Source of the DNA: an uncultured Bacillota bacterium
Lineage (GTDB): Bacteria > Bacillota_I > Bacilli_A > RF39 > UBA660
Length of the DNA stretch: 64,000 bases
Direction: 5' to 3'
Assembly (NCBI GenBank): GCA_945867665.1
Contig: CAMBIR010000003.1
Coordinates: 18,757-82,756 of the forward strand
Shown here: one piece after another, positions 1 through 64,000 of the stretch
How positions within the stretch are numbered: position 1 is the first letter of the stretch
Layout: every line of letters starts with the position of its first letter
The notes under the pieces: generated by a model
Seen by the model: only the letters and a program-made list of their open reading frames with translations
Told to the model about the DNA's origin: nothing
Database searches by the model: none
Made by a program: the position numbers and the translations under genes

Positions 1-654
1 CATGAATTAAATTAATCGGTTCCTTCGTATAAATTGTCGTCCCATATTCCTCTTCAACAATTGGATATTTATCACTCTTATTTTTAATATAATAATGCCC
101 CTTCTCTTTCTTAGCCTTAATATAATTTAAATAATTTGTAATCAAATATCTTCTTGAGTAGAAAATAGGAATATAACCATAACTAATTAACATAAGAGGC
201 ATCTCTCCTGCTATCTCATTCATCTCTTCTTTAGTAATATCATTAGAAATAACCGCATATCCAACACCATTCTTTTTCCAAAAATGATTCGAATAAATAC
301 TAGTATTTAAATGTTCTTGAAAAATAACCAAATCTTTCTTTATTTCCAATTTCTTTGCAAGATTTAAAACCGCCAAATCATAGAAAAATATCTTCGATAT
401 ATTCATCTTATTTAAAGCAACCAAAACACTTTCTAACTGTTTCAAATCCGAATTATGCATAATCTTATTCATCGATACACAAATTTCTTTTGAAGTCATA
501 TTAAGAATCGTTTTAATCTCTTCCACCGAAAAAGTAATATCTCGGTTTACCGATAAATCAGTAATAGGTAAAATAACTCCTGCAATATCTTTTTTCAAAA
601 CACTCCCTAATAAATCTAGACTATTTGGAATAACGAATATCCTCTTCATCATAT
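1..654 (-). CDS. U32-family peptidase-like protein (YrrN-like); partial, with its 3' end beyond the window start
   Basis: Minus-strand ORF begins ATGATG at about 654, preceded by GGAGGAA, and is open to position 1. It sits immediately downstream of a YrrM-like O-methyltransferase, which matches the Bacillus yrrM-yrrN arrangement. The product call is weak. Confidence 0.4.
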
Positions 655-660
655 TCCTCC

Positions 661-1233
661 TCATTTTCTCCTTGAAATACTAATTTTATCTCCAACAGAA
701 ACATACTCTGTCGTAAATTCTGGATTAGTATCTAAAAAATCAATAAACCTCTTAATTCTCTTAACTAACCCTTTTTGATTTTTCGTAACAGCAAGACGCT
801 CATCTTCTACTAGACCATGAAAAGAAAGATTATCCGTCACAACAAAACCATCCCTCTTTAAATAAGGTGTATAACGATTAAAAAAGTCTATACTATGTCC
901 CTTAGAAGCATCAATAAAAATCAAATCAAATTCCCCCGCAACCATAGTAGTCATCGCATCTCCATAAATTAACGTAATTCTATTTTCTAACTGCATTTTT
1001 AAAATATTTTCACAAGCTATACGGTATCTTTCTTCATCCCTCTCAATAGAAGTTACATGAATATTATCATCCATAAGTGCCATTTTAATGGCTGAATACC
1101 CAATAGCCGTACCAATCTCTAAAATATTTTTAATTCTATTTTCTAAAATAAAATTACATAAGTATTCTATCCCATCCTTTTGCATAATAGGAACATGATT
1201 TTCCATAGCATACTTTTCTATATTTGTTATCAT
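661..1233 (-). CDS. Class I SAM-dependent O-methyltransferase (YrrM/TrmR-like)
   Basis: 190 aa. Carries a SAM-binding glycine motif 'LEIGTAIGYS' and an acidic 'IFIDA' motif of the caffeoyl-CoA OMT/YrrM family. Confidence 0.7.
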   Translation of the reverse strand: MITNIEKYAMENHVPIMQKDGIEYLCNFILENRIKNILEIGTAIGYSAIKMALMDDNIHVTSIERDEERYRIACENILKMQLENRITLIYGDAMTTMVAGEFDLIFIDASKGHSIDFFNRYTPYLKRDGFVVTDNLSFHGLVEDERLAVTKNQKGLVKRIKRFIDFLDTNPEFTTEYVSVGDKISISRRK

Positions 1234-1243
1234 CCATATCCTC

Positions 1244-1993
1244 CTATATCCTTGGGGTTAAAATCTCATATCCATCATCAGTAACCAAAACTGTATGCTC
1301 ATAATGAGCCGAAGGACTCCCATCTTCTGTTACAATTGTCCAATCATCATCTAATATTCCAACTGCAGAATCTCCCAAATTTAACATTGGTTCAATACAA
1401 ATAACCATCCCTGGCTTTAATTTTGGACCAGTTCCCTTCTTGCCATAATTAGGAACATCCGGATCCTCATGCATTTTCGTTCCAATTCCATGACCTATTA
1501 ATTCTTTAACAACCCCCAAATGATATCGATTCGCATAAGATTCTACCGCATGAGAAATATCTCCTATCCTGTTTCCTGGCTTTACCTCTTTTATTCCCTC
1601 ATATAAAGCCCGCTCAGTATGTTCCATCAAATATTTCTTCTCAGGACTAATACTTCCCACAGCATAAGTCCAAGCTGCATCTCCTTGATAACCATGATAA
1701 CCAATCACCATATCAATAGTCACAATATCCCCATCTTTTAACTTTCTTTTCCCAGGAATTCCATGTACAACCTCATCATTAACACTAATACATAACGTCG
1801 CTGGAAATCCCTCATATCCCTTGCAAGTAGGAACACCATCATGCTCTATAATAAATTCCTCAGCCAAACGATCTAATTCCTTAGTCGTTATCCCTGGCTT
1901 GATATAAGGCTTTAAATATTGATGAGTTAAACTAACCAAATATCCAGCCTGGCGCATAAGTTTAATTTCTTCTTCACTCTTAATTGTAATCAT
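1244..1993 (-). CDS. map: Methionine aminopeptidase type I
   Basis: The MetAP N-terminus 'MITIKSEEEIKLMRQAG' and metal-ligand His/Asp/Glu residues are present. The likely start is the internal Met at 1993, which has an upstream GGAAGAAG. The ORF track extends to 2026. Confidence 0.85.
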   Translation of the reverse strand: MITIKSEEEIKLMRQAGYLVSLTHQYLKPYIKPGITTKELDRLAEEFIIEHDGVPTCKGYEGFPATLCISVNDEVVHGIPGKRKLKDGDIVTIDMVIGYHGYQGDAAWTYAVGSISPEKKYLMEHTERALYEGIKEVKPGNRIGDISHAVESYANRYHLGVVKELIGHGIGTKMHEDPDVPNYGKKGTGPKLKPGMVICIEPMLNLGDSAVGILDDDWTIVTEDGSPSAHYEHTVLVTDDGYEILTPRI

Positions 1994-2147
1994 ATTATCA
2001 CTTCTTCCATCACCATTATAACACAAGTGTCTATTTATTAAAATACTTAAAAATCTTTTCTTTTTTTATCATAATTTCTACTCAAAAAAAGAAAATAAAA
2101 TTATAAAGAAACTAAATTTTATTTTCTTTATAATTTTATAATATTTC

Positions 2148-3281
2148 TCATTCTCCTTGCTCTATCTTTTCTACCTCTCGAAGAAAGAAATCATCAGTCA
2201 TTCCCGCAATAAAATCAATAACCATTCTCTTCTTTGAAGTATTTTCAAAGTATATTTCATCCTTACGATTTAAAAAATACACATAAATTAAACTATCCCT
2301 CTTTTGTTCTTCTAAATCAGATAAATACTGAAAATAAATTTTATTCATCCCAGCTTTATACCTTTCTTTATCTTCTAAAGAAATACTTTTAGCATAAATA
2401 AATTGATAATTAAAATTCTTCAAGCGAAGCAATGCTTGATAAACTTCATCACTCATTTTGATATATGGCTTCTGATAACTATTATCAATAATATCCGTAA
2501 CAATTGTATTAATAATCTCTCGGTTAGTACTACCTAATACCTTTGTAATATCATCAGGAATATCTTCTTCTTTAATATAACCAAGACGAATTGCGTCTTC
2601 AATATCCCTTCCTATATAACTAATAATATCACTAATTCTAACCACACATCCCTCCAAAGTCATCGGCCGACATTCCAATGTTTTTTTCAGATTATGATAA
2701 GCTTCTTCATATTCTTTTAAAAATTCCTTCTCATCTTTTTCTTGAGGAACATACTCATTAGATAAAATTTCTCCATTATGACACATAATTCCATCTAACA
2801 CCTGAATAGATAAATTTAAACCATGTCCTTTATTTTCAATATCCATATAATTTCTTACACTCTGAATATTATGGGCAAAATATTCCCCCAATTCCCTTCT
2901 AGAAATCTCATTTAATAAACTCTCCCCAACATGACCTAAAGGAGTATGCCCAATATCATGTCCAAGAGCAATTGCCTCAATCAAATCTGTATTCAAATTT
3001 AAAGCTCTACCTATCGTTCTAGCAATTTTACTAACAAATTGAACATGAACAATCCTCTTCGATACATGATCATTTTTAGAAAAAGAATAAACTTGTGTTT
3101 TATTTAAATACCTCGTATAACTCATTGCATAAATAATTCGGTCAACATCCCGAAAAAAAGGAGTCCGAATATCATCTTCTTCCATCACCAAACGAACTGC
3201 TTCATCACTTTTTGTAGCATAACAAGATAAATTATCATCAATACGGAAAAAATTTTTCTTTACTTCAAAAAAATACTTCAT
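2148..3281 (-). CDS. dgt: dGTP triphosphohydrolase-like HD-domain phosphohydrolase
   Basis: 377 aa with the HD motif 'LGHDIGHTPLGH' typical of Dgt-like dNTPases. Confidence 0.75.
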   Translation of the reverse strand: MKYFFEVKKNFFRIDDNLSCYATKSDEAVRLVMEEDDIRTPFFRDVDRIIYAMSYTRYLNKTQVYSFSKNDHVSKRIVHVQFVSKIARTIGRALNLNTDLIEAIALGHDIGHTPLGHVGESLLNEISRRELGEYFAHNIQSVRNYMDIENKGHGLNLSIQVLDGIMCHNGEILSNEYVPQEKDEKEFLKEYEEAYHNLKKTLECRPMTLEGCVVRISDIISYIGRDIEDAIRLGYIKEEDIPDDITKVLGSTNREIINTIVTDIIDNSYQKPYIKMSDEVYQALLRLKNFNYQFIYAKSISLEDKERYKAGMNKIYFQYLSDLEEQKRDSLIYVYFLNRKDEIYFENTSKKRMVIDFIAGMTDDFFLREVEKIEQGE

Positions 3282-3391
3282 TAGTCTTAACCTCTTTTCT
3301 TTCCCAATTCAAATTAAGAATAACATACTTTATAAAAAAAGAAAAGAACTTATCCAAAGATAACCTCTCTTCTCTCTAGTAATGCAACTTC

Positions 3392-4780
3392 TTACTTCGT
3401 ACTAACTTTCAAAGGACTTTCCTTTGTCCCCATTCCACTATATTTGAGCCCAGACTTCAGAACCACTATTGGGCGAAGGGAATTGCCGTTACTACCCGTG
3501 GCGAAACCTGAACTGTTATAGGAATACAGGATGCTGTTGGCATACGACCCCGAAGTGCCCAAGCCCCGTCCGCGCCACTTATAGTTAGTCGAAGAGGAAT
3601 AATAATAGTATCGTGATGCCATCCAATAATCAGAACTGCTACTCCCTGGTTTAGTGGCTACTCGTGTCCCTAAAACTGTATTAACTAAATCATAATCCGT
3701 AGTATATAATTCATCTCCTCCACCTTGACTCTCAACAGTACTACTTCCTGTTGAACTTGTCCATGGTGCTGGATTTGTAAATTTGGAAGTATCCGTAATA
3801 TATTCTGTCTGACCATTATACCCAAAATGCCTAGATGAAACAGTATAAGTACTATTTTCATATTGACTGGCAAGAACATTTAAATATCCAACAAAATTTT
3901 GATACCCTGTTTGTCCTTTAAAATAAACGTCTGTACTAGAGACATGTTCACTAATCATCTCTACTGTTCCATCATCATTAATACGAATTACTCGCCACAA
4001 ATTTAACTCTTTTGGATAAATCGTTTGACTAGATGTATATCCTGTCATTGTTGTATCCGTTGAATAAGAAGATTTGGTAGGCGTTAAAGAAACATAATCT
4101 CCTAGACTAATCATTCCACTAACATTCTCCGCTAAAGCATCAATCGCACATTGAACATCAGAACAATTAAGCCCTGTTTTCGAATTATCATAACTAAATC
4201 GACTAGCAATAACATCATTCGCCACCAATGCCCCATTATCAATACTATCAGTTGTACTATAAGCAGCAATCCCATCTATTTTTAATCTGGCACTAAAACT
4301 TTTATTGATTTCAGTATTTTGAACAGCCTCAGATATCCATACCCGAACATCAATATCTACACTTGTTTTGGGCAATAAAATAATATCACTTTTAATAATA
4401 TTATTACTACAATCACTAAGTTGTTTAGGATCTAGTTTCCCCACCTTTGTCATAATAAATTGATGATTGATTTCATCTGTAGCCGTTGTAGGTTCTAGTA
4501 TCACATTAAATTTATAAGCAACCGTTCCTGAATTTTTAACCGTTATTCGATAAGGAGTAATTGTAGGGATTCTTTGATTAGAAATTGGCCTAGATACATC
4601 TAAAGTAACATTACCCGCATCTTCTACAGTAACCACTAAACTTCCCAATTTATAAACATTAGCTTCCTGATCAACATCTGTAGAATTAAAAAGAGAATAG
4701 GTACTACCAATCATCAAAATAGATACTAATATAATAGAAATAACACTGGTAACAATTAATCTTTTCTTAGAATCCATCAC
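3392..4780 (-). CDS. DGR target protein 3, remote from the cassette; N-terminal signal/anchor and C-terminal variable domain
   Basis: 462 aa. The N-terminus 'KKRLIVTSVISIILVSILMIG' is hydrophobic. The C-terminal 230 aa are paralogous to ORFs 11915..12859 and 14939..15904. The 3' part (3471..3605) aligns to the TR at 13941..14075 with substitutions mostly at TR adenines. Confidence 0.8.
   Translation of the reverse strand: MMDSKKRLIVTSVISIILVSILMIGSTYSLFNSTDVDQEANVYKLGSLVVTVEDAGNVTLDVSRPISNQRIPTITPYRITVKNSGTVAYKFNVILEPTTATDEINHQFIMTKVGKLDPKQLSDCSNNIIKSDIILLPKTSVDIDVRVWISEAVQNTEINKSFSARLKIDGIAAYSTTDSIDNGALVANDVIASRFSYDNSKTGLNCSDVQCAIDALAENVSGMISLGDYVSLTPTKSSYSTDTTMTGYTSSQTIYPKELNLWRVIRINDDGTVEMISEHVSSTDVYFKGQTGYQNFVGYLNVLASQYENSTYTVSSRHFGYNGQTEYITDTSKFTNPAPWTSSTGSSTVESQGGGDELYTTDYDLVNTVLGTRVATKPGSSSSDYWMASRYYYYSSSTNYKWRGRGLGTSGSYANSILYSYNSSGFATGSNGNSLRPIVVLKSGLKYSGMGTKESPLKVSTK
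3471..3605 (-). other. DGR variable region VR3
   Basis: About 135 bp homologous to the TR. The pattern of substitutions differs from VR1 and VR2. The flanking IMH-like block 'gagcccagacttcagaaccactat' is shared with VR1 and VR2. Confidence 0.75.
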
Positions 4781-4787
4781 ACACCTC

Positions 4788-5507
4788 CTACTTACTAAAA
4801 TAATATAAACTTCCCATCAATATGCCCATTACCAAAATTAAAAGTAAAAATGTTTGAGCATCAATCATTCCTTCATTATTTTTTCTTACTAAAGTCTTTG
4901 GCTTTATTTGACTCACTTCTCTCTTTTGTCCTCTTTCCAATTGACTCACCACACGTTCAACTAAAACATTGAGTGGTTGATTTTCTAAATCAAGTTCCTT
5001 ATCTTGAAATAAAGTACTGATTTGTCTTTCAATCTCTAGATAAGAAACATTTACAAAAGAATTAGCCCCATCCTGTAAATAAGTTCTAGTTATTCCATCT
5101 TGACTCTCTGAAATCAAATTCGTTTTAAAATAATTTTCAAGAAAAACTTGTTCTTTTCGTTTCCGAATAATTTTTGAATCATTTGAAAAAGAAAAACTAC
5201 TAACCAATTCTTGACTTCTCTTCTCTTCTTCATCATTAAGTGGTACAAATTGAAGAGAAAGTTCCTTGATATTCTTAAGCCTCTTAATTGTATCTTTATA
5301 AGCCTTTAAATAAAAAGTTTTATAATTAGGATTATTCAAAATACTACTAGAAATAACTAAAGTTGCCTCTCCACTATCTTTTCTTAGAGAAACTTCAAAA
5401 TCAACCCCAGAAAAAAAACCACGATACAAAATAATATCCTCATCTTCTAGTATAATCTCCATCTTACCACTCCTCATTATCTTAATATAAGAGTACCATA
5501 AATACAA
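4788..5507 (-). CDS. Hypothetical protein with a C-terminal TM anchor
   Basis: 239 aa ORF with hydrophobic C-terminus 'FLLLILVMGILMGSLYYF'. It ends 7 bp upstream of target3 on the same strand. The true start may be the internal 'MEIILEDED'. Confidence 0.4.
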   Translation of the reverse strand: MYLWYSYIKIMRSGKMEIILEDEDIILYRGFFSGVDFEVSLRKDSGEATLVISSSILNNPNYKTFYLKAYKDTIKRLKNIKELSLQFVPLNDEEEKRSQELVSSFSFSNDSKIIRKRKEQVFLENYFKTNLISESQDGITRTYLQDGANSFVNVSYLEIERQISTLFQDKELDLENQPLNVLVERVVSQLERGQKREVSQIKPKTLVRKNNEGMIDAQTFLLLILVMGILMGSLYYFSK

Positions 5508-5637
5508 AAAAAAATAAAGTCTTATTCATAAAATTTATCATTTTGAATATTCTATAAACAAATATTTATTTCTGTTGATTATTTCTCTTTAAAAATTGAC
5601 AAATAGTTTAAAAATATGATAAATTAAAGAAGAAAGG

Positions 5638-6228
5638 ATGGTAAAAATGTTAAAAAAATTAAATCAAATCATTAATGAAGCAATAGGAATTTCCATTATT
5701 TTTCTCCTTCTTGGTATTATTTTCTTAATATTTCCCAATATTTCCATTAAAATAGTTGCTTACTTAATTGCGATTATCTTAATTGGAAGTGGAATCTATT
5801 TAACCTACTTAGAAATTTATACCAAAAGTTTTCTCTTACCAATAGATACTCTTCTTAATGGAATACTCTCTATTCTATTTGGAATTATTATTTTAATTTA
5901 TCCAGATATCTTTAAAATAATGATTCCCATTATCTTAGGTACTTACTTTATTCTAGATAGTATCTTCAAATTAAAACTAGTTGTATTATTAAGAAGAATA
6001 GACAACAAGAGTTGGATAGTAACGCTTCTTCTAACAATACTATCTATCATTTGTGGAATCATCTTAATCTTAAATCCTATTGATAGTTCTATTGCACTAG
6101 CCCTATTTGCTGGAATTACTTTAATTATCTATTCCCTATCTGGAATAATTGATATGATTTTATTTAAGAAAAATATTCATGATTTAACAAAAGTATTTAA
6201 AGAAAATATTAAAATTATTGAAGAATAA
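5638..6228 (+). CDS. DUF308/HdeD-like repeat-containing integral membrane protein
   Basis: 196 aa with six hydrophobic segments carrying repeated 'GI..I..G...I' patterns. The RBS is 'agaaaggatgg'. Confidence 0.55.
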   Translation: MVKMLKKLNQIINEAIGISIIFLLLGIIFLIFPNISIKIVAYLIAIILIGSGIYLTYLEIYTKSFLLPIDTLLNGILSILFGIIILIYPDIFKIMIPIILGTYFILDSIFKLKLVVLLRRIDNKSWIVTLLLTILSIICGIILILNPIDSSIALALFAGITLIIYSLSGIIDMILFKKNIHDLTKVFKENIKIIEE

Positions 6229-6284
6229 AAAATACTTCATTTAGACATTTCCCTAAATAGAGATGATTCTAAAGAAGTATTTTT

Positions 6285-6992
6285 TTAACATTTCTTTATC
6301 CCACAAACCTTACTAACATTAGCAACACATTCAATAGAACACTTAATTTTATCATAGCTTTCACCTTTTATCTCATCATTAAGTTCCATAAAAGCATCCA
6401 ACTGTTTATCACTAATTCCATCCGTTAAAGACTCTACCTTACCATCCACAACAGAAATAATACTAGGAGCATAAATTCTCTTCTCTAAAACCGAAACCTC
6501 TTCACCTGATTCATTTTTTAGCGTATAATCATCTAACACAGCGTCAAAAAGACGAAGTAATGTTTGATAGTCTTCCGTTCCCTTTTTCGTTTGAATAACT
6601 TTTCCCTCCTTAATCTCATAAGTATCCCGCATATTCCTAATATTAATATAATAAACTTTCTCTATTCCAACATCATCTACTACCTCTAAGAGAGTAGAAA
6701 TAACACTTCTACACCAAGGACATTCTGGAAACCCTAAGTATAAAACAAAACTTTCTTTTTCCTTCATTTTTTCTATAAGCTCTTGAACAGATAAATAAAC
6801 TACAGAATTATTCTTATCAATCTCTACCTTTCTTGCTATTTTTTCTTTAATTTTTTTCCCATTATATTCTTCATACTCTCGTTTAAATTTTAAAGCATCC
6901 GTCTCTTTCTCAGAAAAAGAGCATCCTCCTAAAAATAATACTCCAAACAAAATGATAATAATTATTCTCTTCACTTTCTCCTCACCTACCAA
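6285..6992 (-). CDS. Thioredoxin-fold lipoprotein (thiol-disulfide oxidoreductase-like)
   Basis: Lipobox 'LFLGGCSF' and CxxC motif 'ECPWC'. Confidence 0.55.
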   Translation of the reverse strand: MVGEEKVKRIIIIILFGVLFLGGCSFSEKETDALKFKREYEEYNGKKIKEKIARKVEIDKNNSVVYLSVQELIEKMKEKESFVLYLGFPECPWCRSVISTLLEVVDDVGIEKVYYINIRNMRDTYEIKEGKVIQTKKGTEDYQTLLRLFDAVLDDYTLKNESGEEVSVLEKRIYAPSIISVVDGKVESLTDGISDKQLDAFMELNDEIKGESYDKIKCSIECVANVSKVCGIKKC

Positions 6993-7139
6993 AATCAGTA
7001 TAAAATATATCTATCTAAAACACAATAAAATTAAAGTTGAATTCACTAAACATTAAGTTTAGTAATATAATCGTCACATAATGAAAAATAATCTCATATA
7101 CTACCACCTTCAGTATAATCATATTAAGAGATGACTAAA

Positions 7140-7620
7140 ATGAAATATATGACAACTAAAGAAACAGAAAAAAAATGGAATATTAGTAAAAGAAGAATAC
7201 GACAACCACTTCAAGCAGGAAGAATTGAAGAAGCAGCTAAAATTGAAAATCATTGGAATATTCCTACTTATACTATGACAAAAGAATAATTAAACCAGAC
7301 AAAAATAGTTTTATTATTAATTTAAATGATAATTACTTTAGTGAAGTAGATAGCATTAGAATTAAAAAGACCAATTCCTAAAGAAACTCTAAAATCATTA
7401 AAAGAAACCATAAATTTAGAATGGACTTATAATAGTAATGGTATTGAAGGGAACACACTAACTCTAAAAGAAACACAAGTTGTTTTAGAAGACATCACAG
7501 TAGGTGGTAAATCAATCAAGAAACATTTAGAAGCCATAAATCATGAGCAAGCCATTTTATTTTTAGATGATTTAGTTAAAGCTAAAAATCCAATTACTGA
7601 ATGGAATATACTTAATTAGA
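7140..7620 (+). pseudogene. Fic/Doc-family protein remnant, frameshifted and truncated
   Basis: Frame A (7140..7289) gives 'MKYMTTKETEKKWNISKRRIRQPLQAGRIEEAAKIENHWNIP', an HTH-like N-terminus. Frame B (7381..7620) gives '...NGIEGNTLTLKETQVVLEDITVGGKSIKKHLEAINHEQAILFL', a typical Fic N-terminal/inhibitory-helix region. Stops interrupt both frames and there is no HPFx[DE]GNGR core. Confidence 0.5.
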
Positions 7621-7764
7621 AATTGAAATGTTAAATAAATATTTAAAGTTATTATAGATGTTTTACTTTTCCAATTAAGATATTAGTTACTTAGCAGAGT
7701 TATCCTTGCTTTTTTTTCAAGATAAAGATATACTTAAATAAAGAAAATAAGGAGGAAAGAAGTA

Positions 7765-9177
7765 ATGATATTTTTAAATACACTAGATGCCTGCTCTAAT
7801 TATGAAATCTTAAGAATCGTTCGCGTAATCATGAATGTTTTTCGCTTAATCTGTTTCATCGCCCCAATTCTATTAATCATAATGCTCTCCATTGATTTTG
7901 GAAAAACAGTAATGTCTGGAGGAAATATTGAAGATAATAAAGTTCTATCTTTATTCATTAAAAGAATTATAATGTGTATGGCAATTTTTTTAGTCCCAAT
8001 TTTTATTACTGTCGCGATGAATATAACAGGACTTAGTACAGCCAAACAATATAAAGATTGCCTAAAAAATTATGAAAATGCAAACAATTATAAAGATAAT
8101 ACCATAACAAATAAAGGAAATTCAAGTAATAATGGAAACAATAATAACAAAGGAAATTCAAATGGAAGTGAAGGCTCGAATTCATCTTCTATCAAAAAAA
8201 TTACTTTAAACAAAACCAATGCCACAATTACTGAATATTCTGATAATGTTTCTAGTCGAGGAAAAAATTATACCATTAACAAAACAAAATTATCCATTAA
8301 AGAATCAGCTGCAAAAGGAAAAATAAAATGGAGCATCACTGACGGAAAGACTGTCGCCAAAGTAGATAACAAAGGAAAAGTAACCGCTCTAAGTGGAGGA
8401 ACAGCTACAGTAAGAGCAGAACTAAAAGATAATTCAAAAGTCTATGCCGAAGCTAAAATAACTGTGGCTCATGGTCTTTATGAAAATGTAAAGACGACTC
8501 AAAATGTTACTGTAAAAGATATCTATACCGGAAAGTCGATTACATTAACGAAAGGAAAAAAAGTAGTTCTCCTTGGAGAATTAAAATGCAAACGACAAGA
8601 TTATAAAAACCAAACATTTAATATTAGAATAGATAAAAATACAGTTGCTAAAATTTCAGGTAAATATCTAAAATTTGTAAGTTATTATGTTGATGATGGA
8701 TATACAAATGAAGTATACGAAAATTTTATTAATGAACAAGGATTCACCAGCAAAACAAACTACTTATTTTGGGTAAATGTTGGTACCCAAAGATTAATGT
8801 TATTTAAAAAAGAAAATTCCAAATGGAAAATCATAGAAAACTTTAAAACCTCAACAGGAGACTCTGAAGGAAAAAACACAAATGATAGCGGTGGCTCAAC
8901 AATAACTAAATTTGACCTAGAAGTACAAGATTTTAATAGTGAATCATCTGTTGGAAGAGCAATTCATGTTCGCTACGAAACAACCAAAAAAAATCATGGC
9001 AACACAATGCATGTAGGCAGCTTACCGAAAAATACTGATGGCGGTAATTCTTCTGAAAATCAACCATCTTCACATGGATGTCCCCATTTATCAAAAAGTT
9101 TTCGAGATAAACTTTATAATACTTATAATGAAAAAAGTAAAAATAAATTAATCAATTCTAAAGTAATTTATTATTAA
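7765..9177 (+). CDS. Membrane-anchored protein with Asn/Gly/Ser-rich linker, Big_2 Ig-like domain and C-terminal L,D-transpeptidase-like domain
   Basis: N-terminal TMs. Low-complexity stretch 'NSSNNGNNNNKGNSNGSEGSNSSS'. Big_2-like segment '...KTVAKVDNKGKVTALSGGTATVRAEL'. C-terminal 'H…SHGCPHLS' resembles the YkuD catalytic His/Cys motif. Confidence 0.55.
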   Translation: MIFLNTLDACSNYEILRIVRVIMNVFRLICFIAPILLIIMLSIDFGKTVMSGGNIEDNKVLSLFIKRIIMCMAIFLVPIFITVAMNITGLSTAKQYKDCLKNYENANNYKDNTITNKGNSSNNGNNNNKGNSNGSEGSNSSSIKKITLNKTNATITEYSDNVSSRGKNYTINKTKLSIKESAAKGKIKWSITDGKTVAKVDNKGKVTALSGGTATVRAELKDNSKVYAEAKITVAHGLYENVKTTQNVTVKDIYTGKSITLTKGKKVVLLGELKCKRQDYKNQTFNIRIDKNTVAKISGKYLKFVSYYVDDGYTNEVYENFINEQGFTSKTNYLFWVNVGTQRLMLFKKENSKWKIIENFKTSTGDSEGKNTNDSGGSTITKFDLEVQDFNSESSVGRAIHVRYETTKKNHGNTMHVGSLPKNTDGGNSSENQPSSHGCPHLSKSFRDKLYNTYNEKSKNKLINSKVIYY

Positions 9178-9180
9178 AAT

Positions 9181-9208
9181 AAAGTAGCACTTGTGCTACT
9201 TTATTTAC
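9181..9208. terminator. Bidirectional rho-independent terminator between convergent genes
   Basis: Palindrome 'aaagtagcac ttgt gctacttt' flanked by A and T runs. Confidence 0.5.
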
Positions 9209-9890
9209 AATTACTATCTAATTTAATTGGTACTCGGTAAAGAGATACCTTACCATTTTTATCTTTTCCTTGAATTTCTAAATAAATTTTTGAATTAGCA
9301 AAACTCTTACAACTACTAGAATAATCATCAACCTGTATTTCTACCTTTTTTAAATAATCATCTAAAGAAATATTCTTTCCCTTTAAACCCTCATTAATTT
9401 TCTTCTTATTATTCTGATATTCTTCATACAAACTACAAGTTACCTCTTCATAAACCGTAGCATCTTCTTCCCCACAATAATCAATATTAGAAATATAAAT
9501 AGAAGACTTATCCTTATTATAAGCAACACTCCCAGTTACTGTAAAATCTTCACAATCACTAGAAACCTTCTTCAAGTAAAAATCATGATTAGAACAAAAT
9601 AAAATAATAATAAACAAGAAAAGAACAAAAACAAAAAAGAAGAAAAAAAAGGATACCTTCGACAATCGCTTCTTTTTTTCAAATTTACTTCCATTAATCA
9701 TGGTATCAATATCAACATGAAAGATTCGACTAATTTCCTTTAAAACACTAATATCTGGAATATTTAATCCTCTCTCCCATTTACTCACCGCCTGATAAGT
9801 TACCCCTAACATATCCGCAAGTTGCTTTTGAGTTAAATGATTTTCTTTTCGTAAATTTTGAATAAATTTTTGAATATTTTCTTGTTCCAT
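9201..9890 (-). CDS. XRE-family HTH regulator fused to a TM segment and extracytoplasmic domain
   Basis: N-terminal 'LTQKQLADMLGVTYQAVSKWERGLNIPD' HTH_XRE, followed by a poly-Phe TM 'FFFFFFVFVLFLFIIILF' and a C-terminal domain of about 120 aa. Confidence 0.6.
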   Translation of the reverse strand: MEQENIQKFIQNLRKENHLTQKQLADMLGVTYQAVSKWERGLNIPDISVLKEISRIFHVDIDTMINGSKFEKKKRLSKVSFFFFFFVFVLFLFIIILFCSNHDFYLKKVSSDCEDFTVTGSVAYNKDKSSIYISNIDYCGEEDATVYEEVTCSLYEEYQNNKKKINEGLKGKNISLDDYLKKVEIQVDDYSSSCKSFANSKIYLEIQGKDKNGKVSLYRVPIKLDSNCK

Positions 9891-9902
9891 CTTTTCCCAC
9901 CA

Positions 9903-10115
9903 CTAATCTACATCTTTAATTCCTGTAACACCATATCCTAATTTCTCTACCGCATCCCTTATTTCTTCTTGATTTATCCCTTCTTTATAAAAAACAATAA
10001 CTTCCCCTTTATCAACATCTCCTTGTACCTTCTTAACATTATCAATACTCTCTAGCCCCTCTTTTATTCTATTCAAACACTTCCCGCAATGCATTCCTGT
10101 TACATGAATAATCAT
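9903..10115 (-). CDS. copZ: Copper chaperone CopZ (heavy-metal-associated domain)
   Basis: 'MIIHVTGMHCGKC' GMxCxxC metal-binding motif. About 70 aa from the internal Met. The ORF track start is 10136. Confidence 0.75.
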   Translation of the reverse strand: MIIHVTGMHCGKCLNRIKEGLESIDNVKKVQGDVDKGEVIVFYKEGINQEEIRDAVEKLGYGVTGIKDVD

Positions 10116-10181
10116 CTTTTTTCTTGAAAAAAACATCTCTTCTCATCCTTCCTTTTAATATTATAACTTTTACCAATTAAC

Positions 10182-10976
10182 TTAGTCAATTAATTTTTTT
10201 CTGAATTTAGAAATTTTATCATCAAATAAAACGAGCTTTTGAATTCGTTTATCACTAATTTTAATCTCTATTTCTTCTACCGCCTCTATCCTAATAGAAT
10301 TTCCATCTAACGATAAAATAAGATGATTACTTCTTCCTTTAGGATAAATTTTTAACATTTCCCTTTCTAAAAAAATAAGTGAATTAAAAAAGTGGTGATG
10401 AAGATTAGCCCTAACTGGAGCAAGAGGTGTAAGTTGCATAGTATCCATATCCGATAAAATGATACTTCCTCCCAAACTAGCATTGTAGGCACTAGAACCA
10501 ATAGAACTAGAAACTAATACACCATCTCCCACGAAAGTTTCTAGTTTTGACTGGTTGGTAAAAATATCAAACGTGGTTGTCCTAAGGCCATCCTCCCGAA
10601 TAACTACCTCATTAAGACAATAATACTTCACTCTATTTTTTCCTGTTGTAACATTTATCTCTAAAAGAGGTACTTTTTTTATCAAATAACTATCATTCTT
10701 TAAAGAAGTAAAAAATAAATCCATATCACTTTCTTCAATTTCTTGTAGCATTCCTATTCTTCCCAAATTAATTCCCGTATAAATTAAAGAAGAATGAAAC
10801 TGATGAAAAGAAATCATCTTTAAAAAAGTACCATCTCCACCAATCGCTATTGCAAGTTGATAATCTTTATCCTCTACCCTAATTCCTAAATGACAAAATT
10901 CTTTTTCTAATTTTTCACGAATTTTTTTACTTGCCTCACTAGAATTATCATATAAACAAACACTTTTTATTTTCAT
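10182..10976 (-). CDS. nadK: NAD+ kinase
   Basis: 'GGDGT' motif and NadK fold signature 'DGLLVSS…GSTAY'-like ('DGVLVSSSIGSSAYNAS'). The start is the ATG in 'TAATG' that overlaps the stop of the upstream gene. Confidence 0.85.
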   Translation of the reverse strand: MKIKSVCLYDNSSEASKKIREKLEKEFCHLGIRVEDKDYQLAIAIGGDGTFLKMISFHQFHSSLIYTGINLGRIGMLQEIEESDMDLFFTSLKNDSYLIKKVPLLEINVTTGKNRVKYYCLNEVVIREDGLRTTTFDIFTNQSKLETFVGDGVLVSSSIGSSAYNASLGGSIILSDMDTMQLTPLAPVRANLHHHFFNSLIFLEREMLKIYPKGRSNHLILSLDGNSIRIEAVEEIEIKISDKRIQKLVLFDDKISKFRKKLID

Positions 10977-11500
10977 TATTCTTCCTCTTTTAATATCTCT
11001 TTTAATAAATTTATTACCCAATAAAGAACATTTTCTTTATTCTTTTCCCTTGATTTATCTGTTACTGTTAATACTTTATCAACATAAATATTCAAAACTT
11101 TATCATAAACACTAATATAAACAACACGATTATCCCCAAATTGATTAAATCTATCTTCTCGATTGAATTTACCCGTAATTCCAATTCCATATCTACTACC
11201 AGTATAATTTACAATGCTACTACTCATTTCATGAGCAACTTCCATACTATAAACACTATACTTCTTAATTACCTCTTCTGATACTCCAAATTTTATCTTA
11301 TAAAAATTAGAATACGTTACAGCACCAAAAGAAAATACTTCACTAGCACCTTCTACATTAGTAATTGCATTCGCAATAAAACCACCAGTTGCAGACTCCA
11401 TCGTTGATATTGTCTCATTTCTTAAAGTTAAAATTTGAACAATCTCTTCCATCTTACCACTTTCCTTATCCAGAACAATCTTATCACGAAAAATAAGCAT
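10976..11500 (-). CDS. CinA C-terminal domain protein (nicotinamide-nucleotide amidohydrolase PncC-like)
   Basis: 174 aa. 'LTLRNETISTMESATGGFIANAITNVEGAS' matches the CinA-C family. Confidence 0.7.
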   Translation of the reverse strand: MLIFRDKIVLDKESGKMEEIVQILTLRNETISTMESATGGFIANAITNVEGASEVFSFGAVTYSNFYKIKFGVSEEVIKKYSVYSMEVAHEMSSSIVNYTGSRYGIGITGKFNREDRFNQFGDNRVVYISVYDKVLNIYVDKVLTVTDKSREKNKENVLYWVINLLKEILKEEE

Positions 11501-11508
11501 CTGTCAAA

Positions 11509-11880
11509 CTAATTAAAAGCAAGTTCTGTATCAATATCATAATCTGTATAAGCAATATATAAAAGAATAATTCCCGCTAATACAATAAATAAACTACTAA
11601 TAAAAGATAAATATATAGCTTCCTTCTTACCTTTACTATCACTTATTTTTATATTTTTTAATTCCTTTATACTATCAATAAAATAATAAGAATAAGTAAT
11701 CAAAGCACCACCAAAAATAATAATCATTAACTCTCGGTACCTCTTCTTACTCTCCTCATTCTGATAAATTAAATAATCCCTCTCAAAAACATTCGCAATA
11801 AAAGAAAGAAGAATAATAATGATTAATACTAACCAAATTACTTCTTCTATTTCTAACTTTTTCAATCTCTCTTCATCCAT
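11509..11880 (-). CDS. Small integral membrane protein, hypothetical
   Basis: 123 aa with three hydrophobic segments. Sits directly downstream of DGR target1. Confidence 0.4.
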   Translation of the reverse strand: MDEERLKKLEIEEVIWLVLIIIILLSFIANVFERDYLIYQNEESKKRYRELMIIIFGGALITYSYYFIDSIKELKNIKISDSKGKKEAIYLSFISSLFIVLAGIILLYIAYTDYDIDTELAFN

Positions 11881-11892
11881 AATAAAATATAT

Positions 11893-12530
11893 GAGATATC
11901 CTCCACTTCCTACTTTACTTTATCTCCATCGGATAGTCCTCTGTACCTACTCCCTCATATTGGAGCCCAGACTTCAGAACCACTATCGGGCGAAGAGAGC
12001 TGCTGCTACCGCCCGTGTTGAAATTCGAACTATAATAGCTATACAGGTTGTAGTTGCTAATTGACCCAGAAGCGAGCACCTTCCGTCCGCCCCAGCGATA
12101 GTCAGTCGAGGAGGAATAATTATAGTATCGTGATGCTATCCAATAAGAAGCACCACTACCCCCTGGTTTAGCGGCTACTCTTGTCCCTAAAACTGTATTG
12201 ATTAAATTATAATCTGTAGTGTATAAAGTATCTCCTCCACCTTGACTCTCAACAGTACTACTTCCAGTTGAACTTGTCCATGGTGCTGGATTTGTAAATT
12301 TGGAAGTATCGGTAATATATTCCGTTTGCCCATTATATCCAAAATATCGAGAACCTTTAGTATAAGCACTATTTTCATACTGACTTGCAAGAACATTTAA
12401 GTATCCAACTAGGTTTTGATACCCTGTTTGTCCTCTAAAATAAACCGCTACACTAGAGACATGTTCACTAATCATCTCTACTGTTCCATCATCATTTAAT
12501 TTAATCACTCGCCATAAATTTAATTCTTGT
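11893..12530. repeat. Direct repeat copy A, about 640 bp and 100% identical to 14917..15554 (3' portion of target gene including VR and IMH)
   Basis: Read base by base, with identity confirmed at several blocks and divergence beginning upstream of about 12530. Confidence 0.75.
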
Positions 12531-12859
12531 GGATTAATCGTTTGCGTACTAGTATATCCAGTTTTAGAAGCATCCGTTGTATAGCTAGACTTGGTTGGTG
12601 TCATCTTGACATAGTCTCCTAAAGCAAGAGTATTTTTTTTCTTTAAACAAACATATCCATCTGGACATGACTTACCATATAATTCATCCAAAGCATCTTG
12701 AACATTAGTTGAACTAAGACCACTTTTACTATTATCATAAGTTAAATCTACTCCATTACCAACGTATGTCGTTGCTGCATATACTCCCGTTACCGATAAG
12801 AATATTCCAATTACTAAACCAACTAGTATCTTATAATTATAACTTTTCTTTTTCTTCAT
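11915..12859 (-). CDS. DGR target protein 1, secreted or anchored, with C-terminal variable domain
   Basis: 314 aa. Signal peptide 'MKKKKSYNYKILVGLVIGIFLSVTGVYA'. The C-terminal 230 aa are identical to ORF 14939..15904. The 3' VR (11988..12122) matches the TR except mainly at TR-adenine positions. Confidence 0.85.
   Translation of the reverse strand: MKKKKSYNYKILVGLVIGIFLSVTGVYAATTYVGNGVDLTYDNSKSGLSSTNVQDALDELYGKSCPDGYVCLKKKNTLALGDYVKMTPTKSSYTTDASKTGYTSTQTINPQELNLWRVIKLNDDGTVEMISEHVSSVAVYFRGQTGYQNLVGYLNVLASQYENSAYTKGSRYFGYNGQTEYITDTSKFTNPAPWTSSTGSSTVESQGGGDTLYTTDYNLINTVLGTRVAAKPGGSGASYWIASRYYNYSSSTDYRWGGRKVLASGSISNYNLYSYYSSNFNTGGSSSSLRPIVVLKSGLQYEGVGTEDYPMEIK
11988..12122 (-). other. DGR variable region VR1
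   Basis: Aligns with the TR at 13941..14075. On the plus strand TR 'gagagTTgTTgTTaTTgTTcgtg' corresponds to VR 'gagagCTgCTgCTaCCgCCcgtg', so the substitutions fall on coding-strand adenines. Residues encoded there: TR N/N/N/N/N give VR D/R/G/K/L and so on. Confidence 0.8.
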
Positions 12860-13805
12860 TTCTAATCATTCCTTTATTTAGATTTTTATAATTAATATAA
12901 CTTGCTAAATAACTATTTAATTTTATCTTTCCAATTTCATATAAATACTTTTTATATTTTAATTTTCTTCTCTTGTCTCTATATTTAGAATTTCTATTAT
13001 CTTTATCTCTTCCTAGAAAAATAATATTATTGGTATTCTTATAAATTCTAGTTTTATTATTTAACTCTAATCTTTCTTTTCTTAAAAATTCTTTTATCTT
13101 ATCTAAACAATACTTTAAATATTGTTTATCTTGATGAAACAAAATAAAATCATCTTGATATCTTACATAATATTTTATCTTTAACTCTTCTTTAATATAA
13201 TGATCTAAATCATTTAAATAAAATATTCCTAATATTTGACTACTCATAAATCCTATACTAAGTGTAGTATCACTATCTAATATTTTATCTATTATCATTA
13301 AAGCATCTTTATCTTTTATTTTTCTTTTCAATTTATTCTTTAATACTCTAATATCAATACTAGCAAAATAAGAATGAATATCACATTTTAAAAGATAATA
13401 AGTACCATATTTTCTCTCCATCATATTACGATACTGATAATATAATTTTAGAGCATAAGATGTTCCTTTATTTGTTCTAGAAGCACAATTTGCATCAATT
13501 AAACAAGGAATTAAAGCATCATATAAAATATATCGACTCACCAAATGATTCACTAATTTATCATACATACTTTGACTAACAATTCTTCTTTTCTTTGGAT
13601 CGTATATGTAAAAAACATGAAACTTTCCTACTTCATAAGTTTTATTTTTTAAATCATGATATACCCGACTAATATAAATTGCTTTAAAATTCTTAAATTG
13701 TTGTACTCTATTCTTATTTTTTGTATTTCTACATATCTCATCAAAACATCTCTCTATATTTTCAAATTTATATATATTTTGATATAAATTATTTACTCTT
13801 TTCAT
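12837..13805 (-). CDS. DGR reverse transcriptase
   Basis: 322 aa. RT motifs 'IGFMSSQILGIFYLNDLDHY' (DGR-type [IVL]GxxxSQ in place of QGxxxSP) and 'YVRYQDDFILF' (YxDD box). The size is typical for DGR RTs. It overlaps the start of target1 by 23 nt. Confidence 0.9.
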   Translation of the reverse strand: MKRVNNLYQNIYKFENIERCFDEICRNTKNKNRVQQFKNFKAIYISRVYHDLKNKTYEVGKFHVFYIYDPKKRRIVSQSMYDKLVNHLVSRYILYDALIPCLIDANCASRTNKGTSYALKLYYQYRNMMERKYGTYYLLKCDIHSYFASIDIRVLKNKLKRKIKDKDALMIIDKILDSDTTLSIGFMSSQILGIFYLNDLDHYIKEELKIKYYVRYQDDFILFHQDKQYLKYCLDKIKEFLRKERLELNNKTRIYKNTNNIIFLGRDKDNRNSKYRDKRRKLKYKKYLYEIGKIKLNSYLASYINYKNLNKGMIRNEEKEKL

Positions 13806-13929
13806 ATATCCCCTTTCATTTTCATTACTAACAGATATATTTTTTATATTGTTTATAGAATAATCTATTGGACTTAGTCTATTTCTTCATTATCTCTAAT
13901 ATAAGTCTTTCTTATATCACCTCAGTTTG
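13806..13929 (-). ncRNA. DGR TR–RT spacer, presumed structured part of the template RNA
   Basis: A 124-nt non-coding gap between the TR 3' end and the RT start codon. In characterised DGRs this spacer is part of the RNA that primes cDNA synthesis. The assignment here is inferred from position alone. Confidence 0.4.
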
Positions 13930-14095
13930 AAGAAGTTCCTGGGCGAAGAGAGTTGTTGTTATTGTTCGTGTTGAAACTTGAACTATTATAGTTATACAGG
14001 TTGTTGTTGCTAGTCGACCCAGAAGTGTTCACATTCCGTCCGTTCCAGTTATAGTTAGTCGAAGAGGAATAATCATAACAACATCTCTTTCCAAA
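13930..14095 (-). repeat. DGR template repeat (TR)
   Basis: Non-coding copy of the target 3' region lying between avd and the RT. Its residual reading frame is Asn-rich, 'STNYNWNGRNVNTSGSTSNNNLYNYNSSSFNTNNNNNSLRP', with 13 or more AAC codons at positions that vary in VR1, VR2 and VR3. The 3'-end block 'cttcgcccagg' (IMH*) differs from the VR-side IMH. Confidence 0.85.
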
Positions 14096-14099
14096 CCAA

Positions 14100-14444
14100 C
14101 TAAGCCCGAGATGACTTTCGCCATCCAATAACATACTTTAATAAATAATCCAAATTCTCCCCAAATTTTAAATATCTTTTGGCATTAATAATGTGTTTAT
14201 CGTAACAAACATTAACCAAATAATCTAAATATTTAATATAAGAAATAATTTTATCTTGAATATCGATTCTTTTATTGATATCAAATGTTGTATTTGCTTC
14301 ATAAGCAATCTTTAACATTTGATAAGAAGTAAACATAATTTCTCTTTTTATTTCTATTTCTTTATGAGGAAAATTTGTTAAATACTGATCAAAACTATCA
14401 ATTAATCTCTTAATCAATTCTGTTATATAAAATTTATCTTTCAT
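14100..14444 (-). CDS. avd: DGR accessory variability determinant (Avd; four-helix-bundle, 23S rRNA IVS protein family)
   Basis: 114 aa. 'LIDSFDQYLTNFPHKEIEIKREIMFTSYQMLKIAYEAN … YLDYLVNVCYDK' fits the Avd consensus (FPK.E.…R.…). It lies immediately upstream of the TR. Confidence 0.7.
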   Translation of the reverse strand: MKDKFYITELIKRLIDSFDQYLTNFPHKEIEIKREIMFTSYQMLKIAYEANTTFDINKRIDIQDKIISYIKYLDYLVNVCYDKHIINAKRYLKFGENLDYLLKYVIGWRKSSRA

Positions 14445-14883
14445 ATAATAACTTCTCTACTTCTTCAATTTTATCATCATGCTTTAAAAGATAGACCTTA
14501 ATTCTATCAATTCTATTTAATTTATCTAAATAATCATTTGCTTTAGAAGAAACCTCTTTATACTTATTTTTCTTTTTATAATTCATCTTATCCATCTCTT
14601 CATAATTATGATTCTTATCAATCGAAATATAATTAATATTTCTACTCTCTAAATTTGAAATAACTCTATTATAAGAAACCAAAGGAAAACCACAATTCTT
14701 ATCTCCACTAGATAATATCTTAATTTTATATTGAAATAAATAAGAAATGATATTGGCATCATCATTATAACATTCATAAAAAGTACCAATTTTTAATAAT
14801 ACTACATATTCTGGAAATAATTCTTTTAAATTATTTGCCATATTTACTACTGCCATATAAACCTTCTTTCTTTTTTTAACCAA
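14434..14883 (-). CDS. MutS domain-I-like (mismatch-recognition domain) small protein; putative DGR accessory factor
   Basis: 149 aa. 'FPEYVVLLKIGTFYECYNDDANI…KNCGFPLVSYNRVISNLESRNINYISI' aligns to MutS domain I ('PILLFYRMGDFYELFYDDA…[23 protein letters not shown]') and keeps the Phe-x-Glu mismatch-contact motif ('FYE'). It overlaps the avd start by 11 nt. Confidence 0.6.
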   Translation of the reverse strand: MVKKRKKVYMAVVNMANNLKELFPEYVVLLKIGTFYECYNDDANIISYLFQYKIKILSSGDKNCGFPLVSYNRVISNLESRNINYISIDKNHNYEEMDKMNYKKKNKYKEVSSKANDYLDKLNRIDRIKVYLLKHDDKIEEVEKLLYER

Positions 14884-14916
14884 AGCCCATCTCAGGAACG
14901 ACCTTAGGCCGTTCTT

Positions 14917-15554
14917 GAGATATCCTCCACTTCCTACTTTACTTTATCTCCATCGGATAGTCCTCTGTACCTACTCCCTCATATTGGAGCCCAGACTTCA
15001 GAACCACTATCGGGCGAAGAGAGCTGCTGCTACCGCCCGTGTTGAAATTCGAACTATAATAGCTATACAGGTTGTAGTTGCTAATTGACCCAGAAGCGAG
15101 CACCTTCCGTCCGCCCCAGCGATAGTCAGTCGAGGAGGAATAATTATAGTATCGTGATGCTATCCAATAAGAAGCACCACTACCCCCTGGTTTAGCGGCT
15201 ACTCTTGTCCCTAAAACTGTATTGATTAAATTATAATCTGTAGTGTATAAAGTATCTCCTCCACCTTGACTCTCAACAGTACTACTTCCAGTTGAACTTG
15301 TCCATGGTGCTGGATTTGTAAATTTGGAAGTATCGGTAATATATTCCGTTTGCCCATTATATCCAAAATATCGAGAACCTTTAGTATAAGCACTATTTTC
15401 ATACTGACTTGCAAGAACATTTAAGTATCCAACTAGGTTTTGATACCCTGTTTGTCCTCTAAAATAAACCGCTACACTAGAGACATGTTCACTAATCATC
15501 TCTACTGTTCCATCATCATTTAATTTAATCACTCGCCATAAATTTAATTCTTGT
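14917..15554. repeat. Direct repeat copy B (identical to 11893..12530)
   Basis: See copy A. Confidence 0.75.
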
Positions 15555-15904
15555 GGTTTAATTGTTTGCGTACTCGTATATCCTGTTTTAGAAGTATCTG
15601 TTGTATAGCTAGACTTGGTAGGTGTCATCTTAACATAGTCTCCTAAAGCAAGGGTACTTTTCTTTTGTAAACAAACATAACCATCAGGGCAACTAGTACC
15701 ATCTCCATATACCTTCTTATATTTATCTGAAAGTTCATCAACTGCTCCTTGTACATCAGCACTAGATAAGTTACTATTTTCATTATCATAAAAAACATCT
15801 TCTGCTCTATATTTATTTACTGCCCATACACTAATGATAGGAATTAATATTCCTATCATTAAACCAATGAATAATTTATAATTCTTATTTTTTAATATTC
15901 GCAT
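14939..15904 (-). CDS. DGR target protein 2, secreted or anchored, upstream of the cassette
   Basis: 321 aa. N-terminal 'MRILKNKNYKLFIGLMIGILIPIISVWA'. The C-terminal domain and VR are identical to target1. Confidence 0.85.
   Translation of the reverse strand: MRILKNKNYKLFIGLMIGILIPIISVWAVNKYRAEDVFYDNENSNLSSADVQGAVDELSDKYKKVYGDGTSCPDGYVCLQKKSTLALGDYVKMTPTKSSYTTDTSKTGYTSTQTIKPQELNLWRVIKLNDDGTVEMISEHVSSVAVYFRGQTGYQNLVGYLNVLASQYENSAYTKGSRYFGYNGQTEYITDTSKFTNPAPWTSSTGSSTVESQGGGDTLYTTDYNLINTVLGTRVAAKPGGSGASYWIASRYYNYSSSTDYRWGGRKVLASGSISNYNLYSYYSSNFNTGGSSSSLRPIVVLKSGLQYEGVGTEDYPMEIK
15012..15146 (-). other. DGR variable region VR2 (identical to VR1)
   Basis: Offset by 3024 bp from VR1 and the same sequence throughout. 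Confidence 0.8.
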
Positions 15905-16083
15905 CCTATCGCTCCTTATTTCCTAGTCTATTATTATCTTAAGGATAACAAAAAAATAAAGAAAAATCAATTTTCTTCACTAGTAGATAACTCATGTATT
16001 ATTAACTAAATGTTTACATCAAGAGAACTTCTTGATATTCATATCTATTTCTAATATAATATCAAGAAAGGAGGAAATAAAAG

Positions 16084-16452
16084 ATGAACAAGAAAAATAA
16101 TTATTATAGTAAAATGATAGAAAATTTAAGAGTAAGAGTAATTGATTTTATTACCTCTAAAAATAACTTAGCCCATGATGAAGTGGAAAGAGGCTTTAAT
16201 CATTCTCTTACTTACCAACTCTTACAAGATAAAAAAACTAATCTTTATTTATTAGATGAAGAAAAAATAATAAACCTATGGGATAGAGAAAAAGAAATAA
16301 AAGAAGAAATAAACTCAATGATTAAAAAGTCTAATAATAAAATTATAAATGATATTCAAGAAGAAATCAAAAAAGAACTACTAAAAATTTCATTAGAAAA
16401 TAATATTCCACTTGATGAAGCCTATCAAAGACGACTTCAAAAGAAATTTTAA
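16084..16452 (+). CDS. Hypothetical protein
   Basis: 122 aa ORF with an RBS 'aaggagg'. Confidence 0.4.
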   Translation: MNKKNNYYSKMIENLRVRVIDFITSKNNLAHDEVERGFNHSLTYQLLQDKKTNLYLLDEEKIINLWDREKEIKEEINSMIKKSNNKIINDIQEEIKKELLKISLENNIPLDEAYQRRLQKKF

Positions 16453-16501
16453 CTTGTAGTTTTTTTTAAAATCCATTATAATGAATATGGTGATAATATA
16501 A

Positions 16502-17221
16502 ATGAAACAAAATATTTTTGAAAAAATAGAAACCATTTTAAAGAAAAGTATGATAACTTTAGGACTAATTCTCCTATTATTAACTTGGGGACTAATTCCA
16601 ATTATTATAAGCTCTATATTAAAAATTGACTATCAAAGTATGAACGCTATCTTAAAAACAATCATTTCTTTTTTTAATGATTTATGTTTAATTTTTATTT
16701 TAATTGGTATCTATCATAAAACATTTTTTAGAGATTTTAAAAATTACTTTGAGACCAGAGATATTTTAAAAAATATTTTTACTTCTCTTAAATATTGGTT
16801 ACTTGGATTAAGCATTATGGTAATTAGTAATAGTATTATTACAATAATCACTAATGGAACATTAGCCGCCAATGAAGAGGCAGTTAGAAATCTAATTGAT
16901 ACCCATCCTCTTTATATGGCCTTTCAATTAATTATCTACGCCCCTCTAACTGAAGAGTTAATTTTTAGAAAAAGTATTAGAGAAATTACCAATAATAAAG
17001 CAATCTATATTCTCCTAACTGGTCTTATTTTTGGAGGAATGCATGTCATCTCTTCCATCCAATCAGCAAAAGATTTACTTTATTTAATTCCTTATTGTTC
17101 CCTAGGATTTACCTTTGGATATTTATATACTAAAACCGATAATATTTTTTCTACCATAACAGCCCATGCCACACATAATACCCTAGCTTTAATTCTTTAT
17201 TTAATGCAGGTGATATCATGA
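16502..17221 (+). CDS. CPBP-family (CAAX/Abi) intramembrane metalloprotease
   Basis: 'EELIFR' and 'FGGMHV…H' motifs within a multi-TM protein. Confidence 0.7.
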   Translation: MKQNIFEKIETILKKSMITLGLILLLLTWGLIPIIISSILKIDYQSMNAILKTIISFFNDLCLIFILIGIYHKTFFRDFKNYFETRDILKNIFTSLKYWLLGLSIMVISNSIITIITNGTLAANEEAVRNLIDTHPLYMAFQLIIYAPLTEELIFRKSIREITNNKAIYILLTGLIFGGMHVISSIQSAKDLLYLIPYCSLGFTFGYLYTKTDNIFSTITAHATHNTLALILYLMQVIS

Positions 17222-18045
17222 AAAAATTATTAAGTACAATTTTAAGTATCATGCTAATTTTCTTCTTAATTCTACTATACAGTCGCTTTGTAGGAACAAT
17301 CGGTCTAGAAACCAATGAATTTTCGATAAAAACAAATTTAAATGATAATTTTAATGGCTTAAAAATAATTCAATTTTCTGATTTACATTATAAAAAAGTA
17401 ATCACTGAAAAAAGAATTAAAGAACTAATAAATGAAATCAATAAAAATAAACCAGATATTGTCTTCTTTACTGGAGACTTACTAGATAAAGATTATAAAC
17501 TAGAAAATAAAGACATTAATTTTTTAATAACAGAATTAAAAAAAATAAAAACAACCTATGGAATTTACGCCATTATGGGAGATAATGATTATTCTAATGA
17601 AGAAATATTAAAAAATATCTATCTTCAAAGTAACATCACCTTACTAAACAATGAATCTATTTATATTTATAATGAATTTAATGATAAAATAATCCTCCAA
17701 GGATTTGGTAGTTATTTAAAAAATTTTGACTTAAATAAAACCATCTCTTCCCTAGAAGAAGATAACACTACTTATAAAATATCCCTAGTACATGAACCTG
17801 ATGCAATAAATGATATTATAAAGCAAACGAATTCTCCATCGCTTATTTTAGCAGGACATTCTTTAAATGGTTCAATCAATATTCCTATTATTAAAACTTT
17901 TTTACTCCCTAACGGAGCAAAAAAATTTAAAGCAAATAAACAAAATAAAAATATTTATATTTCTAATGGAATCGGTGTAAATAATATTAATTTTAGATTA
18001 TTTAATACCCCTTCTATAAATTTATATCGTTTGTCAAACAAATAA
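17218..18045 (+). CDS. Calcineurin-like metallophosphoesterase
   Basis: 'FSDLHY', 'GDLLD' and 'GDND' motifs. N-terminal TM. Confidence 0.7.
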   Translation: MKKLLSTILSIMLIFFLILLYSRFVGTIGLETNEFSIKTNLNDNFNGLKIIQFSDLHYKKVITEKRIKELINEINKNKPDIVFFTGDLLDKDYKLENKDINFLITELKKIKTTYGIYAIMGDNDYSNEEILKNIYLQSNITLLNNESIYIYNEFNDKIILQGFGSYLKNFDLNKTISSLEEDNTTYKISLVHEPDAINDIIKQTNSPSLILAGHSLNGSINIPIIKTFLLPNGAKKFKANKQNKNIYISNGIGVNNINFRLFNTPSINLYRLSNK

Positions 18046-18149
18046 TAGCACCATTCGCTATTATTTTTCTTTTAAAAAATTGTTGATTTTCACCAAAAAT
18101 TATCATATAACGATAAAAAGAGGTGAAAATCGATCAAGCATCACCTAAA

Positions 18150-18461
18150 TTAAAGTTTATCTATTTCTTCACTAAAAACATCTCTTGCATTTTTAAGTAC
18201 ACGAATCAAATCATCCTTAGACATCTCTTTATTTTTCAAATTAGAAGAAGAATCAGAAAAAGTATTGGTAGAGTTAGAAACATTCTTCCAATCTCGCCTA
18301 AAATTCTCACTCCCCGAAGTACATAAAGTCTGTCCAATAAGCATAAAAAAATTCCCCAAAGCATTTTGTTCGTTACTATTTAATCGGTCAATTAAAACAT
18401 AACCAATCAAAAAAGCCGTAATCGTAATGAGTTTAGAATTTTCCCTATTTTGCCGATTCAT
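18150..18461 (-). CDS. Hypothetical small protein
   Basis: 103 aa ORF downstream of ORF 18492..19229. It is preferred over the overlapping plus-strand ORF, which is compositionally junk-like. Confidence 0.3.
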   Translation of the reverse strand: MNRQNRENSKLITITAFLIGYVLIDRLNSNEQNALGNFFMLIGQTLCTSGSENFRRDWKNVSNSTNTFSDSSSNLKNKEMSKDDLIRVLKNARDVFSEEIDKL

Positions 18462-18491
18462 AGTAAAGTATATGTCCTAACTTCTCTATCA

Positions 18492-19229
18492 TTACTTTCC
18501 CAAATACTCGCGAAATTTTTTTAAATCATCCAATAATCTTTTATTATCCTCTTCTTCTATCAAATCAACCCTATCCTTAGAAGATAAAAGTTCCTGATAA
18601 CTAATAATCGCATGTTCTTCTTGATTTTTTTCATAATCAGTAAGCTCAATCGTCTGAGGTTTTACCTCTTCTTCCAAACGTTTTGACAAATCTTTTAAAA
18701 ATTCCCTATTTTCTCTATTTTCCTTCTTCCTAGTGTTTGTACTTTGTCGAACAAATTCATTTAAATTAATCTCCCCACCCACTGCTTTTTTATCTATCAC
18801 ACCACAACTACTTCTCAACTCTTCTTCTCCTCTAATCCAATTTTTTTTAGGAATTTCCAATATTGGTTCTTGTTCAAGTTTTTGCTTTGAAACTTCTCCC
18901 ATTTGTTTTACTTCAGTTTTAATACCATTCCCCTCATTATATGCCTCTTTAGACAAATTACTTTTTTCAAGTACCATCTGCATTTTTTGAAAATTTTCTC
19001 GAGAAGTACTTTTAGGAATATCACCTTCATCCAAACGATGAATAGAAACAATATCTTGATTGATTTTTTTCGATAATAAATATTTTTTTTCTTGCTTAAA
19101 TTCTATTATTTCATGTAATAATTTTTCTTGCTTCTCCCGTAAACTCTTGTTTTCCTTCCATAAATGAACACAAAAAAGGAAAAACAAAAAAGTTGTAAAA
19201 AGAAAAAAAATACTCTCCATCCCAATCAC
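18492..19229 (-). CDS. Hypothetical membrane-anchored coiled-coil protein
   Basis: N-terminal TM 'FFLFTTFLFFLFCV' followed by a charged coiled-coil-like region. Confidence 0.4.
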   Translation of the reverse strand: MIGMESIFFLFTTFLFFLFCVHLWKENKSLREKQEKLLHEIIEFKQEKKYLLSKKINQDIVSIHRLDEGDIPKSTSRENFQKMQMVLEKSNLSKEAYNEGNGIKTEVKQMGEVSKQKLEQEPILEIPKKNWIRGEEELRSSCGVIDKKAVGGEINLNEFVRQSTNTRKKENRENREFLKDLSKRLEEEVKPQTIELTDYEKNQEEHAIISYQELLSSKDRVDLIEEEDNKRLLDDLKKFREYLGK

Positions 19230-19230
19230 C

Positions 19231-19938
19231 TTACTTCATAAAATTCACAATACTAGCAACATAAATCGCTGCTGTTTCTACCCTCATAATCAAACTACCA
19301 AAAGATACTGGAGAATAACCAAAAGAAAAAAGTTTTTCTTCTTCTCTATTCGTTAAACCACCTTCTGGCCCAATAACAAAAATAAAGTCACTACTTTCCT
19401 TAAAAGATTGAAAGTAATCAACATCTAAAATTTGCATCTTCTTCGTACTACAAACAAATTTTCTTTCATAAGAAATTCCAGCTAATTCATCTATCATAAT
19501 CGGCCGATAAACTAAAGGAATATCCACTCGTTTTGATTGTTCAGAAGCTTCCTTACAAATTTTTTGCCATCTTTCCATCTTTTTAGAAACCTTCTCTTCA
19601 CTAATCTTAACAACACATCTCTCCATCATAACTGGAATAATCTCAGATACACCAAGTTCCGTCAATTTTTGTAAAATTAAATCCATTTTTTGCTCCTTTA
19701 CCAAAGCAATCGCAACGGCTAGTCTTGGAGTATTAGAATTTATCTTTTCCATCGAAGATAAAATATGTACCCATTCACTTGATAAATCAACAATTTCACA
19801 AAGATAAAGAATACCCTCATAAACACATTCTATCTTATCCAAAATAGAATAACGCATAACATTTTTAATATGATGAACATCACTTTTTTCTAATTCTAAG
19901 TAATCTTCTCTTTTATTTTTAACAAAATATCGCTGCAT
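19231..19938 (-). CDS. rsmE: 16S rRNA (uracil1498-N3)-methyltransferase
   Basis: 235 aa with RsmE family motifs ('…GPEGGL…'). Confidence 0.75.
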   Translation of the reverse strand: MQRYFVKNKREDYLELEKSDVHHIKNVMRYSILDKIECVYEGILYLCEIVDLSSEWVHILSSMEKINSNTPRLAVAIALVKEQKMDLILQKLTELGVSEIIPVMMERCVVKISEEKVSKKMERWQKICKEASEQSKRVDIPLVYRPIMIDELAGISYERKFVCSTKKMQILDVDYFQSFKESSDFIFVIGPEGGLTNREEEKLFSFGYSPVSFGSLIMRVETAAIYVASIVNFMK

Positions 19939-19954
19939 ACCTTCTCACCACACC

Positions 19955-20698
19955 CTACTTACTCTGTTTTCTTTTCCTTCTTTTAACCCCAATCTCTAAA
20001 TTATCCTCTTTTCTAAACTCATCACAAGAATAAACTTCCACTTTTTTACAATGAATCTTCCCCATAACTTTTGAAGATAATTTACTAGAACCTAATAAAA
20101 GATTTTCTGTCTCTATCTTACTTCCTTTAGAAGAAGAAACAAATTTCAAGTCACTATATTTAAAAGATAAATTCTTACTAATAATTTTAGCCTCAACTAG
20201 ATTCCTTATCCCATTAATTTCAATATTATCTCCATCTAAACAAAGGGAATAATTATTCCAATTAACCTCATCACACACTTTTATAGAAATATCTCGCGCC
20301 CTAGCGATAATGGATAATCCCATATCACAAGATTTATCCATCACTACATTAAACTTCTCCATTGCTTCCCCACTAATTTGCTTAGAAGATAAATAATCTA
20401 AAAATCTAGGAGAAATCAAAGAAATATCCCCTCCCATAAACTGAACATATCTTCCCAAAAAAGTACAATTCTTTAAGATAAGTTTTGTATCTTTAGGACA
20501 ATGTAACTTAACATCATGATAAAATATCGCATTTTCAATAACTAAAACATCAATCTCTTCCCTGACTCGATAATCATCATACAAATCATATACATACCTT
20601 TCAAAAATAGTATTCAATATTTTATGTTTATTAGGAAAACGAAACTTTCTCCAACACATACTTTCATTTATCTGATAACCTACCAAAATATTTTCCAT
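19955..20698 (-). CDS. Hypothetical protein
   Basis: 247 aa with no recognisable motifs. Confidence 0.4.
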   Translation of the reverse strand: MENILVGYQINESMCWRKFRFPNKHKILNTIFERYVYDLYDDYRVREEIDVLVIENAIFYHDVKLHCPKDTKLILKNCTFLGRYVQFMGGDISLISPRFLDYLSSKQISGEAMEKFNVVMDKSCDMGLSIIARARDISIKVCDEVNWNNYSLCLDGDNIEINGIRNLVEAKIISKNLSFKYSDLKFVSSSKGSKIETENLLLGSSKLSSKVMGKIHCKKVEVYSCDEFRKEDNLEIGVKRRKRKQSK

Positions 20699-20720
20699 AA
20701 ACCATATCCTCCTTTAGTCC

Positions 20721-21815
20721 TTATTTTTTCTTTATCATTGAACGAATATTTTCTCGACCAAGACAATAAAAATCTGTAGTAAATCTCCCCATTAAGTACT
20801 TTTCTACCTCTAAATTTTCAAAATGATGAAAGCAAGAATACTTCTTAAAAATCTCACTCAATGAATAGAGCATATTTAAAGAAAAATCATTCCTTTTTTT
20901 ACAAACAAGAATTAAATTATTCAATCGATATAATTCTCTATCAAGTAAAATCAATTTTTGCCTAAACGCATAATTTTCATAAATAGACACAATAATATGA
21001 TAATTTAATTTTAAGTACTCTTCTTCATCATAATGCACATCCATTTTTATCCGATTGCTTACTCTATCTAAATAAAAAAGTTTAGAACAAACTGGGGAAA
21101 CATAACAAACATTAGCATATCTCTTACTAAGACTTTTCAAAGAAGCATTAATAATTTCTGAAAAATGAAGGCCTAAAACATCAGGAACACCACACAAATA
21201 TATCTGTGTCGTTGAGCCATTAATTCGATTCATCATCTGAAAATAATCCAAAATAGAACTTAAACGATTAAAATCATCTCTTTTTTCAAAAAGAAAAGTT
21301 GTAACCATTTTTTTCTTATCAAAAAATGTCTTAGTAAGCGAATTTGTACATCCTTGATAAACAATTACATTCGCAAGTCCTTCTGCACTTTCTAAAACTA
21401 AATCACGAATTCCCTTATCAAAATAAGAGGAAGAATAAGGAGGCATATTCTCCCTATTATCTAACTGATACAAAGAAAAGCAATCAAAAATATTCGTATA
21501 ATCTTTAAAATTCATCTCTAAGATTGAAGACTCCTTAACATTATTTACAAGAAAAGAATAAATGTCCACCTCGCTATTTCCCCTAACACAAGCAAAATGA
21601 TACCTCTCTAAAGCAATAGATGCCTCATCCATAACATCACTTAAAGACAAATTTCTATATAATAGTAACTGATTTCCCCTTACAAGAGATAATCCAAGAG
21701 CAAGAGAATTACCCAAACTAGTAAGCCTAAAATGAGTAATTCCTAATTCCATAAATTTATCCGCTAATTTTTTATTCATCAAAATTAAATCTTTTCTTTT
21801 CATAAAAACCCCCAT
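20721..21815 (-). CDS. Hypothetical protein
   Basis: 364 aa with no recognisable motifs. Confidence 0.4.
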   Translation of the reverse strand: MGVFMKRKDLILMNKKLADKFMELGITHFRLTSLGNSLALGLSLVRGNQLLLYRNLSLSDVMDEASIALERYHFACVRGNSEVDIYSFLVNNVKESSILEMNFKDYTNIFDCFSLYQLDNRENMPPYSSSYFDKGIRDLVLESAEGLANVIVYQGCTNSLTKTFFDKKKMVTTFLFEKRDDFNRLSSILDYFQMMNRINGSTTQIYLCGVPDVLGLHFSEIINASLKSLSKRYANVCYVSPVCSKLFYLDRVSNRIKMDVHYDEEEYLKLNYHIIVSIYENYAFRQKLILLDRELYRLNNLILVCKKRNDFSLNMLYSLSEIFKKYSCFHHFENLEVEKYLMGRFTTDFYCLGRENIRSMIKKK

Positions 21816-21847
21816 TTTTTAAAAGCAAAATTTAATATACAATAAAA

Positions 21848-23149
21848 TCAATCAATATTCAAGTTCTTTTTTAAAGATTCCTTTAAATCTCTCTCTAATT
21901 TACTAATATCATTTGGACTCATAAAAGCAAATACAGTATTATCATAACAAGACAACAAAGCCCCATCATCAAGAGAAATAGAAGAAGCATTATCCAACTC
22001 ATCAATAATTAAATTAGAAGTTACACCAGGATAATCTTCTTGCCTTTCTCTCGCAGGATGAATTGGTAAAATATAACTTTTATCTGCTACTTGAAAAACC
22101 TGAGCCAAGGCATCCGCAAACTCCCTTGTTCTAGAAAAAGTATGCGGTTGAAAAATAATCACCAAATGTTTATCTGGATACTTCTGACGTATCGCATTTA
22201 TTGTAGCCTCTACTTCCTTAGGATGATGTGCATAATCATCAATAATCACATTATTTCCAACAACTTCTTCTGTAAATCGACGCTTAGCCCCATGAAATTT
22301 TGCTAACTGTCTAGATACTGAAGAATAATCGACTCCCTCATACATAGAAACCGCAATAACCGCTAACGCATCCAATAACTGATGCTTTCCAAATAAAGGC
22401 AAAGAAAAATGTCCATAAGAAGGAACATCAAAAGAAATTCCCTTTTCACTATAAACAACATTTGTAGCCCTTACATCATTATTTTCTTCTAATCCATAAT
22501 AAAGTACCTTTTTCTCCAACTTCATCTTTCTAGTATAAGGATCATCCCCATAAGCAATAACAACCTCACTAGCATGATTTGCATAGCTAGTATAAGCATC
22601 AATAATATCATCAATATCATGGTAATAATCTACATGATCCAAATCAATATTAGTAATAACCGCAATATAAGGATGATAAGCTAAAAAATGTCTTTTATAC
22701 TCACAAGACTCCAAAGCAAAATAAGTATTTTCTCTCCTTCCACATCCAGTACCATCCCCAATTAAATAATTAATACCAACACCTTCAAAGGCTAAAGCCA
22801 TCATATTCGTAGTTGTCGTCTTCCCATGACATCCAGCAATACAAATTGTTTTAAATTTCTTCGTTAATTCTCCTACCATTTCATTATATTCATAAATCTT
22901 TAAATCTAACTCTCTTGCCCGCTTTAACTCAACATTATCTTCCCGAATAGAAGCCCCCTTAATAATCGTATACCCAGAATGGATATTTTCTTCTTGATAT
23001 TCATAAAAAGGAATTTGATTACGAATCAACTCAGACTCTGTAAAGAAATGTTTACCTAAATCACTTCCCATAACCTCATAACCTAACTGTTTTAAAATAA
23101 CCGCTAAAGCACTCATTCCAGTCCCCTTAATTCCAATAAAATAATACAT
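21848..23149 (-). CDS. murC: UDP-N-acetylmuramate--L-alanine ligase
   Basis: 'GIKGTGMSALA' N-terminus and the Mur ligase 'GCHGKTTT' P-loop. Confidence 0.85.
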   Translation of the reverse strand: MYYFIGIKGTGMSALAVILKQLGYEVMGSDLGKHFFTESELIRNQIPFYEYQEENIHSGYTIIKGASIREDNVELKRARELDLKIYEYNEMVGELTKKFKTICIAGCHGKTTTTNMMALAFEGVGINYLIGDGTGCGRRENTYFALESCEYKRHFLAYHPYIAVITNIDLDHVDYYHDIDDIIDAYTSYANHASEVVIAYGDDPYTRKMKLEKKVLYYGLEENNDVRATNVVYSEKGISFDVPSYGHFSLPLFGKHQLLDALAVIAVSMYEGVDYSSVSRQLAKFHGAKRRFTEEVVGNNVIIDDYAHHPKEVEATINAIRQKYPDKHLVIIFQPHTFSRTREFADALAQVFQVADKSYILPIHPARERQEDYPGVTSNLIIDELDNASSISLDDGALLSCYDNTVFAFMSPNDISKLERDLKESLKKNLNID

Positions 23150-23661
23150 TATCTACCCCTACCTTTCTTCTCATTTTCTTCTTCTAAATAATATAAATCT
23201 TCATTCATCATCTGTCTTCTAACCACTTGATAGCGTTCCTTTTGAACATTTTTAAAAAATAGGACTTTCAATTGATTAATTATTTGTTGTAACTGATTAA
23301 GATAAATACTCCCATAAGTATTTCCTAAATAATGAATATAACGCGATAACAAATTTACTCTAAGTTTCTCAGCATCAATGATAACCCTCTCCACATCTCC
23401 ACTACTACCATCTTCCCCTTCAAGTTCCTCTAAAGCCTTTTTAAAATACTTTAATTTAATTTCCACTTTCTTTCGAATCAACTTTTCTTGCAAAGTAGGA
23501 TTGATAAAAATAATCTTATGAACATCAATTGCATCTTCTATTTTTGTTTTAGGCCTAATGGGATACCCTTTAATCTTATCATATTCTAAATATAAAATTT
23601 CTCCTGATTTCTTATCTTTATGTAAGTAATAATTTTTTCTCTCCATCCTTTTATTCCCCAT
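23149..23661 (-). CDS. Hypothetical protein, basic and coiled
   Basis: 170 aa. Its ends overlap those of trmD and murC. Confidence 0.4.
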   Translation of the reverse strand: MGNKRMERKNYYLHKDKKSGEILYLEYDKIKGYPIRPKTKIEDAIDVHKIIFINPTLQEKLIRKKVEIKLKYFKKALEELEGEDGSSGDVERVIIDAEKLRVNLLSRYIHYLGNTYGSIYLNQLQQIINQLKVLFFKNVQKERYQVVRRQMMNEDLYYLEEENEKKGRGR

Positions 23662-24304
23662 TCCTTCGCTTAGTAAGTTCCACTCTCTTCTCTTCTCGCC
23701 AATTCCTTATTTTTTCATGATGACCACTAAGTAAAACATCAGGCACTCGCATTCCTCGAAATTCCTCAGGTCTTGTATAAACTGGATAATCTACCATTCC
23801 ATCCGTAAAAGTCTCACTAACCAAACTTTCCTTATTAATTACCCCAGGAATTAATCTGGTAACCGCATCCGTAATTGCCATAGCAGGAATTTCTCCACCT
23901 GTTAAAACAAATTCTCCAATCGATACTTCTAGATCAACAATTGACTTAATTCTCTCATCAAAACCTTCATAATGACCACAAAGTAAAATCAAATGAGAAA
24001 ATTTTGAAAACTCCACGGCTACTTTTTCCGTAAATAACCTTCCTGATGGACTCATCATCGCAACAACACTATCTTCCCTTCGTAAATCTTCAATCGCAGC
24101 AAAAACCGGTTCACACATCATCACCATACCAGCCCCACCACCATATTGATAATCATCAACAGACTTATTTTTAAAAGGGGAATAATCACGAATGTTATGA
24201 ACCTCAATTTGAACAAGTCCCTTTTGAATTGCCCTCTTGATAATAGACTCATTCAAAAAACCACTAAACATTTCTGGAAACAAAGTTAAAATATCAATCT
24301 TCAT
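23651..24304 (-). CDS. trmD: tRNA (guanine37-N1)-methyltransferase
   Basis: 'MKIDILTLFPEMF…YQYGGGAGMVM' TrmD signature. Confidence 0.9.
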   Translation of the reverse strand: MKIDILTLFPEMFSGFLNESIIKRAIQKGLVQIEVHNIRDYSPFKNKSVDDYQYGGGAGMVMMCEPVFAAIEDLRREDSVVAMMSPSGRLFTEKVAVEFSKFSHLILLCGHYEGFDERIKSIVDLEVSIGEFVLTGGEIPAMAITDAVTRLIPGVINKESLVSETFTDGMVDYPVYTRPEEFRGMRVPDVLLSGHHEKIRNWREEKRVELTKRRNGE

Positions 24305-24417
24305 AACGCACCCTCTAACTATTACTTACTATTATACCATCAATTAATAGCCCCATAATCTTTTTACCTATTTGTTTACAAAAAATAAGAAAAAAGAAAA
24401 CAACGATTAAACAACAT

Positions 24418-24921
24418 TTAATCAAACAACCCAGAAATATCCTCCAAAATAATTCCCTCTTTCAGATTAATTTCCTTAACTACCCCCTTAACATAAGGAA
24501 TATAATATTTTCCCCTATCATTTACAACAACTAACCTGTCTTGTTTTTCTCTAAGTACTTTAGATACTTTCCCCTTTTCTTCACCATTCATCAAAACTTT
24601 CATTCCAATCAAATCTTCATCTAACACTTCACCACGCTCAAGTTTTAAATCATCTTTTTTAATATAAACAGCCTCTCCTTTATATTTAAGTACCTCATTA
24701 ATATTTGCATATCCTCTCATTACAATCATATCATAATTCTTATGTACTCGGTAACTATCAATAACTTCCTTATCTTTCTTTTTTCCAATATAAATTGCAA
24801 ATCCCTTAACAAAAATACGACTCTTATATCGAAAATTAGAAATAATTCTAACCTCCCCCTTAATTCCATGGGTATTTACAATTTTACCTAAATAAATATA
24901 CTCCATATTTTTCTCTCCCAC
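24418..24921 (-). CDS. rimM: Ribosome maturation factor RimM
   Basis: 'LGKIVNTHGIKGEVRI' RimM N-terminal motif. Sits upstream of trmD. Confidence 0.85.
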   Translation of the reverse strand: MGEKNMEYIYLGKIVNTHGIKGEVRIISNFRYKSRIFVKGFAIYIGKKKDKEVIDSYRVHKNYDMIVMRGYANINEVLKYKGEAVYIKKDDLKLERGEVLDEDLIGMKVLMNGEEKGKVSKVLREKQDRLVVVNDRGKYYIPYVKGVVKEINLKEGIILEDISGLFD

Positions 24922-25662
24922 TTATTTATTACTAATCTCATATAACAAAATGGAAGCCGCTACACTCGCATTCAAACTCTCACAATTTCCATTCATCTTA
25001 ATATATAAAAATTGATCACACAACGCTTCAATTTTTTCACTAATTCCTTGTCCTTCATTTCCAATAATAAGCGCAAAATGAGAATAAATAGCGGCCTCTC
25101 GAACATCACACCCATTGGTAACTTTTGTTCCAATAATTTTATAATCCCTCTCTCTTAATTCTTTAATCACATCTTCTGTATTTCTGACAATAATAGGAAG
25201 ATGAAACATCATTCCCTGACTAGCCCTAACTACCTTAGAATTATAAACATCAACACAATCAGGACTACAAATAAGCGTATCAATATTAAAAGCAACCGCA
25301 CTTCGAATAATGGTTCCCAAATTTCCTGGATCTTGAATTCTATCCAAAATCAAAACCCTCTCTCCAATCTTCTCTTGTCTTCCAGGCATCATCGCTACCC
25401 CCATTACTGTAGGAGGAGTAGAAGTTGAAGACAACTTTTTTAATACTTCACCAGACACATACAATGTCTCAACATCCAAAGGAAAAATCTCATTTTGTTC
25501 CAAAATAAGTTCCTTTAATAAACCAGCACGATAAGCCTCAATAACCAAATGTTTTGTCTCAAGCAAAAATTCCATAGATTTATCACGATATTTTTTTTCC
25601 TTTAATTTTTCTAAGTTTTTAATATGTTCATTATGAACAGACGTAATTAACACCAGCATCAA
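24922..25662 (-). CDS. TrmH/SpoU-family RNA 2'-O-methyltransferase
   Basis: SPOUT motifs 'LILDRIQDPGNLGTIIRSA' and 'LIIGNEGQGIS'. Confidence 0.75.
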   Translation of the reverse strand: MMLVLITSVHNEHIKNLEKLKEKKYRDKSMEFLLETKHLVIEAYRAGLLKELILEQNEIFPLDVETLYVSGEVLKKLSSTSTPPTVMGVAMMPGRQEKIGERVLILDRIQDPGNLGTIIRSAVAFNIDTLICSPDCVDVYNSKVVRASQGMMFHLPIIVRNTEDVIKELRERDYKIIGTKVTNGCDVREAAIYSHFALIIGNEGQGISEKIEALCDQFLYIKMNGNCESLNASVAASILLYEISNK

Positions 25663-26309
25663 CTCCTTAACATTAATCTAATTTTCTTATAATTTGGACA
25701 ATACTTTGAAACATATCTCCAAAAATTTTTAGAATGATTTGCCTCCAAAAAATGACAAAGTTCATGAATAATAACATAATCTAAACACTTAATATCATAA
25801 CAAATCAACTCACTATTTAAAGTAACATAACACTCTTTTATATGACAAACGCCCCATCTTGACTTCATCGGAATAATTTTCAAATTACAATCAGGAATTT
25901 TTTCCTCCATCGATTCCCTTAACATTTTTAAACGGCGAAAAAAAAGTTCTTTTGTATATTCTTTTATCCAAGATTCCAAAAATTCTCTTGTTGAAACATA
26001 AATAACTTCTCCCTCTATCACAGGCAAATCATGAATACCATCTTCTATCACTTGATAGCACTTTCCCAAGAAAAAAAACTTACCCTTCTGACATTTCTTT
26101 CTCTCATCTCTATCAATCATTGCCTCAATTTTAGTCCTTGACTCTTCAAGTAAATCATAAATTTTTCTCTTTGAAACCAAATAAGAAGTCGTCACCACAA
26201 CAGTTCCTTCTTTAATACGAATATAAGTATTTTTATTTCTTTTTTTTACAATAACAATAGGATAATTTTTCCCTAAATAATGAAATTCTTCTCTCATTGA
26301 TAATAACAC
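25659..26309 (-). CDS. YgjP/DUF45-like zinc metallopeptidase
   Basis: 'HELCHF' HExxH motif near the C-terminus. Confidence 0.6.
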   Translation of the reverse strand: MLLSMREEFHYLGKNYPIVIVKKRNKNTYIRIKEGTVVVTTSYLVSKRKIYDLLEESRTKIEAMIDRDERKKCQKGKFFFLGKCYQVIEDGIHDLPVIEGEVIYVSTREFLESWIKEYTKELFFRRLKMLRESMEEKIPDCNLKIIPMKSRWGVCHIKECYVTLNSELICYDIKCLDYVIIHELCHFLEANHSKNFWRYVSKYCPNYKKIRLMLRS

Positions 26310-26821
26310 ACAAATTTTGGAAACCGTCCTATTTTTTTAATAAAGAAGTAAATTTTTGAAGAATCCATCTCTAAATATCGTCCTACTTCTTTATCATAGG
26401 AAGAAAAAGCATATTCCACCCGATTCCAATTCACCTCTAATTTTTCTCTCAAATCTAAATATTCCTGATTTTTTTTCAAACTAGGATAAACACTCTCTAA
26501 CCTAGCAAAATCTGAAAAAATATTACTAAGCCCCCGAATCTTTGAGAATCCTTCCTCAGGATGATTTTTAAAAATCTCCTCATAACTTCTCTTTAAAGAC
26601 AAAATATAATCTTCCTCATTTTGAAAAGATTTCTCTAAAAACGTAATAATTTCCAAAATCAATTTTCCTTCCTCTTTTAAATATTCAAAAACATTAGAAT
26701 ACTGAATTTTAACTCTTTCCCTCTCATTTACTACTTGATTATAAAAATACAAAAGAACTAGTATTCCTAAAATTAAAATTCCAAATATCATAACGATAAT
26801 CACATAACCATCCATATTCAT
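26294..26821 (-). CDS. LemA family protein
   Basis: N-terminal TM. 'YNQVVNERERVKIQYSNV' is LemA-like. Confidence 0.65.
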   Translation of the reverse strand: MNMDGYVIIVMIFGILILGILVLLYFYNQVVNERERVKIQYSNVFEYLKEEGKLILEIITFLEKSFQNEEDYILSLKRSYEEIFKNHPEEGFSKIRGLSNIFSDFARLESVYPSLKKNQEYLDLREKLEVNWNRVEYAFSSYDKEVGRYLEMDSSKIYFFIKKIGRFPKFVCYYQ

Positions 26822-26897
26822 TCCTCCTTATGTCATTATACAATAATATTTTTAAATTTACTAGATTAAACCATCAAGAAAAAGCATATATTGTATT

Positions 26898-28184
26898 ATG
26901 AAAAATAACTTTATTAAATCAACAATTATTTTAATCATTGGTGGATTCATTAGTAAAATCTTAAGCATGATAATAAAAATTATCTTAACTAGAACAATTT
27001 CTACTAAAGGAATTGGCATCTATTCCCTAATTCTTCCTACCTTCAATCTCTTTATCACACTCTGCTCCCTAGGACTTCCTATCGCCATTTCTAAACAAAT
27101 TAGTGAGCAAAGAAAAAAAGCAAAAGAAATCATTCTCCCCATTATTCCTCTAACTCTTCTCTTTGATGTATTTTTAATAATAATCTTATTTATTCTCTCT
27201 CCCCTACTAAGCAATTTTCTTTTAAAAAATAAAATGACTTACTACCCCTTAATCGCAATCGGTCTAACGCTTCCCTTCATCAGTATTTCTTCTATCCTAA
27301 AAGGCTATTTCTTTGGCAAAGAAAAAATGTTTCCAACAACCTTTTCTAACATCACCGAACAACTCATTCGTCTTATTTTGACTCTAACCCTAATCAAATA
27401 TCTAATGAAGTACTCTCTTAGCATTGCTATCACTGGCGTTGTCTTAATCAATATCCTAAGTGAAGGGATCTCCATTATTACTCTCCTTCTCTTTATTCCA
27501 AAACACGAAAAAATATCATTTTCTGATTTTAAGTTAGACCAAAGTCAAATCAAAGACTTACTAGATATCAGTCTTCCTACAATAGGAAGTAGATTAATTG
27601 GTTCGATTACCTATTTCCTAGAACCGATTCTTTTAACTTACGCTCTAACAAACTCAGGATATTCCATAAATGATATTACCATTGAATATGGAATCATTAA
27701 TGGCTATGTCTATCCCCTTTTACTCCTTCCTTCTTTCTTTACCATGGCAGTATCCAGTGCTCTCTTACCCGTTGTTTCTAATGCCTACTCTAAACGAAAT
27801 TATTCCTACACAAGATATAAAATCAAACAAGCATTAGTAATCTCCCTTATTATCGGCATTCCCTGTACCCTTCTTTTCATGAGCGTGCCAAAATATTTTC
27901 TAAACACCATCTACAATACAAACGAAGGACTTACTTACATTAAAATAATTGCCCCTTTCTTCCTTTTACATTACATTCAAGGACCATTAACAGCCAGTAT
28001 GCAAGCAATGAACAAAGCAAAAGAAGCAATGCTAGGAACACTATACGGATCTATCATAAGATGTATCTTATTACTCACCCTCTCTTTTCTTCATATTGGA
28101 CTATGGGGACTATTAATTGCTACAATCACAAATATTATCTTTATTACCATCCATCACTTTTACTATGTCTTTCATTCAACTTAA
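26898..28184 (+). CDS. MOP-superfamily oligosaccharide flippase (polysaccharide biosynthesis, SpoVB-like)
   Basis: 428 aa multi-TM protein. The N-terminal 'IIGGFISKILSMIIKIILTR' is typical of the Wzx/SpoVB family. Confidence 0.6.
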   Translation: MKNNFIKSTIILIIGGFISKILSMIIKIILTRTISTKGIGIYSLILPTFNLFITLCSLGLPIAISKQISEQRKKAKEIILPIIPLTLLFDVFLIIILFILSPLLSNFLLKNKMTYYPLIAIGLTLPFISISSILKGYFFGKEKMFPTTFSNITEQLIRLILTLTLIKYLMKYSLSIAITGVVLINILSEGISIITLLLFIPKHEKISFSDFKLDQSQIKDLLDISLPTIGSRLIGSITYFLEPILLTYALTNSGYSINDITIEYGIINGYVYPLLLLPSFFTMAVSSALLPVVSNAYSKRNYSYTRYKIKQALVISLIIGIPCTLLFMSVPKYFLNTIYNTNEGLTYIKIIAPFFLLHYIQGPLTASMQAMNKAKEAMLGTLYGSIIRCILLLTLSFLHIGLWGLLIATITNIIFITIHHFYYVFHST

Positions 28185-28236
28185 AAAAGACTAGTATTCT
28201 TTCTAATAATCTTTCTAATACCAGTCTTTTTACTCA

Positions 28237-31200
28237 TTAAACATTAATTTTTTCTAATCTTAACCCAACTTCAAATTCATTAATTTTCTCTAACGTACTA
28301 TCGTCACTTACCCTCTCCATCTTTAAAGCAAGTGTTTCATCACAAATAAACTTAATATAATCACTTATCTTCGCACTATATAAATCACTAGACGAATAAT
28401 AAATACAAATCCTATCTGCAATATCAAAGCCCATACTCTTTCTTAGATTCTGAATCTTAGAAATTGTCTCTCTAGCAAGACCTTCATTAATCAAATCATC
28501 GGTTAATTCTAAATCAAGAATAACAATCAAATTCCCATTTACACAGACATTAAATCCTTCCTTAGATTCAATTCTTTTCTCAATCAATTCTTCAGTTACC
28601 TGATATTCAGTCCCATTTAGTGAAATAGTTAAATTCCCATGCGCCAACTTCTCTAAATCTTCTTTAGTAATAGTAGTTAAATAATCACTGAATGCTTTCA
28701 TATCCTTACCAAATACCTTACCCGCTACTCTGAAATTAGGTTTATAAGTAATATTCATATATAAGTTAACATCATCAACATATAATACTTCTTTAACATT
28801 CAACTCTTCTTTAATTAATACTTCAAGTCCGAAAAGTTTTTCTTTAAGAGAAGAAGATAACATTACACTCTTAATTGGTTGTCTAACTTTTATCTTAGAC
28901 TCTTCCCTTATATTTCTTCCCATCGTAATTAAGTCTCTAACCAAATCCATTTTATATTCTAGCCCTTCATTAATTAATTCACTAGAGCAAATAGGAAAAT
29001 CAGCTAAATGAACGGATTTTTTCTTTGTTAATTTTGTATAGATTTCTTCTGTTAAATAAGGAATAATCGGAGCACATAAACGGCATAATCCTTCCATTAC
29101 TTCATAAGTAGTCATATAAACACTTCTTTTACTAGTATTCATATCGCTTCCCCAAAAACGATTTCGATTTCTTCTAATATACCAATTCGATAAATCTTCA
29201 GAAACAAAATTAGTAATCTCTCTAACGACCAAATTTAAATCATATGCCTCATAAAATTCTCTTACCTTTTTAATTAGATGATTGTATTTACTTAAAAGCC
29301 ACTTATCAATCTCTTCTCTATCCTCATACTTAACCTTGCAGTCTTCAATATTAATCTTGTCAATATTTGCATACGTTTGAAAGAATGTATAAGTATTCCT
29401 AAATGGATTAAAGAACTTACTATGAACTTCTCTTACTCCAGCCTCAGAAAACTTTAAAGGCGTCCAAACAGGAGATGTGTATAACATATACCACCTGATA
29501 TTATCTGCCCCATACTTCTCCATCATCTCTACAGGATCAACAATATTTCCAACAGACTTACTCATCTTTTTACCAAATTCATCCAACATCATATCATTAA
29601 CAACAACGTTTTTAAATGAACTTTCTCCCGAAATAATCGTAGAAATAACAAGTAAAACATAGAACCAACCTCTAGTTTGATCAAGTCCTTCCGCAATAAA
29701 ATCAGCAGGAAATTGACTTTTAAATAATTCTTGATTTTCAAAAGGATAATGAAATTGGGCATAAGGCATCGAACCAGAATCAAACCAAACATCTAAAACA
29801 TCTTTAACACGAGTCATTTCTTTACCACAAGAACATTTTAAATGAATTTGATCAACATAAGGACGATGTAGTTCCAACTCTCTTACATTAACATCCTCAA
29901 CCACATTTTCTTGCAACTCATCTAGAGAACCAATAACCTTTCTTTTACCACAAGAACATTCCCAAACAGGAAGTGGACAACCCCAATAACGATTTCTAGA
30001 AATTCCCCAATCAACTATATTCTCAAGCCAATTTCCAAAACGTTTTTCTCCAACATAAGCGGGATACCAATGAATTTTTTTATTTGCCTGGATAATTTTA
30101 TCTTTATATTCAGTAGTTTTAATATACCAAGCAGGTTTAGGATAGCTAATTAAAGGACTCTTACATCTCCAACAATGTGGATAATCATGCTCTATTTTAA
30201 TTTTTTTAAATAACTTATCATTTTCTTTTAACCATTTAATAATATCAATTTCAAGCTCAGGATCCGTAACAAGGCGACCCTCCCATGGACCAGTCGTATA
30301 TCTTCCATCAAGTCCAACTGGATTCACAAAACCAATCCCATTTTGAGAACAAACACGGTTATCATCAGCACCAAACGCAGGAGCAATATGAACAATACCT
30401 GTACCATCACTATCCGTTACATAATGATCCGCAATAACTTCATGACATTTCCCTTCAACATGAACAAAAGGCATTAATTGTTCATATTTTATTCCAACCA
30501 AATCACTACCTTTAAAAGTATCAATTACTTCATAATCTTCCCCAAGTACTCGTTCAGCAAGACTTTCTGCGACAATAAATTGATATCCCTTAGAACTAGC
30601 CTTAATATAAGTCATATCAGGATTAACACAAATCGCAACATTCGCCATCAAAGTCCAAGGCGTTGTCGTCCAAGCTAAGAAATATTCATCAGCATCTACT
30701 CGTTTTAAAGGAACAATAACGGTATTCACACTAGTTTTAGTATACCCTTGTGATACTTCAAATTGAGATAATTCTGTACCACATCTAGGACAATACCATA
30801 GCACTTTATTCCCGTGATATAAAAGCCCCTTCTCATCCATTTGTTTAATAATCCACCACTCTGACTCAATATAATCATTAGAACAAGTAATATAAGGATT
30901 TTTACAATCAATAAATTGCCCCATCATATCAGTAATATGATTTACTTCATTAATATTTGTCGCCGTTGCCTTATTACACTCACGACAAAAAGCATCTACA
31001 CCAAATTTTTCAATATCCGCTTTACCAGTAAATCCCAACTTTTTTTCAACATTTACTTCAATAGGAAGGCCATGCGTATCAAGACCAATCTTTCTTAATA
31101 CTCTATATCCATTCATAACCTTATACTTACAAAAAGAATCTTTAATCGTCTTCGCAAAAACATGATGAATACCAGGTTTAGCATTTGCATAAATAGGACC

Positions 31201-31353
31201 ATCATAAAAAACAAAATCCTTCTTACCTTCACGATTTTTTATGGTTTCATTTAAAATATCTTCTTTTTTCCAAGTATCTAGTATACTTTTTTCAACTTCC
31301 TTAACCTCTCTTTTATCTAAGCTCTCGTACATTTCAATCATCCTTCTTTCCAA
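28237..31353 (-). CDS. ileS: Isoleucine--tRNA ligase
   Basis: 1038 aa. 'HHVF' HIGH-like motif and 'KMSKS' ('KMSKSVGN') are present. Confidence 0.95.
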   Translation of the reverse strand: MERRMIEMYESLDKREVKEVEKSILDTWKKEDILNETIKNREGKKDFVFYDGPIYANAKPGIHHVFAKTIKDSFCKYKVMNGYRVLRKIGLDTHGLPIEVNVEKKLGFTGKADIEKFGVDAFCRECNKATATNINEVNHITDMMGQFIDCKNPYITCSNDYIESEWWIIKQMDEKGLLYHGNKVLWYCPRCGTELSQFEVSQGYTKTSVNTVIVPLKRVDADEYFLAWTTTPWTLMANVAICVNPDMTYIKASSKGYQFIVAESLAERVLGEDYEVIDTFKGSDLVGIKYEQLMPFVHVEGKCHEVIADHYVTDSDGTGIVHIAPAFGADDNRVCSQNGIGFVNPVGLDGRYTTGPWEGRLVTDPELEIDIIKWLKENDKLFKKIKIEHDYPHCWRCKSPLISYPKPAWYIKTTEYKDKIIQANKKIHWYPAYVGEKRFGNWLENIVDWGISRNRYWGCPLPVWECSCGKRKVIGSLDELQENVVEDVNVRELELHRPYVDQIHLKCSCGKEMTRVKDVLDVWFDSGSMPYAQFHYPFENQELFKSQFPADFIAEGLDQTRGWFYVLLVISTIISGESSFKNVVVNDMMLDEFGKKMSKSVGNIVDPVEMMEKYGADNIRWYMLYTSPVWTPLKFSEAGVREVHSKFFNPFRNTYTFFQTYANIDKINIEDCKVKYEDREEIDKWLLSKYNHLIKKVREFYEAYDLNLVVREITNFVSEDLSNWYIRRNRNRFWGSDMNTSKRSVYMTTYEVMEGLCRLCAPIIPYLTEEIYTKLTKKKSVHLADFPICSSELINEGLEYKMDLVRDLITMGRNIREESKIKVRQPIKSVMLSSSLKEKLFGLEVLIKEELNVKEVLYVDDVNLYMNITYKPNFRVAGKVFGKDMKAFSDYLTTITKEDLEKLAHGNLTISLNGTEYQVTEELIEKRIESKEGFNVCVNGNLIVILDLELTDDLINEGLARETISKIQNLRKSMGFDIADRICIYYSSSDLYSAKISDYIKFICDETLALKMERVSDDSTLEKINEFEVGLRLEKINV

Positions 31354-31359
31354 AATAAA

Positions 31360-31620
31360 AACACAAAAACTTCTAAATTTAAGGACGAGATAACACGCGG
31401 TACCACCTTAATTCACAAAATTTTTGTGCACTTCATTCACATAACGGGATCTAACCCGGACACTTTCTACTTAAGTTCAAAAGTTCACATTCCAGAGTGA
31501 TTCTTATTTAACATTTATTATCTATCTCTCACCATTAATAGACTCTCTTTTAAATAAACCCTTTAAATAACGTCTCCTTCAATTGCTTTAACAAATTTAA
31601 ACTAATTATAAAAAAAATAG
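31360..31620 (-). promoter_or_regulatory. T-box riboswitch leader of ileS
   Basis: The minus-strand read contains the T-box consensus 'AATTAAGGTGGTACCGCG' (31383..31400 on the plus strand as its reverse complement) about 30 nt before the ileS RBS. Confidence 0.7.
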
Positions 31621-32015
31621 AAATAAAAGTCAATAGAAGCATTTTACTTTTCTAAATAATTGATAATTTAAAAGATAAACAAAGAATACTTAAACTTTTT
31701 TCTATAAAAATACATATCACTATAAATAATAATAAAAATTGCCGTTACAATAATAGAATTCAATAATTTTTCATTCCCAATTAAACTTTTCAATATTATC
31801 ATTAAATTCAGATAACTCTTTCAATACAAGAAGAAATGAAAAAGATAATACCTAAATAAAGACTTATAAATGTTGCTATTTCTTCCAAATCAATAATATA
31901 AGTTCTCGTTCTAGCCTCTAAAGTCGTATAATTAATATACCCATTCTTTTTCATAGCAAGTTCTTTATCCTCAACCGTTTTTTCTGCTCAGTATTATTCA
32001 CTTTTCTTAGTATTT

Positions 32016-32609
32016 TTAAGATATATTTTCTAGTATTTCACCAACAAAAATAGTAATATACCCAACAATAAAGCAAAAATAGTACTGCCTTACATAATCT
32101 AGGTAAAATTCATTCCCATTATTGATATAGCCATCATGAAAAATATTATGTAAAAAGTTTTGATCTAAATAAAAACGAGAAAAGATAAATAGAACAAACA
32201 AACTAAAAAGAATAACCAAGTTATCATACCAACTATCCTTTTTCTTAATAACCATTGAAAAAACAAAATAACTAAAAATAACCATTACATATAATAAAGA
32301 TAACCAATCATAATCAAAATCTCTCATTAAAATAGTTTCTTTAATAATTTTAAAAATAATAAGAAAAAAAATAACAATATGATAAATCATAAAAGCAATA
32401 TTTACTTTTTTACTTTTCTTTAAAAGAAAAAGAATTTGCCCTCCTACCGTAAATGGCAACAATAAAGTAAAAATAGTAAAAATATCTTGCAATATTATTC
32501 CATTGATTCCTATTTTAATCAAGTTCAAATCAGTCACATAAAAGAAAAAGAAAGAAACAAAAACCACAAGAAACAAAAGAATATTCTTAAAAAACACCTT
32601 ACCATTCAT
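32016..32609 (-). CDS. Hypothetical integral membrane protein
   Basis: 197 aa with about five TM segments. Confidence 0.35.
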   Translation of the reverse strand: MNGKVFFKNILLFLVVFVSFFFFYVTDLNLIKIGINGIILQDIFTIFTLLLPFTVGGQILFLLKKSKKVNIAFMIYHIVIFFLIIFKIIKETILMRDFDYDWLSLLYVMVIFSYFVFSMVIKKKDSWYDNLVILFSLFVLFIFSRFYLDQNFLHNIFHDGYINNGNEFYLDYVRQYYFCFIVGYITIFVGEILENIS

Positions 32610-32980
32610 TTAATCTCACCTACCTTAATCACGTCATTTAGTATTTTATTATAAATTTTATATTGATAATGAATAATTGTTAATGGATTAGGAAGATAAC
32701 CATTATAAGGAAGCCTAAATTGATAAGAATAAGGTTGCTCCAAATAAGTAAACACTTCAAAATAACTTTTCCTTAAATCAGATAAATTTTCATTAATATA
32801 AATTAGATTATCACCTAAAGTATTATCTTTTTTTAGTAAAATTTTATATATTTCCTTTTCATCTACATTACCATCCGTAAGAAAATTATAATCACTATAG
32901 AACTGAATAAATTTTTTAAATGTATATTTTTTATGATTCAAATAATAATCTACTTTCCCTTTTTCTAACATATTCTTCAT
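32606..32980 (-). CDS. Hypothetical protein
   Basis: 124 aa ORF overlapping the downstream gene by 4 nt. Confidence 0.35.
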   Translation of the reverse strand: MKNMLEKGKVDYYLNHKKYTFKKFIQFYSDYNFLTDGNVDEKEIYKILLKKDNTLGDNLIYINENLSDLRKSYFEVFTYLEQPYSYQFRLPYNGYLPNPLTIIHYQYKIYNKILNDVIKVGEIK

Positions 32981-33071
32981 TAAATCAACATTTATTTTTA
33001 AAGTATTGTACTCCTCATCATTAAAAGTTCCCTAGTTAGAATAAAATTTATTCATTTTAAAGTTAACCTCT

Positions 33072-33542
33072 CTAATTAAAAAAAGATAAATCCCTAATAT
33101 ATTTTTGATAATCATTATCAGTTGGATAATGAAATTTATTCTGAGATACATCTACCACCCTTATTTCCATAAAAATACTTTTTAGGTTAGTAAAAAAGAA
33201 AAAAAGACAAAAACTTGCAATAAGAAAAGAAGCAAAATAACGAAATATTTTTTGAAATAAAATAATTATACATGTTCTAGAATATTTCATCATTGCAATA
33301 AAATCAGTAAAATTAGAATCTTTTTTATTTTCTAATCTTTTTCCTTGAATTAACTCCAAAACATTAACCCCCAAAATATTTGCCAGATCTTCTAAAATCA
33401 TAATATCAGGTAAACTTAAACCCCGTTCCCATTTACTAACCGCTTTATCTGTAAGACTAAGTTTCTCTGCTAGATCTTTTTGAGTCATTTTTAGATTTAA
33501 ACGACACTCACGAATAAAACTTCCTATTTTTAAATTATTCAT
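33072..33542 (-). CDS. XRE-family HTH regulator with C-terminal TM segment
   Basis: 'MTQKDLAEKLSLTDKAVSKWERGLSLPD' HTH followed by the hydrophobic 'FASFLIASFCLFFFF'. Paralogous to ORF 9201..9890. Confidence 0.6.
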   Translation of the reverse strand: MNNLKIGSFIRECRLNLKMTQKDLAEKLSLTDKAVSKWERGLSLPDIMILEDLANILGVNVLELIQGKRLENKKDSNFTDFIAMMKYSRTCIIILFQKIFRYFASFLIASFCLFFFFTNLKSIFMEIRVVDVSQNKFHYPTDNDYQKYIRDLSFFN

Positions 33543-33624
33543 TTTACCTCTCCTATCTCTAAGTTGAATTTAACATACAATAAAATAAATTTCAATAAAC
33601 CATTGGTAGAATAATCTAAAATTT

Positions 33625-33659
33625 AAAAAAAAAGCACTCAACACTTATCATTGAGCACT
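33625..33659 (-). terminator. Rho-independent terminator downstream of the surface-protein gene
   Basis: Minus-strand stem 'agtgctcaa…ttgagtgct' followed by nine Ts. Confidence 0.6.
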
Positions 33660-33667
33660 AAATAATT

Positions 33668-36600
33668 TTAATTTAATTTATTAAGATAAATTTTTCTCTT
33701 TCTAATCTTTCCATTATTATTAAACTTATTTTTATTAGAATAATAATACATTCCTACTCCAATAATTAAACAAGATAAAGTAATAACAATAATTGTAATA
33801 ATATATTTATCACCCGTTTTAACATCATTAATAGGTTTATCATGCATTACAATTTTATTATCAGACAAAGGATTTCCATCAACATCAGTTAAAACACCAT
33901 TATCATTCATTTTAAAGAAAATTGTCTCGGCAACCTCATAACCATTAGGAGCTGTAATTTCTACTAAAGCATAAGTACCACTAGGTAGTCCAGAAATTTC
34001 ATGAGGCGTATCTTTACTTTCCCAAGAAGCATCAGAACCGTCTGATAAAATAGGTGTATCGCACCCTGACAAATCATTAACTTCGTCTCCCGTTTCGCCT
34101 GTAGATAAAACCGCAGAATATTTGCCATCATCACCCTTAACTGCATCACAAATTCTTAACTTTGCACCAGGTATCTCTTTTGAAGTTACGATATCCGTTT
34201 TACTAATTGTAACTTTATTAAGTTCATTTCTTACAACTAAGGTTACATTTGAAAGTATCCCATTTTTACTATCTCCTATATGTTCTCCTTCAATATTATC
34301 AACTATTTCCCCTTTATCATTAATCGTAAACTTAGTTGTAGTAGTAGTTTTTTTGTAACCTGCAGCCGGAATTGTCTCAGATAAACAATATGTTCCAGCA
34401 GCAAGTCCAGAAATTGTAACAGGTTCATCAGAAGATACCCACTTTAATCCATCTAAATAGTTATAATTATTATCAACTACGGTATCACTAGAATTATCAT
34501 CTGAACTATCTTCAGTAGTAGAATTAGACGTATTTGGCTTACTATCTTCAGTAGTATTTTTTTCGTCCTCAACATAAGTAACCGGACTATAAGCTCGGTA
34601 CGAAAAAACCAAAGCACTAGAATTTTTTTTACTAACTAAATTATTGGTACATTTTCCATTTTCTGATGTATATAACGCCAAGGTTGCACCAGGTAATTCA
34701 TCAGTACCCGTAATTGCTTTTTTACTAATTTTAATACTATTTAAAGTATTAAGAACAGTAATATGAAAGTTCCCATTGGCTGTTGCTACTTGTGTCATAT
34801 AGTAATCTTCACTACAATACTTATCACTATCAGCAGCAACACCATCATTAGTATTATAACAAACTTTAACTTGAGAAGTATATTCTTTTGACTTTACAAC
34901 TACTTCTTGCGGAACTTTTTCCGAATAAACAGGAATTCCATCTTCATCTTCCGTAGACGACAAAACAATATATTTTCCATCTTTTTCGTATACATCAACC
35001 TTAACTAAATTTTTCTCAATACCACTCTTATCAACAGTAGCATCCATATCTTTAGGAATTTCAATTGTATAAATAGGATCTTCAAATTCGTACTTAGTTG
35101 TACCATCATCATCCACAGTTTTATTTCCATGCTTATAAATTTTTGTTGACTCTTTTGGAATATTTGAAGTGGTATAAAAAATTTTTTCTTTATCAGAAAC
35201 AGTATATTTATATTCATAAACTTTTTCCGCATCTGTATAAACTTTTTTACCATTTCCTACATCAAATACACTTTTTAATGAAACTTTATCACTTTTAGCA
35301 AATTTAGTATAATTATCAAAAAGTTGCTTTCCATTATTTTCAACTGGCGTCTTCTCCCATTTATCACTATTACTCGATTTATGATATTCATAATATAAAG
35401 TATTATTAGTTCCCAGAGATATCGTTTCACAATCCGAAGCAATTTTTTTATATCCACTAGGAGAAACAACTTCCTCATAGCATAATTTATTTCCATTTTT
35501 ATAATTATCATCTTCCGTAAGTTCATTAACTGTACAAGAAGTATCATTTCCATTAGAATTTGTTCTACACAATTCTTTTAATTCTTTTCCATTAGCATCT
35601 GCTATATACAACCTCAACGTAGCATTTTTTAAAGCTTTTCCTGTCTCATCAACCTTCTCAATTAACGCAGAATGTTTTCCTTCAGCAGAATAAGTAAAAT
35701 TTTGGTTAGCAACTACCTGTCTAGTTACAGGAACTGAAGACACTTCTGTTTGCAACACTTGTGGATGTTTACCGCACCCCTTTGTACATTCAAAAATATT
35801 AGCAGAAGGATAATTACTTGAATTTTCTCCTACAATAGAAACAGAAACAGTACCACCTGTATTACCACCATTCACCACTTTAAGAGAATAAGTACCATTG
35901 ACTAAATTGGTTGCCCCAGAAGCATAACATTGACTATCATTATTATTTAAACACAAATAAGCAACTGATCCAGAAGCACTACTAGTAATATTAAGCGTAT
36001 ATTTAGGAACAGTAGAAGAATAATAACCACTTCGATTACCACCATAATTAGTACTTTCCATTCCTTGAATAGTAATATTTCCATTACCATCCATTGCAGA
36101 ACGATAAGTATATCCACCTCCTGTTTGATGAGATACATTACTAATAACTTGGCTAGTTGATATAATATCTAATTTAGGCAAAGAAGAAGTTTTTGATCCT
36201 TCATTAAATTGATATTCCCCAACATAATTTTTAGCAGTACTAATTAAACTTTTAATTGCACTCTTAGAGCAAAAAGAATTATTTATATTGTATTTATTAA
36301 CCGAAGCTTTTCCTTTAAAATAGCAAGTCAACGCCTCTTGAATATTCTCGTACTCTGTATTTCCCGAATATTTCTTTTTTCCAATTCTTATAATTTGCCC
36401 CGCTACAAGATTATCCCTATTATAATTATTAGTACCTGTAACAATCTCATAAGTAGCCCCTGCACTAGGAACATTCCAACTTCTAGTAGTACAATATGCC
36501 TTTTTTCCATCCAACTTTTTACCAGTATCACTACCATTATAAAGTTGAGAAGCATTTCCTCTTGTTAATTTAGCCGCATAAACACTAGGCACAAAAGCTA

Positions 36601-36676
36601 GTAACATCCAACAAAAAGTAAAAAAACATAAAAATTTTCTTCTTATTTCTTTTCTCATCACTTTTTCACTCCTCAA
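33668..36676 (-). CDS. Large cell-surface protein with Cna-B/SpaA-type repeat domains and C-terminal anchor
   Basis: 1002 aa. It has an N-terminal signal peptide. Repeats of the type '…TGTDELPGATLALY…' and '…KEIPGAKLRICD…' match the Cna-B-like 'LxGAxFxL' pattern. The C-terminus 'NDVKTGDKYIITIIVITLSCLIIGVGMYYYSNKNKFNNNGKIRKRK' has a motif, a TM segment and a positive tail. Confidence 0.6.
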   Translation of the reverse strand: MRSEKVMRKEIRRKFLCFFTFCWMLLAFVPSVYAAKLTRGNASQLYNGSDTGKKLDGKKAYCTTRSWNVPSAGATYEIVTGTNNYNRDNLVAGQIIRIGKKKYSGNTEYENIQEALTCYFKGKASVNKYNINNSFCSKSAIKSLISTAKNYVGEYQFNEGSKTSSLPKLDIISTSQVISNVSHQTGGGYTYRSAMDGNGNITIQGMESTNYGGNRSGYYSSTVPKYTLNITSSASGSVAYLCLNNNDSQCYASGATNLVNGTYSLKVVNGGNTGGTVSVSIVGENSSNYPSANIFECTKGCGKHPQVLQTEVSSVPVTRQVVANQNFTYSAEGKHSALIEKVDETGKALKNATLRLYIADANGKELKELCRTNSNGNDTSCTVNELTEDDNYKNGNKLCYEEVVSPSGYKKIASDCETISLGTNNTLYYEYHKSSNSDKWEKTPVENNGKQLFDNYTKFAKSDKVSLKSVFDVGNGKKVYTDAEKVYEYKYTVSDKEKIFYTTSNIPKESTKIYKHGNKTVDDDGTTKYEFEDPIYTIEIPKDMDATVDKSGIEKNLVKVDVYEKDGKYIVLSSTEDEDGIPVYSEKVPQEVVVKSKEYTSQVKVCYNTNDGVAADSDKYCSEDYYMTQVATANGNFHITVLNTLNSIKISKKAITGTDELPGATLALYTSENGKCTNNLVSKKNSSALVFSYRAYSPVTYVEDEKNTTEDSKPNTSNSTTEDSSDDNSSDTVVDNNYNYLDGLKWVSSDEPVTISGLAAGTYCLSETIPAAGYKKTTTTTKFTINDKGEIVDNIEGEHIGDSKNGILSNVTLVVRNELNKVTISKTDIVTSKEIPGAKLRICDAVKGDDGKYSAVLSTGETGDEVNDLSGCDTPILSDGSDASWESKDTPHEISGLPSGTYALVEITAPNGYEVAETIFFKMNDNGVLTDVDGNPLSDNKIVMHDKPINDVKTGDKYIITIIVITLSCLIIGVGMYYYSNKNKFNNNGKIRKRKIYLNKLN

Positions 36677-37088
36677 TATTACTTTTTTCTAAAAGTTCCA
36701 ACTGACCTTTAATCAAACTTTCCATTTTTGCTTTATATACACAATAGCTTTTTTTTAAAGATTCATACTCTTGTTCCGTCTTCTGGGCATTCACTAAAGC
36801 CTCATGAACAATTGCACTAGCATTATCCTTAGCTTCTTTTACAATTAAATCAGCTTCCGTTTTGGCTAACTCTTTCATCTTATCTGTTGTCTCTTGTGCC
36901 GCCATCAATGCCCGAGCCACTTTAATATCCGTATCCTGACTAGATTGTTTTTTTAAAGTTTCAAGTTGTTTTAAATAATTACGATTATCTTCGCTAAGTT
37001 TTTCTAACTTTTTGATAACAATATCAATAAAGTTATTAACTTCTTCAATATTATAACCATTATTTACAATACTAAACCGCTTCATCAT
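36666..37088 (-). CDS. DivIVA-domain protein
   Basis: 'FSIVNNGYNIEEVNNFIDIV' DivIVA N-terminal motif followed by coiled coil. Confidence 0.6.
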   Translation of the reverse strand: MMKRFSIVNNGYNIEEVNNFIDIVIKKLEKLSEDNRNYLKQLETLKKQSSQDTDIKVARALMAAQETTDKMKELAKTEADLIVKEAKDNASAIVHEALVNAQKTEQEYESLKKSYCVYKAKMESLIKGQLELLEKSNIEE

Positions 37089-37105
37089 TCACCTTCTAAC
37101 TTTAA

Positions 37106-37498
37106 CTACCAATCTAAGTCAATATCATTATTCTTCATTTTCTTACCCTTATCATCATCATCAGTAATTGCACCCTCAACATCTACATTTTTAGGTGTAC
37201 ATAAGAAAATACCAGCCCCTATTTTTTGTAAATCTCCTCCTAAAGCATAAACAGTACCACTTAAAAAATCAACGATTCTCTTTGCTTGATCCGGAGTAAC
37301 TCTTTTCATATTCACCACTACAGTATTCTTCTTCTTTAAATGATCGGCAATCTGTTGACTCTCAGAGTAAGCACGAGGCTCTAACAAAATCATCTTTCCC
37401 GTATTAGGTGTTGGCATAGTACTACTTTCCTCAACTTCCTCTGACTCTTCATCATCAATTTCATCTACAATCATTTTCTTTAACTTACTAAGTGCCAT
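37106..37498 (-). CDS. sepF: Cell division protein SepF
   Basis: C-terminal 'VVVNMKRV…[26 protein letters not shown]' SepF domain. The start is taken at the internal Met. Confidence 0.75.
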
Positions 37499-37618
37499 GT
37501 GATATCCTCTCCTTATTCTTATCTTTACCCCATTATACACTATCTTTTTTTTAATTACAACTTTTTTCCTATATTTGATAGATTTTTTTTACAAATTGTA
37601 AAATAAAAATAAGTACTC

Positions 37619-38656
37619 TTACCGAAACATAAACCCAGTAGCAATCGGTCTTGTTTCTTCTCTCTCATCCCAATTAATCGGATGATTAATCAATTTATTT
37701 TGAATCACCAAAGCACTAGAATTTCCCCCATCCAAATTCGCCGCATTATATGCCCCATACCTTAGCATAATACTAATCAAATCATCCATATCAGCACCAA
37801 TACAATCAATTCTTCGCCCATCGATTACCAAAAATAAAACAACCCCATCCTTTCTTTGACCAATAACCGTCCTTGGATGTCTTCCATATCCTCCATTTCC
37901 AACAACCTTTGATGCTTCTCCATTCACAATCAAAAAAGGACCAAATTCAACCGCATCCCGAATTCCCAAATCAATTGCATCCTTTGCACTTTTTACCTTT
38001 CCCAAATAAAGTTTATTTTCTTTCGTAAAACCAATTAAAGAACCCGATCCCGAACCATAATTTAATATCTTCGAGTCCCGAATAACAACTCCAGATACCT
38101 CAGCCCCAGTCCCAAGACCATTCTCATCAATAAATCCTCCCCCATTAATCGCAACAATCGCCTGATTTTCTTTTGCCATATCCACCAAATATTCCCCACT
38201 CTTACCAAAATTCTTAGCCGTCACCACACTAACCCGAGACGGATCATATATCGCCACCAAATAACCAGAATATCCTCTTCCAGATACCTCAATCATCTTA
38301 TAATCTTCCCCATCTTGATGAAGAAGAATTTCCTTTTCATACTTATCCTTATATACAGAAGTCTTTATACTACTAGTATCAATAATCGATAAATCCGTAT
38401 CTTTGGTAGGCTCAATAATCTTATTTTCCTCTAATATCTTTAAAATAGTCTCTTCCCGATAAAACATCTTAGCCAAATACTGATGATGCAGCGTCGTCAT
38501 TGCAGTTGTCACAAACCAATTTCGAAATTTCGGCATCGGCCCATACAACAAAAAAACAACTCCCCCAATCATCACAATCAAAAAACTAAAAAGAAAAATA
38601 AGTATTTTCTTTACTCTTCCTCCTCTTTTTCCTTTTTTCTCTTTTAACTTTCTCAT
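37619..38656 (-). CDS. Phosphodiester glycosidase family protein
   Basis: N-terminal TM. The 'AINGGGF' and 'NLDGGNSS' motifs are typical of this family. Confidence 0.5.
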   Translation of the reverse strand: MRKLKEKKGKRGGRVKKILIFLFSFLIVMIGGVVFLLYGPMPKFRNWFVTTAMTTLHHQYLAKMFYREETILKILEENKIIEPTKDTDLSIIDTSSIKTSVYKDKYEKEILLHQDGEDYKMIEVSGRGYSGYLVAIYDPSRVSVVTAKNFGKSGEYLVDMAKENQAIVAINGGGFIDENGLGTGAEVSGVVIRDSKILNYGSGSGSLIGFTKENKLYLGKVKSAKDAIDLGIRDAVEFGPFLIVNGEASKVVGNGGYGRHPRTVIGQRKDGVVLFLVIDGRRIDCIGADMDDLISIMLRYGAYNAANLDGGNSSALVIQNKLINHPINWDEREETRPIATGFMFR

Positions 38657-39159
38657 TTCTCTTCCTCCATCATAACTTTAGAAGAAAACGAATCAACCTT
38701 ACCCGGAGCAGATTCATTATATAAAGAAACAATCTCATTAAAAGCAGCAATATCTCTCTGATAAACTTCTAATAACCTCTGATAAGTACTAGCATAATTA
38801 GAACAAATCGAATTAACCGAAGACTTTAAAGAAACATAATCTCTACAATTTTTATCTAATTCCCCCTTTTCATCTTTAATACCAGAAACTATCTTATCCG
38901 CTTCCTCATACAAAGTATAAATACTAGCATATTCCTCCTTAAACTTCTCTTCATAATAACTCTCTAAATACCCAGTAATTTCCTTCTTTTTCTCATTATA
39001 AGAAGAAATATTTTGAGTAAATTCCTGATAAGTATTTTCAATCTCTCCCTCCCTTTTTTTTAACCCTTCTCTAGAGTTTTGCACATTTTTCCAACCAAAA
39101 AAAGCACAACCACCGAAAACAACCAACAGTATTCCCCCAATTATCCATCTTTTTTTCAT
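38653..39159 (-). CDS. Putative lipoprotein, coiled-coil
   Basis: Lipobox 'VVFGGCAF'. Confidence 0.45.
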   Translation of the reverse strand: MKKRWIIGGILLVVFGGCAFFGWKNVQNSREGLKKREGEIENTYQEFTQNISSYNEKKKEITGYLESYYEEKFKEEYASIYTLYEEADKIVSGIKDEKGELDKNCRDYVSLKSSVNSICSNYASTYQRLLEVYQRDIAAFNEIVSLYNESAPGKVDSFSSKVMMEEEK

Positions 39160-39264
39160 CTCTTTCTAAACTCCTTACTCTATTTACTAATAGTATAACA
39201 CATCTCGTTTAAAATACAAAAAAAAATACTTCATAAGAGCTTTTCTCTTACAAAGTATTATCCA

Positions 39265-41409
39265 TTATCTTTTCTTTTCAACGATTTCATAAGCCTCAAT
39301 AATATCTCCTGGTTTAATATCATTAAAGTTTTCTATCGTAATTCCACACTCAATACCACTTTTGACTTCTTTTACTTGATCCTTTTCCCGGGCTATCGTA
39401 TTAATCGCTCCATCATAAATAATGACACCATCACGAATAACTCTGGCCTTAGCATCTCGTCGAACAATTCCCGTAATCACCATTGCTCCAGCAATTGTCC
39501 CAACTTTTGAAAATTTAAATAATTTTCTAACTTCCGCACTACCTAAAATATTTTCTTCAAATATTGGATCTAACTTTCCACGCATAGCAGCTTCTACTTC
39601 TTCTACAAGTTGATAAATGATATTATAAAGACGAATATCGACATTTCTTTCTTTCGCAAAATCCATTGTTTTATTATCTGGCCTGATATTAAATCCTAAA
39701 ATAATCGCATTACTAGCAGATGCTAAAGAAATATCGGTCGGAGAAATCGTTCCAATTCCACTTCTAATAATGTTAATCTTAACACCTTCAACATCTAACT
39801 TTAATAAAGAATTCTTAACCGCTTCTTCACTACCCTTAACATCTGCTTTTAAAATAACATTAACTTCCTTAGCCCCTTCATGAATTTGCTGAAATAAATC
39901 ATCTAAAGAAACGGCCTTAGTCGTTGTTAAATTTTGATTTTTCAATTTAAGTGCTCTTTCACTTGCAATCGCCTTAGCCTTCTTTTCCGTATCAAATACC
40001 ATAAACTTATCTCCAGCCGAAGGACTTTCACTAAGGCCTGTAATCGTAACCGGCATACTAGGATCCGCTTGTACAAGAGACTCATCTAAATCATTTTTTA
40101 ATGTTCTAACTCTTCCTGCAATCGTACCAACCACAATGGCATCTCCTAAACGTAAAGTTCCATTTTGAATAAGCAAAGTACTAACAACACCTAAATTCTT
40201 ATCCATCTTGGATTCAATGACGGTACCACTAGCATAACGATTAGGATTTGCCTGATAATTTTCAAGTTCACTAATTAAAAGAATTCTATCTAATAAATCA
40301 TCAATTCCCATACCGGTCATGGCAGAAATGTTGACAAACATCACATCCCCACCCCAAGTATCCGGAACAACCCCAGCCTCAGCCATCTCGGTCATTACTC
40401 GCTCAGGATTTGCTCCTGGCTTATCCATCTTATTTATTGCAACAATAATAGGAACACCGGCTGCCCTAGCATGGTCGATAGCCTCTCTTGTTTGCGGCAT
40501 AACCCCGTCATCAGCGGCAACAATAATAATAACAATATCGGTAACACTTGCCCCTCTAGCCCGCATTTCAGTAAATGCGGCATGTCCAGGTGTATCAATA
40601 AAAGTAATTTTATTCCCTTGATAAGTAATCTGATAAGCACCAATCGCCTGCGTAATTCCTCCAGCCTCTCCTAAAACAACATTCGATTTTCGAATTGTAT
40701 CAAGAAGGGTTGTTTTTCCATGGTCAACATGTCCCATAATCGTAACAACCGGAGGTCTTTTCACCAAATCTTCTTCCAAATCTTGAATTTCTAATTCCTC
40801 AAAATTTGCCTCATCCGTAGTCTCTTCTCTTTTCAAAGTCTTTCCCATATCACTACTAATAATAGAAGCCGTATCAAAATCAATTACTTGATTTAAATTC
40901 ATCATCACTCCAAGAGACATCAGTTTCCCAATCACTTCTCCAGCTCCTACTTGAAGAACACCAGCAAACTCACCTACCGTCATTCCTTCTTTATATAAAA
41001 CAGTATCTTCTCCCATTTCAAAAGAATTAGATTTTAACTTATCTTTATGTTTATACATCTCTTTTCTCTTTTGCTTAAAATCATTCTTCTTCCTCTGAAT
41101 CATCTTATTCTTATCTCGATTCTGATTCTTTTTAGAAAATGCTTTTGAAGTATTTTTCCCACTCTCTAAAGATCTTGTATCTTCCATTTCTTCTTCAGGT
41201 AAAGAAACATCCTCACTCTTTAAAACACCTTCACGATCATCCATCTTTTCTATCTCATTATCAAGAAGAATAATCGCATCATCATCTAACATATCTGCCT
41301 CATCCAAAGCAGAAATGCCAAGACGTCGACACATTTCTAAAATTACACTTACCTCTAATTGAACATCTCCTGCATATTCTAACACACTCATCATGAGCAT
41401 CACCTCCAA
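39265..41409 (-). CDS. infB: Translation initiation factor IF-2
   Basis: GTPase motifs '[12 protein letters not shown]', 'DTPGH' and 'NKMD', plus the conserved C-terminal domains. Confidence 0.9.
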
Positions 41410-41412
41410 TTA

Positions 41413-41664
41413 TTATATTTTCATGACTAACTCCTCATAAATATCCTCTGGCACATTAACCTCTAGCCTTCTATCTAATATTTTATTCTTTTTACAACGA
41501 TTTATGACATCAATATCTCGCTTTAAATAAGCTCCTCTGCCATTCATCTTTCCTGTAGAATCAACAAATACTTCTCCCTCTTTTGTCCGAACCACACGAA
41601 TTAACTTGTTCTTTTCTAAAATCTCTCCTGTAACAACACATTTACGCATTGGCACTTTCTTCAT
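41413..41664 (-). CDS. YlxR/DUF448 family RNA-binding protein
   Basis: 'KKVPMRKCVVTGE…RGAYL' matches YlxR. Positioned between nusA and infB. Confidence 0.7.
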   Translation of the reverse strand: MKKVPMRKCVVTGEILEKNKLIRVVRTKEGEVFVDSTGKMNGRGAYLKRDIDVINRCKKNKILDRRLEVNVPEDIYEELVMKI

Positions 41665-42901
41665 GATTATCCTCTACTTTCACCATATCATCAAGAGTCT
41701 CTTTCCCATCACTTTCTAAAGATGAAGTATCCTCCTCTAAAGGCATATCTTCTACAGAAGTATTTTCTTCTAAAACATTCTCCTTCAAAGTATCTTCTTC
41801 TTTTTTCTCTTCCTCTAGATAATTAAAATCTCCATAAGCCTCACGATACTCATTAATATTGACATCATCATATCCCTTAACTTCAATCTTATAATGCGTA
41901 AGACGAGAAGCCAACTTCACATTTTGTCCCTTCTTTCCAATCGCTAGAGACAAATTATCTTGGTTAGCAATAGCAATAGCCTCTTTCTTTTTATAATCTT
42001 TAATAAATACTTCCACATCACGAGCTGGACTTAAAGCATTTTTGATAAATTGAATCGGATTCTTATCATATAAAACAACATCAATCTTTTCATGACCAAT
42101 TTGCTTCAATACCCGATTAATACGACTACCGCCAGCACCAATAATACAACCAATTGGTTCAATATTTTCTTCCTCACTATAAACAGCAATTTTACTTCTA
42201 ACGCCAGCCTCTCTTGCAACAGAGTAAAGAATAACCTCCCCACTACTTACCTCAGGAATCTCTAACTCTAAAAGTCTTTTTAAAAAGCCATAGTGTGTTC
42301 TTGAAAGTAAAATAAATACTCCCTTTGTTCCAATCTCTAACTTAGACACATAAGCTCTCACTTGTGAACCCATCTCTAGCTTTTCCCCAGGAATAATCTC
42401 ATCTTTAGGTAAAAGACCAAAAGTCTTTCCCAAATCAACATAATAAGTCTTCGCATCTTCCCTAGCAAGAGTACCTACAACTAATTCATCCTGCTTATCC
42501 CCAAGTTCTTTAACAATCAAATCTTTTTCGGCTTCTTTCATTCTTTGAACAACAACCTGCTTTGCCGTACCAGCAGCAACCCGACCAAAATCCGTCATTT
42601 CTACAGCATCCTCAATCGTCTCTCCAATTTCAATATCGGGAACACGCGTTTTTGCAAGAGAAAGTGGAATTTGACTCTTCTCATCTCGAAAATTCTCATC
42701 ATCCACAACTGTTCGAACGGAAAACAATTTAATTTCTCCTGTTTCTGGATTAACAACACATCTTGCCGGTCCTCCCTTTTTCTTATAAGCCGCTGCCATT
42801 GCTTGTTCCATCGCTTCAACAACGATAGACTTATCAATTCCTTTCTCTTCAACAATCGCATTTAATGCTTTCATAAATTCTTTCATCTGTTTCTTGTTCA
42901 T
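41642..42901 (-). CDS. nusA: Transcription termination/antitermination factor NusA
   Basis: NusA N-terminal, S1 and KH domains ('…IGPKGQNVKLAS…') with an acidic C-terminal extension. Confidence 0.9.
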   Translation of the reverse strand: MNKKQMKEFMKALNAIVEEKGIDKSIVVEAMEQAMAAAYKKKGGPARCVVNPETGEIKLFSVRTVVDDENFRDEKSQIPLSLAKTRVPDIEIGETIEDAVEMTDFGRVAAGTAKQVVVQRMKEAEKDLIVKELGDKQDELVVGTLAREDAKTYYVDLGKTFGLLPKDEIIPGEKLEMGSQVRAYVSKLEIGTKGVFILLSRTHYGFLKRLLELEIPEVSSGEVILYSVAREAGVRSKIAVYSEEENIEPIGCIIGAGGSRINRVLKQIGHEKIDVVLYDKNPIQFIKNALSPARDVEVFIKDYKKKEAIAIANQDNLSLAIGKKGQNVKLASRLTHYKIEVKGYDDVNINEYREAYGDFNYLEEEKKEEDTLKENVLEENTSVEDMPLEEDTSSLESDGKETLDDMVKVEDNHEESANA

Positions 42902-42904
42902 CTT

Positions 42905-43153
42905 TTAATCACCTTTCTCTTTTGAAGATATATCTAAAATATAACTATCTTTTATGATATCTGCCTCATCCAAAATTGGATTCACAACATGTGTTACTTC
43001 CACGCAAGTATCCACATCAATCGGCTGTGCCCGATCAATCGTTATCCTCAAAAAATAATTACTTCCTTCCTTAACATATTCAACATTATCCACATCAATT
43101 CCCATTTCTTGAATAGGACCTTCAATTAATTCTCTTACCTTTTCTTCGATCAT
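42905..43153 (-). CDS. rimP: Ribosome maturation factor RimP (short form)
   Basis: 82 aa. 'LIEGPIQEMGIDVDNVEYVKEGSNYFLRITID' matches the RimP N-domain. Sits upstream of nusA. Confidence 0.55.
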   Translation of the reverse strand: MIEEKVRELIEGPIQEMGIDVDNVEYVKEGSNYFLRITIDRAQPIDVDTCVEVTHVVNPILDEADIIKDSYILDISSKEKGD

Positions 43154-43425
43154 AAATCCCTCCTAAAATAAGATAAAAAGTGGACTTTCAAGAGGCCACT
43201 TTTTCATCAAGATAATCTTATTATAGCATAATAATTCCAATCCAACAACACTTTTTTCATGATAATACCAAATTACAGATAGAAAAAAGTAAGATAGTAT
43301 AAAATTGGTTTGACTGTCCAAAAAAGAGAACCCCTCAATGAAGTTCTCATTCCCAAAATAAACCTTTATTTTATCCAAGAAACTTCAAAATCAATAACCG
43401 AAAAAAGAAATCAGTATTTTATCCA

Positions 43426-45399
43426 TCAAAACCGAACATACTCACCCGTATTATAAATTTTTCCATCGATTTTTAAATAAATCGCATATTTACCACTAAG
43501 ACCCTCTGCATTAATATACCAAGTAACCGCAAGTCCCTTTTCTGTCTCTTCCTCGCTAAATACATCCACACATAAAGCCGTATATGGTTTTTTACTAATA
43601 CTAATTGGATAAGAATAACTCCGCATTTTCTGATATAAAATAACCTCAACATCAGTCCCTTTCTTAAAAGTACCCGTAAAAACCAAACGATCAATTTCCT
43701 TAGAAAACTTTATCGCATGCGAATCATACTCTTTATCAATAGAAACGCTTTGAACAATTGGAGTTATCTCTGTTTTACCAATCGTTGTTTCTCCTAAACT
43801 ACCAATTCTTTTTGCACTTCCTAAATAAACACCCTCTTTATCTTGATATAACGCCATCTTCTCTACTCGGTAATTATTCGTTGGCAACTTAAGTTCAAAA
43901 ATAACATTTCCATCCATAAGTTCCACCGTATCACTAACCAGTGTTGTATTTTTAGAAAATCCCGCCGGTTGATTAGAATTTTTTCCATCTACATAAACGA
44001 TTCCTCCTGAATGAATAATATAATGATTACTCCCTAAATAATCCACATCAGAAATATAAGGAGAATAAAAGGAAGCCCCTCTTTCTTTTCCATATTCAAA
44101 TACCTGTTCAATCGTCATCTTTTTCGTATCAATCCGATACATAACTCCTCTTGAATAACTATTTGTAGCATCAACATACTCATCTTTATTCTTTGATTTA
44201 TTATTTCCATTATCAAAAAGAAAAACATACCCCTCAGGCGTAATCATCGCTGCATGTTGACTCCATTGCCATTCAAAATTAGTCCCATCCACTGGTTTAA
44301 AGAAATACTTTTGATATTCCGGACTCCAATTTGTTGAATCCCCAATAATCCAGTTTAATTTTCCTGTATCATAATCAATATTAATTACTGCATCTTGATG
44401 TCTACCCGATAAAGTAATAGAATTACTCTTCTTGTCATACCAAACCGAATTATTATGAAACCAATCATAAGCACTCCAATTCTCACTCTTTCCATCTGTC
44501 ATCTTTAAAACATCTTTTAAATCAAATTTCCGAACAATCTCTCCCGTCTTTCGGGATAGTTCCACAATATAATCTTCAACCGTACCATCATCATTATAAA
44601 AATCATCACTAGCAACCAAAAGATTCCCATTCTCCATCTCATAATAATCATGATGATATCCCCCTTTTAAACTATACTCTACAATAACTTTCCCTAGCAA
44701 ATTCATCTCATATAAACCAGTCATATAATAAGGGTTATTAATCAGTCTCTCAGTACTTAAAAGTAAATTTCCATTTTTTAGCCTGTCTACTTTCCACAAA
44801 GCATAATTAGACAAATACCATCGAACATCCCCATTAACATCATAAGCACAAGTATATCCCGTACTAGATGGCGTATAAAAATATAATTCATTTTCTAACT
44901 TACTTTTATCCGCATAAACCGAAGTAGGCAAAACAAAATTATCCGGTAATTCTTTTGTTTTAATCAAAACCTCTTTCCTAATCTCTTTATCCCCTTCTGT
45001 ATACTCAACCAAAATACGATTATCCTCCCCCGCATACAATCCATAAATAGGCAAATAATGTTCTTTTGTTTTTTCAAAAGTATGAGAAAAAGTACTAAGT
45101 TCATCCTTTCCCTCAACAGTAACTTTTACAGAAACCTCACTTGAAGTCTCAAATAAAATAAGTGCCGTCAGTGGAGAATTCCCATAAGGATCAATCACCA
45201 CATTAGGATTATCAATCGTATACCCCTTAATTTTAAACTGCCTCTCTAACTCTTCTTGCTTTTCAATCAAACTACTTACCTCATCTACCGCAGCATAATT
45301 TTGGTTATCTTCATCAAACTTTAAATAAAGACAAACAAAAACTAAAAGAACCAAAACAATACTTAGTCCAATAATTTTATTTCTCTTTCTCTTCATCAT
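43426..45399 (-). CDS. Arylsulfotransferase (ASST) family protein, secreted
   Basis: 657 aa with an N-terminal signal/TM. The beta-propeller-like composition and the 'HHDYYEMENGNLL' and 'WSQHAAM' motifs are ASST-like. Confidence 0.55.
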   Translation of the reverse strand: MMKRKRNKIIGLSIVLVLLVFVCLYLKFDEDNQNYAAVDEVSSLIEKQEELERQFKIKGYTIDNPNVVIDPYGNSPLTALILFETSSEVSVKVTVEGKDELSTFSHTFEKTKEHYLPIYGLYAGEDNRILVEYTEGDKEIRKEVLIKTKELPDNFVLPTSVYADKSKLENELYFYTPSSTGYTCAYDVNGDVRWYLSNYALWKVDRLKNGNLLLSTERLINNPYYMTGLYEMNLLGKVIVEYSLKGGYHHDYYEMENGNLLVASDDFYNDDGTVEDYIVELSRKTGEIVRKFDLKDVLKMTDGKSENWSAYDWFHNNSVWYDKKSNSITLSGRHQDAVINIDYDTGKLNWIIGDSTNWSPEYQKYFFKPVDGTNFEWQWSQHAAMITPEGYVFLFDNGNNKSKNKDEYVDATNSYSRGVMYRIDTKKMTIEQVFEYGKERGASFYSPYISDVDYLGSNHYIIHSGGIVYVDGKNSNQPAGFSKNTTLVSDTVELMDGNVIFELKLPTNNYRVEKMALYQDKEGVYLGSAKRIGSLGETTIGKTEITPIVQSVSIDKEYDSHAIKFSKEIDRLVFTGTFKKGTDVEVILYQKMRSYSYPISISKKPYTALCVDVFSEEETEKGLAVTWYINAEGLSGKYAIYLKIDGKIYNTGEYVRF

Positions 45400-45510
45400 A
45401 TAATCATCTCCTCTTTAAGTAAATCATAAAATAAAAGAAGAAAAAAAACAATAAAGAGATAGTTGAATAGACTAAACCATAAGTTGAATTAGTACCACTA
45501 TCTCTTTTTT

Positions 45511-46380
45511 CTATTTTATTTCGATTAATTCATAATCACGTTGACCAAAACCAAGCAAAGACGACGATTCAATAGTATGTATACCATTTCTTGACTCAAT
45601 TCTCTCTATCAAATGATCTCTTCCCTTATCATTAGACTGATATACTAAGTCAATACAAGCCTGATCAAGCGCAATTGGATCTGTTGATGCCAAAATACCA
45701 ATATCCTCCATACAAGGATCTTCTGCAACAGCACAACAATCACAGTCAACAGACATATTACACATAATATTAATACAACAAATATTATCTTTAAAATACT
45801 TACAAACTGCCGAAGCCGCATCTGCCATTGCTTCTAAAAATTTATCATGATCAGCCGTCCACAAATCTTCTGGCCTCCCAGCCCCATGAATATATGCCTT
45901 ACCATAGGAAGAGGCAAAACCAATTGAAAGTTGTTTCAAAGCCCCACCATATCCTCCCATAGGATGTCCTTTAAAATGAGACAAAACCAAACAAGAATCA
46001 TAATTTTCTAAATGAGAACCAACATAATCTTTCTTAATTACCTTACCATCAGGAATATCTAAAACCAAATCATCTCCATCACTATCCAAAATATCAACAT
46101 CAAAAATTCGACTCCAACCATGTTTTTCCATTAACTTAGTATGTGCCTCTGTCGTATTTCTAGCACCATCATAAGCCGTATTACATTCAACTACAGTACC
46201 ATCAACATAATCAATCATAGGTTCTAAAAACTCCGGACGCAAAAAATTCTGATTTCCATCTTCACCAGAATGAACCTTTACCGCAACACACCCAGTTAAA
46301 TTAACCCCCATTTTCTGATAAATCTTAATCACATTATCAGGTGTAACATCTCGAATAAAATAAACTTTACTTTTCATCAT
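45511..46380 (-). CDS. DUF362 domain protein (putative Fe-S protein)
   Basis: 289 aa with a Cys-rich C-terminus 'CCINIMCNMSVDCDCCAV'. Confidence 0.5.
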   Translation of the reverse strand: MMKSKVYFIRDVTPDNVIKIYQKMGVNLTGCVAVKVHSGEDGNQNFLRPEFLEPMIDYVDGTVVECNTAYDGARNTTEAHTKLMEKHGWSRIFDVDILDSDGDDLVLDIPDGKVIKKDYVGSHLENYDSCLVLSHFKGHPMGGYGGALKQLSIGFASSYGKAYIHGAGRPEDLWTADHDKFLEAMADAASAVCKYFKDNICCINIMCNMSVDCDCCAVAEDPCMEDIGILASTDPIALDQACIDLVYQSNDKGRDHLIERIESRNGIHTIESSSLLGFGQRDYELIEIK

Positions 46381-46627
46381 ATCAAATCCTTTCTAATCAT
46401 TATTCTATACCAAATAAATAGAATATAAACAAAAAAATACTGAAGTTTCTTCATTCCACATCCTTAACCTAGGAATTACATTCAATAAATTTATCATTTC
46501 ATAAAAATATAGTTATTTATATCCCCTACATTTATAATTAACGTAACATATTTCTTTTAAAAAACTAGAGTAATTTTAAGAGTAATAAAAGAAAAAAGCC
46601 TTATTGCATAAGACTTTAAATACATAA

Positions 46628-46701
46628 TATGGTGCCGTAAGTAGGAATCGGACCTACGTTAAAGCCTTACCATGGCCTCGTAATACCATTATACTATTAC
46701 G
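46628..46701 (-). tRNA. tRNA-Thr (anticodon GGT)
   Basis: Folded by hand. Acceptor GCCGTAA/TTACGGC, T-arm GTAGG-TCCGATT-CCTAC, anticodon loop A-T-GGT-A-A, CCA encoded. Confidence 0.65.
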
Positions 46702-46719
46702 GCAAGATATGGTCTTCAT

Positions 46720-47526
46720 TTAAGAAAACCAAATTAATTTAATATATACAATAATTGCGATAATAATTCGATAAAATGCAAAAACAGCAAAATCATGTTT
46801 TTTAATATAACGAAGTAAAAATTTAATACTAATAACACCTACAACAAATGAAGTTAAAATACCAACAATAACTTCAGCCGTAAAAGTAAGTTCTCCTATT
46901 TTCAATACCGCTGCCCCCGCAATAATAGGAACCGACATCAAAAAAGTAAATTTAGTAATAGCCTCTTTGCTAAGTCCCATCAACCTTCCTGCTAAAATCG
47001 TTGTTCCACTTCGAGAAAATCCAGGAAAAACAGCAAAAGCTTGCGAACATCCCACTAAAAATGCCTGCTTTAAAGTAATCTTCTCAAAAGAAACCTCTCG
47101 CTTTTTATAATGTTTGCTAGCCCATTTATCACCAGCATAAATAAAGACTCCCATCAAAGCAAGCAACAATGCAATTGCCCATATTTGATTTCGAAAAAAA
47201 CCTTCAATAATATCATCTAACAAAACCCCAACCAGTGCTGCGGGAATAGTGGCAACAACCAAATACCAAAACATTTTTCCTTCTCTAGTATTCTCTTTTT
47301 TAAATAAATTCTTGCTTGCACCAATAAATAAGTTCAACCATTCTTTAAAGTAAATGACTAATACCGCAAGTAACGTTCCAAAATGAAGAGCAATATCAAA
47401 TGCCATTGACGATTCTCCCCACCCCAACAAGTAAGGAACTAAAATCAAATGTGCTGAAGATGAAATAGGTAAAAACTCTCCAATTCCTTGAACAATTCCT
47501 AACACAATACATTTTATAATAGCCAT
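46720..47526 (-). CDS. uppP: Undecaprenyl-diphosphatase
   Basis: 'GIVQGIGEFLPISSSAHLIL' BacA/UppP signature. Confidence 0.85.
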   Translation of the reverse strand: MAIIKCIVLGIVQGIGEFLPISSSAHLILVPYLLGWGESSMAFDIALHFGTLLAVLVIYFKEWLNLFIGASKNLFKKENTREGKMFWYLVVATIPAALVGVLLDDIIEGFFRNQIWAIALLLALMGVFIYAGDKWASKHYKKREVSFEKITLKQAFLVGCSQAFAVFPGFSRSGTTILAGRLMGLSKEAITKFTFLMSVPIIAGAAVLKIGELTFTAEVIVGILTSFVVGVISIKFLLRYIKKHDFAVFAFYRIIIAIIVYIKLIWFS

Positions 47527-47655
47527 ATCTTTGCCCTTCTTTCCATTCCTGTATTATTATATCATGGAATAATTTATTTGTAAATATAGTTTAAAATAAT
47601 GTCATATATTGATAACTTGCGTAAAATATATTAGATAAAAAAGGAGGTAAAAATC

Positions 47656-47832
47656 ATGTATTACTATGGTGGTTATAGCGGAGGCTATAACAATTCATGC
47701 GGTTGCTGCAACAACACATACCCTTCATACGGTGGATACGGATATGGCAGCGGATATGGCTATAGTGCAGCAATCATTTTAGTATTATTTATTTTATTAG
47801 TAATTATAATCGGTGCTAGAGTAGCCGTATAA
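47656..47832 (+). CDS. YjcZ-like small Gly/Tyr/Cys-rich sporulation protein
   Basis: 58 aa, 'MYYYGGYSGGYNNSCGCCNNTYPSYGGYGYGSGYGYSAAIILVLFILLVIIIGARVAV'. Strong RBS 'aaggagg'. Absent from the ORF track because it is under 60 aa. Confidence 0.5.
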   Translation: MYYYGGYSGGYNNSCGCCNNTYPSYGGYGYGSGYGYSAAIILVLFILLVIIIGARVAV

Positions 47833-47913
47833 CTTTACTTTACAAGAAAAGGAAAAATTTCCTTTTCTTTTTCTATAATTTGTGTTAATATATATTCACA
47901 AGGAAGTGATTTT

Positions 47914-48462
47914 ATGCTTAAAACGAGTGATATATTAGACGAAAAAGACAAAAGAATTCGTGCCAAAAATACTGATGTTGAATTTCCTTTAAAAAAAGAA
48001 GAGAAAAAATTAATTCATGATATGTTAGAACACCTTTACTTTTCTCAAATAGAAGAAAAAGCCAAAAAATATAACCTAAGACCAGGTATGGGACTAGCAG
48101 CCCCTCAAGTTGGTTTAAATAAAAATTTCTTCGTTGTTTGCCACGAAGAAAAAGAAAATACTTTCAAAAATTATGTTCTAATCAATCCTAAATTAATTTC
48201 TCACTCTGAAGAACTAATCTATTCCTCTGGAGGAGAAGGATGTCTAAGTGTAAATAGAGATATTGAAGGAATTGTTCCCCGCTATGCTAGAGTAACTTTT
48301 GAAGGATATGATGAAAACGGAAAAAAAATAAAGTATCGTGCCAGAGAAGAACTATCAATTGCCTTTCAACATGAAATGGATCATCTTCAAGGAATACTAT
48401 TTTACGACCACATTGACCCCAAAGACCCATTTAAAAATGCTGAATTCATGCGTGAAATTTAA
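47914..48462 (+). CDS. def: Peptide deformylase
   Basis: 'GLAAPQVG', 'EGCLS' and 'QHEMDHL' motifs. Confidence 0.9.
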   Translation: MLKTSDILDEKDKRIRAKNTDVEFPLKKEEKKLIHDMLEHLYFSQIEEKAKKYNLRPGMGLAAPQVGLNKNFFVVCHEEKENTFKNYVLINPKLISHSEELIYSSGGEGCLSVNRDIEGIVPRYARVTFEGYDENGKKIKYRAREELSIAFQHEMDHLQGILFYDHIDPKDPFKNAEFMREI

Positions 48463-48579
48463 AAACCACAACTATTTTTTTAGATGTGGTCTTTTTTTTT
48501 CTTAAAAATTTTTAAAAACTACTCATACAAATTTTAAAATTACCTCTAATAATTTCAAAGAATGATATTCCTAAAAACT

Positions 48580-49227
48580 TTATTTCAATAAATCAATTTC
48601 ATTAATCTTATCCCGGCACTTAAAAACAGGAGCATAACTAAGACGATGATACTTACAAATTCCATACTCTTCCAAAGCCAGTAAATGCTTTTTCGTTCCA
48701 TACCCCTTATTATGAGCAAAGTCATACATTGGATAAATTTTATCTAACGCATACATTTCCCTATCCCTAGTAACTTTAGCAATAACAGAAGCAGCCGCTA
48801 TCGATAAACTTTTACTATCTCCTTTAATAATAGACGTCGTAGGAATTTCCAACGCTAACGGCATAGCATCAATTAAAACATGCTCTAGTTTGAGTTTATG
48901 ATTTGCCTCATCAATAGCCATCTTCATTGCTATCTTTGTTGCCTCATAAATATTAACTTCATCTATCTTTTCAGGAGAAACACGCCCTATTCCAATAGCA
49001 AGAGCATCTTGCATTAAAATTTCATAAAACTTATCCCGCTTTTTTTCCGATAACTTTTTAGAGTCTGTTAAACCCTCTAACTCGTAATGAAGAGGCAAAA
49101 CCACACAAGCAGCAACAACATTACCAACTAGAGGCCCTCGACCCACCTCATCAACTCCAGCAATCACCTGAATTCCTTCCCGAATTAATTTTTCTTCATA
49201 TTGATACATCTCTTCCATCTTTATCAC
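48580..49227 (-). CDS. rnhB: Ribonuclease HII
   Basis: '[18 protein letters not shown]' RNase HII N-terminal motif. Confidence 0.85.
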
Positions 49228-49487
49228 CTAAAATTATTTCGGTTACGAAAAAGTTCATTTCCCTGAAGAGCATTCATATTCTCTTGCAATCTCTTAACTC
49301 TCCCCTCAGCACTATTTGCCTCTAATATTTCCTTTCTCCTATCTTCCTTCTTGCAAATATTATACATCTTATTAAAATGTTCTCTTCTGCCATCATTATA
49401 TTTTTTAATCTCCTTGTAATTGTGATTAGCTTGCCACTGACGATCAACTACTTTTGATAAATCACTAACTCTTTTTTGAATTTCCAT
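49224..49487 (-). CDS. Hypothetical small basic protein
   Basis: 87 aa ORF that overlaps the rnhB start by 4 nt. Confidence 0.35.
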
Positions 49488-49543
49488 AACATTCCTCCTA
49501 ATACCAATTCATTATACAATAAATAAAATAAAAAAGAAAGAAG

Positions 49544-51876
49544 CTACTTAGATATAACTTCTCCATCATTTTCATTATTCATTCCAAATAAATAATAATA
49601 AATATCCTGATAATTTTTTACCAAAACTAAGTCCAAACTCTTTTTTACCTCTTCTGGTACCTCTTCCAAATCTTGTTTATTCAAATAAGGAATAAATACC
49701 CGTTTTATCCCATTTACCGTCGCTGCAATTAATTTTTCTCGGATTCCACCAATAGGAAGAATCTCTCCCCTTAAAGTAATTTCACCAGTCATACTAATTT
49801 CATTAGAAACTACCTGATTTTTTAACAAACTAATAATAGCACTAACAACAGCAACTCCAGCACTTGGACCATCCTTTAAAGAAGCCCCTTCTTCAATATG
49901 AATATGAAAATCTCTAAATTGAAATAACAAATCATCAATTTCAAAAATAAAAGCATTACTCCGAACATAACTAAAAGCAACCTCAACACTCTCAAGCATT
50001 ACCTTACCAACGTTTCCTGTAACTTTTAAATTACCCTCTCCCTTATAAGAAGCAACCGATATTTTTAAAATTTCACCACCATAAACCGTATACGCCAAAG
50101 CATTAACAACACCACTAACCACCAAATCTTCATTTTGTTGATGAAAATACTTAGGCATTCCCAAATAAGTACTTAAATTTTTATCATCAATAACGACATT
50201 TTTAATATCATTAGTAATAACCTTTCGGCAAATTTCTTCAATCTTCCTTTTTAATTCTCTAGCCCCAGATTCCCTCGTGTATTCCTCAATCATTTTTAAT
50301 ATTGCACTATCATCAATAACAACATTATTATCTTTAATATGATATTCCTTAAAAAGTTTTGGAATCAAATGTTTTCTTGCAATTTCTCTCTTATCATAAT
50401 TCGTATAACTACTTATTTCGATAATTTCTAATCTATCTCTTAAAGCACTAGGAATTTTCGAAACATCATTTGCTGTCAAAATAAACAATACCCGAGACAA
50501 ATCAAACTCTTCTTCAATATAATTATCACAAAAATGACTATTTTGCTCATTATCAAAAACCTCTAACAAACAAGAAGCAGGGTCCCCATGATAATCCTTA
50601 GATAATTTATCTACTTCATCAATCAAAAATACCGGATTATTCACCCCAACTTTTTTCATTCCCTGAATAATTTTACCAGGACTAGATCCTAAATAAGTTC
50701 TACGATGTCCAACAATTTCAGCCTCATCAGATATTCCACCAACACTAATTTTGACAAATTTCTTATCCAAGGCCTCAGCAATACTTCGAGCCAAAGTTGT
50801 CTTCCCAACACCAGGGGGACCAACCAAACAAATAATGGTACTCTCCATTTTTTTTATCTTCATCGCAACCGATACAAATTCAACAATTCTCGATTTAACC
50901 GTATCCAAGCCATAATGACTCTCATTTAAAACTTCCTCTACCTTTTCCTTTTGGTAGCGCCCCCTACTTCCTTCATACCAAGGTAAATTAAGTAACCAAT
51001 CAATATAACTACGAATAATCGTTACTTCAGGAGAAGCATCAGTTGACAAAGTATAACGCTTTAGTTCCTCTTCTAAACGAACTCTTACCCGATTAGGTAA
51101 TCTTTTTTCTTGAATTCTTTTCTTTAAAAGATTCGCCTCCGTATCCTTAATCGTAAATTCTCCTAATTCTTCTCGCATAATCCGAATCTTTTCCCGAAGC
51201 AAATAATCTCTTTGGGAAGAATCAATTTTCTCCTTTAAAGAAGACTCTATCTCATTTTCAAGTTGAATTGTTTCAATTTCTCTTTTTAAATCTTCCAAAA
51301 GCAAATGTAAGCGAACAACAGACTTAGTATGCCTTAAATACTTTAATTTCTTAGAATAAGAAATTGGTAGCTCTGCACAAATAATATCCGTAAGTTTTCC
51401 AATATCATCCACCCCTGTAATTTTACCAATCACACTATTTCCTATCGAAGAAGAATCAATATAAGTATTAATCTCCCGAAACAAAATTCTCCGAAGGGCC
51501 GTAACCTCTAACTCATCACTCTCTTCAACTGGAAGAGAAATCACAAATGAATCAATATAACCATAATCATTTAAAATATAATTAACAACCTGTACTCTTT
51601 CTAACCCCGCTATAACAATTCTCTCATTCCCCGAAGGTAAAGTCAATCTAGATTTAATTTTACCAACAACGCCTATCGTTGGCAAATCATCCAAGCTAGG
51701 ATTCTCTTCTAAAGGATCATTCAAATTTAATACCAAAATTTGTTGATCATAATACTTATAAGCCGTTTCCAAAACAATTCTATCCTTAGAACTACTAACC
51801 TCTAAACGAATCTCGTTGTAAGGAAATAAAACAGTACTTTTCAATAGTAAAACCGGTAAATTTGTCTGAACCATAT
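49544..51876 (-). CDS. lon: ATP-dependent Lon protease (LonA)
   Basis: LON N-domain, 'GPPGVGKT' Walker A, and 'DGPSAG' Ser-Lys dyad region. The start is taken at the internal Met, which has an RBS 'gaaggaag'. Confidence 0.9.
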
Positions 51877-52184
51877 TACTTCCTTCTTTCTGCCTTCCTA
51901 TTTTACCAAAAACAGAATATTTTATCAAGTTACTAAAAGACACTTTTTATAACTTTCACCCCCTAATTATCATAACAGTAAACCAAAAAAGAAAAATTCT
52001 CCAAAATGTAGCCTATTTGGTTACATTTTTTTTAAAATTTTGTGGTACAATGAAGAAGAGGAAACAAACTTACCATTAGGAAAAATAATTACTCCTAAAT
52101 TGCTTCCTCAACTGTCCAATCAGGACAAAATAAAATTACACCTAATCAAAGATTCCTTCCCAGCATCTTGATAGGTGTATTTTT

Positions 52185-52874
52185 TTATATTTTAATAATC
52201 GTTTGTAATTTTTTAATCACTTTCTTTTCAATTCTAGAAATATAAGATTGACTAATCCCCAGTAAATTTGCTACCTCTTTTTGCGTCAATTCTCTCTTTC
52301 CATTCAGTCCATAGCGGTACTCAATAATCTCTTTATCTCTTCCCTCTAACTTAGATACTTCTTGATACAAAAGCTGTCGATCTAAAGCATCCTCCAATCC
52401 CTTCGTAACAACATTCGCCTCCGTTCCTAAAACATCCTCTAAATGAAGTTCATTCCCATCAGCATCAAAACTAAGACTATCTTCAAAACTAATCTCCCCC
52501 CTCTTTCTTTTTGTCTTTCTTAAATACATCAAAATTTCATTATCAATACACCTCGAAGCATAAGTTGCTAATTTAATATTTTTATCTATCCGATAAGTAT
52601 TTACCCCCTTAATTAAACCAATCGTTCCAATAGATACCAAATCTTCTAAATCAACCTTTGTATTCTCATATTTCTTTGCCAAAAAAACAACCAATCTTAA
52701 ATTATGTTCAATCAACTTGTTTCTTGCTAATTTATCCCCATTGATTGATTTCTCTACATAAATTTTCTCTTCTTCTTTGGATAAAGGCGGTGGCAAAATA
52801 TCTGTACTTCCCAAATAAAATACTGGATTATATCTTTTTAATATCCGCCTTAACAACATTAAAATTCTCTTCAT
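52185..52874 (-). CDS. sigE: Sporulation sigma factor sigma-E precursor (pro-sigma-E)
   Basis: 'VFYLGSTDILPPPLSKEEE' pro-sequence/region 2 junction and 'IGTIGLIKGVNTY…KLATYASRCIDNEILMYLR'. Directly downstream of spoIIGA. The start is taken at the Met with the best RBS spacing. Confidence 0.85.
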   Translation of the reverse strand: MKRILMLLRRILKRYNPVFYLGSTDILPPPLSKEEEKIYVEKSINGDKLARNKLIEHNLRLVVFLAKKYENTKVDLEDLVSIGTIGLIKGVNTYRIDKNIKLATYASRCIDNEILMYLRKTKRKRGEISFEDSLSFDADGNELHLEDVLGTEANVVTKGLEDALDRQLLYQEVSKLEGRDKEIIEYRYGLNGKRELTQKEVANLLGISQSYISRIEKKVIKKLQTIIKI

Positions 52875-52914
52875 TCCATTCATCCTTTCTAAAGAAAAAT
52901 AATAATAAGTATTT

Positions 52915-53739
52915 TTATAAAACATTTAAATGCTCTAACAAATTTCCTCCCATAATACAATCCACTCCATCTAATCTAATTTTCTCCTCCGTAATTCCAA
53001 GTAGAAAGTTTTTACGAAAGCCAACACCCTGAATAAAAATTTTATCTGGAATAATACATTTCAAAAGCCCATGATAATTTAGCGCATCATAAGGAACCAA
53101 CACCATCGGATTTTTCTCATCATCCACTTCAATCCGTCCCTTATTGATTAAAATAATAGGCCTTCTCTTATAAGGGTCAACTAAATGATTTCCTGTATCT
53201 AAAAATGCCGTAGCCTCTATCACCTCCCCACTTCGAAGATAAATATTAACCAAGTAATAATGATGATAATGATTTTTTAAATGTAATCCCTGTTTAACAT
53301 AACAATATAAAATAATAGGGCCAAAAATAATCAAAGCCACCACATTAACCGACAACCCCTTAAAATAAAATACTAATCCTTCATTTTGATAACTAAACTG
53401 TAAATTCAAAAAATAAAGAAATCCTCCCAGCAAAATAGAAGACGTATATAAATAAAATAAATTCCGGAAAAAAGCCCTTTTAGAAGAAAATCCAAACGCA
53501 ATAAGCACCATCAAAATAGAAATCAGTATTTTAAGAAAAAAAATAGCTACACTATCCATCTCAATAAACATAGAAAATATCGTAATACTTCCCACTAAAG
53601 CACCCAAAACCAAATGTTTTAAGTCCGTCTGTCTTCTAAGAAGCACAGCAACAGAGAATAATAAAAGTAAATCAAAGAAAAAGTTTAAAAGCAAAACCAA
53701 GTCAATATATATCTTCATTAAAATCACCAAAATTATCAT
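52915..53739 (-). CDS. spoIIGA: Sigma-E processing peptidase SpoIIGA
   Basis: Five N-terminal TMs plus the C-terminal aspartic-protease motif 'FLDTGNHLVDP'. Confidence 0.75.
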   Translation of the reverse strand: MIILVILMKIYIDLVLLLNFFFDLLLLFSVAVLLRRQTDLKHLVLGALVGSITIFSMFIEMDSVAIFFLKILISILMVLIAFGFSSKRAFFRNLFYLYTSSILLGGFLYFLNLQFSYQNEGLVFYFKGLSVNVVALIIFGPIILYCYVKQGLHLKNHYHHYYLVNIYLRSGEVIEATAFLDTGNHLVDPYKRRPIILINKGRIEVDDEKNPMVLVPYDALNYHGLLKCIIPDKIFIQGVGFRKNFLLGITEEKIRLDGVDCIMGGNLLEHLNVL

Positions 53740-53782
53740 ACAAAAAAGAAACGAAATAATATGTCAAATTATTTCGTTTTTC

Positions 53783-54235
53783 TTAAATTTCTTCTTTTTC
53801 ACGACCGCTCTGTGCCAACTGTTCCTTTTTTTCCATCATATAACTAGTAATAACTGTCTCAATTTCAGGTAAAGCATTAGGGTCAATATTAGATAAATAA
53901 ACTTTTTCTTTAATCGTATCGATAACTAAATTTCCAAAAATAAGTCCCTTTCGAACCGTTAAGTCATTAAACATATCTGGAGTAATCGTTACAAAGAAAT
54001 ACCCCCATAAAACTCTTTTTGTCGCTATCATAATTCTCTTATTCGTCAAAGCAATAACATTCGTATAAAAAAATGCAAACACATTAAGATTTTTCTGAGC
54101 AGGAAAAGCATATAATATTTCCTCATCAGGATTTAAATGCTTTTCAATAATTTCACAATGTTTAGATAACCGAAAAGCAATAGTAAGAGGATATTTTCTT
54201 TTAAAAGAAGATACCATCTCATAACACTTACCCAT
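53783..54235 (-). CDS. Hypothetical protein (bacterial PH-like)
   Basis: 150 aa ORF. Confidence 0.35.
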   Translation of the reverse strand: MGKCYEMVSSFKRKYPLTIAFRLSKHCEIIEKHLNPDEEILYAFPAQKNLNVFAFFYTNVIALTNKRIMIATKRVLWGYFFVTITPDMFNDLTVRKGLIFGNLVIDTIKEKVYLSNIDPNALPEIETVITSYMMEKKEQLAQSGREKEEI

Positions 54236-54245
54236 ATCTATTCTC

Positions 54246-55067
54246 CTATTCTTCTTTCATATCAAAGTATTTTTGATATAAATCTTCTAGTTTATCTGCC
54301 GTCGTTTCTCCTTCAATATAATCAACTGCCTCACGACCTGCTAACACTATAGTAGTAGGAGTTCCCCAATTTTCCTTACTCTTCTTTAAGAAGGTATTCG
54401 ATGATTCAAAACCACTCCATTCCTCTTCAGTAAAAGTATCGGTATCAACATAATACATAGCTACCCCCTTCTCTGTCGCAAACTCTTTAGCAACTGGCAA
54501 GAAATTAGCACAATGAGAACAACTTTCTCGAGACAAAATAACGACAAACGATTCATTATTATCAATTTTTTTCTGATATTCACTATAAGATAATAACTGT
54601 AACCCCTTATCTCCTGCTAAAGTAAGAGGAAGCTGATAAGATACCTCTTCCTTACCCCCATTCATAAGTAAACATCCCAACAAAATCACAATAAGTAATC
54701 CAACAAACAAAAGTAAGTCCGACATTTTTATCTTTCTCTTTTTCTCCTTATTATCTTCTATAGTAACTCCTTCTTCAAAATCTTTTAAATCAGCATCATT
54801 TAAAGAAGTATCCTCTAGAATTTCTTCATTCTCTAAAACATCTTTTTTTTCCTCAGACAAATTCTCTTTTTTCTTACTAGAACTTATCTTATTCATATTC
54901 TCCTCTTTTTTTGTAGTACTCTTCTTTGAAGTACCAGTTTTAGAAGATGACGACGTCGCTTTCTTAGAAGCAGTTGTCTTATTTACTTTTTTTTCATTTT
55001 CTTCCTTTTTCATCACTAATCTTCCTTTCATAATAGTTATTTTACTATTTTTTCCACAAATTTGCAA
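54246..55067 (-). CDS. Membrane-anchored thioredoxin-fold protein (thiol-disulfide oxidoreductase-like)
   Basis: Lys/Ser/Thr-rich N-terminal region, TM 'LLLFVGLLIVILLGCLL', and CxxC 'SCSHC'. Confidence 0.5.
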   Translation of the reverse strand: MQICGKNSKITIMKGRLVMKKEENEKKVNKTTASKKATSSSSKTGTSKKSTTKKEENMNKISSSKKKENLSEEKKDVLENEEILEDTSLNDADLKDFEEGVTIEDNKEKKRKIKMSDLLLFVGLLIVILLGCLLMNGGKEEVSYQLPLTLAGDKGLQLLSYSEYQKKIDNNESFVVILSRESCSHCANFLPVAKEFATEKGVAMYYVDTDTFTEEEWSGFESSNTFLKKSKENWGTPTTIVLAGREAVDYIEGETTADKLEDLYQKYFDMKEE

Positions 55068-55130
55068 TTCTTTTATTCATTTTTCCAGTAGTTTAGTAAA
55101 ATACTGATAATGACTTTTTTCTTAGTTTAA

Positions 55131-55175
55131 GGCACAAAAAAACTACCCGTCAGAGTAGCAACATATTGTAGCAAC
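55131..55175 (-). terminator. Terminator-like hairpin; duplicate of the element at 56051..56092
   Basis: 'aaaaactacccgtcagagtagcaacatat…ttcttcat' is near-identical to the sequence 3' of tRNA-Pro. On the minus strand it reads hairpin then T-run. Confidence 0.45.
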
Positions 55176-55361
55176 ATATTTCTTCATAGATAAAAAATAA
55201 AAACATCGACAAAGCATTTATAATTCGTAATGTACTAAAGATAGTATTTTTTTGTAGTTAACTACTACTTATTTCTATATAAAATGCACAAAATTATTAA
55301 AATAGATAAAATTACTAATAATAAGCAAAAAGATAAGCTAAAAATAATTAGCCATCTTACT

Positions 55362-55970
55362 TTACTTACTTCTACCTTTATTTTCTTGCACCATTGAAAG
55401 AATAGAATCTTTACCGCTTAAAATTCTTAATAAATTTGCATTATCAGTATACTTTAAATTTTCAATTGGAACAAAAAAATCTTTAAAATTTATACAATAT
55501 AATCCATTTTTTGTAGCTACATCTCCTTTATTTTTCTTTTGGATAATATTTGTTTGATATTCTTCATATCCAGGATATAATGATTTTTCAGAATAACCAT
55601 CACCTATTTTTAACTGGTATCCTTCGGAAATTAATTGTTGAATAAACTCTGAACTTCTTATCAAATCATCAAGGTTAACATCTTTATCAATTAGTGTTAT
55701 TAATGCTCCATCTTTTCCAATAATCATATCATTATCGATACTTACTCTAAATCCCCACGAATTCAAATTTCTTACATTTTCTATAAGTTCTCTTTTGGTG
55801 GGTTGTCTATGCCTTAATCTTCTTTTATCAACTAGCGAAGACACACCACAAGTCTTAATAAATTCGCCAGTTTCAGTAACATATCCACTTGATGACACAT
55901 GTTTATAAAAATAACTTACTTGATAATCAATAGCAGATTTAAAATATTGACCATACCTATTTCTTTCCAT
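55362..55970 (-). CDS. Hypothetical protein
   Basis: 202 aa ORF flanked by the duplicated terminator module. Confidence 0.4.
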   Translation of the reverse strand: MERNRYGQYFKSAIDYQVSYFYKHVSSSGYVTETGEFIKTCGVSSLVDKRRLRHRQPTKRELIENVRNLNSWGFRVSIDNDMIIGKDGALITLIDKDVNLDDLIRSSEFIQQLISEGYQLKIGDGYSEKSLYPGYEEYQTNIIQKKNKGDVATKNGLYCINFKDFFVPIENLKYTDNANLLRILSGKDSILSMVQENKGRSK

Positions 55971-56050
55971 TTTTCCTCCTCCTAACTTATAATAAAATTA
56001 AACTTCATAGCCCTATTATAACATACACCAAACTTTGCTTACAACAAAAT

Positions 56051-56092
56051 TCAAAAAAAACTACCCATCAGAGTAGTAACATATTTCTTCAT
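56051..56092 (-). terminator. Rho-independent terminator downstream of tRNA-Ala/tRNA-Pro
   Basis: Minus strand 'ctactctgatgggtag' hairpin followed by 'tttttttt'. Confidence 0.55.
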
Positions 56093-56169
56093 GGTCGGGA
56101 AGACAGGATTTGAACCTGCGACCTCTACGTCCCAAGCGTAGCGCTCTACCAAGCTAAGCTACTTCCCGA
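56093..56169 (-). tRNA. tRNA-Pro (anticodon TGG)
   Basis: The reverse complement folds as GGGAAGT…, anticodon loop CTTGGGA, T-loop GGTTCAAATCC, CCA encoded. Confidence 0.8.
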
Positions 56170-56177
56170 AAAAAATA

Positions 56178-56254
56178 TGGTGGAGAATAAGGGATTCGAA
56201 CCCTTGACCCCCTGCGTGCAAGGCAGATGCTCTAGCCAGCTGAGCTAATTCCCC
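56178..56254 (-). tRNA. tRNA-Ala (anticodon TGC)
   Basis: The reverse complement reads GGGGAATTAGCTCAGCTGG…CTTGCAC…GGTTCGAATCC…ACCA. It has a G3:U70 pair, as expected for tRNA-Ala. Confidence 0.8.
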
Positions 56255-56385
56255 ATCAACAAGATAAATTATACCAACTAGAATGGATAGTGTCAACACT
56301 TTTTTGGAAATTTTAAGAAAAAATTAACATTCTCTTGTCTAGATAGGCGGAATATGCTATAATGTATGCGAACAGGAGGAATATA

Positions 56386-56601
56386 ATGGAAATTGCATTA
56401 TTGATTATTTCAGTATTGTTAATTATAATTGTCTTACTACAAAGTGGAAAAGCAGAATCTGCTGGTCAAATCATTCAAGGTGGTAATTCTGAATTATTTG
56501 CAAACAGAAAAGAAAGAGGCCTTGAACTATTCGTAAGCAGATTAACCTTCGTTTTAGGTTTTGCCTTCTTTGCTTTATCCCTATTTATTTCATTAAAATA
56601 A
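56386..56601 (+). CDS. secG: Preprotein translocase subunit SecG
   Basis: 'MEIALLIISVLLIIIVLLQSGK' SecG N-terminus. RBS 'ggagga'. The ORF track start of 56362 is probably too early. Confidence 0.8.
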   Translation: MEIALLIISVLLIIIVLLQSGKAESAGQIIQGGNSELFANRKERGLELFVSRLTFVLGFAFFALSLFISLK

Positions 56602-56778
56602 AATAGCGCTCTCTAAAAAAGAAAGAGAGTCTTTTATTTTATCTATTTTCCCTTTTTCTAATAAGAAAAATAATTTTTAAGTATTTTAACGCATAAAACC
56701 AAAGAGTTTTTTTCAAATTTATAACAACATTCTAAATCAAAACATATAATAAATTGAACAAACAAGGAGGGAATAAGA

Positions 56779-57048
56779 TTGGATAACAGAGATATGTATT
56801 ACAATAGTTATGGTTATAGTGGCATCTTACCAAACATGCCAGGAGGATTTATGAATCAAGTTCCAGGCCCCATGATACCCCAAAATAACAATAACTACTC
56901 CATTAACCAATGGAATGATATAAATGAAAGAATCAGTCGCTTAGAAAGACAAGTCAAAAGACTAGACCAACGCCTAACAAGAATAGAAACCCCATATGCG
57001 AATCAAAACTATAACAACGAACCAGACAACAATATGTATATGATGTAA
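56779..57048 (+). CDS. Hypothetical small protein (Asn/Tyr-rich ends, central coiled coil)
   Basis: 89 aa with a TTG start after 'aaggaggg'. Confidence 0.35.
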   Translation: MDNRDMYYNSYGYSGILPNMPGGFMNQVPGPMIPQNNNNYSINQWNDINERISRLERQVKRLDQRLTRIETPYANQNYNNEPDNNMYMM

Positions 57049-57071
57049 ACAATCCCTTACGGGATGTTTTT

Positions 57072-59654
57072 TTATACCCCCATCTTCATTCTCGTTCTTC
57101 GAAAGAAAAGTTTTCGAATCATATCTACTGGAATAACAGTTACAGCAAAGATAAGCATAACCATAAACTCTTTCAAGGTTAATCCTGAAGTCCGAAATAA
57201 ACTCCCCCCACAATAAATCATCACAATCTGTACCAAAATAACAAATAAAGTAACAACAATAAACATTTTATTTTTAAAAATATTAGAAAGTATATTCAAC
57301 CTTACCGTCCTAGCAGAAAAACTATTAAAAATACTCATAAAGATAAACAAACCAAAGAAAGCAGTCAACAAATAACGATTATCTGGACTATAGCGAAATA
57401 AATTTTTAACAAAATCGACTTTCAAAAAAACTAAACAAACCAAAGAAGAATAAACCCCCGTAATGATAATTTCATTTAACATATAAGAATTAATAATACC
57501 TTCTCGTCTCTTCTTTGGTTTTTCCTTCATATAATCAAGAATTGGCGGCTCAAAAGAAAACGCAAGTCCTGCTAAAGTATCCATCACCATATTAATCCAT
57601 AACATCTGAATGACGGTAACAGGAGCTCCTATTCCAATAAAAGGACCAATAATTGAAATACTAACAGCGCAAAGATTAACCGTTAATTGGAAAATAATAA
57701 ACTTACGAATACTTTTAAAAATCGTCCTTCCATAAAGAATCGAAGACGCTATTGAAGCAATATTATCATTAAGAATCACAATATCCGCAGCCTCTTTTGC
57801 TACTTCTGTTCCACTTCCCATTGCAAAACCAACATCTGCCTTTTTTAAAGCCAAAGCATCATTAACCCCATCCCCCGTCATTCCTACAACCAAATCTAGA
57901 GATTTTGCAATATCCACCAATCTACTCTTATCACTTGGCATCGCCCGATACAAAACCGATAAACGAGGAATGATTTTCGCAACCTCTTCATCACTCATTT
58001 TAGATAACTCCAAACTACTAAGCACGACGCCATCATATTCCAAAATACCAGATTCTTTTGCAATAGAAAGGGCGGTTCCTTGATTATCTCCTGTAATCAT
58101 TACCGTCTGAACTCCGGCACCTTGGATTAAAGCAATCCCCTGATGAGCTTCCTGTCTAATATCATCTCTTATCATCAAAAAGCCAATCAAAACCAAATCT
58201 TCTAAATCAGCCTTCTCCCCTTCTCCGTAACAAACAGCCAAAACCCGATTTCCCATCTCTGTTATTTCTTTTAATTTTTTCTCTATCCCCTCCTTATGTA
58301 AAAATAACTTCTTAAACCCCTCATCATCCAAATAACGTGATATTTTAGGAATCAATACCTCCGGTGCTCCCTTAACGTAGCGATATTTCTTTCCTTCATC
58401 TAAAACAAGAGAACAAGAATACTTATAATCACTAGAAAAACGCGTTTGTCTTAAAATCTTTCCTCCATCAAGAGATGATATTTTTAAATAATTCATAATA
58501 GCCCTATCCGTAATATTTCCCCCAATAGAAGTTTCCGTTTCCTTATCATAAACACTTTCATTATTATAAAAAAGACTATGCACAAAATATTTTTGATACC
58601 TAGATTCAAATTGATGATTCTGCCCTAAAAAATGCCCGTTACCTAACATCACACCAACAACCTCTAAACATCCCTTTGTAATTGTCCCAGTCTTATCCGT
58701 AAATAATAAATTTAAACTTCCAGCAGTCTCTATTCCTACCAATTTTCTAACCAAAACATGACTTTTCAGCATACGCTTCATATTTGAAGATAAAACCAAA
58801 TTAACAAGAAGCGGCAACCCTTCTGGCACGCTAACAACAATAACCGTAACACTAAGAGTAAGAGCATGCAAAAGATAAGCAAAAACAAGAGAAAAATTAC
58901 TTAATGTTGCCATAATTTTACCAAATTGAAAACCATTAGCAATCACAATTTTACTAAATAAATAACTTACACTCACCAAAAAAGCCCCAAAATAACCTAA
59001 TTTACTAATAGAAATAGCCAAAGCATTTAATCTTTCTTTTAATGGCGAAGTTCCACTATTTTCTCCTAATTCTTCAACCATTCTCCCATAATAAGTATTA
59101 TTTCCCACCTTATCTACCCGAATTAAAGCATATCCTTCTAAAACAACACATCCCCGATAAACAACTGCTCCCTTACCTTTAGAAACACTAGCCGCTTCCC
59201 CACTAATCATGGACTCATCAATTTCTAAACTTCCCTTAACAATAACACCATCTGCGCCAACCTTATCCCCCAATTCTAAACAAAGAATATCCCCCACAAC
59301 AACTTCATTTGCATAAACTTCCTGTACTCTTCCTTCTCGCATCACCCGACACTTCATCCTAGAAGCATCCTTCATCATTCGGTCAAACGCCTTAGAAGAA
59401 CCATATTCACTAATCGTTGAAATAAGAGAAGCCAAAATAATTGCAATAACAATTCCTATAGTTTCATACCAATCAAAATCTTGAAACAAAAATAAAGTCT
59501 TAATCGCTAAAGCAATCAGCAAAATCTTAATGATTGGATCTCCCAAACTTTCAAGAAAAAGACTAAAAAAACTATCTTTCTTCCCCATCGTAATTTCATT
59601 CGTTCCATATTTCTTTCTAGATTCAATTACCTCGTTCTTTGTAAGTCCATTCAT
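57072..59654 (-). CDS. Calcium-translocating P-type ATPase (P2A/PMCA-like)
   Basis: 'DKTGTIT' phosphorylation site, 'TGDN' and 'GDGVNDALAL' motifs, and 10 TM segments. Confidence 0.9.
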   Translation of the reverse strand: MNGLTKNEVIESRKKYGTNEITMGKKDSFFSLFLESLGDPIIKILLIALAIKTLFLFQDFDWYETIGIVIAIILASLISTISEYGSSKAFDRMMKDASRMKCRVMREGRVQEVYANEVVVGDILCLELGDKVGADGVIVKGSLEIDESMISGEAASVSKGKGAVVYRGCVVLEGYALIRVDKVGNNTYYGRMVEELGENSGTSPLKERLNALAISISKLGYFGAFLVSVSYLFSKIVIANGFQFGKIMATLSNFSLVFAYLLHALTLSVTVIVVSVPEGLPLLVNLVLSSNMKRMLKSHVLVRKLVGIETAGSLNLLFTDKTGTITKGCLEVVGVMLGNGHFLGQNHQFESRYQKYFVHSLFYNNESVYDKETETSIGGNITDRAIMNYLKISSLDGGKILRQTRFSSDYKYSCSLVLDEGKKYRYVKGAPEVLIPKISRYLDDEGFKKLFLHKEGIEKKLKEITEMGNRVLAVCYGEGEKADLEDLVLIGFLMIRDDIRQEAHQGIALIQGAGVQTVMITGDNQGTALSIAKESGILEYDGVVLSSLELSKMSDEEVAKIIPRLSVLYRAMPSDKSRLVDIAKSLDLVVGMTGDGVNDALALKKADVGFAMGSGTEVAKEAADIVILNDNIASIASSILYGRTIFKSIRKFIIFQLTVNLCAVSISIIGPFIGIGAPVTVIQMLWINMVMDTLAGLAFSFEPPILDYMKEKPKKRREGIINSYMLNEIIITGVYSSLVCLVFLKVDFVKNLFRYSPDNRYLLTAFFGLFIFMSIFNSFSARTVRLNILSNIFKNKMFIVVTLFVILVQIVMIYCGGSLFRTSGLTLKEFMVMLIFAVTVIPVDMIRKLFFRRTRMKMGV

Positions 59655-59786
59655 TTCGTATCACCTAATACATTTTATTAACTAAAAAAGAAAAAGAGAA
59701 GAAAGAAAAAAGAACAATATTAGACAAAAAAAAATACTTAACCTTACTTCTTACCTTACACAAAAGATAAAAATAAATGAAGTATT

Positions 59787-61433
59787 TTAATGCAAATATT
59801 TTTTCAATTTCCGATTAATCTTATTTCCAAACACAACCCGAATATTCCCATTCTTATAATTTAAATAAAAATAAATAAAGAAACTAACCACACCATAAAC
59901 CATTAAAATAGGGATCTGAATAAATCTTCCCTTTAAAGAAAATGGAATAAACAATTTCAGTATTCTAATTACCAAAATAAAGATTAACCATGAAACCAAA
60001 TACTTAGGTAACCGCTTTTTAGTATTATCAAATCGAAAATGATATTTATTTTTAAGAACCAAAAGAGAAACAAAAATAGATAACGTATAGCCAATTAAAG
60101 CCGCAGTAATCGCTCCATAACTAACATTAAATCCCATCTTATCAAAAAGAATCATCAAAGGAACATCCAAAATAGCATTAGTAACAAGCCCTATCATTAC
60201 AGTAGCGATCACTAACTTATACTTATTAATTCCCTGCAAAGTATTAACAATAATGGTATAAACACCTCCAAATAAAGCCGTATAAACAAAGTACTGATAA
60301 ACAATAGGCCCATAATAACTATTTCCATAAAATAAAGTCCATACTGGCTTTACCAAAAGAGATAAAAAAATCGTCATTGGAACAATCACTAACAACACAC
60401 ACTGAATTGCTTTATTAAACTTATCATTAACATCATGCATATCCCCCTTCGTAAAAGAAGTTACAATATTAGGAATCAAACTCGTAACAAGCCCTGTCGA
60501 AACAGCTAAAATAATATTATTTAACTTTATCCCCCAAGTAGTATAAACCCCAACAATAGCATCAACAACCGTATGATTCAACTTCAAAATATCATTCATT
60601 GTCCGAGACAACAAAATCATATCAACAGTTGTATAAAGATTATTTACCAAACTAATTAAAATAAAAGGAACAGAATACATCAGTATTTTTCGAATAATCT
60701 CTTTTGAAGAAATTACTACTTCATCCGCTTCTACTCTCTTAGGCAGCAACTTAGCCTGCTTTATCTTAACCTTCAAATAAAGATAAGCTGCTAATCCTCC
60801 AAAAAAAGCAGCAGACACAGCAATACCAACCCCAACCTTTAAAGGAAGATGAAATACCTTTAAAGAAACATAAGTCCCCACTAAAATAATAATAACCCGA
60901 ACTACCTGCTCAATAACCTGGCTAATTGAATAAGGCGTAATATACTTATACCCTTGCAATAACCCCTTCGTAACCCCCAAAAAAGGAACAACCAATATAG
61001 CAAAAGAAACCATTCGAATTACAAAACTAATATCAGAATAAGTATTTCCTTCCGTCGCACTACCAACAATCAACTTCCCTATCTGAGGTGCAAAAATAAA
61101 TAAAACAAGAAAAATAAGAAGTGAAATTACCGAAATCAATTTCAAAGAAATTCGATAAGTATTCGCAATTGCCTTCTTATACCCTAAAGCATTATACTCA
61201 CTCGTAATCTTACTAATCGCAAAGGGAAAACCAGCACTAGAAATACTTAAAAATAACTGATAAATAGTATAACCATACCCATATAAAGCACCACCCTGTT
61301 CCCCAATAATTGCATTAAGAGGAATAACATAAATAATACCAATTATCTTAACCAAAATAATACCTAAAGTAGCAACAATCGTCCCCTCAATAAAACTATT
61401 CTTCTTCATGAGTACACCCCACTTCTTTAGCAT
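59787..61433 (-). CDS. MOP-superfamily flippase (SpoVB / polysaccharide biosynthesis protein family)
   Basis: 548 aa with 14 TMs. 'GTIVATLGIILVKIIGIIYVIPL' is a SpoVB-like N-terminus. Confidence 0.6.
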   Translation of the reverse strand: MLKKWGVLMKKNSFIEGTIVATLGIILVKIIGIIYVIPLNAIIGEQGGALYGYGYTIYQLFLSISSAGFPFAISKITSEYNALGYKKAIANTYRISLKLISVISLLIFLVLFIFAPQIGKLIVGSATEGNTYSDISFVIRMVSFAILVVPFLGVTKGLLQGYKYITPYSISQVIEQVVRVIIILVGTYVSLKVFHLPLKVGVGIAVSAAFFGGLAAYLYLKVKIKQAKLLPKRVEADEVVISSKEIIRKILMYSVPFILISLVNNLYTTVDMILLSRTMNDILKLNHTVVDAIVGVYTTWGIKLNNIILAVSTGLVTSLIPNIVTSFTKGDMHDVNDKFNKAIQCVLLVIVPMTIFLSLLVKPVWTLFYGNSYYGPIVYQYFVYTALFGGVYTIIVNTLQGINKYKLVIATVMIGLVTNAILDVPLMILFDKMGFNVSYGAITAALIGYTLSIFVSLLVLKNKYHFRFDNTKKRLPKYLVSWLIFILVIRILKLFIPFSLKGRFIQIPILMVYGVVSFFIYFYLNYKNGNIRVVFGNKINRKLKKYLH

Positions 61434-61507
61434 TTTACTAACAAAATTATACTATGAATTCCATAATTTAGCAAGAACTTTAAAAAAGGCAAAAAAAGAA
61501 GAGGTAC

Positions 61508-61846
61508 TCATCCCTCCAAAGTACCACTCCCATTAAATTTACCACCTTTAACTTTAGCATAACCATGTTTTTTTTGAGAGATAACTCCCCCATTTCGATT
61601 TCCAACCATTTTAGCCTCTCTAAGCCATAACTGATTTTTTTCATAACAAGCTTCCGCCATTTTAGTATCTCCAAAAAGTTCCATAAGCATCTCTTTATTA
61701 TTCAAATATCGCTGAATAACACTCGTTGAAATATCTGTCTTCTTAGAAACTTCAGGAATATTACGACAACTATGAATAACATCTAAAATTACTCTTAATC
61801 GCATTAACATTTTTGCTCTTTGTTCATTTGAAACCATTATCTCCAC
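61508..61846 (-). CDS. Small HTH protein, possibly SpoIIID-like
   Basis: 112 aa. 'DISTSVIQRYLNN' is HTH-like and the C-terminus is basic. The call is weak. Confidence 0.3.
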   Translation of the reverse strand: MEIMVSNEQRAKMLMRLRVILDVIHSCRNIPEVSKKTDISTSVIQRYLNNKEMLMELFGDTKMAEACYEKNQLWLREAKMVGNRNGGVISQKKHGYAKVKGGKFNGSGTLEG

Positions 61847-62679
61847 CTGCCACTTCCATCATCCATAGCCTTAAACTCTTCTTCATCTAAAAATTCTTCT
61901 TTATCAGATTCTAAATGAGATAAATTATGTTTTCTAGTCTGATAACTATCATAAGAAACAGAATTTTTCTCCATAAACTGTTGATTATACTCTTCCTCAT
62001 ATTCCTCTATAGTACTTCTGCCACCCTTTGATACTTCTTTAGTATTTCTAACCTTAACACTTTTTCTTACTCTACTTGTTTGATTTTGAAACCGCTTTAA
62101 CTTATCCTGATTAACTATCCAAGAACGAAACGTCTTATATCGAGAAAACTCATTTTGAATAGTTTCATAATCTTTTTCTCTTTCAAAATCATTATCATAA
62201 GCATCTGACATATATCGACTAACCACCAAAGAAAACTGATTATCATATGGATAAACCTCCTTAAATTTAGCCATATCCTTACTTTTTAACATATAATCAA
62301 GTTTCAAAAACTCTTCTTTAAAAAGTGAACTATCCCGAAAAACAGCCAAAGTCCTCATCCTATGTCCAGATATAGCATAAGTAATTTCTTGCATATCCAA
62401 AATAGTTTCATTATACTTCTTATTAGAAATTATTGCTTTATAATAATCGGGAGTAGCATTCACATTCTTATATCGCTTAACAGAAACAGAACTCCTTGGA
62501 TCAATATCATAATACTTTTCCAAAATATGAATAATCTCTTGTAGGGAATGAGAAGAAGTAAACAAATCAATATCCCGTAAACTCTTTAGAGAATATTCTC
62601 CTAAATCATCAATTTGCACTTCATTAACAAAATTCTTTCCATCATAATAAGCAGCCACTAAATAATACTTTGACATCAA
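61837..62679 (-). CDS. Hypothetical protein
   Basis: 280 aa ORF. Confidence 0.4.
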   Translation of the reverse strand: MMSKYYLVAAYYDGKNFVNEVQIDDLGEYSLKSLRDIDLFTSSHSLQEIIHILEKYYDIDPRSSVSVKRYKNVNATPDYYKAIISNKKYNETILDMQEITYAISGHRMRTLAVFRDSSLFKEEFLKLDYMLKSKDMAKFKEVYPYDNQFSLVVSRYMSDAYDNDFEREKDYETIQNEFSRYKTFRSWIVNQDKLKRFQNQTSRVRKSVKVRNTKEVSKGGRSTIEEYEEEYNQQFMEKNSVSYDSYQTRKHNLSHLESDKEEFLDEEEFKAMDDGSGRWR

Positions 62680-62726
62680 ACATCACCAAGATTAATATAA
62701 CATAGATTCATTATTCTGTAAATATT

Positions 62727-63914
62727 TTATACTCCGCCCCTCATCATTCCTAAAAATTCTTGATAATAAACCATCAATAAATTTAACTTCTCCACATTTT
62801 CTTTAACTGTAACCCCAATTTCTTCAATCACTTTTCCATCTTCTATTAAGAGAACCTTACCAACTTCATCTCCAACCTTAACTGGTGCTTTAATTTTTTT
62901 CATTTCTAATTGATAGCGGACATTCCTTTTCTCACTAGATTTAGAATTCAATATCTTAACACTAGAAAGTGGAACAATCTCTACACTATCTTTTTTTCCT
63001 AATAATACTTTTTGCTTTTTTAATTTCACTTTTTCATCAATTAAAGTAGAAACCTCATAAGTATTAAAACCATAATTTAACATTTCTGTTGTCTCCCTAT
63101 TACGAACAGCGGAACTAGGTTCCCCCATCACAACCGTAATTAATCGCATATTACTTCTCTTAGCCGTTGTTGTAATACAATATCCAGCCTTTTTTGTATA
63201 TCCTGTTTTTAAACCATCTACCCCTTGATAATACCTTACTAACTTATTTGTATTTACAAGCCAAAAACTTTTTTCCGTATTTTTCCTCAAATAATCTTCA
63301 TATATTCCAGAAAATTCCAATATTTTTTTATGCTTTACAAGTTCCCTTGCTATCACACTCATATCATTAGCACTAGAATAATGATTATCACTATCTAAAC
63401 CACAAGCATTTTCAAAATGAGTATTGGAAAGCCCTAACTTTTCTGCCTTTTTATTCATAAGCACCACAAATTTTTCTTCTGTACCACCTATTCTCTCAGC
63501 CATCGCAACACTAGCATCATTTCCTGATGCAATGCAAATTCCCTTAACCAAATCTTCAACACTCATTTTTTCTCCTACTTCAAGAAAAATTTGAGACCCT
63601 CCCATCGAAGCCGCATGCTCAGAAGTAGTAATCATCTCATCCCACTTCAAACGACCAGCATCAATTTCTTCCATAATTAAAAGCAAAGTCATCATTTTTG
63701 TCATAGATGCCATTGGTAGTTTTTCATCTTTATTTTTCTCATAAAGAATCTTCCCCGTTGATGCCTCAATCATAATTGCACTCTTCGCATTACTAGCCAT
63801 CTCTGTACTATCCATACTACCATTTGAAGAATTATCCTCTTCTAAAGCAAAACAAAAAGACACACCAACTAGAAAAAGAACAACAAATAAAAACATTTTT
63901 TTCAACTTTCTCAC
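62727..63914 (-). CDS. D-alanyl-D-alanine carboxypeptidase (PBP5/DacB/DacF family)
   Basis: Signal peptide, 'SMTKMMT' SxxK motif, 'SGN' motif and 'KTG' motif ('LKTGYT'). Confidence 0.85.
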   Translation of the reverse strand: MRKLKKMFLFVVLFLVGVSFCFALEEDNSSNGSMDSTEMASNAKSAIMIEASTGKILYEKNKDEKLPMASMTKMMTLLLIMEEIDAGRLKWDEMITTSEHAASMGGSQIFLEVGEKMSVEDLVKGICIASGNDASVAMAERIGGTEEKFVVLMNKKAEKLGLSNTHFENACGLDSDNHYSSANDMSVIARELVKHKKILEFSGIYEDYLRKNTEKSFWLVNTNKLVRYYQGVDGLKTGYTKKAGYCITTTAKRSNMRLITVVMGEPSSAVRNRETTEMLNYGFNTYEVSTLIDEKVKLKKQKVLLGKKDSVEIVPLSSVKILNSKSSEKRNVRYQLEMKKIKAPVKVGDEVGKVLLIEDGKVIEEIGVTVKENVEKLNLLMVYYQEFLGMMRGGV

Positions 63915-64000
63915 CTAATAAAAAATATGACGAAAAAAGAAGAAAATACCTTTTCTTCCTCGAATACCAAATATTTTCTACTTCTTACTAAATATTTTCT

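Follow-up and report, generated by a model that had tools for sequence, protein, structure and literature searches.

A candidate non-adjacent DGR target gene with a hypervariable repeat in uncultured human-gut Bacilli

The DGR cassette, its flanking targets and a remote target-like gene

We analysed a 64,000-nt stretch of DNA from an uncultured Bacillota bacterium (GCA_945867665.1 CAMBIR010000003.1:18757-82756), hereafter the window, with a G+C content of 30.7%. The window contains an intact DGR, in which a cassette of MSL, Avd, TR and RT lies beside target genes T1 and T2. All parts are on the − strand, in the coding order T2, MSL (MutS-domain-I-like), Avd, TR, RT, T1 (Table 1). The motifs SIGFMSSQ (IGxxxSQ) and YQDD can be read off the RT translation; in DGR-type RTs, the IGxxxSQ motif replaces the QG motif of group II introns and YxDD is present. 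Matches of the RT to other NCBIfam RT classes are all well under their cut-offs, and 1954 proteins are related to it at E ≤ 1e-30. The Avd-like ORF matches NF033474 from end to end, yet under the curated cut-off. AAC or AAT accounts for 16 of the 45 codons of the TR.

Table 1. Features of the DGR and of the remote target locus (window coordinates)
Feature	Position	Strand	Description
map	1244..2026		on far side of T3 from cassette
HD/dgt-like gene	2148..3281		on far side of T3 from cassette
T3 (target 3)	3392..4780	−	ORF, 462 aa, GTG start
IMH-like block of VR3	3446..3469	−	directly 3′ of VR3, 24/24 copy
VR3	3471..3607	−	137-nt gap-free TR match, 77% identity
T3 upstream neighbour	4788..5507	−	conserved ORF, 239 aa (224 aa as called in orthologous contigs)
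T1 (target 1)	11915..12859	−	314 aa, directly downstream of RT
IMH of VR1	11963..11986	−	exact 24-mer copy
VR1	11988..12124	−	repeat family copy in T1
DGR reverse transcriptase (RT)	12837..13805	−	322 aa, RVT_1 E 1.5e-12
Hairpin in TR-RT spacer	13899..13917	−	7-bp stem, ATATAAG-loop-CTTATAT, centroid fold
TR	13941..14077	−	non-coding gap between avd and RT gene
Avd-like accessory gene	14100..14444	−	114 aa, NF033474 DivGenRetAVD E 2.3e-5
MSL gene (MutS-domain-I-like)	14434..14883	−	149 aa, PF01624 MutS_I E 3.6e-8
T2 (target 2)	14939..15904	−	321 aa, upstream of cassette
IMH of VR2	14987..15010	−	exact 24-mer copy
VR2	15012..15148	−	repeat family copy in T2

A third gene of the target family, T3, stands with a conserved upstream ORF about 7 kb beyond the cassette. 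The genes between T3 and the cassette comprise nadK, a cinA/pncC-like gene, an HTH regulator, a Big_2 protein, a PedC-like gene, a DUF308 gene and small ORFs. A previous reading of the locus, made from the sequence only, had counted map and dgt among the intervening housekeeping genes; nadK does lie there, but map and the HD/dgt-like gene are beyond T3. Its distance of 8.5 kb is the spacing of VR1 and VR3, whereas TR and VR3 are 10.5 kb apart.

The T3 ORF is intact and carries its VR at the 3′ end. The product is composed of an N-terminal signal or anchor, a T3-specific domain of ~200 aa and a C-terminal variable-protein domain of ~240 aa that is common to T1 and T2. In a BLASTP comparison, T3 and T1 are 69% identical across 275 aa (E 4e-135), so that the C-terminal ~270 aa are in common, as the sequence-only reading had proposed for a somewhat shorter segment; the peptides that it quoted are present. 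Full-length T3 orthologs (n = 33) occur in gut Bacilli metagenomes, whereas a record of precisely this T3 sequence was looked for and not found. The orthologs begin one codon downstream (MDSKK..., 461 aa), and therefore the ATG at 4777 is probably the true start of T3. The related contigs carry labels of uncultured Bacilli MAGs, obtained from metagenomes of the human gut that include Hadza samples. The conserved ORF adjoins T3 on its upstream side in every orthologous locus and has no family match in a Pfam search; its product may be an operon partner of T3. Searches of T3 and T1 against Pfam and NCBIfam returned no family at E ≤ 0.01.

Mismatch pattern of VR3 and the identity of VR1 and VR2

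In the window, the repeat occurs in four copies without gaps, namely VR3, VR1, TR and VR2; no additional VR, TR or IMH copies were found in the 64 kb. Each VR is accompanied by one exact copy of the 24-mer GAGCCCAGACTTCAGAACCACTAT (at 3446, 11963 and 14987), of which none is expected by chance in 64 kb. On the coding strand, the IMH-like block reads ATAGTGGTTCTGAAGTCTGGGCTC, and the VR ends just before it in the G+C-rich CTTCGCCC. Past CTTCGCCC, the TR runs into a different, only partly similar sequence, which fits the expectation for an IMH*. Past the IMH-like block, the sequence of T3 diverges from that of T1 and T2.

TR and VR3 differ at 30 positions of a 133-nt core, 20 of them at TR adenines and 10 elsewhere. 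Specifically, mismatches affect 45% of the adenines (20/44) and 12% of the other bases (10/85; Fisher p = 4.2e-5). In the control flank, the 420 nt just upstream of the VR compared between T3 and T1, differences show no base bias (14% at A versus 12% at non-A, p = 0.54). The IMH is thus not degraded at VR3, being identical at 24/24 positions, and the differences are not evenly spread over the bases; the proposed IMH-like 3′ block and the many altered adenines of VR3 are both borne out, with the repeat now ending at 3607. The non-adenine mismatch rate of VR3, ~12% per site, equals the drift rate of the T3/T1 flank. Six of the ten non-adenine mismatches are synonymous and at the third codon position, and six of the ten (repeat positions 44, 56, 64, 92, 125 and 128) carry the base present in the TR alleles of two sister species, L006 and L009. 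By the rule of Wu et al., TR and VR of a non-adjacent target differ at TR adenines only, with minor exceptions (PMC5758913); set against this rule, VR3 has a strong adenine bias, yet 33% of its mismatches fall outside the adenines.

Against the TR, VR1 is mismatched at 19 adenines and at 5 other bases. At 10 sites that are mutated in VR1, VR3 retains the TR adenine, indicating that VR3 is not a copy of the present VR1 or VR2 and is, as had been claimed, a distinct state. We compared adenine and non-adenine mismatches at the loci where the cassette and T3 are on the same contig, which are the window, L004 and L006 (another species). The cassette-adjacent VR has 19 adenine and 5 non-adenine mismatches in the window and 21 and 1 in L004, and the two cassette-adjacent VRs of L006 have 15 and 1, and 17 and 4. 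The corresponding counts for the remote VR3 are 20 and 10, 18 and 9, and 18 and 6. The remote copy, with more non-adenine mismatches at all three loci, is consistently less clean, and at the loci examined VR3 is reset more rarely than the cassette-adjacent copies.

T1 and T2 are 100% identical along their final ~640 nt, VRs included, so that only two VR states, rather than three, are present in the window. The same 124,891-nt contig was publicly deposited a second time (ENA ERZ10544616, NODE_54_length_124891; L016); this deposit has 56 differences from the window in 20,945 nt and is otherwise identical. The 56 differences are one set of 28 changes, present in T1 and T2 alike; 24 of the 28 are inside the VR, and 18 of these are at TR adenines. 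The resulting variant b of VR1/VR2 has 18 adenine mismatches and 1 non-adenine mismatch to the unchanged TR. VR3, like the TR, is the same in both deposits. Because the deposits differ only in the repeated segment, and in the same way in both copies, we attribute the pattern to repeat collapse with a popped bubble. The identity of VR1 and VR2 is thus probably made by the assembler and not biological; as comparators, the role given to them in the sequence-only reading, they do differ from VR3 but are probably collapsed themselves. Identical VRs in tandem targets were flagged as a likely assembly error by Wu et al. 2018 (PMC5758913). We therefore infer two or more VR1/VR2 states in the sample. 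Variant b (18/1) and VR1 of L004 (21/1) may be taken as evidence, from their mismatch patterns, of recent DGR activity.

Strain variation, TR alleles and cassette turnover

Among eight close strains, pairwise nucleotide difference in T3 is 0–3% in the N-terminal half, 9–20% in the C-terminal domain and 33–40% in the VR. Variable columns of the strain VR3s are enriched at TR adenines (41/47, versus 42/90 at other positions; p = 2.7e-6). The comparison across strains that had been suggested thus yields an A-site excess, but one that is confounded by recombination: VR3 is hypervariable within the species, and retrohoming is not the sole source of this variation. In particular, window and L004 differ by ~1% in the background, while the entire 3′ 500 nt of T3, including sequence upstream of the VR, is ~20% diverged. 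In T3 of L011, L012, L013 and L015, a T1/T2-type C-terminal tail, GVGTEDYPMEISTS, replaces G[MVI]GTKESPLKVSTK. In L011–L013, an additional gene directly follows T3; that of L012 encodes a 318-aa target and itself has a VR and an IMH. The swapped tails and added genes indicate that paralog recombination moves whole 3′ ends, VR included, and VR3 diversity has a second, demonstrated source in recombination with the cassette-adjacent paralogs.

We considered pure DGR activity as the cause of VR3 hypervariability among strains, and this is ruled out by the T1/T2-type tails of four strains, the extra genes of L011–L013 and the ~20% divergence of the 3′ end between window and L004. The native T3 tail is kept with four distinct VR3 states (window, L001-type, L004 and L014). 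Further observations come from individual contigs. In L006, VR1 and VR3 have their 5′ 60 nt in common, including nine A-to-N changes; the middle segment of VR3 in L004, TCGGGGTCTTTGA, is that of the L017-type TR and not of its own TR; and a second IMH type, ATACTTACTYTGAAATCTGGGCTC, is found in VR3 of L014 and in the extra target of L012.

Several TR alleles exist among close relatives (window/L004, L017, L006 and L009), and they differ at exactly those non-A sites where VR3 copies deviate. Of the TR alleles recovered, the window's own leaves 10 non-A mismatches in the window VR3 and the others 12–14. One alternative allele (L017, L006 or L009) as the source of all non-A mismatches of VR3 was considered and rejected, the own TR giving the best fit; only a mosaic TR would fit VR3 better.

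The cassette itself is missing from some close relatives and sits elsewhere in others. A cassette-less lineage of the same species is represented by seven contigs from at least three studies (L001–L003 and L020–L023), in which the T2-like gene adjoins the T1-like gene and no MSL, Avd, TR or RT was found between them. In this lineage, VR3 is 100% identical across the seven contigs and the second VR varies by 1 nt. L001 and L020 nevertheless have 33 differences in the first VR, and 25 of these fall on TR adenines. In L017–L019, whose housekeeping genes are 93–97% identical to those of the window, a T2-cassette-T1 unit is located elsewhere on the chromosome, beside ileS, at a site that is empty in the window. 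In L007 and L008, from more distant species, T1-like and T3 genes are kept with no cassette within 10 kb, and the IMH peptide RPIV[VT]LKSGL is encoded with many synonymous changes. These synonymous changes at loci with no cassette within 10 kb, set against 24/24 identity among the three targets of the window, argue for constraint on the IMH at the DNA level, or concerted evolution, where a cassette is present.

Origin of VR3, protein fold and comparison with known systems

The TR homology, the adenine-biased mismatches and the intact IMH of T3 are, at the sequence level, those of a genuine DGR-type target gene. The most likely reading, to which we assign a probability of roughly 0.6, is that T3 is a non-adjacent target of the resident DGR and that VR3 has been rewritten in trans. 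The TR would first be transcribed; the RT, with Avd and probably MSL, would copy it into cDNA, misincorporating opposite template adenines; and the cDNA would replace any VR that has a VR-side IMH and TR homology. Since these two features are found at VR3, it would be rewritable in trans across the 10.5 kb that separate it from the TR. Targeting in trans, as the sequence-only reading had put it, agrees with the TR homology, adenine bias and IMH, but rewriting in situ at T3 is inferred, and whole T3 3′ ends are swapped in sister strains. Its derivation of the VR states from one TR holds to the extent that the own TR is the best fit, although 10 of the 30 mismatches in VR3 are non-adenine and six of them match sister TR alleles. 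With non-A mismatches at the drift rate and six of ten shared with sister TR alleles, the last writing of VR3 would date far back or have used another TR allele, and the data indicate that the window VR3 is probably not freshly written but goes back to an old event, to another TR allele or to recombination over part of its length.

Possible too, though we consider it rather unlikely, is a second-hand or fossil VR3. Its adenine pattern would have been made in a cassette-adjacent target, or before the duplication that formed T3, and would have come to T3 through duplication, gene conversion or recombination between strains, with DGR rewriting in situ having occurred never or long ago. Such an origin would account for a non-A mismatch rate (12%) equal to T3/T1 flank divergence, for the six non-A mismatches shared with sister-species TR alleles and for the raised divergence along the entire C-terminal domain. 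The transfers seen in relatives also speak for it, namely the L017-like segment TCGGGGTCTTTGA of the L004 VR3, the T1/T2-type tails in L011–L013 and L015, the genes added after T3 (an extra target in L012, additional genes in L011 and L013) and the 5′ 60 nt with nine A-to-N changes common to VR1 and VR3 in L006, as does the absence of any VR3 change between the two contig deposits. On the other hand, the IMH is kept at 24/24 in T3 and T3-specific sequence is back right after it, so that any conversion tract would need to end with the VR and IMH; the strains with a native tail have four VR3 states; and no known feature of DGR retrohoming would stop an IMH that is intact and 10 kb off from being used (PMC5758913).

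Service of T3 by another DGR cassette or TR allele outside the 64-kb window, in place of the resident TR, appears improbable. TR alleles of close relatives do differ at the deviating non-A sites of VR3, the cassette occupies a different chromosomal site in L017–L019, a second IMH type (ATACTTACTYTGAAATCTGGGCTC) exists in the L014 VR3 and the extra L012 target, and the first VR of the cassette-less lineage still differs between strains at 25 adenine sites. In the window, however, the own TR is the best fit to VR3 (10 versus 12–14 non-A mismatches), a single TR copy is present, the L017 cassette site is empty, and the IMH of VR3 is of the VR1/VR2 type. The remaining explanation, simple paralog drift, in which VR3 was shaped by ordinary mutation of a duplicated gene, has a negligible probability. 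The match between non-A mismatch rate and flank divergence is as it would predict, but the base-specific mismatch test (45% versus 12%, p = 4e-5, with an unbiased flank, p = 0.54) excludes it, and the TR is non-coding, AAY-rich and beside the RT, and the VR is hypervariable between strains on a 0–3% background. The preferred reading thus remains rewriting of VR3 in trans by the resident DGR.

The structural model of the C-terminal domain (pLDDT 91) is composed of two helices and a beta-hairpin-rich C-terminus, in which the VR forms long beta-hairpins. A Foldseek search of the model against the PDB gave nothing under E 0.26, and two profiles of the target family found no sequence match among PDB chains. 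Against BFVD, the best and sole near-significant match is a DUF6273 protein (E 2.3e-3, TM 0.41–0.47). PF19789 is matched by 1 of 61 family members (E 1.2e-3), and sequence profiles do not place T3, T1 or T2 there. In gut phages, DUF6273 is documented as a C-type-lectin-like domain that DGRs target and that carries the VR C-terminally (PMC10743442, PMC11792537). T3 probably encodes a ligand-binding protein, secreted or at the surface, that displays hypervariable beta-hairpins on a putative DUF6273/C-type-lectin-like domain.

The N-terminal part of T3 weakly matches TIGR04088 (15 of 22 orthologs, best E 0.009, under the cut-off) and Peptidase_M73 (E 0.003–0.07), and its low-confidence model (pLDDT 25–60) matches the TasA fibre 8aur_A in Foldseek (E 1.9e-4). 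A TasA/camelysin-like, SipW-dependent N-terminal domain may be suggested as a lead only. A wider and doubtful proposal is that T3 might be a fibre or surface protein of the SipW-dependent, TasA/camelysin-like kind, with a distal DUF6273/lectin-like domain that the DGR hypermutates; remote VRs might then preserve, like fossils, how TR alleles have turned over and how the cassette has moved or been lost between strains. If true, T3 would be a diversifiable adhesive fibre in an uncultured lineage of gut Bacilli.

Both non-adjacent DGR targets and MutS-like accessory genes have been documented before, and T3 adds one ordinary case. Wu et al. 2018 surveyed 372 DGRs and list 73 non-adjacent targets for 45 of them, from a few kb to Mb away; they describe the label itself as arbitrary under 10 kb (PMC5758913). 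The locus resembles remote-target DGRs in its one RT/TR cassette, its chromosomal, not phage-borne, position and its extra target with C-terminal VR and IMH. It differs from the remote targets of Wu et al. in the distance of only 10.5 kb and in VR3 non-adenine mismatches far beyond the assignment rule. The DGR of Treponema denticola has seven remote targets (PMC5758913, PMC4891356) and an HRDC accessory, whereas the accessory set here is Avd and MSL. An MSL accessory class (Architecture D) and variable 5′ mutagenesis boundaries were described by Wu et al. 2018 (PMC5758913). As in Architecture D, for example in the Legionella pneumophila DGR, a small MutS-domain-I protein lies beside avd-TR-RT, with Avd present (PMC5758913); unlike there, the hosts are uncultured low-GC gut Bacilli, and targets lie on both sides of the cassette with one more non-adjacent. 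The VR is at the C-terminal end of a globular domain and in beta-hairpins, as in tentaclins (PMC10743442) and Faecalibacterium prophage targets (PMC11792537), but in contrast to the DUF6273 phage targets the genes here are chromosomal; their products have a signal peptide or membrane anchor and do not belong to a phage tail or capsid.

The T3 locus is a well-documented example, from uncultured human-gut Bacilli, of a DGR that has a target on either side of the cassette and a third, non-adjacent one; the target family is not assigned to any Pfam entry. Of greater use than the example itself are the comparative data. Four points bear on the automated calling of DGRs from metagenomes: the non-adenine excess of remote VRs, paralog recombination that moves VRs, cassette absence or relocation in close relatives, and identical tandem VRs, which can be made by the assembler. 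DGR-calling pipelines usually trust assembled VRs and usually ignore remote targets, the latter a limitation stated by Roux et al. 2021.

With the archetypal DGR of Bordetella phage BPP-1 (mtd/avd/TR/brt), the locus shares adenine-specific flow from TR to VR, Avd, a C-terminal VR and, after a G+C-rich VR end, an IMH distinct from the TR-side IMH*. Unlike BPP-1, it has multiple targets, an MSL gene and no detectable cruciform downstream of the VR, and the target is without sequence- or Foldseek-detectable similarity to any solved structure, Mtd included. A hairpin or cruciform downstream of the IMH is needed in BPP-1 but is not known to be universal among DGRs. Here, folding the DNA in the 100 nt past each VR gave no significant hairpin or cruciform (z-scores −0.7 and +0.1). 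On the TR side, the IMH*-like region lies directly 5′ of the 7-bp hairpin in the TR-RT spacer, the stem of which is kept in L006, L009 and L017 with differing loops.

Identical T1 and T2 ends and the position of the cassette

The last ~640 nt of T1 and T2, the two target genes that flank the cassette, are 100% identical, with the VR lying within the identical segment (window 11892..12530 versus 14916..15554). A second deposit of the same contig (L016; ENA ERZ10544616; 124,891 nt) differs from the window solely in a set of 28 changes, which is present in both the T1 and the T2 copy. This pattern resembles a repeat that collapsed during assembly, with alternative branches of the bubble, and the true VR1 and VR2 therefore probably differ from each other.

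In three close relatives of the window (L017–L019), the housekeeping genes of which are 93–97% identical to those of the window, the T2-cassette-T1 unit adjoins ileS, not cinA/nadK (L017 7897..11891; also L018 and L019), and its RT is 90% identical. At the counterpart of this L017 site, the window has no such unit, so the unit either relocates or passes between genomes by exchange.

A same-species lineage carries adjacent T2-like and T1-like genes, with the entire MSL-Avd-TR-RT core absent (L001 561..2550; L020 550..2548; also L002 and L003). In this lineage, VR3, the variable repeat of the non-adjacent target T3, is nucleotide-identical across seven contigs from several studies, while the first VR has 33 differing sites between L001 and L020, 25 of them at TR adenines.

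Probable exchange among targets, and a second IMH variant

In a locus of another species (L006; VRs at 3658..3794 and 11174..11310), the remote VR3 has its 5′ 60 nt in common with the VR next to the cassette. The common segment includes nine A-to-N changes and the 3′ halves differ, as expected for partial 3′-anchored retrohoming or gene conversion of the 5′ half.

Some strains possess a further gene directly after T3 (L012 4031..4987; L011 2641..3171; L013 1890..2453), which in L012 encodes a target of 318 aa that carries a VR (4772..4908) and an IMH of its own. In these three strains the C-terminal tail of T3 is of the T1/T2 type, suggesting that T3 has recombined with the tandem targets.

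In addition, a second IMH variant, ATACTTACTYTGAAATCTGGGCTC (peptide ILTLKSGL), follows some VRs (L014 2120..2149; L012 4909..4938). These VRs match the window-type TR badly, with 15 non-A mismatches in L014 VR3 and 21 in the extra target of L012.

The T3 N-terminal part, a Big_2-domain protein and a spacer hairpin

The N-terminal part of T3 shows weak likeness to a SipW-type signal, camelysin and TasA fibre. L017 encodes a 222-aa homologue of this part alone (17074..17742; 74% nucleotide identity), without the variable C-terminal domain. The Big_2-domain protein is kept in every syntenic locus. The TR-RT spacer hairpin, which may belong to the DGR RNA structure for priming, is kept with differing loops in the L006, L009 and L017 cassettes.

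Positions of features in the window
Feature	Position	Strand	Location
T3 N-terminal part	4140..4780	-	T3
Big_2-domain protein, 470 aa, N/S/G-rich low-complexity linker	7765..9177	+	between T3 and cassette
7-bp hairpin (ATATAAG / CTTATAT)	13899..13917	-	TR-RT spacer
Counterpart of L017 cassette site	28242..33632

Follow-up and report, generated by a model that had tools for sequence, protein, structure and literature searches.

Evidence that an uncultured, low-GC Bacilli bacterium of the gut carries a structurally intact, Msl-containing diversity-generating retroelement on its chromosome

Organisation of the locus

The window (the entire 64,000-nucleotide stretch analysed here) contains a cassette of the order target2–msl–avd–TR–spacer–RT–target1, and all of its genes and the features described below lie on the minus strand. 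An earlier note on this DNA had proposed that gene order and read it as a complete diversity-generating retroelement (DGR); each of its open reading frames was recovered in place and on that strand. The reverse transcriptase (RT; 12837..13805) is 322 aa in length, and the 3' end of its gene overlaps the start of target1. It carries the two motifs that the note had named, IGFMSSQ (residues 184–190) and YQDD (residues 216–219); judged by the motif-4 signature [I/L/V]GxxxSQ and the catalytic YxDD, it is predicted to belong to the DGR clade. Among 51 related RTs, IGxxxSQ occurs in 45 and YQDD in 12. An end-to-end alignment joins the protein to bRT, the RT of the Bordetella phage DGR (PDB 8ub7_A; E=9e-21, 77.8 bits), with IGFMSSQ opposite bRT I181–Q187 and YQDD opposite the YMDD of D215/D216; these residue numbers agree with those given for bRT in the cryo-EM paper on the Bordetella DGR. 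It also matches phage family PHROG 1423 (E=4e-74).

Two accessory genes accompany the RT. The product of avd (14100..14444; 114 aa) matches PHROG 3206, 'Avd protein of DGR', over its full length (E=4e-12) and NCBIfam DivGenRetAVD, likewise over its full length (E=2e-5), but at 24.7 bits against a cut-off of 80; searches of Pfam and of PDB sequences returned no match. The placement of avd beside Msl and the RT is conserved in relatives, and this synteny together with the PHROG match supports the Avd-like assignment made previously. Msl, a stand-alone MutS-domain-I protein (14434..14883), comprises 149 aa from a TTG start or 140 aa from the ATG at 14856, the latter being the gene callers' choice in the related contig L048, and its gene overlaps avd by 11 nt. 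Its match to Pfam MutS_I (34 bits; cut-off 20.6) bears out the MutS-domain-I-like frame of the earlier note. Residues 18–49 align with residues 22–53 of Taq MutS, GDFYEC included; Phe35 and Glu37 of the Msl motif GTFYEC fall opposite Taq MutS positions 39 and 41, which we take to be the mismatch-contacting Phe-x-Glu of MutS. Each of the 34 Msl sequences whose alignment extends across the motif retains the Phe; the Glu is retained in the closest relatives only. Msl thus shares domain I and its Phe-x-Glu motif with the MutS repair protein but, at 140–149 aa, has no connector, core, clamp or ATPase domain, and therefore cannot signal repair. Assignment as the MutS mismatch-repair ATPase was rejected, the match being confined to domain I and the NCBIfam MutS score being 19.9 bits against a cut-off of 480.

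Adenine-biased divergence between TR and variable regions

TR spans 137 nt (13941..14077, read 14077->13941), contains 47 adenines and 16 Asn codons, and is identical in both public records of the contig; the Asn-rich repeat that had been placed at about 13930..14095 is thereby confirmed and its bounds refined. TR is a non-coding copy, beside the RT, of variable regions (VRs) found in the 3' ends of the target genes. It aligns without gaps, at 82% identity, with VR1 (11988..12124, read 12124->11988) and with VR2 (15012..15148, read 15148->15012), which are identical to one another as written in the window record; the other record has an alternative allele. The 25 mismatches of the window allele divide into 19 at the 47 TR adenines and six at the 90 other bases, a bias far beyond chance (Fisher p=2.9e-6), so that an unbiased TR/VR homology, named in the earlier note as an argument against a DGR, was not what we found. 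For the allele of the other record, 18 of 20 mismatches are at TR adenines and two are not, one of the two at the 5' edge. A third region, VR3 (3471..3607), is 77% identical to TR over 137 nt (blastn E=3e-26), with 31 mismatches, 20 at TR adenines and 11 elsewhere (p=1.7e-4), and in the independent strain L050 the corresponding counts are 19/23 and 21/24.

All three VRs are in frame, 24 codons ahead of the stop, in three paralogous open reading frames. They share a 25-nt 3' flank, (G/A)ATAGTGGTTCTGAAGTCTGGGCTC (11963..11987, 14987–15011 and 3446–3470), which differs from the flank of TR and also codes for a conserved PIVVLKSGL; by analogy, this flank is a candidate IMH. Just past the target2 stop, approximately 110 nt after VR2, lies an 8-bp GC-rich hairpin, GAACGGCC-TAA-GGTCGTTC (14896..14914). 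The hairpin is absent after target1 in this strain, whereas in L050 each of the two targets is followed by one; that it helps to recognise targets would be speculative. Between TR and the RT gene is a 135-nt spacer region, Sp (13806..13940), with conserved hairpins. Sp is conserved across four species-level relatives, and four of its base pairs show compensatory changes among just these four sequences; on analogy with the Bordetella phage DGR, it could act in priming.

Target proteins

[quoted passage not shown] The earlier note had placed targets with a cognate VR on both sides of the cassette, which holds true, but it missed the identity (100%) of VR1 and VR2 and also a third, remote variable-protein gene outside the span it described. 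This gene, target3 (3392..4780), encodes 461 aa from the ATG at 4777, comprising an N-terminal TM/signal helix and approximately 190 extra residues followed by a CTLD-type domain as in target1 and target2. Across 71 target homologues the mean entropy is 1.70 bits within the VR and 0.47 bits outside it, with peaks at the TR Asn codons; in target3 orthologues approximately 290 residues are nearly invariant and VR3 alone is hypervariable.

Modelling of the targets, which the note had recommended, yielded a C-type-lectin-like fold, and the targets are accordingly predicted to be CTLDs with the VR at the C-terminus. Their similarity to Lcl-C and to phage DUF6273 proteins (Foldseek E=4e-4 for the latter) is structural alone. 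No Pfam family was matched at E<=0.1 by any target, nor any NCBIfam family by target3, and PDB sequence and profile searches returned nothing; the DUF1566, FGE-sulfatase and DUF6273 sequence families were rejected as assignments, no family HMM matching any target. The closest structural likenesses are CTLDs of the Lcl C-terminal/DUF1566 kind and the N-terminal domain of the Thomasclavelia ramosa IgA peptidase (PDB 8q4e, 9qa6), and with neither do the targets share a sequence-level family. Unlike the targets described here, neither group has known DGR diversification.

Sister strains

Sister strains hold an intact cassette in which VR1 and VR2 differ, a cassette with a frameshifted RT, or no cassette. 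Of the 27 sites that distinguish VR1 from VR2 in L050, 24 are TR adenines. Three assemblies (L057–59) have a frameshifted RT, and the cassette is deleted in L049, L051–56 and L060. Apparent frameshifts are also seen in L010 and L001, and half of the TR/VR mismatches in L010 are at non-adenine sites. The flanks of the cassette encode CinA, NAD kinase, RsmE, MurC, TrmD and RimM, housekeeping genes that are syntenic across strains, and in L010, L048 and L050 this site is likewise occupied. The chromosomal setting beside cinA-nadK, free of phage structural genes, was thus correctly recognised in the earlier note. Its description of the host as an endospore former is unsupported: the sole match, to a SpoVB-like MOP flippase, reaches 309 bits where the cut-off is 372.

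Alternative explanations

Taken together, the adenine-biased TR/VR mismatches, the kinship of the RT with that of the Bordetella phage DGR, the lectin-like targets and the syntenic housekeeping flanks uphold the reading as a chromosomal DGR, and we put at roughly 85% the probability that the locus is a genuine, structurally intact, Msl-containing DGR resident in the chromosome of a gut bacterium from an uncultured low-GC lineage of Bacilli. That the RT instead belongs to another retroelement or defence system (a group II intron, a retron or an Abi/DRT system) and lies between duplicated genes by chance is exceedingly improbable: it has weak NCBIfam matches to group II RT (66 bits), retron St85 RT (49 bits) and Drt3a (44 bits), but the respective cut-offs are 300, 235 and 200, and membership of the group II intron and retron RTs was rejected on these scores and on an Rfam search that found only a T-box and tRNAs in the window, and no intron or retron RNA. 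Its best solved relative, aligned over the full length, is the DGR RT; the kinship with group II intron or retron RTs that the earlier note had weighed against its own reading was not seen in these scores, a group II intron RT scoring 19.9 bits where the DGR RT scored 77.8. The locus also has Avd, the SQ motif specific to DGRs and a TR whose differences from three VRs are adenine-specific. That the DGR travels on a prophage or another mobile element, and is not a resident chromosomal locus, is also very unlikely. The RT and Avd match phage protein families, the GC content of the cassette is 20–23% against 27–29% in the flanks, and the cassette is present or absent depending on the strain; however, no phage structural, integrase or recombinase genes occur in the flanks examined, which hold housekeeping genes only, and the phage DNA match is limited to 109 nt of the RT. 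Species that are more distant also have the order target–msl–avd–TR–RT–target, and L010 has it at this very site, which argues that presence of the cassette is ancestral and its absence a derived deletion.

Two further questions concern the recent history of the resident DGR. The first arises from a 641-nt exact repeat (copy 1, 11892..12532; copy 2, 14916–15556) that covers the 3' two-thirds of target1 and target2, VR included. A second public record exists for this 124,891-nt contig, and it departs from the window record at 28 positions, each change appearing in both repeat copies; 18 of these are at TR adenines and three are outside the VR. Because the differences are mirrored in this way, three of them beyond the VR, as a graph-collapsed or multi-mapped and polished repeat would produce, the identity of VR1 and VR2 is probably an assembly artefact hiding two alleles rather than biology. 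It is somewhat unlikely, though less so than the other alternatives, that the identity is real and reflects recent gene conversion between the paralogues, or a single homing and conversion event that was passed on to both; in that case the two records would stem from co-existing strains, one each, and not from two paralogue alleles. Conversion does occur, given that the paralogues have 3' ends that are mosaic from strain to strain (the tail of target3 orthologues is either '...KESPLKVSTK' or '...EDYPMEISTS'), and the duplication is genuine for the 5' part of the repeat at the least, since the Logan contig L047 breaks at the repeat boundary, 30 nt into the repeat. Against this, the two copies in L050 are only ~95% identical upstream and their VRs differ. 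The other question is whether the DGR is intact in structure but an inactive relic, its strain diversity historical and its VRs drifting by ordinary mutation, which we consider improbable. The six non-adenine mismatches of the window allele and the 11 of VR3 would vanish upon full-length homing from the present TR, and the last rewriting of some targets may therefore not be recent; the lineage has repeatedly lost the system through the RT frameshifts, the deletions and the decay in L010, and strains without a working RT carry identical target proteins on 6–9 contigs. Yet the four cassette open reading frames are intact here, TR and Sp are intact and conserved, the allele of the other record is nearly free of non-adenine mismatches, and the two VR alleles of the sample differ at 24 sites, 18 of them TR adenines. 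In L050, moreover, the TR is only 2/137 nt from that of the window, yet two VRs have diversified independently. The two alleles, and the hypervariation confined to the VRs among strains, are indirect signs of mutagenic retrohoming by a DGR that may still be active.

Relationship to known DGRs

Msl-containing DGRs have been described as 'Architecture D', the Legionella DGR included (Wu et al. 2018, PMC5758913), and the Bacteroides Bfr, Bth and Bun DGRs are also of this kind (bioRxiv 10.1101/2024.11.15.621889). The present DGR belongs to this established type, having a small MutS-like gene in a cassette with avd and no HRDC match in any cassette open reading frame by Pfam search; it is thus less special than the earlier note had scored it. 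As in those systems, the MutS-like gene, avd, TR and RT are on one strand, the VR lies at the C-terminus of targets that are surface proteins, and the locus is chromosomal in a gut bacterium. It differs in its host, an uncultured low-GC Bacilli lineage, in the number of its paralogous targets, three, of which two enclose the cassette and the third is 8 kb away, in targets without a Pfam family where those of Bacteroides are type V pilus tip proteins, and in an RT with YQDD in place of the commoner YMDD or YLDD. Relative to the mechanistic prototype, the BPP-1 DGR (mtd-avd-TR-brt), the RT can be aligned end to end (identity ~25%, estimated by eye from the alignment) and shares IGxxxSQ and YxDD. 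Both likewise have an Avd homologue, a spacer of ~135–140 nt that follows the TR and precedes the RT, TR-to-VR differences that are adenine-specific, and a target of C-type-lectin fold whose VR is at the C-terminus. The BPP-1 system is phage-borne, whereas the present one is chromosomal, has an extra Msl gene and several targets, and has no IMH or cruciform element recognisable by sequence.

Proposed mechanism and role of Msl

By analogy with the Bordetella phage DGR, the msl–avd–TR–Sp–RT genes would be transcribed from the minus strand, and the RT and Avd would bind the TR-Sp RNA to give a cis-primed cDNA of the 137-nt TR, with misincorporation opposite its 47 adenines. Up to three paralogous genes (target1, target2 and the distant target3) would then have the homologous VR at their 3' end replaced by this cDNA, such that mainly Asn codons are randomised, on the face with which a C-type-lectin-like domain, either secreted or anchored in the membrane, binds its ligand. 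Msl, most plausibly, would bind the mismatch-dense cDNA:VR heteroduplex and aid its escape from host mismatch repair. Host MutS repair otherwise suppresses retrohoming 5–10 fold. Because Msl keeps the mismatch-stacking Phe of MutS domain I without any of the signalling domains, it could conceivably serve as a mismatch-binding decoy that coats the adenine-mutagenised heteroduplex and shields it from host MutS, a suggestion that we offer tentatively and consider doubtful. If it were true, this species would be a natural system for testing the decoy idea and for measuring the cost and benefit of hypermutation, offering three lectin-fold targets and sister strains in which the cassette is intact, RT-frameshifted or deleted at one chromosomal site.

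Organization and genomic context of the cassette

A genuine and complete diversity-generating retroelement (DGR) occupies this chromosomal locus. It is of the Msl type, which carries a stand-alone MutS-domain-I protein (Msl), and all DGR hallmarks that sequence can decide were found here, beside a candidate homing hairpin and a putative RNA structure. Its open reading frames, taken from the six-frame ORF list of the window, all lie on the reverse strand: target2 (14939–15904, 321 aa), msl (14434–14883, 149 aa from a TTG start, or 140 aa if translation begins at the ATG at 14856, as gene callers chose in another record), avd (14100–14444, 114 aa), the reverse transcriptase RT (12837–13805, 322 aa), and target1 (11915–12859, 314 aa), whose start overlaps the end of the RT gene. 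Repeat finding and ungapped comparison placed the template repeat (TR) on the same strand at 14077→13941; it spans 137 nt, with 47 adenines and 16 Asn codons. The variable regions VR1 of target1 (12124→11988) and VR2 of target2 (15148→15012), also on the reverse strand, are each 82% identical to the TR. Their 25 mismatches, nearly all at codon positions 1 and 2, comprise 19 at the 47 TR adenines and 6 at the remaining 90 bases (Fisher p = 2.9e-6), bearing out the adenine-biased homology expected in the earlier note. Retrohoming activity at the locus is putative. GC content is 30.7% for the window, 20–23% for the cassette genes, and 37% for the targets. A 70-aa Asn-rich ORF (13922–14134) runs across the TR in the target reading frame and is most likely read-through of the TR rather than a gene.

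The flanking genes encode a YkuD/Big_2 protein, an HTH protein, an HMA protein, NAD kinase, CinA, an Rce1-like protease, a metallophosphatase, RsmE, MurC, TrmD, RimM, RlmB, Map, and a dGTPase. No phage genes were found in the flanks examined; the DGR is therefore chromosomal, in the housekeeping setting originally described. The only phage DNA match covers 109 nt of the RT gene, to RTs of crAss-like phages. The accompanying description of the host as an endospore former is unsupported: the sole sporulation-named match, a SpoVB-like MOP-family flippase (26898–28184), scores 309 bits against a cut-off of 372 and is no evidence of sporulation. Elsewhere in the window, a T-box leader (31378–31591, 103 bits) lies upstream of a 1038-aa ORF (28237–31353) that is presumably an aminoacyl-tRNA synthetase, and the ORFs at 33668–36676, 37619–38656, 19955–21815, and 4788–5507 (up to 1002 aa) matched no NCBIfam or Pfam family.

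Reverse transcriptase, Avd and Msl

The RT matches Pfam RVT_1, and among solved structures 8ub7_A comes closest to it (E = 9e-21, RT residues 2–302 of 322 aligned). Residue numbers in 8ub7_A (I181, Q187, D215, and D216) agree with those named for the Bordetella phage DGR RT in the cryo-EM paper, and the IGFMSSQ and YQDD motifs of the window RT align precisely onto the I181/Q187 and D215/D216 positions. A group II intron RT reached only 19.9 bits, and the NCBIfam group II, retron, and DRT models all scored far under their cut-offs, so that the initial assignment to DGR RTs rather than to those of group II introns or retrons stands. In PHROGs the protein matches a phage RT family (E = 4e-74). 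A search of public contigs for its encoding sequence located it on one 1.7-kb Logan contig only.

The 114-aa ORF matches the PHROGs family "Avd protein of DGR" over its full length (E = 4e-12); the NCBIfam Avd model likewise covers it fully, yet below cut-off. The 149-aa Msl ORF clears the Pfam MutS_I threshold, and both proteins are thus as first proposed. Msl aligns to residues 22–53 of Taq MutS, including GDFYEC, so that its Phe35 and Glu37 pair with positions 39 and 41 of the Taq protein, the mismatch-contacting Phe-x-Glu. Among 34 aligned sequences (the window protein and 33 homologues encoded beside related RTs), the Phe is retained in every sequence that covers the motif, and the Glu in the closest relatives only. 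A hypothetical mismatch-shielding role for Msl is plausible, because deletion of host mutS in Bacteroides, where Msl-type DGRs also occur, raises DGR retrohoming 5–10-fold (bioRxiv 10.1101/2024.11.15.621889). Five related loci (L003, L005, L007, L008, and L009) have, besides the avd-adjacent Msl, another MutS-domain-I paralogue close to the RT that is more divergent.

Target proteins and a third variable region

When the entire window was searched with the TR by blastn, a further full-length match appeared at 3607→3471 (E = 3e-26). It forms VR3, in frame at the C-terminus of target3 (3392–4780, reverse strand), a gene 8 kb from the cassette. The target3 protein has approximately 190 extra N-terminal residues followed by the domain common to target1 and target2. 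VR3 differs from the TR at 31 positions, 20 of them adenines (p = 1.7e-4) and 11 elsewhere. The targets recognized at the outset on both sides of the cassette therefore hold, and this third one had been missed. Orthologues of target3 are near-invariant over approximately 290 residues and hypervariable in VR3 only. Immediately downstream lies a dGTP triphosphohydrolase-family gene (2148–3281) with weaker, sub-threshold matches to anti-phage dGTPase models.

The targets found no relative in Pfam, NCBIfam, or PDB sequence and profile searches, and Foldseek against the PDB with the target model gave nothing significant. From 71 close homologues AF2 gave a model too poor to use (pLDDT 46); with divergent homologues, found via the target of the more distant relative L002, pLDDT rose to 88, and above 95 for residues 70–314. 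This model supports the lectin-type fold predicted earlier, with the VR (residues 246–290) as its C-terminal strands. Public data contain more than 800 members of the target family; in 71 of them entropy averages 1.70 bits within the VR versus 0.47 outside, with peaks on the TR Asn codons. Read directly from the sequence, the N-terminus consists of a basic stretch and a hydrophobic helix, and the protein is therefore probably exported or membrane-anchored. The window's own target1 and target3 proteins had no record in the public-contig search.

Identity of VR1 and VR2

VR1 and VR2 are identical and lie within a 641-nt exact repeat (11892–12532 and 14916–15556). A second public record of the window's contig, ENA contig NODE_54_length_124891 (reached via the target homologue P0003), runs colinear with the window for 10,945 nt. 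Exactly 56 positions differ, made up of 28 sites that recur in each target copy: 24 lie in the VR, one immediately 3' of it, and three upstream. The TR is unchanged between the two records. The second VR allele departs from the TR at 20 sites, of which 18 are adenines, and lacks five of the six non-adenine mismatches of the window VR; 18 of the 24 differences between the alleles fall at TR adenines. Drift of the TR was rejected as the source of the non-adenine mismatches, since the TR states at those sites are shared with the TR of the species-level relative L010 and match the alternative VR allele. Two contigs of 124,891 nt are listed with an identical target3, a gene of unique sequence, and a Logan contig stops 30 nt inside the 641-nt repeat, as a branch in the assembly graph would produce.

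The most economical explanation is a collapse, during assembly or polishing, of the near-identical ends of two paralogues, after which each record shows one of two real alleles in both copies; these alleles could be VR1 and VR2, or could come from two co-existing strains. Genuine gene conversion would also make the two VRs identical, and paralogue tails are indeed mosaic among strains: in the alignment of target3 orthologues, the last 15 residues alternate between KESPLKVSTK and EDYPMEISTS, the latter typical of target1 and target2, a sequence pattern that indicates conversion among the target paralogues. As the cause of the VR1/VR2 identity, we nevertheless consider conversion rather unlikely. 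With collapse preferred, the identical flanking VRs of the window record should not be trusted.

Conservation, decay and loss in related strains

The independent sister strain L050 carries the same cassette, its TR differing from that of the window at 2 nt. Comparison of its VR1 with its VR2 gives 27 differing sites, including 24 TR adenines; in this lineage, therefore, each flanking target is a true recipient that has diversified independently of the other. Against its own TR, 19 of 23 and 21 of 24 VR mismatches are adenine-specific. The order target–msl–avd–TR–RT–target recurs in L010, L001, and L002, more distant MAGs labelled uncultured Bacilli, in L010 at the same Rce1...cinA–nadK site, and the msl–avd–RT trio extends to RTs of approximately 42% identity. 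The closest species-level relatives show apparent frameshifts, L010 in RT (about 6330) and Msl (about 5100–5200), and L001 in Msl (near 5035) and Avd (near 5480), which may reflect either genuine decay or errors in the MAGs; about half of the L010 TR/VR mismatches are at non-adenine sites.

Three assemblies from three samples (L057–59) share one fixed RT frameshift directly after YQDDF, and seven contigs encode their target protein in identical form. In L049, L051–56, and L060, at or near this site, the cassette has been lost cleanly and target2 and target1 are adjacent, approximately 70 nt apart. As the cassette is already present in more distant species, its absence is a derived deletion and does not mark a vacant insertion site. 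A mobile msl–avd–TR–RT module was rejected as the basis of presence and absence, since more distant species carry the cassette between two targets, and L010 at the same site; by-eye comparison of the junction sequences revealed no repeats or target-site duplications at the cassette boundaries. The target1 VR of L051–56 differs by 1 nt between two strain groups and shows 16–17 non-adenine differences to the window TR, and the exact target proteins of these strains were found again on 6–9 contigs. Such a "frozen VR" pattern in cassette-less and RT-dead strains is suggestive only, as the recurring identical VRs could also reflect clonal strains shared between hosts. The target2 VR is still unlike between two cassette-less strain groups.

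Spacer, flanking signals and proposed mechanism

The 135-nt spacer (Sp) between TR and RT is strongly conserved in relatives with 71–86% RT identity. Aligned over the four closest loci (a 13-locus set was unusable because the layout differs in distant loci), it folds into candidate hairpins with four compensatory pairs, which in only four sequences is suggestive. The whole TR–Sp RNA and VR-flank folds were no more stable than shuffles (z = −0.9), a promoter and terminator scan stayed at chance level, and an exact-pattern scan of metagenome and viral contigs gave no match for the VR 3' flank. Compared with L050 (5942–6067), the window (11880–11915) is missing approximately 90 nt 3' of target1, including a GC hairpin GAACGGCC-TAA-GGTCGTTC; this hairpin occurs after target2 in the window strain. 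Loss of the segment downstream of target1 could affect homing into VR1.

By homology and layout, the mechanism is most likely standard mutagenic retrohoming, in which an RNA with TR and Sp would cis-prime cDNA synthesis. In the Bordetella phage DGR, an RNA comprising the avd 3' end, the TR, and a 140-nt Sp, close in length to the Sp here, wraps bRT-Avd and does so (cryo-EM paper). Msl-type DGRs account for 16 of 372 catalogued DGRs, that of Legionella among them (Wu 2018, PMC5758913). The window cassette resembles those of Legionella and Bacteroides in carrying a small MutS-like gene.

DGRs are very common in gut microbiomes and are, to our knowledge, the only prokaryotic system for targeted protein hypermutation. 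One more DGR is by itself no news, and the Msl type is already described; this one is a clean, compact example from a lineage of uncultured Bacilli, and its three paralogous targets, of predicted lectin fold, belong to no sequence family. Its value lies somewhat more in two other respects. The locus is a concrete warning that metagenome assembly and MAG polishing collapse DGR targets, with two public records of one contig giving different VRs, each duplicated into both paralogues. The sister strains form a natural series at one site, from intact through RT-dead to cassette-deleted, that could reveal the fate of variable proteins once diversification stops.

What the first reader, a model, noticed from the sequence alone, without database searches (positions are those of the whole stretch)
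11893..15554. Cassette flanked by perfect 640-bp direct repeats; VR1 and VR2 are identical
11893..12530 and 14917..15554 are identical base for base, including the entire VR and IMH. Similarity then falls to about 90% and is lost further upstream in the genes. Independent mutagenic homing would not be expected to leave two VRs identical. The likely explanations are a very recent segmental duplication or gene conversion of the target 3' half to the other side of the RT, or an assembly collapse. Homologous recombination between the two repeats would cleanly excise RT, TR, avd and the MutS-like gene and leave a single hybrid target, which would act as a built-in off-switch.
Basis: seen in the sequence. 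Interest (0 to 1): 0.6.

Follow-up and report, generated by a model that had tools for sequence, protein, structure and literature searches.

The report
Identical DGR target repeats, probably assembler-made
The two perfectly identical 641-base repeats around this bacterial hypermutation cassette are really in the sequence, but a second public copy of the same contig carries a different variant in both repeats at once, so the identity was most likely imposed by the assembler.

Summary
Window 11892-12532 and 14916-15556 are a perfect 641-bp direct repeat. They are the 3' two-thirds of two paralogous target genes (T1, T2) that flank a chromosomal diversity-generating retroelement (MutS-like gene, avd, TR, RT) in an uncultured gut Bacilli genome.

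The identity is probably not biological.
- A second public version of the same SPAdes contig (ERZ10544616 NODE_54, 124,891 bp) matches the window over 20,945 bp except at 28 sites. Those sites are changed identically in both repeat copies.
- So the reads hold two alleles (A and B, 24 differences in the VR), and each assembly writes one allele into both positions. metaSPAdes does this when it projects a bulge and traverses one consensus edge twice.
- Comparative evidence suggests A is the true T1 block and B the true T2 block.

The target–cassette–target layout is old. It occurs in three other same-species assemblies and three related species, always with VR1 different from VR2. This rules out a recent segmental duplication.

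The C-terminal halves do evolve in concert, so gene conversion is real background. One cassette-less contig and two short hybrid-target contigs exist in public short-read assemblies. They match the proposed excision product but could be chimeric paths.

The parts
11892..12532 (-). Repeat copy 1: last 618 nt of target gene T1 plus 23 nt after the stop codon
   Evidence: Perfect 641-bp match to 14916-15556. In the other version of the contig (L058), 28 sites between 11987 and 12259 differ.
14916..15556 (-). Repeat copy 2: last 618 nt of target gene T2 plus 23 nt after the stop codon
   Evidence: Perfect match to copy 1. The same 28 sites (15011-15283) differ in L058, in the same direction as in copy 1.
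11915..12859 (-). T1, DGR target gene, 314 aa, hydrophobic N-terminal segment, VR near the C-terminus
   Evidence: ORF list and translation. No Pfam or NCBIfam hit. Equals P0001.
14939..15904 (-). T2, paralogous DGR target gene, 321 aa
   Evidence: Equals P0123. The N-terminal 205 nt are 62% identical to T1 but 82-95% identical to T2 orthologues.
11988..12124 (-). VR1 as written in the window (allele A)
   Evidence: 82% identical to TR: 25 mismatches, 19 at TR adenines and 6 not. Only 4 nt different from the VR of L060.
15012..15148 (-). VR2 as written in the window (allele A again). The true sequence is probably allele B of L058.
   Evidence: Identical to VR1. In L058 both VRs are allele B, which has 20 mismatches to TR, 18 of them at adenines.
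13941..14077 (-). Template repeat (TR)
   Evidence: Third member of repeat family D2. Alignment with the VRs. Identical in the window and L058.
12837..13805 (-). DGR reverse transcriptase, 322 aa. Its 3' end overlaps the T1 start by 23 nt.
   Evidence: Pfam RVT_1, E=1.5e-12. The sequence shows IGFMSSQ and YQDD.
14100..14444 (-). Avd-like accessory gene, 114 aa
   Evidence: NCBIfam NF033474 DivGenRetAVD, E=2.3e-5, 24.7 bits. The match is full length but below the 80-bit cut-off. No Pfam hit.
14434..14883 (-). MutS-like (MSL) accessory gene. 149 aa from the TTG start; relatives are called as 140 aa from the ATG at 14856.
   Evidence: Pfam MutS_I, E=3.6e-8, 34 bits, above the 20.6-bit cut-off. 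Gene calls in L002-L004.
14889..14921 (-). Hairpin just downstream of T2, straddling the 3' edge of the repeat. Absent downstream of T1 in this window.
   Evidence: DNA fold -10.3 kcal/mol, z=-3.6. The T1-side counterpart does not fold. The hairpin sequence is present after both T1 and T2 in L002/L004.
3392..4780 (-). T3, a third, remote target gene (462 aa). Its VR3 lies at 3470-3607.
   Evidence: blastn: 77.5% to TR and 82% to T2 over 690 bp. tblastn: 66% amino-acid identity. Its VR is different from VR1/VR2.

Best explanation
The locus is a chromosomal diversity-generating retroelement (DGR). Its cassette (MutS-like gene, avd, TR, RT) sits between two old paralogous target genes, T2 upstream and T1 downstream. 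Their C-terminal ~640 bp are very similar because of recurrent gene conversion.

In the sequenced sample the two copies were close enough (28 visible differences in 641 bp, 24 of them in the VR) that a de Bruijn-graph assembler merged them into one consensus edge. It then traversed that edge twice when it spanned the repeat. The window therefore shows one allele (A) at both positions, and another public version of the same contig shows the other allele (B) at both positions.

In the real genome VR1 and VR2 most likely differ: A in T1 and B in T2. What is shown: two alleles exist, and each assembly duplicates one of them. What is inferred: the assembler mechanism and the assignment of A to T1 and B to T2.
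For: (1) Cluster members P0003 and P0125 are T1 and T2 with a different but mutually identical C-terminal block, on a contig of the same length (124,891) as P0001/P0123, which equal the window's T1/T2.

(2) L058 (ERZ10544616 NODE_54_length_124891) is base-for-base identical to the window over 20,945 bp except at 56 positions. These are 28 sites times 2 copies, at exactly corresponding places.

(3) A and B differ at 24 of 137 VR positions, as much as any two unrelated VRs of this family (22-30). Both look like genuine DGR products, with 19/25 and 18/20 mismatches at TR adenines.

(4) In every other genome with this layout VR1 differs from VR2.

(5) Allele A differs by only 4 nt from the VR linked to T1's downstream context in L060, and by 15 nt from that in L059. 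Site 11987 is G in four of five T1-linked copies and A in all four T2 copies and in allele B.

(6) The contig name is in SPAdes format. The metaSPAdes paper describes projecting bulges onto a consensus graph and then resolving long repeats through the consensus edge (PMC5411777).

(7) A Logan contig (L001, SRR17382105) identical to the window ends exactly 30 nt (k-1 for k=31) inside the repeat. This shows a graph branch at the repeat boundary.

(8) Wu et al. already treat duplicated VRs in a multi-target DGR as a possible assembly error (PMC5758913).
Against: No reads were available, so neither phasing nor coverage was checked. I could not see the record of the window's own version, because its proteins are reported as 'not on record'. 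A mixed population of A/A and B/B cells would give the same two assemblies. Gene conversion clearly operates at this locus, so a truly identical pair is biologically possible.
Confidence: 0.78

Rival explanations
1. The identity is real. A very recent gene conversion between T1 and T2 copied about 640 bp, VR included, from one paralogue to the other. The two public versions then reflect two subpopulations (A/A and B/B) or two closely related samples.
For: Concerted evolution of the C-terminal half is evident. Within-genome T1-T2 identity in the pre-VR part is 94% in L012 and 89% in L021, against 73-81% to other species. The N-terminal parts group by orthology. L003's T1 and T2 share a strain-specific 3-bp insertion. 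Outside the VR, alleles A and B differ at only 3 of about 408 pre-VR positions. So a recent conversion in this strain is likely in any case.
Against: It needs both copies to be identical in two separate subpopulations that differ nowhere else in 20.9 kb. No other genome with this layout shows identical VRs. Allele A looks like a T1-lineage VR, and allele B carries T2-type flanking bases.
Confidence: 0.12
2. A very recent segmental duplication moved the 3' half of the target gene to the other side of the RT.
For: The perfect identity and the sharp 3' boundary at 11892/14916.
Against: Both genes are full length and homologous throughout, with diverged N-termini (62% identity). The same T2-cassette-T1 layout is present in L002, L003 and L004 and in three other species at 80-90% repeat identity. 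The sharp 3' edge is explained by a deletion downstream of T1 in this strain, relative to L002/L004.
Confidence: 0.02
3. A and B belong to two co-existing strains rather than to the two paralogues, and the assembler produced a strain consensus. The true T1/T2 state within each strain is unknown.
For: metaSPAdes masks strain variants as bulges (PMC5411777). The Logan contig L001 also breaks at 14262, inside avd, which hints at some additional branch in that sample.
Against: There is no other difference between the two versions in 20.9 kb, including VR3. Two strains that differ only in this block would be unusual.
Confidence: 0.08

Closest known systems
MSL-containing DGRs (Architecture D of Wu et al. 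2018, NAR 46:11; one is in the Legionella DGR)
   Same: avd plus a small MutS_I-like accessory gene next to TR and RT. Adenine-biased TR-to-VR differences. More than one target gene, which Wu et al. find in 13-15% of DGRs (PMC5758913).
   Different: Here the cassette is bracketed by two paralogous targets, and a third target lies 8 kb away. The host is an uncultured low-GC gut Bacilli lineage. The target protein has no recognised domain.
Stenotrophomonas DGR with eight tandem targets but only five unique VRs (Wu et al. 2018)
   Same: Duplicate VR sequences among targets of one DGR. The authors flag this as a possible assembly error.
   Different: Here the artefact can be argued directly, from two versions of one contig that carry alternative alleles in both copies.
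metaSPAdes bulge projection and repeat resolution on a consensus graph (Nurk et al. 2017)
   Same: Near-identical alternative paths are merged. The repeat is then spanned through the single consensus edge, which yields identical copies (PMC5411777). The contig name is in SPAdes format.
   Different: I did not see the assembly graph, the assembler version or the reads. The fit is by behaviour, not by inspection.
Concerted evolution of duplicated bacterial genes by gene conversion (general knowledge, e.g. duplicated tuf genes, rRNA operons)
   Same: Paralogues within a genome are more alike than orthologues between genomes over part of their length.
   Different: Here the converted segment includes a hypermutated VR, which is re-diversified afterwards. 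I found no paper describing this for DGR targets.

Membership tests
Diversity-generating retroelement | Reverse transcriptase of the DGR type | tested here: met
   Pfam RVT_1, E=1.5e-12, above cut-off. The sequence contains IGFMSSQ and YQDD; recognising these as DGR-typical motifs rests on my own knowledge. No DGR-specific NCBIfam model matched; only weak hits to other RT families.
Diversity-generating retroelement | TR/VR pair whose differences fall at TR adenines | tested here: met
   Allele A has 19 of 25 mismatches at TR adenines, allele B 18 of 20. Related loci have 15-21 of 19-24.
Diversity-generating retroelement | A 3' flank (IMH-like) that is conserved in the VRs and differs from the TR flank | tested here: met
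   All VRs of T1, T2 and T3 and of related loci continue with (G/A)ATAGTGGTTCTGAAGTCTGGGCTC after CTTCGCCC. The TR continues with AGGAACTTCTTCAAACTGAGG.
Diversity-generating retroelement | Avd accessory protein | tested here: inconclusive
   NF033474 DivGenRetAVD matches over its full length, but at 24.7 bits against an 80-bit cut-off. No Pfam hit and no PDB relative. Position and size fit.
Diversity-generating retroelement | Variable protein with a C-type-lectin-like fold at the VR | tested here: inconclusive
   No Pfam or NCBIfam hit. The AlphaFold model had mean pLDDT 44.7 and was not used.
MSL-type DGR (Architecture D) | Small MutS-like accessory gene together with avd | tested here: met
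   Pfam MutS_I, 34 bits against a 20.6-bit cut-off. The definition is from PMC5758913.
Collapsed repeat in a graph assembly | The read set holds more than one allele of the block, while each assembly shows a single allele at both positions | tested here: met
   The window has A/A and L058 has B/B. There are 28 parallel differences and nothing else differs in 20,945 bp.
Collapsed repeat in a graph assembly | Read depth over the block and read linkage to the unique flanks | not testable with these tools
   No reads or assembly graph were available. The only related datum is that the Logan contig L001 ends k-1 bases inside the repeat.
Concerted evolution by gene conversion | Paralogues group by genome in the converted segment and by orthology outside it | tested here: met
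   Region-wise identity matrices. A strain-specific insertion is shared by T1 and T2 of L003.
Recent segmental duplication | The second copy is absent from close relatives, and the copies are equally similar along their length | tested here: not met
   Both copies are present in three other same-species assemblies and three other species. The N-termini are 60-66% identical.

The most novel reading that the evidence does not exclude
The flanking-target layout makes the DGR cassette a recombination-excisable unit. Recurrent gene conversion keeps the C-terminal halves of T1 and T2 similar, and crossing-over between them removes MSL, avd, TR and RT. Natural populations would then hold 'on' alleles (T2-cassette-T1), cassette-less alleles (L059) and single hybrid targets with a frozen VR (L060, P0131). 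The nearly unchanged allele-A-type VR seen in three samples would be such a frozen state.
Probability: 0.25. Interest if true: 0.5.

Novelty: not a real feature. Interest (0 to 1): 0.2.

Why it matters
This is mainly a caution. In multi-target DGRs assembled from short reads, identical VRs can be written by the assembler, so they should not be read as evidence of inactivity, recent duplication or co-ordinated diversification. Here the two deposited versions of one contig disagree at exactly the hypervariable block.

The real biology underneath is a conserved target–cassette–target layout with concerted evolution of the target C-termini, and possibly cassette-less alleles. It is of moderate interest for how DGR loci are maintained and lost. 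It needs long reads to be trusted.

Tried and rejected
- Phage origin: no megablast match in the phage collection. The neighbours are housekeeping genes (CinA, NAD kinase, an RNA methyltransferase, a Mur ligase), so the locus is chromosomal.
- Exact look-ups of the window's T1, T2, the shared 205-aa fragment, CinA, MSL, the 123-aa protein and P0001 all returned 'not on record'. The window's own record could therefore not be inspected.
- The structure prediction of T2 from a 29-sequence alignment gave pLDDT 44.7, so no fold search was run.
- PDB sequence search for the Avd-like protein found nothing meaningful.
- Literature searches found no description of gene conversion among DGR target paralogues.
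- I considered whether DGR homing itself could homogenise the copies. It cannot: TR homology covers only 137 nt of the 641, and three of the allele differences lie upstream of it.
- I considered the six non-adenine TR/VR mismatches of allele A as a sign of a dead DGR. Rejected as a general claim, because allele B has only two and carries the TR's private T at 12110.
Full report
**Observation**

A scan at offset 3024 shows a perfect run of 641 bases, 11892-12532 = 14916-15556. Upstream, identity is 88-96% for about 120 nt, then falls in ungapped register. A gapped alignment shows the two genes remain homologous to their start codons, with indels.

**Anatomy**

All parts are on the minus strand. 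In transcription order they are:
- T2 (15904-14939, 321 aa).
- A MutS_I-like gene (14883-14434; Pfam PF01624 above cut-off).
- An Avd-like gene (14444-14100; NCBIfam DivGenRetAVD matches full length but below cut-off).
- TR (14077-13941).
- RT (13805-12837; RVT_1; IGFMSSQ and YQDD in the sequence).
- T1 (12859-11915, 314 aa).

The VRs (12124-11988 and 15148-15012) are 82% identical to TR, with 25 mismatches, 19 of them at TR adenines. A third target, T3 (4780-3392), with its own VR3 (3607-3470), lies 8 kb away.

The neighbours are CinA, NAD kinase, an HTH regulator and an RNA methyltransferase. There is no phage match. The nearest genomes are uncultured Bacilli MAGs from human gut and rumen. 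So this is a chromosomal, MSL-type DGR, which is Architecture D of Wu et al. (PMC5758913).

**The layout is old**

Contigs that encode the identical Avd protein were found in other metagenomes. L002, L003 and L004 have the same order: T2, MSL, avd, TR, RT, T1, the 123-aa gene, CinA. Their T1/T2 repeats are only 85-90.5% identical over about 800 bp, and their VRs differ.

Species representatives with RT identity of 86%, 77% and 71% (L021, L012, L013) also have the flanking-target layout, with 80-88% repeat identity. More distant RT relatives have a single TR/VR pair.

Region-wise identities show two patterns:
- In the N-terminal 205 nt, orthologues group together (T1s 89-94%, T2s 82-95%, T1 against T2 60-66%).
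- In the pre-VR segment, paralogues group by genome. L012 is 94% within the genome against 73% to others, and L021 is 89% against about 80%.

L003's T1 and T2 also share a private 3-bp insertion. This is concerted evolution, meaning repeated gene conversion of the C-terminal half. A recent segmental duplication is excluded.

**The decisive result**

A protein search with the shared 205-aa C-terminus, followed by a cluster listing, returned two pairs:
- P0001 and P0123, which equal the window's T1 and T2.
- P0003 and P0125, which have the T1 and T2 N-termini with a different but mutually identical C-terminal block.

Both pairs sit on a contig of the same length, 124,891 bp. The contig that carries the second pair is ena:ERZ10544616:NODE_54_length_124891_cov_32.14 (L058).

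Base-for-base comparison of its 20,945 bp with the window gives 56 differences. These are 28 sites in copy 1 (11987-12259) and the same 28 sites, with the same changes, in copy 2 (15011-15283). Nothing else differs, not even in VR3.

So two versions of one contig exist. Each has T1 block = T2 block, but one carries allele A and the other allele B. A and B differ at 24 of 137 VR positions, as much as unrelated VRs of this family (22-30). They also differ at three sites upstream of the TR-homologous region and at one site just 3' of the VR.

Parallel biological change of both copies at 28 sites, with no other change in 21 kb and an unchanged contig length, is not credible. A single graph edge that is spelled twice, with its bulge resolved one way in one run and the other way in another, explains it directly. 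The metaSPAdes paper describes exactly this: bulges are projected to build a consensus graph, and long repeats are then spanned through the consensus edge (PMC5411777). The NODE_..._length_..._cov_ name is SPAdes style. A Logan contig from SRR17382105 that is identical to the window ends 30 nt (k-1) inside the repeat, which marks the graph branch at the repeat boundary.

**Which allele belongs where (inference)**

- Allele A's VR differs by only 4 nt from the VR of L060 and by 15 nt from T1 of L059. Both are linked to T1's downstream gene. All other VR pairs differ by 22-30 nt.
- Site 11987 is G in T1 of L002, L004 and L059 and in L060, but A in T2 of L002, L003, L004 and L059 and in allele B. 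L003's T1 is the one exception.
- Allele B carries the private T of this strain's TR at 12110 and has only two non-adenine mismatches to TR. Allele A has six.

The simplest reading is that T1 holds the older allele A and T2 holds allele B, a recent homing product of the present TR. If so, T2's block in the window is wrong at 28 positions. The pre-VR parts of A and B differ at only 3 of about 408 positions, so a fairly recent conversion in this strain is still likely. Further differences could have been masked in both versions.

**The off-switch idea**

Three public contigs bear on it:
- L060 (1,893 bp) has T2's upstream neighbour, a single target with a T2 N-terminus, and T1's downstream 123-aa gene. 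This is the predicted hybrid.
- P0131, on a 1,932-bp contig, is a T2 N-terminus joined to the C-terminal block of the T1 of a 96,760-bp contig in another lineage.
- L059 (5,539 bp) has T2 followed after about 64 bp by T1, with no cassette between them.

These may be real structural alleles. However, short short-read contigs that pass through a repeat are the typical form of chimeric paths. I could not retrieve sample-matched contigs, because the look-ups were exhausted.

**Remaining uncertainty**

I had no reads, no graph, and no view of the window's own record. A population of A/A and B/B cells would give the same two assemblies. I rate real identity at about 0.1-0.15.

**Verdict**

The perfect identity and the 'identical VRs' are most likely not a real feature of the genome. 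The underlying locus is an ordinary member of a known DGR architecture, with an interesting but unproven recombination dynamic.

Noticed in passing
window 3392-4780 (VR3 3470-3607): A third DGR target gene (462 aa) lies 8 kb from the cassette. Its C-terminal ~290 aa are 66% identical to T2. VR3 has 31 mismatches to TR, 11 of them not at adenines. It shares TTCGGGG and CAATTCCCTTCGCCC with the TR of another strain (L003), as if it was last rewritten from an older TR allele.
   Followed up: partly
L059 3294-5235 (ena:ERZ28574212 scaffold_12477): This is a same-species contig (98% identical upstream). T2 is followed after ~64 bp by T1, with no MSL, avd, TR or RT between them, and the two VRs differ. 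T2's 3' end there resembles the T1 3' end of L003 (…EISTS*).
   Followed up: partly
L060 1-1893 (ena:ERZ28573772 scaffold_62728): A single target gene with T2's upstream context and T1's downstream 123-aa gene. This is the hybrid expected from recombination between the repeats. Its VR is only 4 nt different from the window's allele A. It may be a chimeric assembly path.
   Followed up: partly
proteins P0054, P0132, P0058 (contig length 41,189) and P0131, P0048, P0041 (contigs 1,932 and 96,760): The same pattern occurs in related lineages. A T1-type and a T2-type protein share an identical C-terminal block including the VR (P0054/P0132), while another T1 version (P0058) has its own block. A short contig carries a T2/T1 hybrid (P0131). 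This suggests that collapse or chimerism, or real recombination, recurs at this locus type.
   Followed up: partly
window 14889-14921 versus 11860-11892: A 14-bp-stem hairpin (-10.3 kcal/mol, z=-3.6) follows T2 and straddles the repeat's 3' edge. It is missing after T1 in this strain because of a ~90-bp deletion relative to L002/L004. It has no T-run, so it is not a typical terminator. Its role is unknown.
   Followed up: partly
L003 3638-3775 (TR), 2570-2704 (VR2), 5593-5730 (VR1): Private non-adenine variants of L003's TR (GTTTT, CAATTCCC) are present in its VR2 but not its VR1. This shows homing into T2 after the TR mutated, and different histories for the two targets.
   Followed up: no
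L012 1371-2093: The 77%-RT relative (CAKOYV010000001.1) has a third target-like copy upstream of T2, 83% identical to T1/T2 over ~430 bp.
   Followed up: no
L001 start = window 14262: The Logan contig from SRR17382105 also ends inside avd at 14262, for no reason visible in the window. There may be a variant branch in that sample.
   Followed up: no

Follow-up and report, generated by a model that had tools for sequence, protein, structure and literature searches.

Gene content and organization of the locus

The window, that is, the whole 64,000-nt stretch of DNA analysed here, has a G+C content of about 30% and a GC skew that is strongly negative throughout. The low G+C content, together with the tRNAs and housekeeping genes present, indicates that the DNA is chromosomal and derived from a low-G+C bacterium. 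A repeat search of the window detected a 137-nt unit in four copies, at 3471, 11988, 13941, and 15012. The copy at 13941 was designated as the template repeat (TR) and the other three as variable regions (VRs). The genes related to the diversity-generating retroelement (DGR) are all located on the minus strand, in the order target gene 2, a small MutS-like gene (MSL), avd, TR, a structured spacer RNA, the reverse transcriptase (RT) gene, and target gene 1; target gene 3 is remote.

The TR (13940..14077, minus strand) is 138 nt long, contains 48 adenines, and lies between avd and the RT gene, outside the annotated genes. In the list of open reading frames (ORFs) it sits in an open frame of 70 codons. 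Its reading frame, which is the same as that of the targets, contains 13 AAC and 3 AAT codons, in agreement with the first-pass annotation, which had counted at least 13 AAC codons. The TR is conserved in related loci, and that of one strain differs by 2 nt only. A spacer of 134 nt separates the end of the TR from the start of the RT gene.

The VRs are also on the minus strand. VR1 (11987..12124) is in target gene 1, 24 codons ahead of the stop codon. VR2 (15011..15148) is in target gene 2 and has every base in common with VR1 in the window, and VR3 (3470..3607), the most drifted copy, is in target gene 3. Each VR ends approximately 70 nt (23–25 codons) ahead of the stop codon of its target, and the target ORFs encode 314–462 aa. 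The arrangement observed here, with a TR beside the RT gene and outside the targets and a VR at the 3′ end of each target, is the layout of a DGR. No further targets besides these three were found within the window by tblastn.

Target gene 1 (11915..12859, minus strand) encodes a 314-aa protein whose N-terminus is a hydrophobic signal or anchor, and its start overlaps the RT stop codon by 23 nt. Its paralogue, target gene 2 (14939..15904, minus strand; 321 aa), is located upstream of MSL. Target gene 3 (3392..4780, minus strand; 462 aa) lies about 9.2 kb from the TR, and its product shares 69% identity with target 1 over residues 39–313 (tblastn). All three targets have a hydrophobic N-terminal segment, and no Pfam domain was found in them. 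Their C-terminal module of about 240 aa belongs to a large family, with 2,940 cluster representatives at E ≤ 1e-3. Among 50 diverse family members, 16 carried a type IV pilin-like N-terminal methylation motif and others contained fn3, Big_2, or Listeria-Bacteroides repeats. These N-termini and repeats in the relatives point to display of the target family on the cell surface. Searches for the fold of the targets, with a C-type lectin fold as the candidate for display of the VR, gave no match in Pfam, an NCBIfam scan, or a PDB profile search. A profile search with trimmed distant target homologues returned close relatives again and the alignment stayed shallow. Two AlphaFold models of the targets were of low confidence (mean pLDDT 52.7 and 54.8), and their Foldseek matches were meaningless.

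The RT gene (12837..13805, minus strand) encodes 322 aa and matched Pfam RVT_1 (E 1.5e-12). The best solved relative of the RT was 8ub7_A (E 8.8e-21, residues 2–302), which we take to be the RT of Bordetella phage BPP-1 (bRT), judging from its size of 328 aa and the cryo-EM study. The catalytic and signature residues were present. Residues 184–190 are IGFMSSQ, a stretch that is invariant in 18 relatives and fits the motif [I/V/L]GxxxSQ, which replaces QGxxxSP in DGR RTs (PMC7826257). R73 and I184 align with R74 and I181 of bRT, which promote adenine mutagenesis (PMC7826257). By its motif and its best solved relative, the RT belongs to the DGR clade.

Two small genes precede the TR on the same strand. 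The gene adjacent to the TR (14100..14444, minus strand) encodes a protein of 114 aa with a pI of 9.2 and overlaps the end of MSL by 11 nt. The protein matched NCBIfam NF033474 DivGenRetAVD over the full model length with 24.7 bits (E 2.3e-5), short of the curated cut-off of 80 bits. All 18 of its 18 relatives matched NF033474 only, with a best E-value of 9e-14, and all were under the cut-off. No Avd was found among PDB structures in single-sequence and profile searches. Based on its position, size, pI, and these weak and consistent matches, we treat the product as Avd-like.

MSL (14434..14883, minus strand) encodes MutS domain I only, with 149 aa from TTG or 140 aa from the ATG at 14856. It scored 34 bits against Pfam MutS_I (cut-off 20.6), and its translation retains the GTFYE mismatch-binding motif. 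Wu et al. 2018 (PMC5758913) described MSL as a DGR accessory gene, and its presence defines their Architecture D. The combination of a small MutS-like gene and avd in one cassette, as observed here, places the element in this class. A scan of the cassette for promoters and terminators gave signals no higher than the shuffled expectation.

More than 2,000 proteins of the RT family are in the protein database. In a scan of genomes chosen to represent species, 80 related loci from human and animal guts were identified, nearly all in MAGs named uncultured Bacilli, Clostridia, or Tenericutes. MSL and Avd homologues accompanied the RT in 73 of these 80 loci. In some they lie upstream on the RT strand, which is the arrangement seen here, and in others they lie downstream on the other strand. 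RT-MutS_I fusions occurred among the relatives (P0053 and P0057). The four closest loci (L004, L063, L002, and L003) have the same target-MSL-Avd-TR-RT-target layout and more non-adenine mismatches between TR and VR. A phage-borne element was ruled out by the surrounding housekeeping genes and tRNAs and by the low similarity to phage RTs, none of which exceeds 35% identity.

Differences between TR and VRs at template adenines

We aligned the TR with each VR and tabulated the mismatches by TR base. The plus-strand alignment was ungapped, with TR GAGAGTTGTTGTTATTGTTCGTG against VR GAGAGCTGCTGCTACCGCCCGTG, and both strings were exactly those quoted in the first-pass annotation. Adenine enrichment was seen in every VR. 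On the coding strand, TR 14077..13941 and VR1 12124..11988 differed at 25 positions, 19 of which were TR adenines (hypergeometric p = 2.9e-6, with adenine at 47 of the 137 TR bases). Position 13940 is also a TR adenine, and when it was included (14077..13940), 20 of 26 mismatches in VR1, and the same in VR2, fell on TR adenines (p = 1.3e-6). The earlier estimate by eye, about 19 of about 24 differences on plus-strand T (coding A), is close to these counts. For VR3 the count over 14077..13940 was 20 of 31 (65%, p = 1.2e-4). The non-adenine mismatches numbered 6 in VR1 and 11 in VR3, and 7 of the 11 in VR3 were at third codon positions.

The adenine-site changes in VR1 were distributed 9, 9, and 1 over codon positions 1, 2, and 3, and 17 of the 20 changed codons were non-synonymous. 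When the mismatches of VR1 were sorted by VR base, they fell on G (15), T (4), A (3), and C (3), with no excess at adenine. The bias was significant for every VR and was gone if a VR was taken as the template; this loss indicates that the asymmetry runs from the copy at 13940–14077 to the other copies. The same spectrum, sorted by VR base, ruled out the TR as the mutated copy. The TR-to-VR direction proposed at first reading is supported by the adenine bias, by its loss when the roles are swapped, and by the DGR-type RT, Avd, and MSL neighbours.

The bias was also observed among natural alleles. When eight VR alleles of the species were compared, variation was present in 39 of 48 TR-adenine columns and in 21 of 90 non-adenine columns (p = 5e-11). 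Natural target alleles vary, as expected of a DGR, at the TR-adenine positions, and A-to-G was the dominant change among those observed. A metagenome scan with the VR 3′ flank for more VR alleles of the species gave 0 matches. Target 1 has 817 homologues. In an entropy profile of 119 homologues, values above about 2.5 bits occurred mainly at codons with adenine in the TR counterpart, and a few columns outside the VR (e.g. 62, 64, 142, and 237) reached 2.5–2.8 bits. In TR/VR pairs of distant loci, mismatches fell on adenine in 21 of 21, 25 of 26, 26 of 27, and 31 of 33 cases.

VR1 and VR2 lie in a 641-nt run that is identical between targets 1 and 2 (11892-12532 = 14916-15556), and the two VRs are 100% identical. 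A protein 95% identical to target 1, with differences almost all in the VR, was found in the database (P0127). It derives from ENA assembly ERZ10544616, contig NODE_54_length_124891 (L086), another public version of the 124,891-nt contig to which the window belongs. Run SRR17382105, like this assembly a candidate for the source sample, gave a 1.76-kb piece identical to the locus. Over 20,945 nt the two versions differed at 56 positions, which are the same 28 changes made in both target 1 and target 2. Each set of 28 comprises 24 changes in the VR, 1 opposite TR adenine 13940, and 3 located 30–135 nt upstream of the VR. We named the VR haplotype of the window A and that of the second version B; the sample contains at least two VR haplotypes. 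Linked SNPs gave no assignment of A and B to target 1 versus target 2, or to two subpopulations.

The same 28 changes in both copies, and nothing else, are the pattern of repeat collapse or read-based polishing, and the identity of VR1 and VR2 is probably an assembly collapse. The identity could also be biological, produced by a very recent gene conversion or duplication or by one cDNA that homed into both targets. It is present in both public versions of the contig, and gene conversion does occur in tandem paralogues with long identical tracts. However, the absence of any other difference in 20,945 nt argues against a biological origin, the short assembly L001, obtained separately, stops about 30 nt inside the repeat, and the flanking VRs differ from each other in five other loci (L088, L083, L004, L063, and L002). 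We consider a biological origin improbable. It is unsafe to treat VR1 and VR2 as two independent targets, since their identity looks like an assembly artefact. It is shown here that assembly and polishing can silently collapse or swap DGR variable regions in tandem paralogues.

Haplotype B differed from the TR at 20 positions, 18 of which were TR adenines (90%, p = 5e-8). Large surveys apply the rule that at least 75% of mismatches lie opposite TR adenines (PMC8144416). Haplotype A (20/26, 77%) and haplotype B (18/20, 90%) exceed this value, and VR3 alone (65%) is below it.

We also considered whether the repeats could be ordinary paralogous fragments, with the TR as a pseudogene remnant of a target and no part played by reverse transcription. 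The copies would then have diverged through normal mutation and gene conversion. Targets 1 and 2 are clearly paralogues, their 641-nt identical run resembles gene conversion, and the TR is in an open 70-codon frame. This explanation is nevertheless highly improbable. Normal mutation does not account for the placement of 77–90% of the differences on a single base of one partner and at codon positions 1 and 2, with an asymmetry that is lost on swapping. Moreover, in 73 of 80 loci the TR has an RT of DGR type, Avd, and MSL beside it, and the sequence directly 3′ of it is a conserved RNA structure, not a coding sequence.

The 3′ ends of the repeats and the spacer RNA

The TR and VRs share a G+C-rich invariant 3′ end of 11 nt, TCTCTTCGCCC (13941..13951, minus strand), which is the sole IMH-like element. 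The stretch recurs at 11988–11998 and 15012–15022, and at 3471–3481 with one change. A homologous (Y)CG(Y)CC is kept across the family. The next base beyond it corresponds to TR adenine 13940 and is G in VR1 and VR2 and A in VR3 and haplotype B. The c/t difference between the VRs (11987 and 3470), which the first-pass annotation placed in the IMH, is opposite this TR adenine and therefore marks a variable site outside any IMH.

The flank strings were as quoted in the first-pass annotation, ...CTTCGCCC(G/A)ATAGTGGTTCTGAAGTCTGGGCTC for the VRs and ...CTTCGCCCAGGAACTTCTTCAAAC for the TR. Past the shared end, the TR and VR flanks are unrelated, with 7 of 25 bases matching in a manual position-by-position count. 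Different species have a conserved sequence directly 3′ of their TRs, and it bears no relation to the VR flank. No conserved hairpin or cruciform was revealed 3′ of the VRs by folding of the DNA, by a scan for inverted repeats, or by folding of an alignment of eight VR flanks, although such an element had been suggested as a thing to look for. The folds of VR-flank DNA had z-scores of 0.04 and −1.2, and the alignment fold had −1.3 kcal/mol with zero covarying pairs. Because the flanks are unrelated past the 11-nt end and no conserved hairpin follows the VRs, the BPP-1-type arrangement of IMH, IMH*, and cruciform is absent, and the G+C-rich core alone has a counterpart here. Of the IMH/IMH* asymmetry described at first reading, the difference between the TR and VR flanks stands, but there is no pair with few mismatches, just the 11-nt shared end. 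The string read as IMH*-like (coding CTTCTTC) actually forms the 5′ side of P1, the first helix of the conserved spacer RNA.

The structured spacer RNA (13804..13935, minus strand) is a counterpart of the BPP-1 'Sp' and is predicted to contain helix P1 (CTTCTTC/GAAGAAA), a P2 hairpin, P3, and P4. The ribosome-binding site (Shine-Dalgarno) and ATG of the RT gene lie within the 3′ strand of P4. In distant loci, a terminator-like hairpin and about 60–100 nt are located between the spacer RNA and the RT start. A 26-locus alignment gave a common fold with compensatory changes in 23 of 30 predicted pairs, so the predicted structure is supported by covariation, independently of Rfam. The spacer RNA matched Rfam RF02921 RT-14 over the full length (model positions 1–144) with 30.8 bits, under the gathering score of 48.1 bits, and none of 12 related loci matched RF02921 at the gathering score. 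As its score is sub-threshold, the spacer RNA is a relative or analogue and not a curated RT-14 member. Like the spacer RNA described here, RT-14 is located beside an RT gene and has a four-helix layout (Weinberg et al. 2017; PMC5737381). In BPP-1 the same position is occupied by a different motif, RT-10, and other RT motifs were predicted to serve other DGRs (PMC5737381). In the BPP-1 cryo-EM study, the RNA downstream of the TR wraps the RT-Avd complex and primes cDNA synthesis, and elements similar to the BPP-1 spacer RNA were reported in 207 of 278 Avd-containing DGRs.

Activity, strain distribution, and relation to known DGRs

Haplotype B agrees with the TR at 5 of the 6 non-adenine sites where haplotype A departs from it. 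It also carries two derived bases that are specific to the TR, at 14033 (T; C in sister TRs) and at 14013 (C; A in sister TRs). Since haplotype B has these bases, it must have been written after the TR gained them. Haplotype B is a cleaner product of the TR and argues for recent retrohoming. The mismatch at 14074 is unchanged, which suggests that the 5′ junction of the replacement is between 14074 and 14063. In strain L088, which carries the cassette, the TR differs by 2 nt, and the two VRs are distinct from each other, with 19 of 23 and 21–22 of 24–25 mismatches at A. VR divergence between strains was about 11–20%, compared with 4–6% in the 463 nt just upstream. Diversification is thus real on the scale of strains.

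Other observations concern slow or past activity. The non-adenine mismatches of haplotype A (6) and VR3 (11), and the value of 65% for VR3, point to a long period without any rewriting of these copies. A strain that is about 5% diverged just upstream of the VR has a VR almost the same as haplotype A (4 differences), and a sister lineage had identical VRs in three samples despite 11 to 18 SNPs elsewhere. These are evidence that homing may be rare or conditional.

It is possible that the DGR is dormant or decaying in this lineage, in which case the adenine pattern would record past activity and ordinary mutation alone would now change the VRs. Many of the non-adenine mismatches in haplotype A and VR3 are at synonymous third positions, and the two TR bases that drifted from the sister TRs were not copied into either of these VRs. 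The nearly unchanged VR of the diverged strain and the identical VRs of the sister lineage fit dormancy as well, as do the existence of strains that have no cassette and the sister locus L063, in which MSL is apparently frameshifted and the VRs are just 64–70% identical to the TR. Against this, all four components are intact and conserved, the RT retains its catalytic and signature residues, and the structure of the spacer RNA has been kept. Haplotype B copies the present TR with 90% adenine specificity, derived bases included, and L088 carries two different VRs with most mismatches at A. On balance we regard dormancy as rather unlikely, and the complete hypermutation system is probably still active.

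In several independent assemblies of closely related cassette-less strains (L087, L089 on a 72-kb contig, and L090–L092), MSL, avd, TR, and RT are missing, and target 2 is followed by a gap of about 50–65 nt and then by target 1. The gap is identical in L087 and L089 and about 15 nt shorter in L090. The flanks in these assemblies are 96.7–98.3% identical to the window. In L082, a target 2-like gene is joined straight to the sequence downstream of target 1; this contig reflects either recombination between the two direct repeats or a chimeric assembly. One reading, which we offer only tentatively and hold to be unlikely as a whole, is that within the species group (96–98% identical flanks) the 2-kb MSL-avd-TR-RT core behaves as a clean presence/absence module, that the VR alleles of cassette-less strains are distinct and frozen, and that P4 throttles RT translation.

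Taken together, the region at 13940–14077 is very likely the TR of a chromosomal MSL-type DGR in an uncultured low-G+C gut bacterium (Bacilli), which would work as follows. The minus strand would be transcribed through MSL, avd, TR, and the structured spacer RNA. The RT and Avd would bind this RNA and copy the TR to cDNA, faithfully except opposite adenines, where any base may be inserted. The cDNA would then take the place of the 138-nt VR homologous to it, close to the 3′ end of the two flanking paralogous targets and of the one about 9 kb away, guided by the G+C-rich TCTCTTCGCCC end and upstream homology. Because the adenines occupy positions 1 and 2 of 16 AAY codons, each event would re-randomise approximately 16 to 20 residues of a protein that is secreted or anchored at the surface. 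In Bacteroides, host MutS reduces retrohoming 5- to 10-fold. MSL, a lone MutS mismatch-binding domain, could plausibly shield the mismatched cDNA:VR heteroduplex from host mismatch repair. The layout of the TR and VRs, the adenine bias, the gene content, the conserved cassette and spacer RNA structure, the hypervariable TR-adenine codons of natural alleles, and a VR allele younger than recent TR changes are direct observations of this analysis. How the spacer primes synthesis, what Avd and MSL do, and how homing proceeds are inferred by homology to the DGRs of BPP-1 and Bacteroides.

The element belongs to the already described MSL/Avd class of DGRs and does not alter the current picture of the DGR mechanism. 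Architecture D DGRs (PMC5758913) and the Bacteroides Bfr/Bth/Bun elements (bioRxiv 10.1101/2024.11.15.621889) have the same MSL-Avd-TR-RT cassette, with the VR at the 3′ end of adjacent targets. They also share adenine-specific mismatches, and in them MSL is always found with Avd. Several features set the present element apart from those systems. It resides in an uncultured gut bacterium of Bacilli type with low G+C content, and its cassette lies between two paralogous targets in tandem, with a third target at a distance. No Pfam domain is present in these targets, which are not pilins of the Bacteroides type, and the RT start codon is inside the last helix of the spacer RNA. In comparison with the BPP-1 DGR (mtd-avd-TR-brt), the RT is homologous over its full length (8ub7_A, E 8.8e-21) with the same signature and adenine-mutagenesis residues, and Avd and a G+C-rich 3′ end of TR and VR are common to both systems. 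The element differs from that of BPP-1 in that it is chromosomal, with the best phage RTs at most 35% identical, and has an extra MSL gene and three targets. Instead of an IMH/IMH* pair with few differences, the homology here simply stops; no hairpin or cruciform follows the VR, and A-to-G is dominant among the changes.

This analysis confirms that uncultured gut bacteria of a poorly known group carry a complete hypermutation system. The targets represent a large secreted or anchored family with 2,940 cluster representatives and a variable module that has no Pfam domain. If the reading of the cassette core as a module is true, the presence and absence of the cassette would be a natural on/off experiment for DGR-driven surface variation. 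Strains with and without the cassette are available for comparison. If P4 acts as proposed, RNA folding or RNP assembly on the RT start would be a built-in brake on the element and could explain rare homing.

Presence of the core among related strains

We compared window positions 12858-14924 among strains to determine the presence of the DGR core. The whole core (MSL and avd, encoding the MutS-like protein and Avd, the template repeat TR, and the RT gene) was missing from five related loci (L087, L089, L090, L091, and L092), whose flanking sequences were 96.7-98.3% identical to the window, whereas it was present in strain L088. In the core-less strains, a short junction (about 50-65 nt) lies between targets 2 and 1; it is the same in L087 and L089 and is about 15 nt shorter in L090. 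Judged from the sequences compared, the DGR core is a presence/absence polymorphism between its own targets.

Between the target 2 stop codon and the MSL start lies a 16-nt inverted repeat (14889-14921; 88% complementary, with a 1-nt loop). A related sequence (GGACAGCCTAA...) was found 3' of the target genes in the sister loci L004 and L063 and in the core-less junction. Positioned upstream of the DGR operon, the inverted repeat may serve as a terminator or a site of processing.

A different junction was observed in L082 (ENA ERZ28573772, 1893 nt), in which a target 2-like gene runs straight into the sequence that lies downstream of target 1. Sequence comparison placed the counterparts of its segments at 16294-14879 and 11902-11468 of the window. 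Its VR differed at only four positions from haplotype A, the VR sequence of the window, yet the 463 nt immediately preceding the VR showed about 5% divergence. The join arose either by deletion, through recombination between the direct repeats, or from chimeric assembly of the contig.

Variable repeats and template adenines

L086 (ENA ERZ10544616 NODE_54_length_124891) and the contig that carries the window are two public versions of one 124,891-nt contig. Over an alignment of 20,945 nt, they differed solely by the same 28 substitutions in the C-termini of both targets, and VR1 was identical to VR2 within each version. These C-termini lie in a 641-nt repeat (11892-12532 and 14916-15556 for targets 1 and 2, respectively). 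Two real VR haplotypes have probably been masked by collapse or polishing of this repeat.

Among eight VR alleles, A-to-G was by far the commonest change, accounting for 10-15 of the 15-22 changes per allele. Nine TR adenines were invariant, six of which (14076, 14073, 14070, 14052, 13995, and 13989) occupy the second position of TAT (Tyr) codons, and the invariance of these TAT adenines is probably due to purifying selection that preserves scaffold tyrosines. A 70-codon ORF starting with ATG (13922-14134, minus strand) spans the TR and reaches into the final part of avd. The simplest explanation is that this ORF is a by-product of the TR, which copies coding sequence in frame and without stops.

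Spacer RNA and the MutS-like accessory protein

The final helix of the spacer RNA and the RT start (13804-13840, minus strand) were compared with the regions upstream of RT in loci L013-L078. In this clade, the Shine-Dalgarno sequence (AAAGGGGA) and ATG of RT are located within the 3' strand of that helix, whereas in distant relatives a terminator-like hairpin with a T-run, together with about 60-100 nt, lies between the helix and the RT start. These layouts suggest that RNA folding and RT expression are coupled in different ways.

Two RT relatives (P0053 and P0057; 63-64% identical, about 448 aa) bear a fused MutS_I domain, which supports the prediction that the RT and the MutS-like accessory protein are directly linked in function. 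In the sister locus L063 (RT identity 86%), the MSL match (L063:5012-5366) consisted of two overlapping pieces in different frames, indicating an apparent frameshift. Its VRs (4743-4884 and 7686-7824) shared only 64-70% identity with the TR, and about half of the mismatches lay outside adenines. L063 may be a decaying copy.

Strand composition and the target family

GC skew was strongly negative (-0.08 to -0.48) across the window (1-64000), and G therefore exceeds C on the minus strand. The minus strand also bears most of the ORFs of at least 60 aa, as counted in the first 20 kb.

The variable module of the targets (about 240 aa) belongs to no Pfam family and is represented by 2,940 cluster representatives. 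An N-terminal methylation motif like that of type IV pilins was present in 16 of 50 diverse members of the target family, a hint that pilin-like proteins are diversified by related DGRs in gut bacteria of the Gram-positive type.
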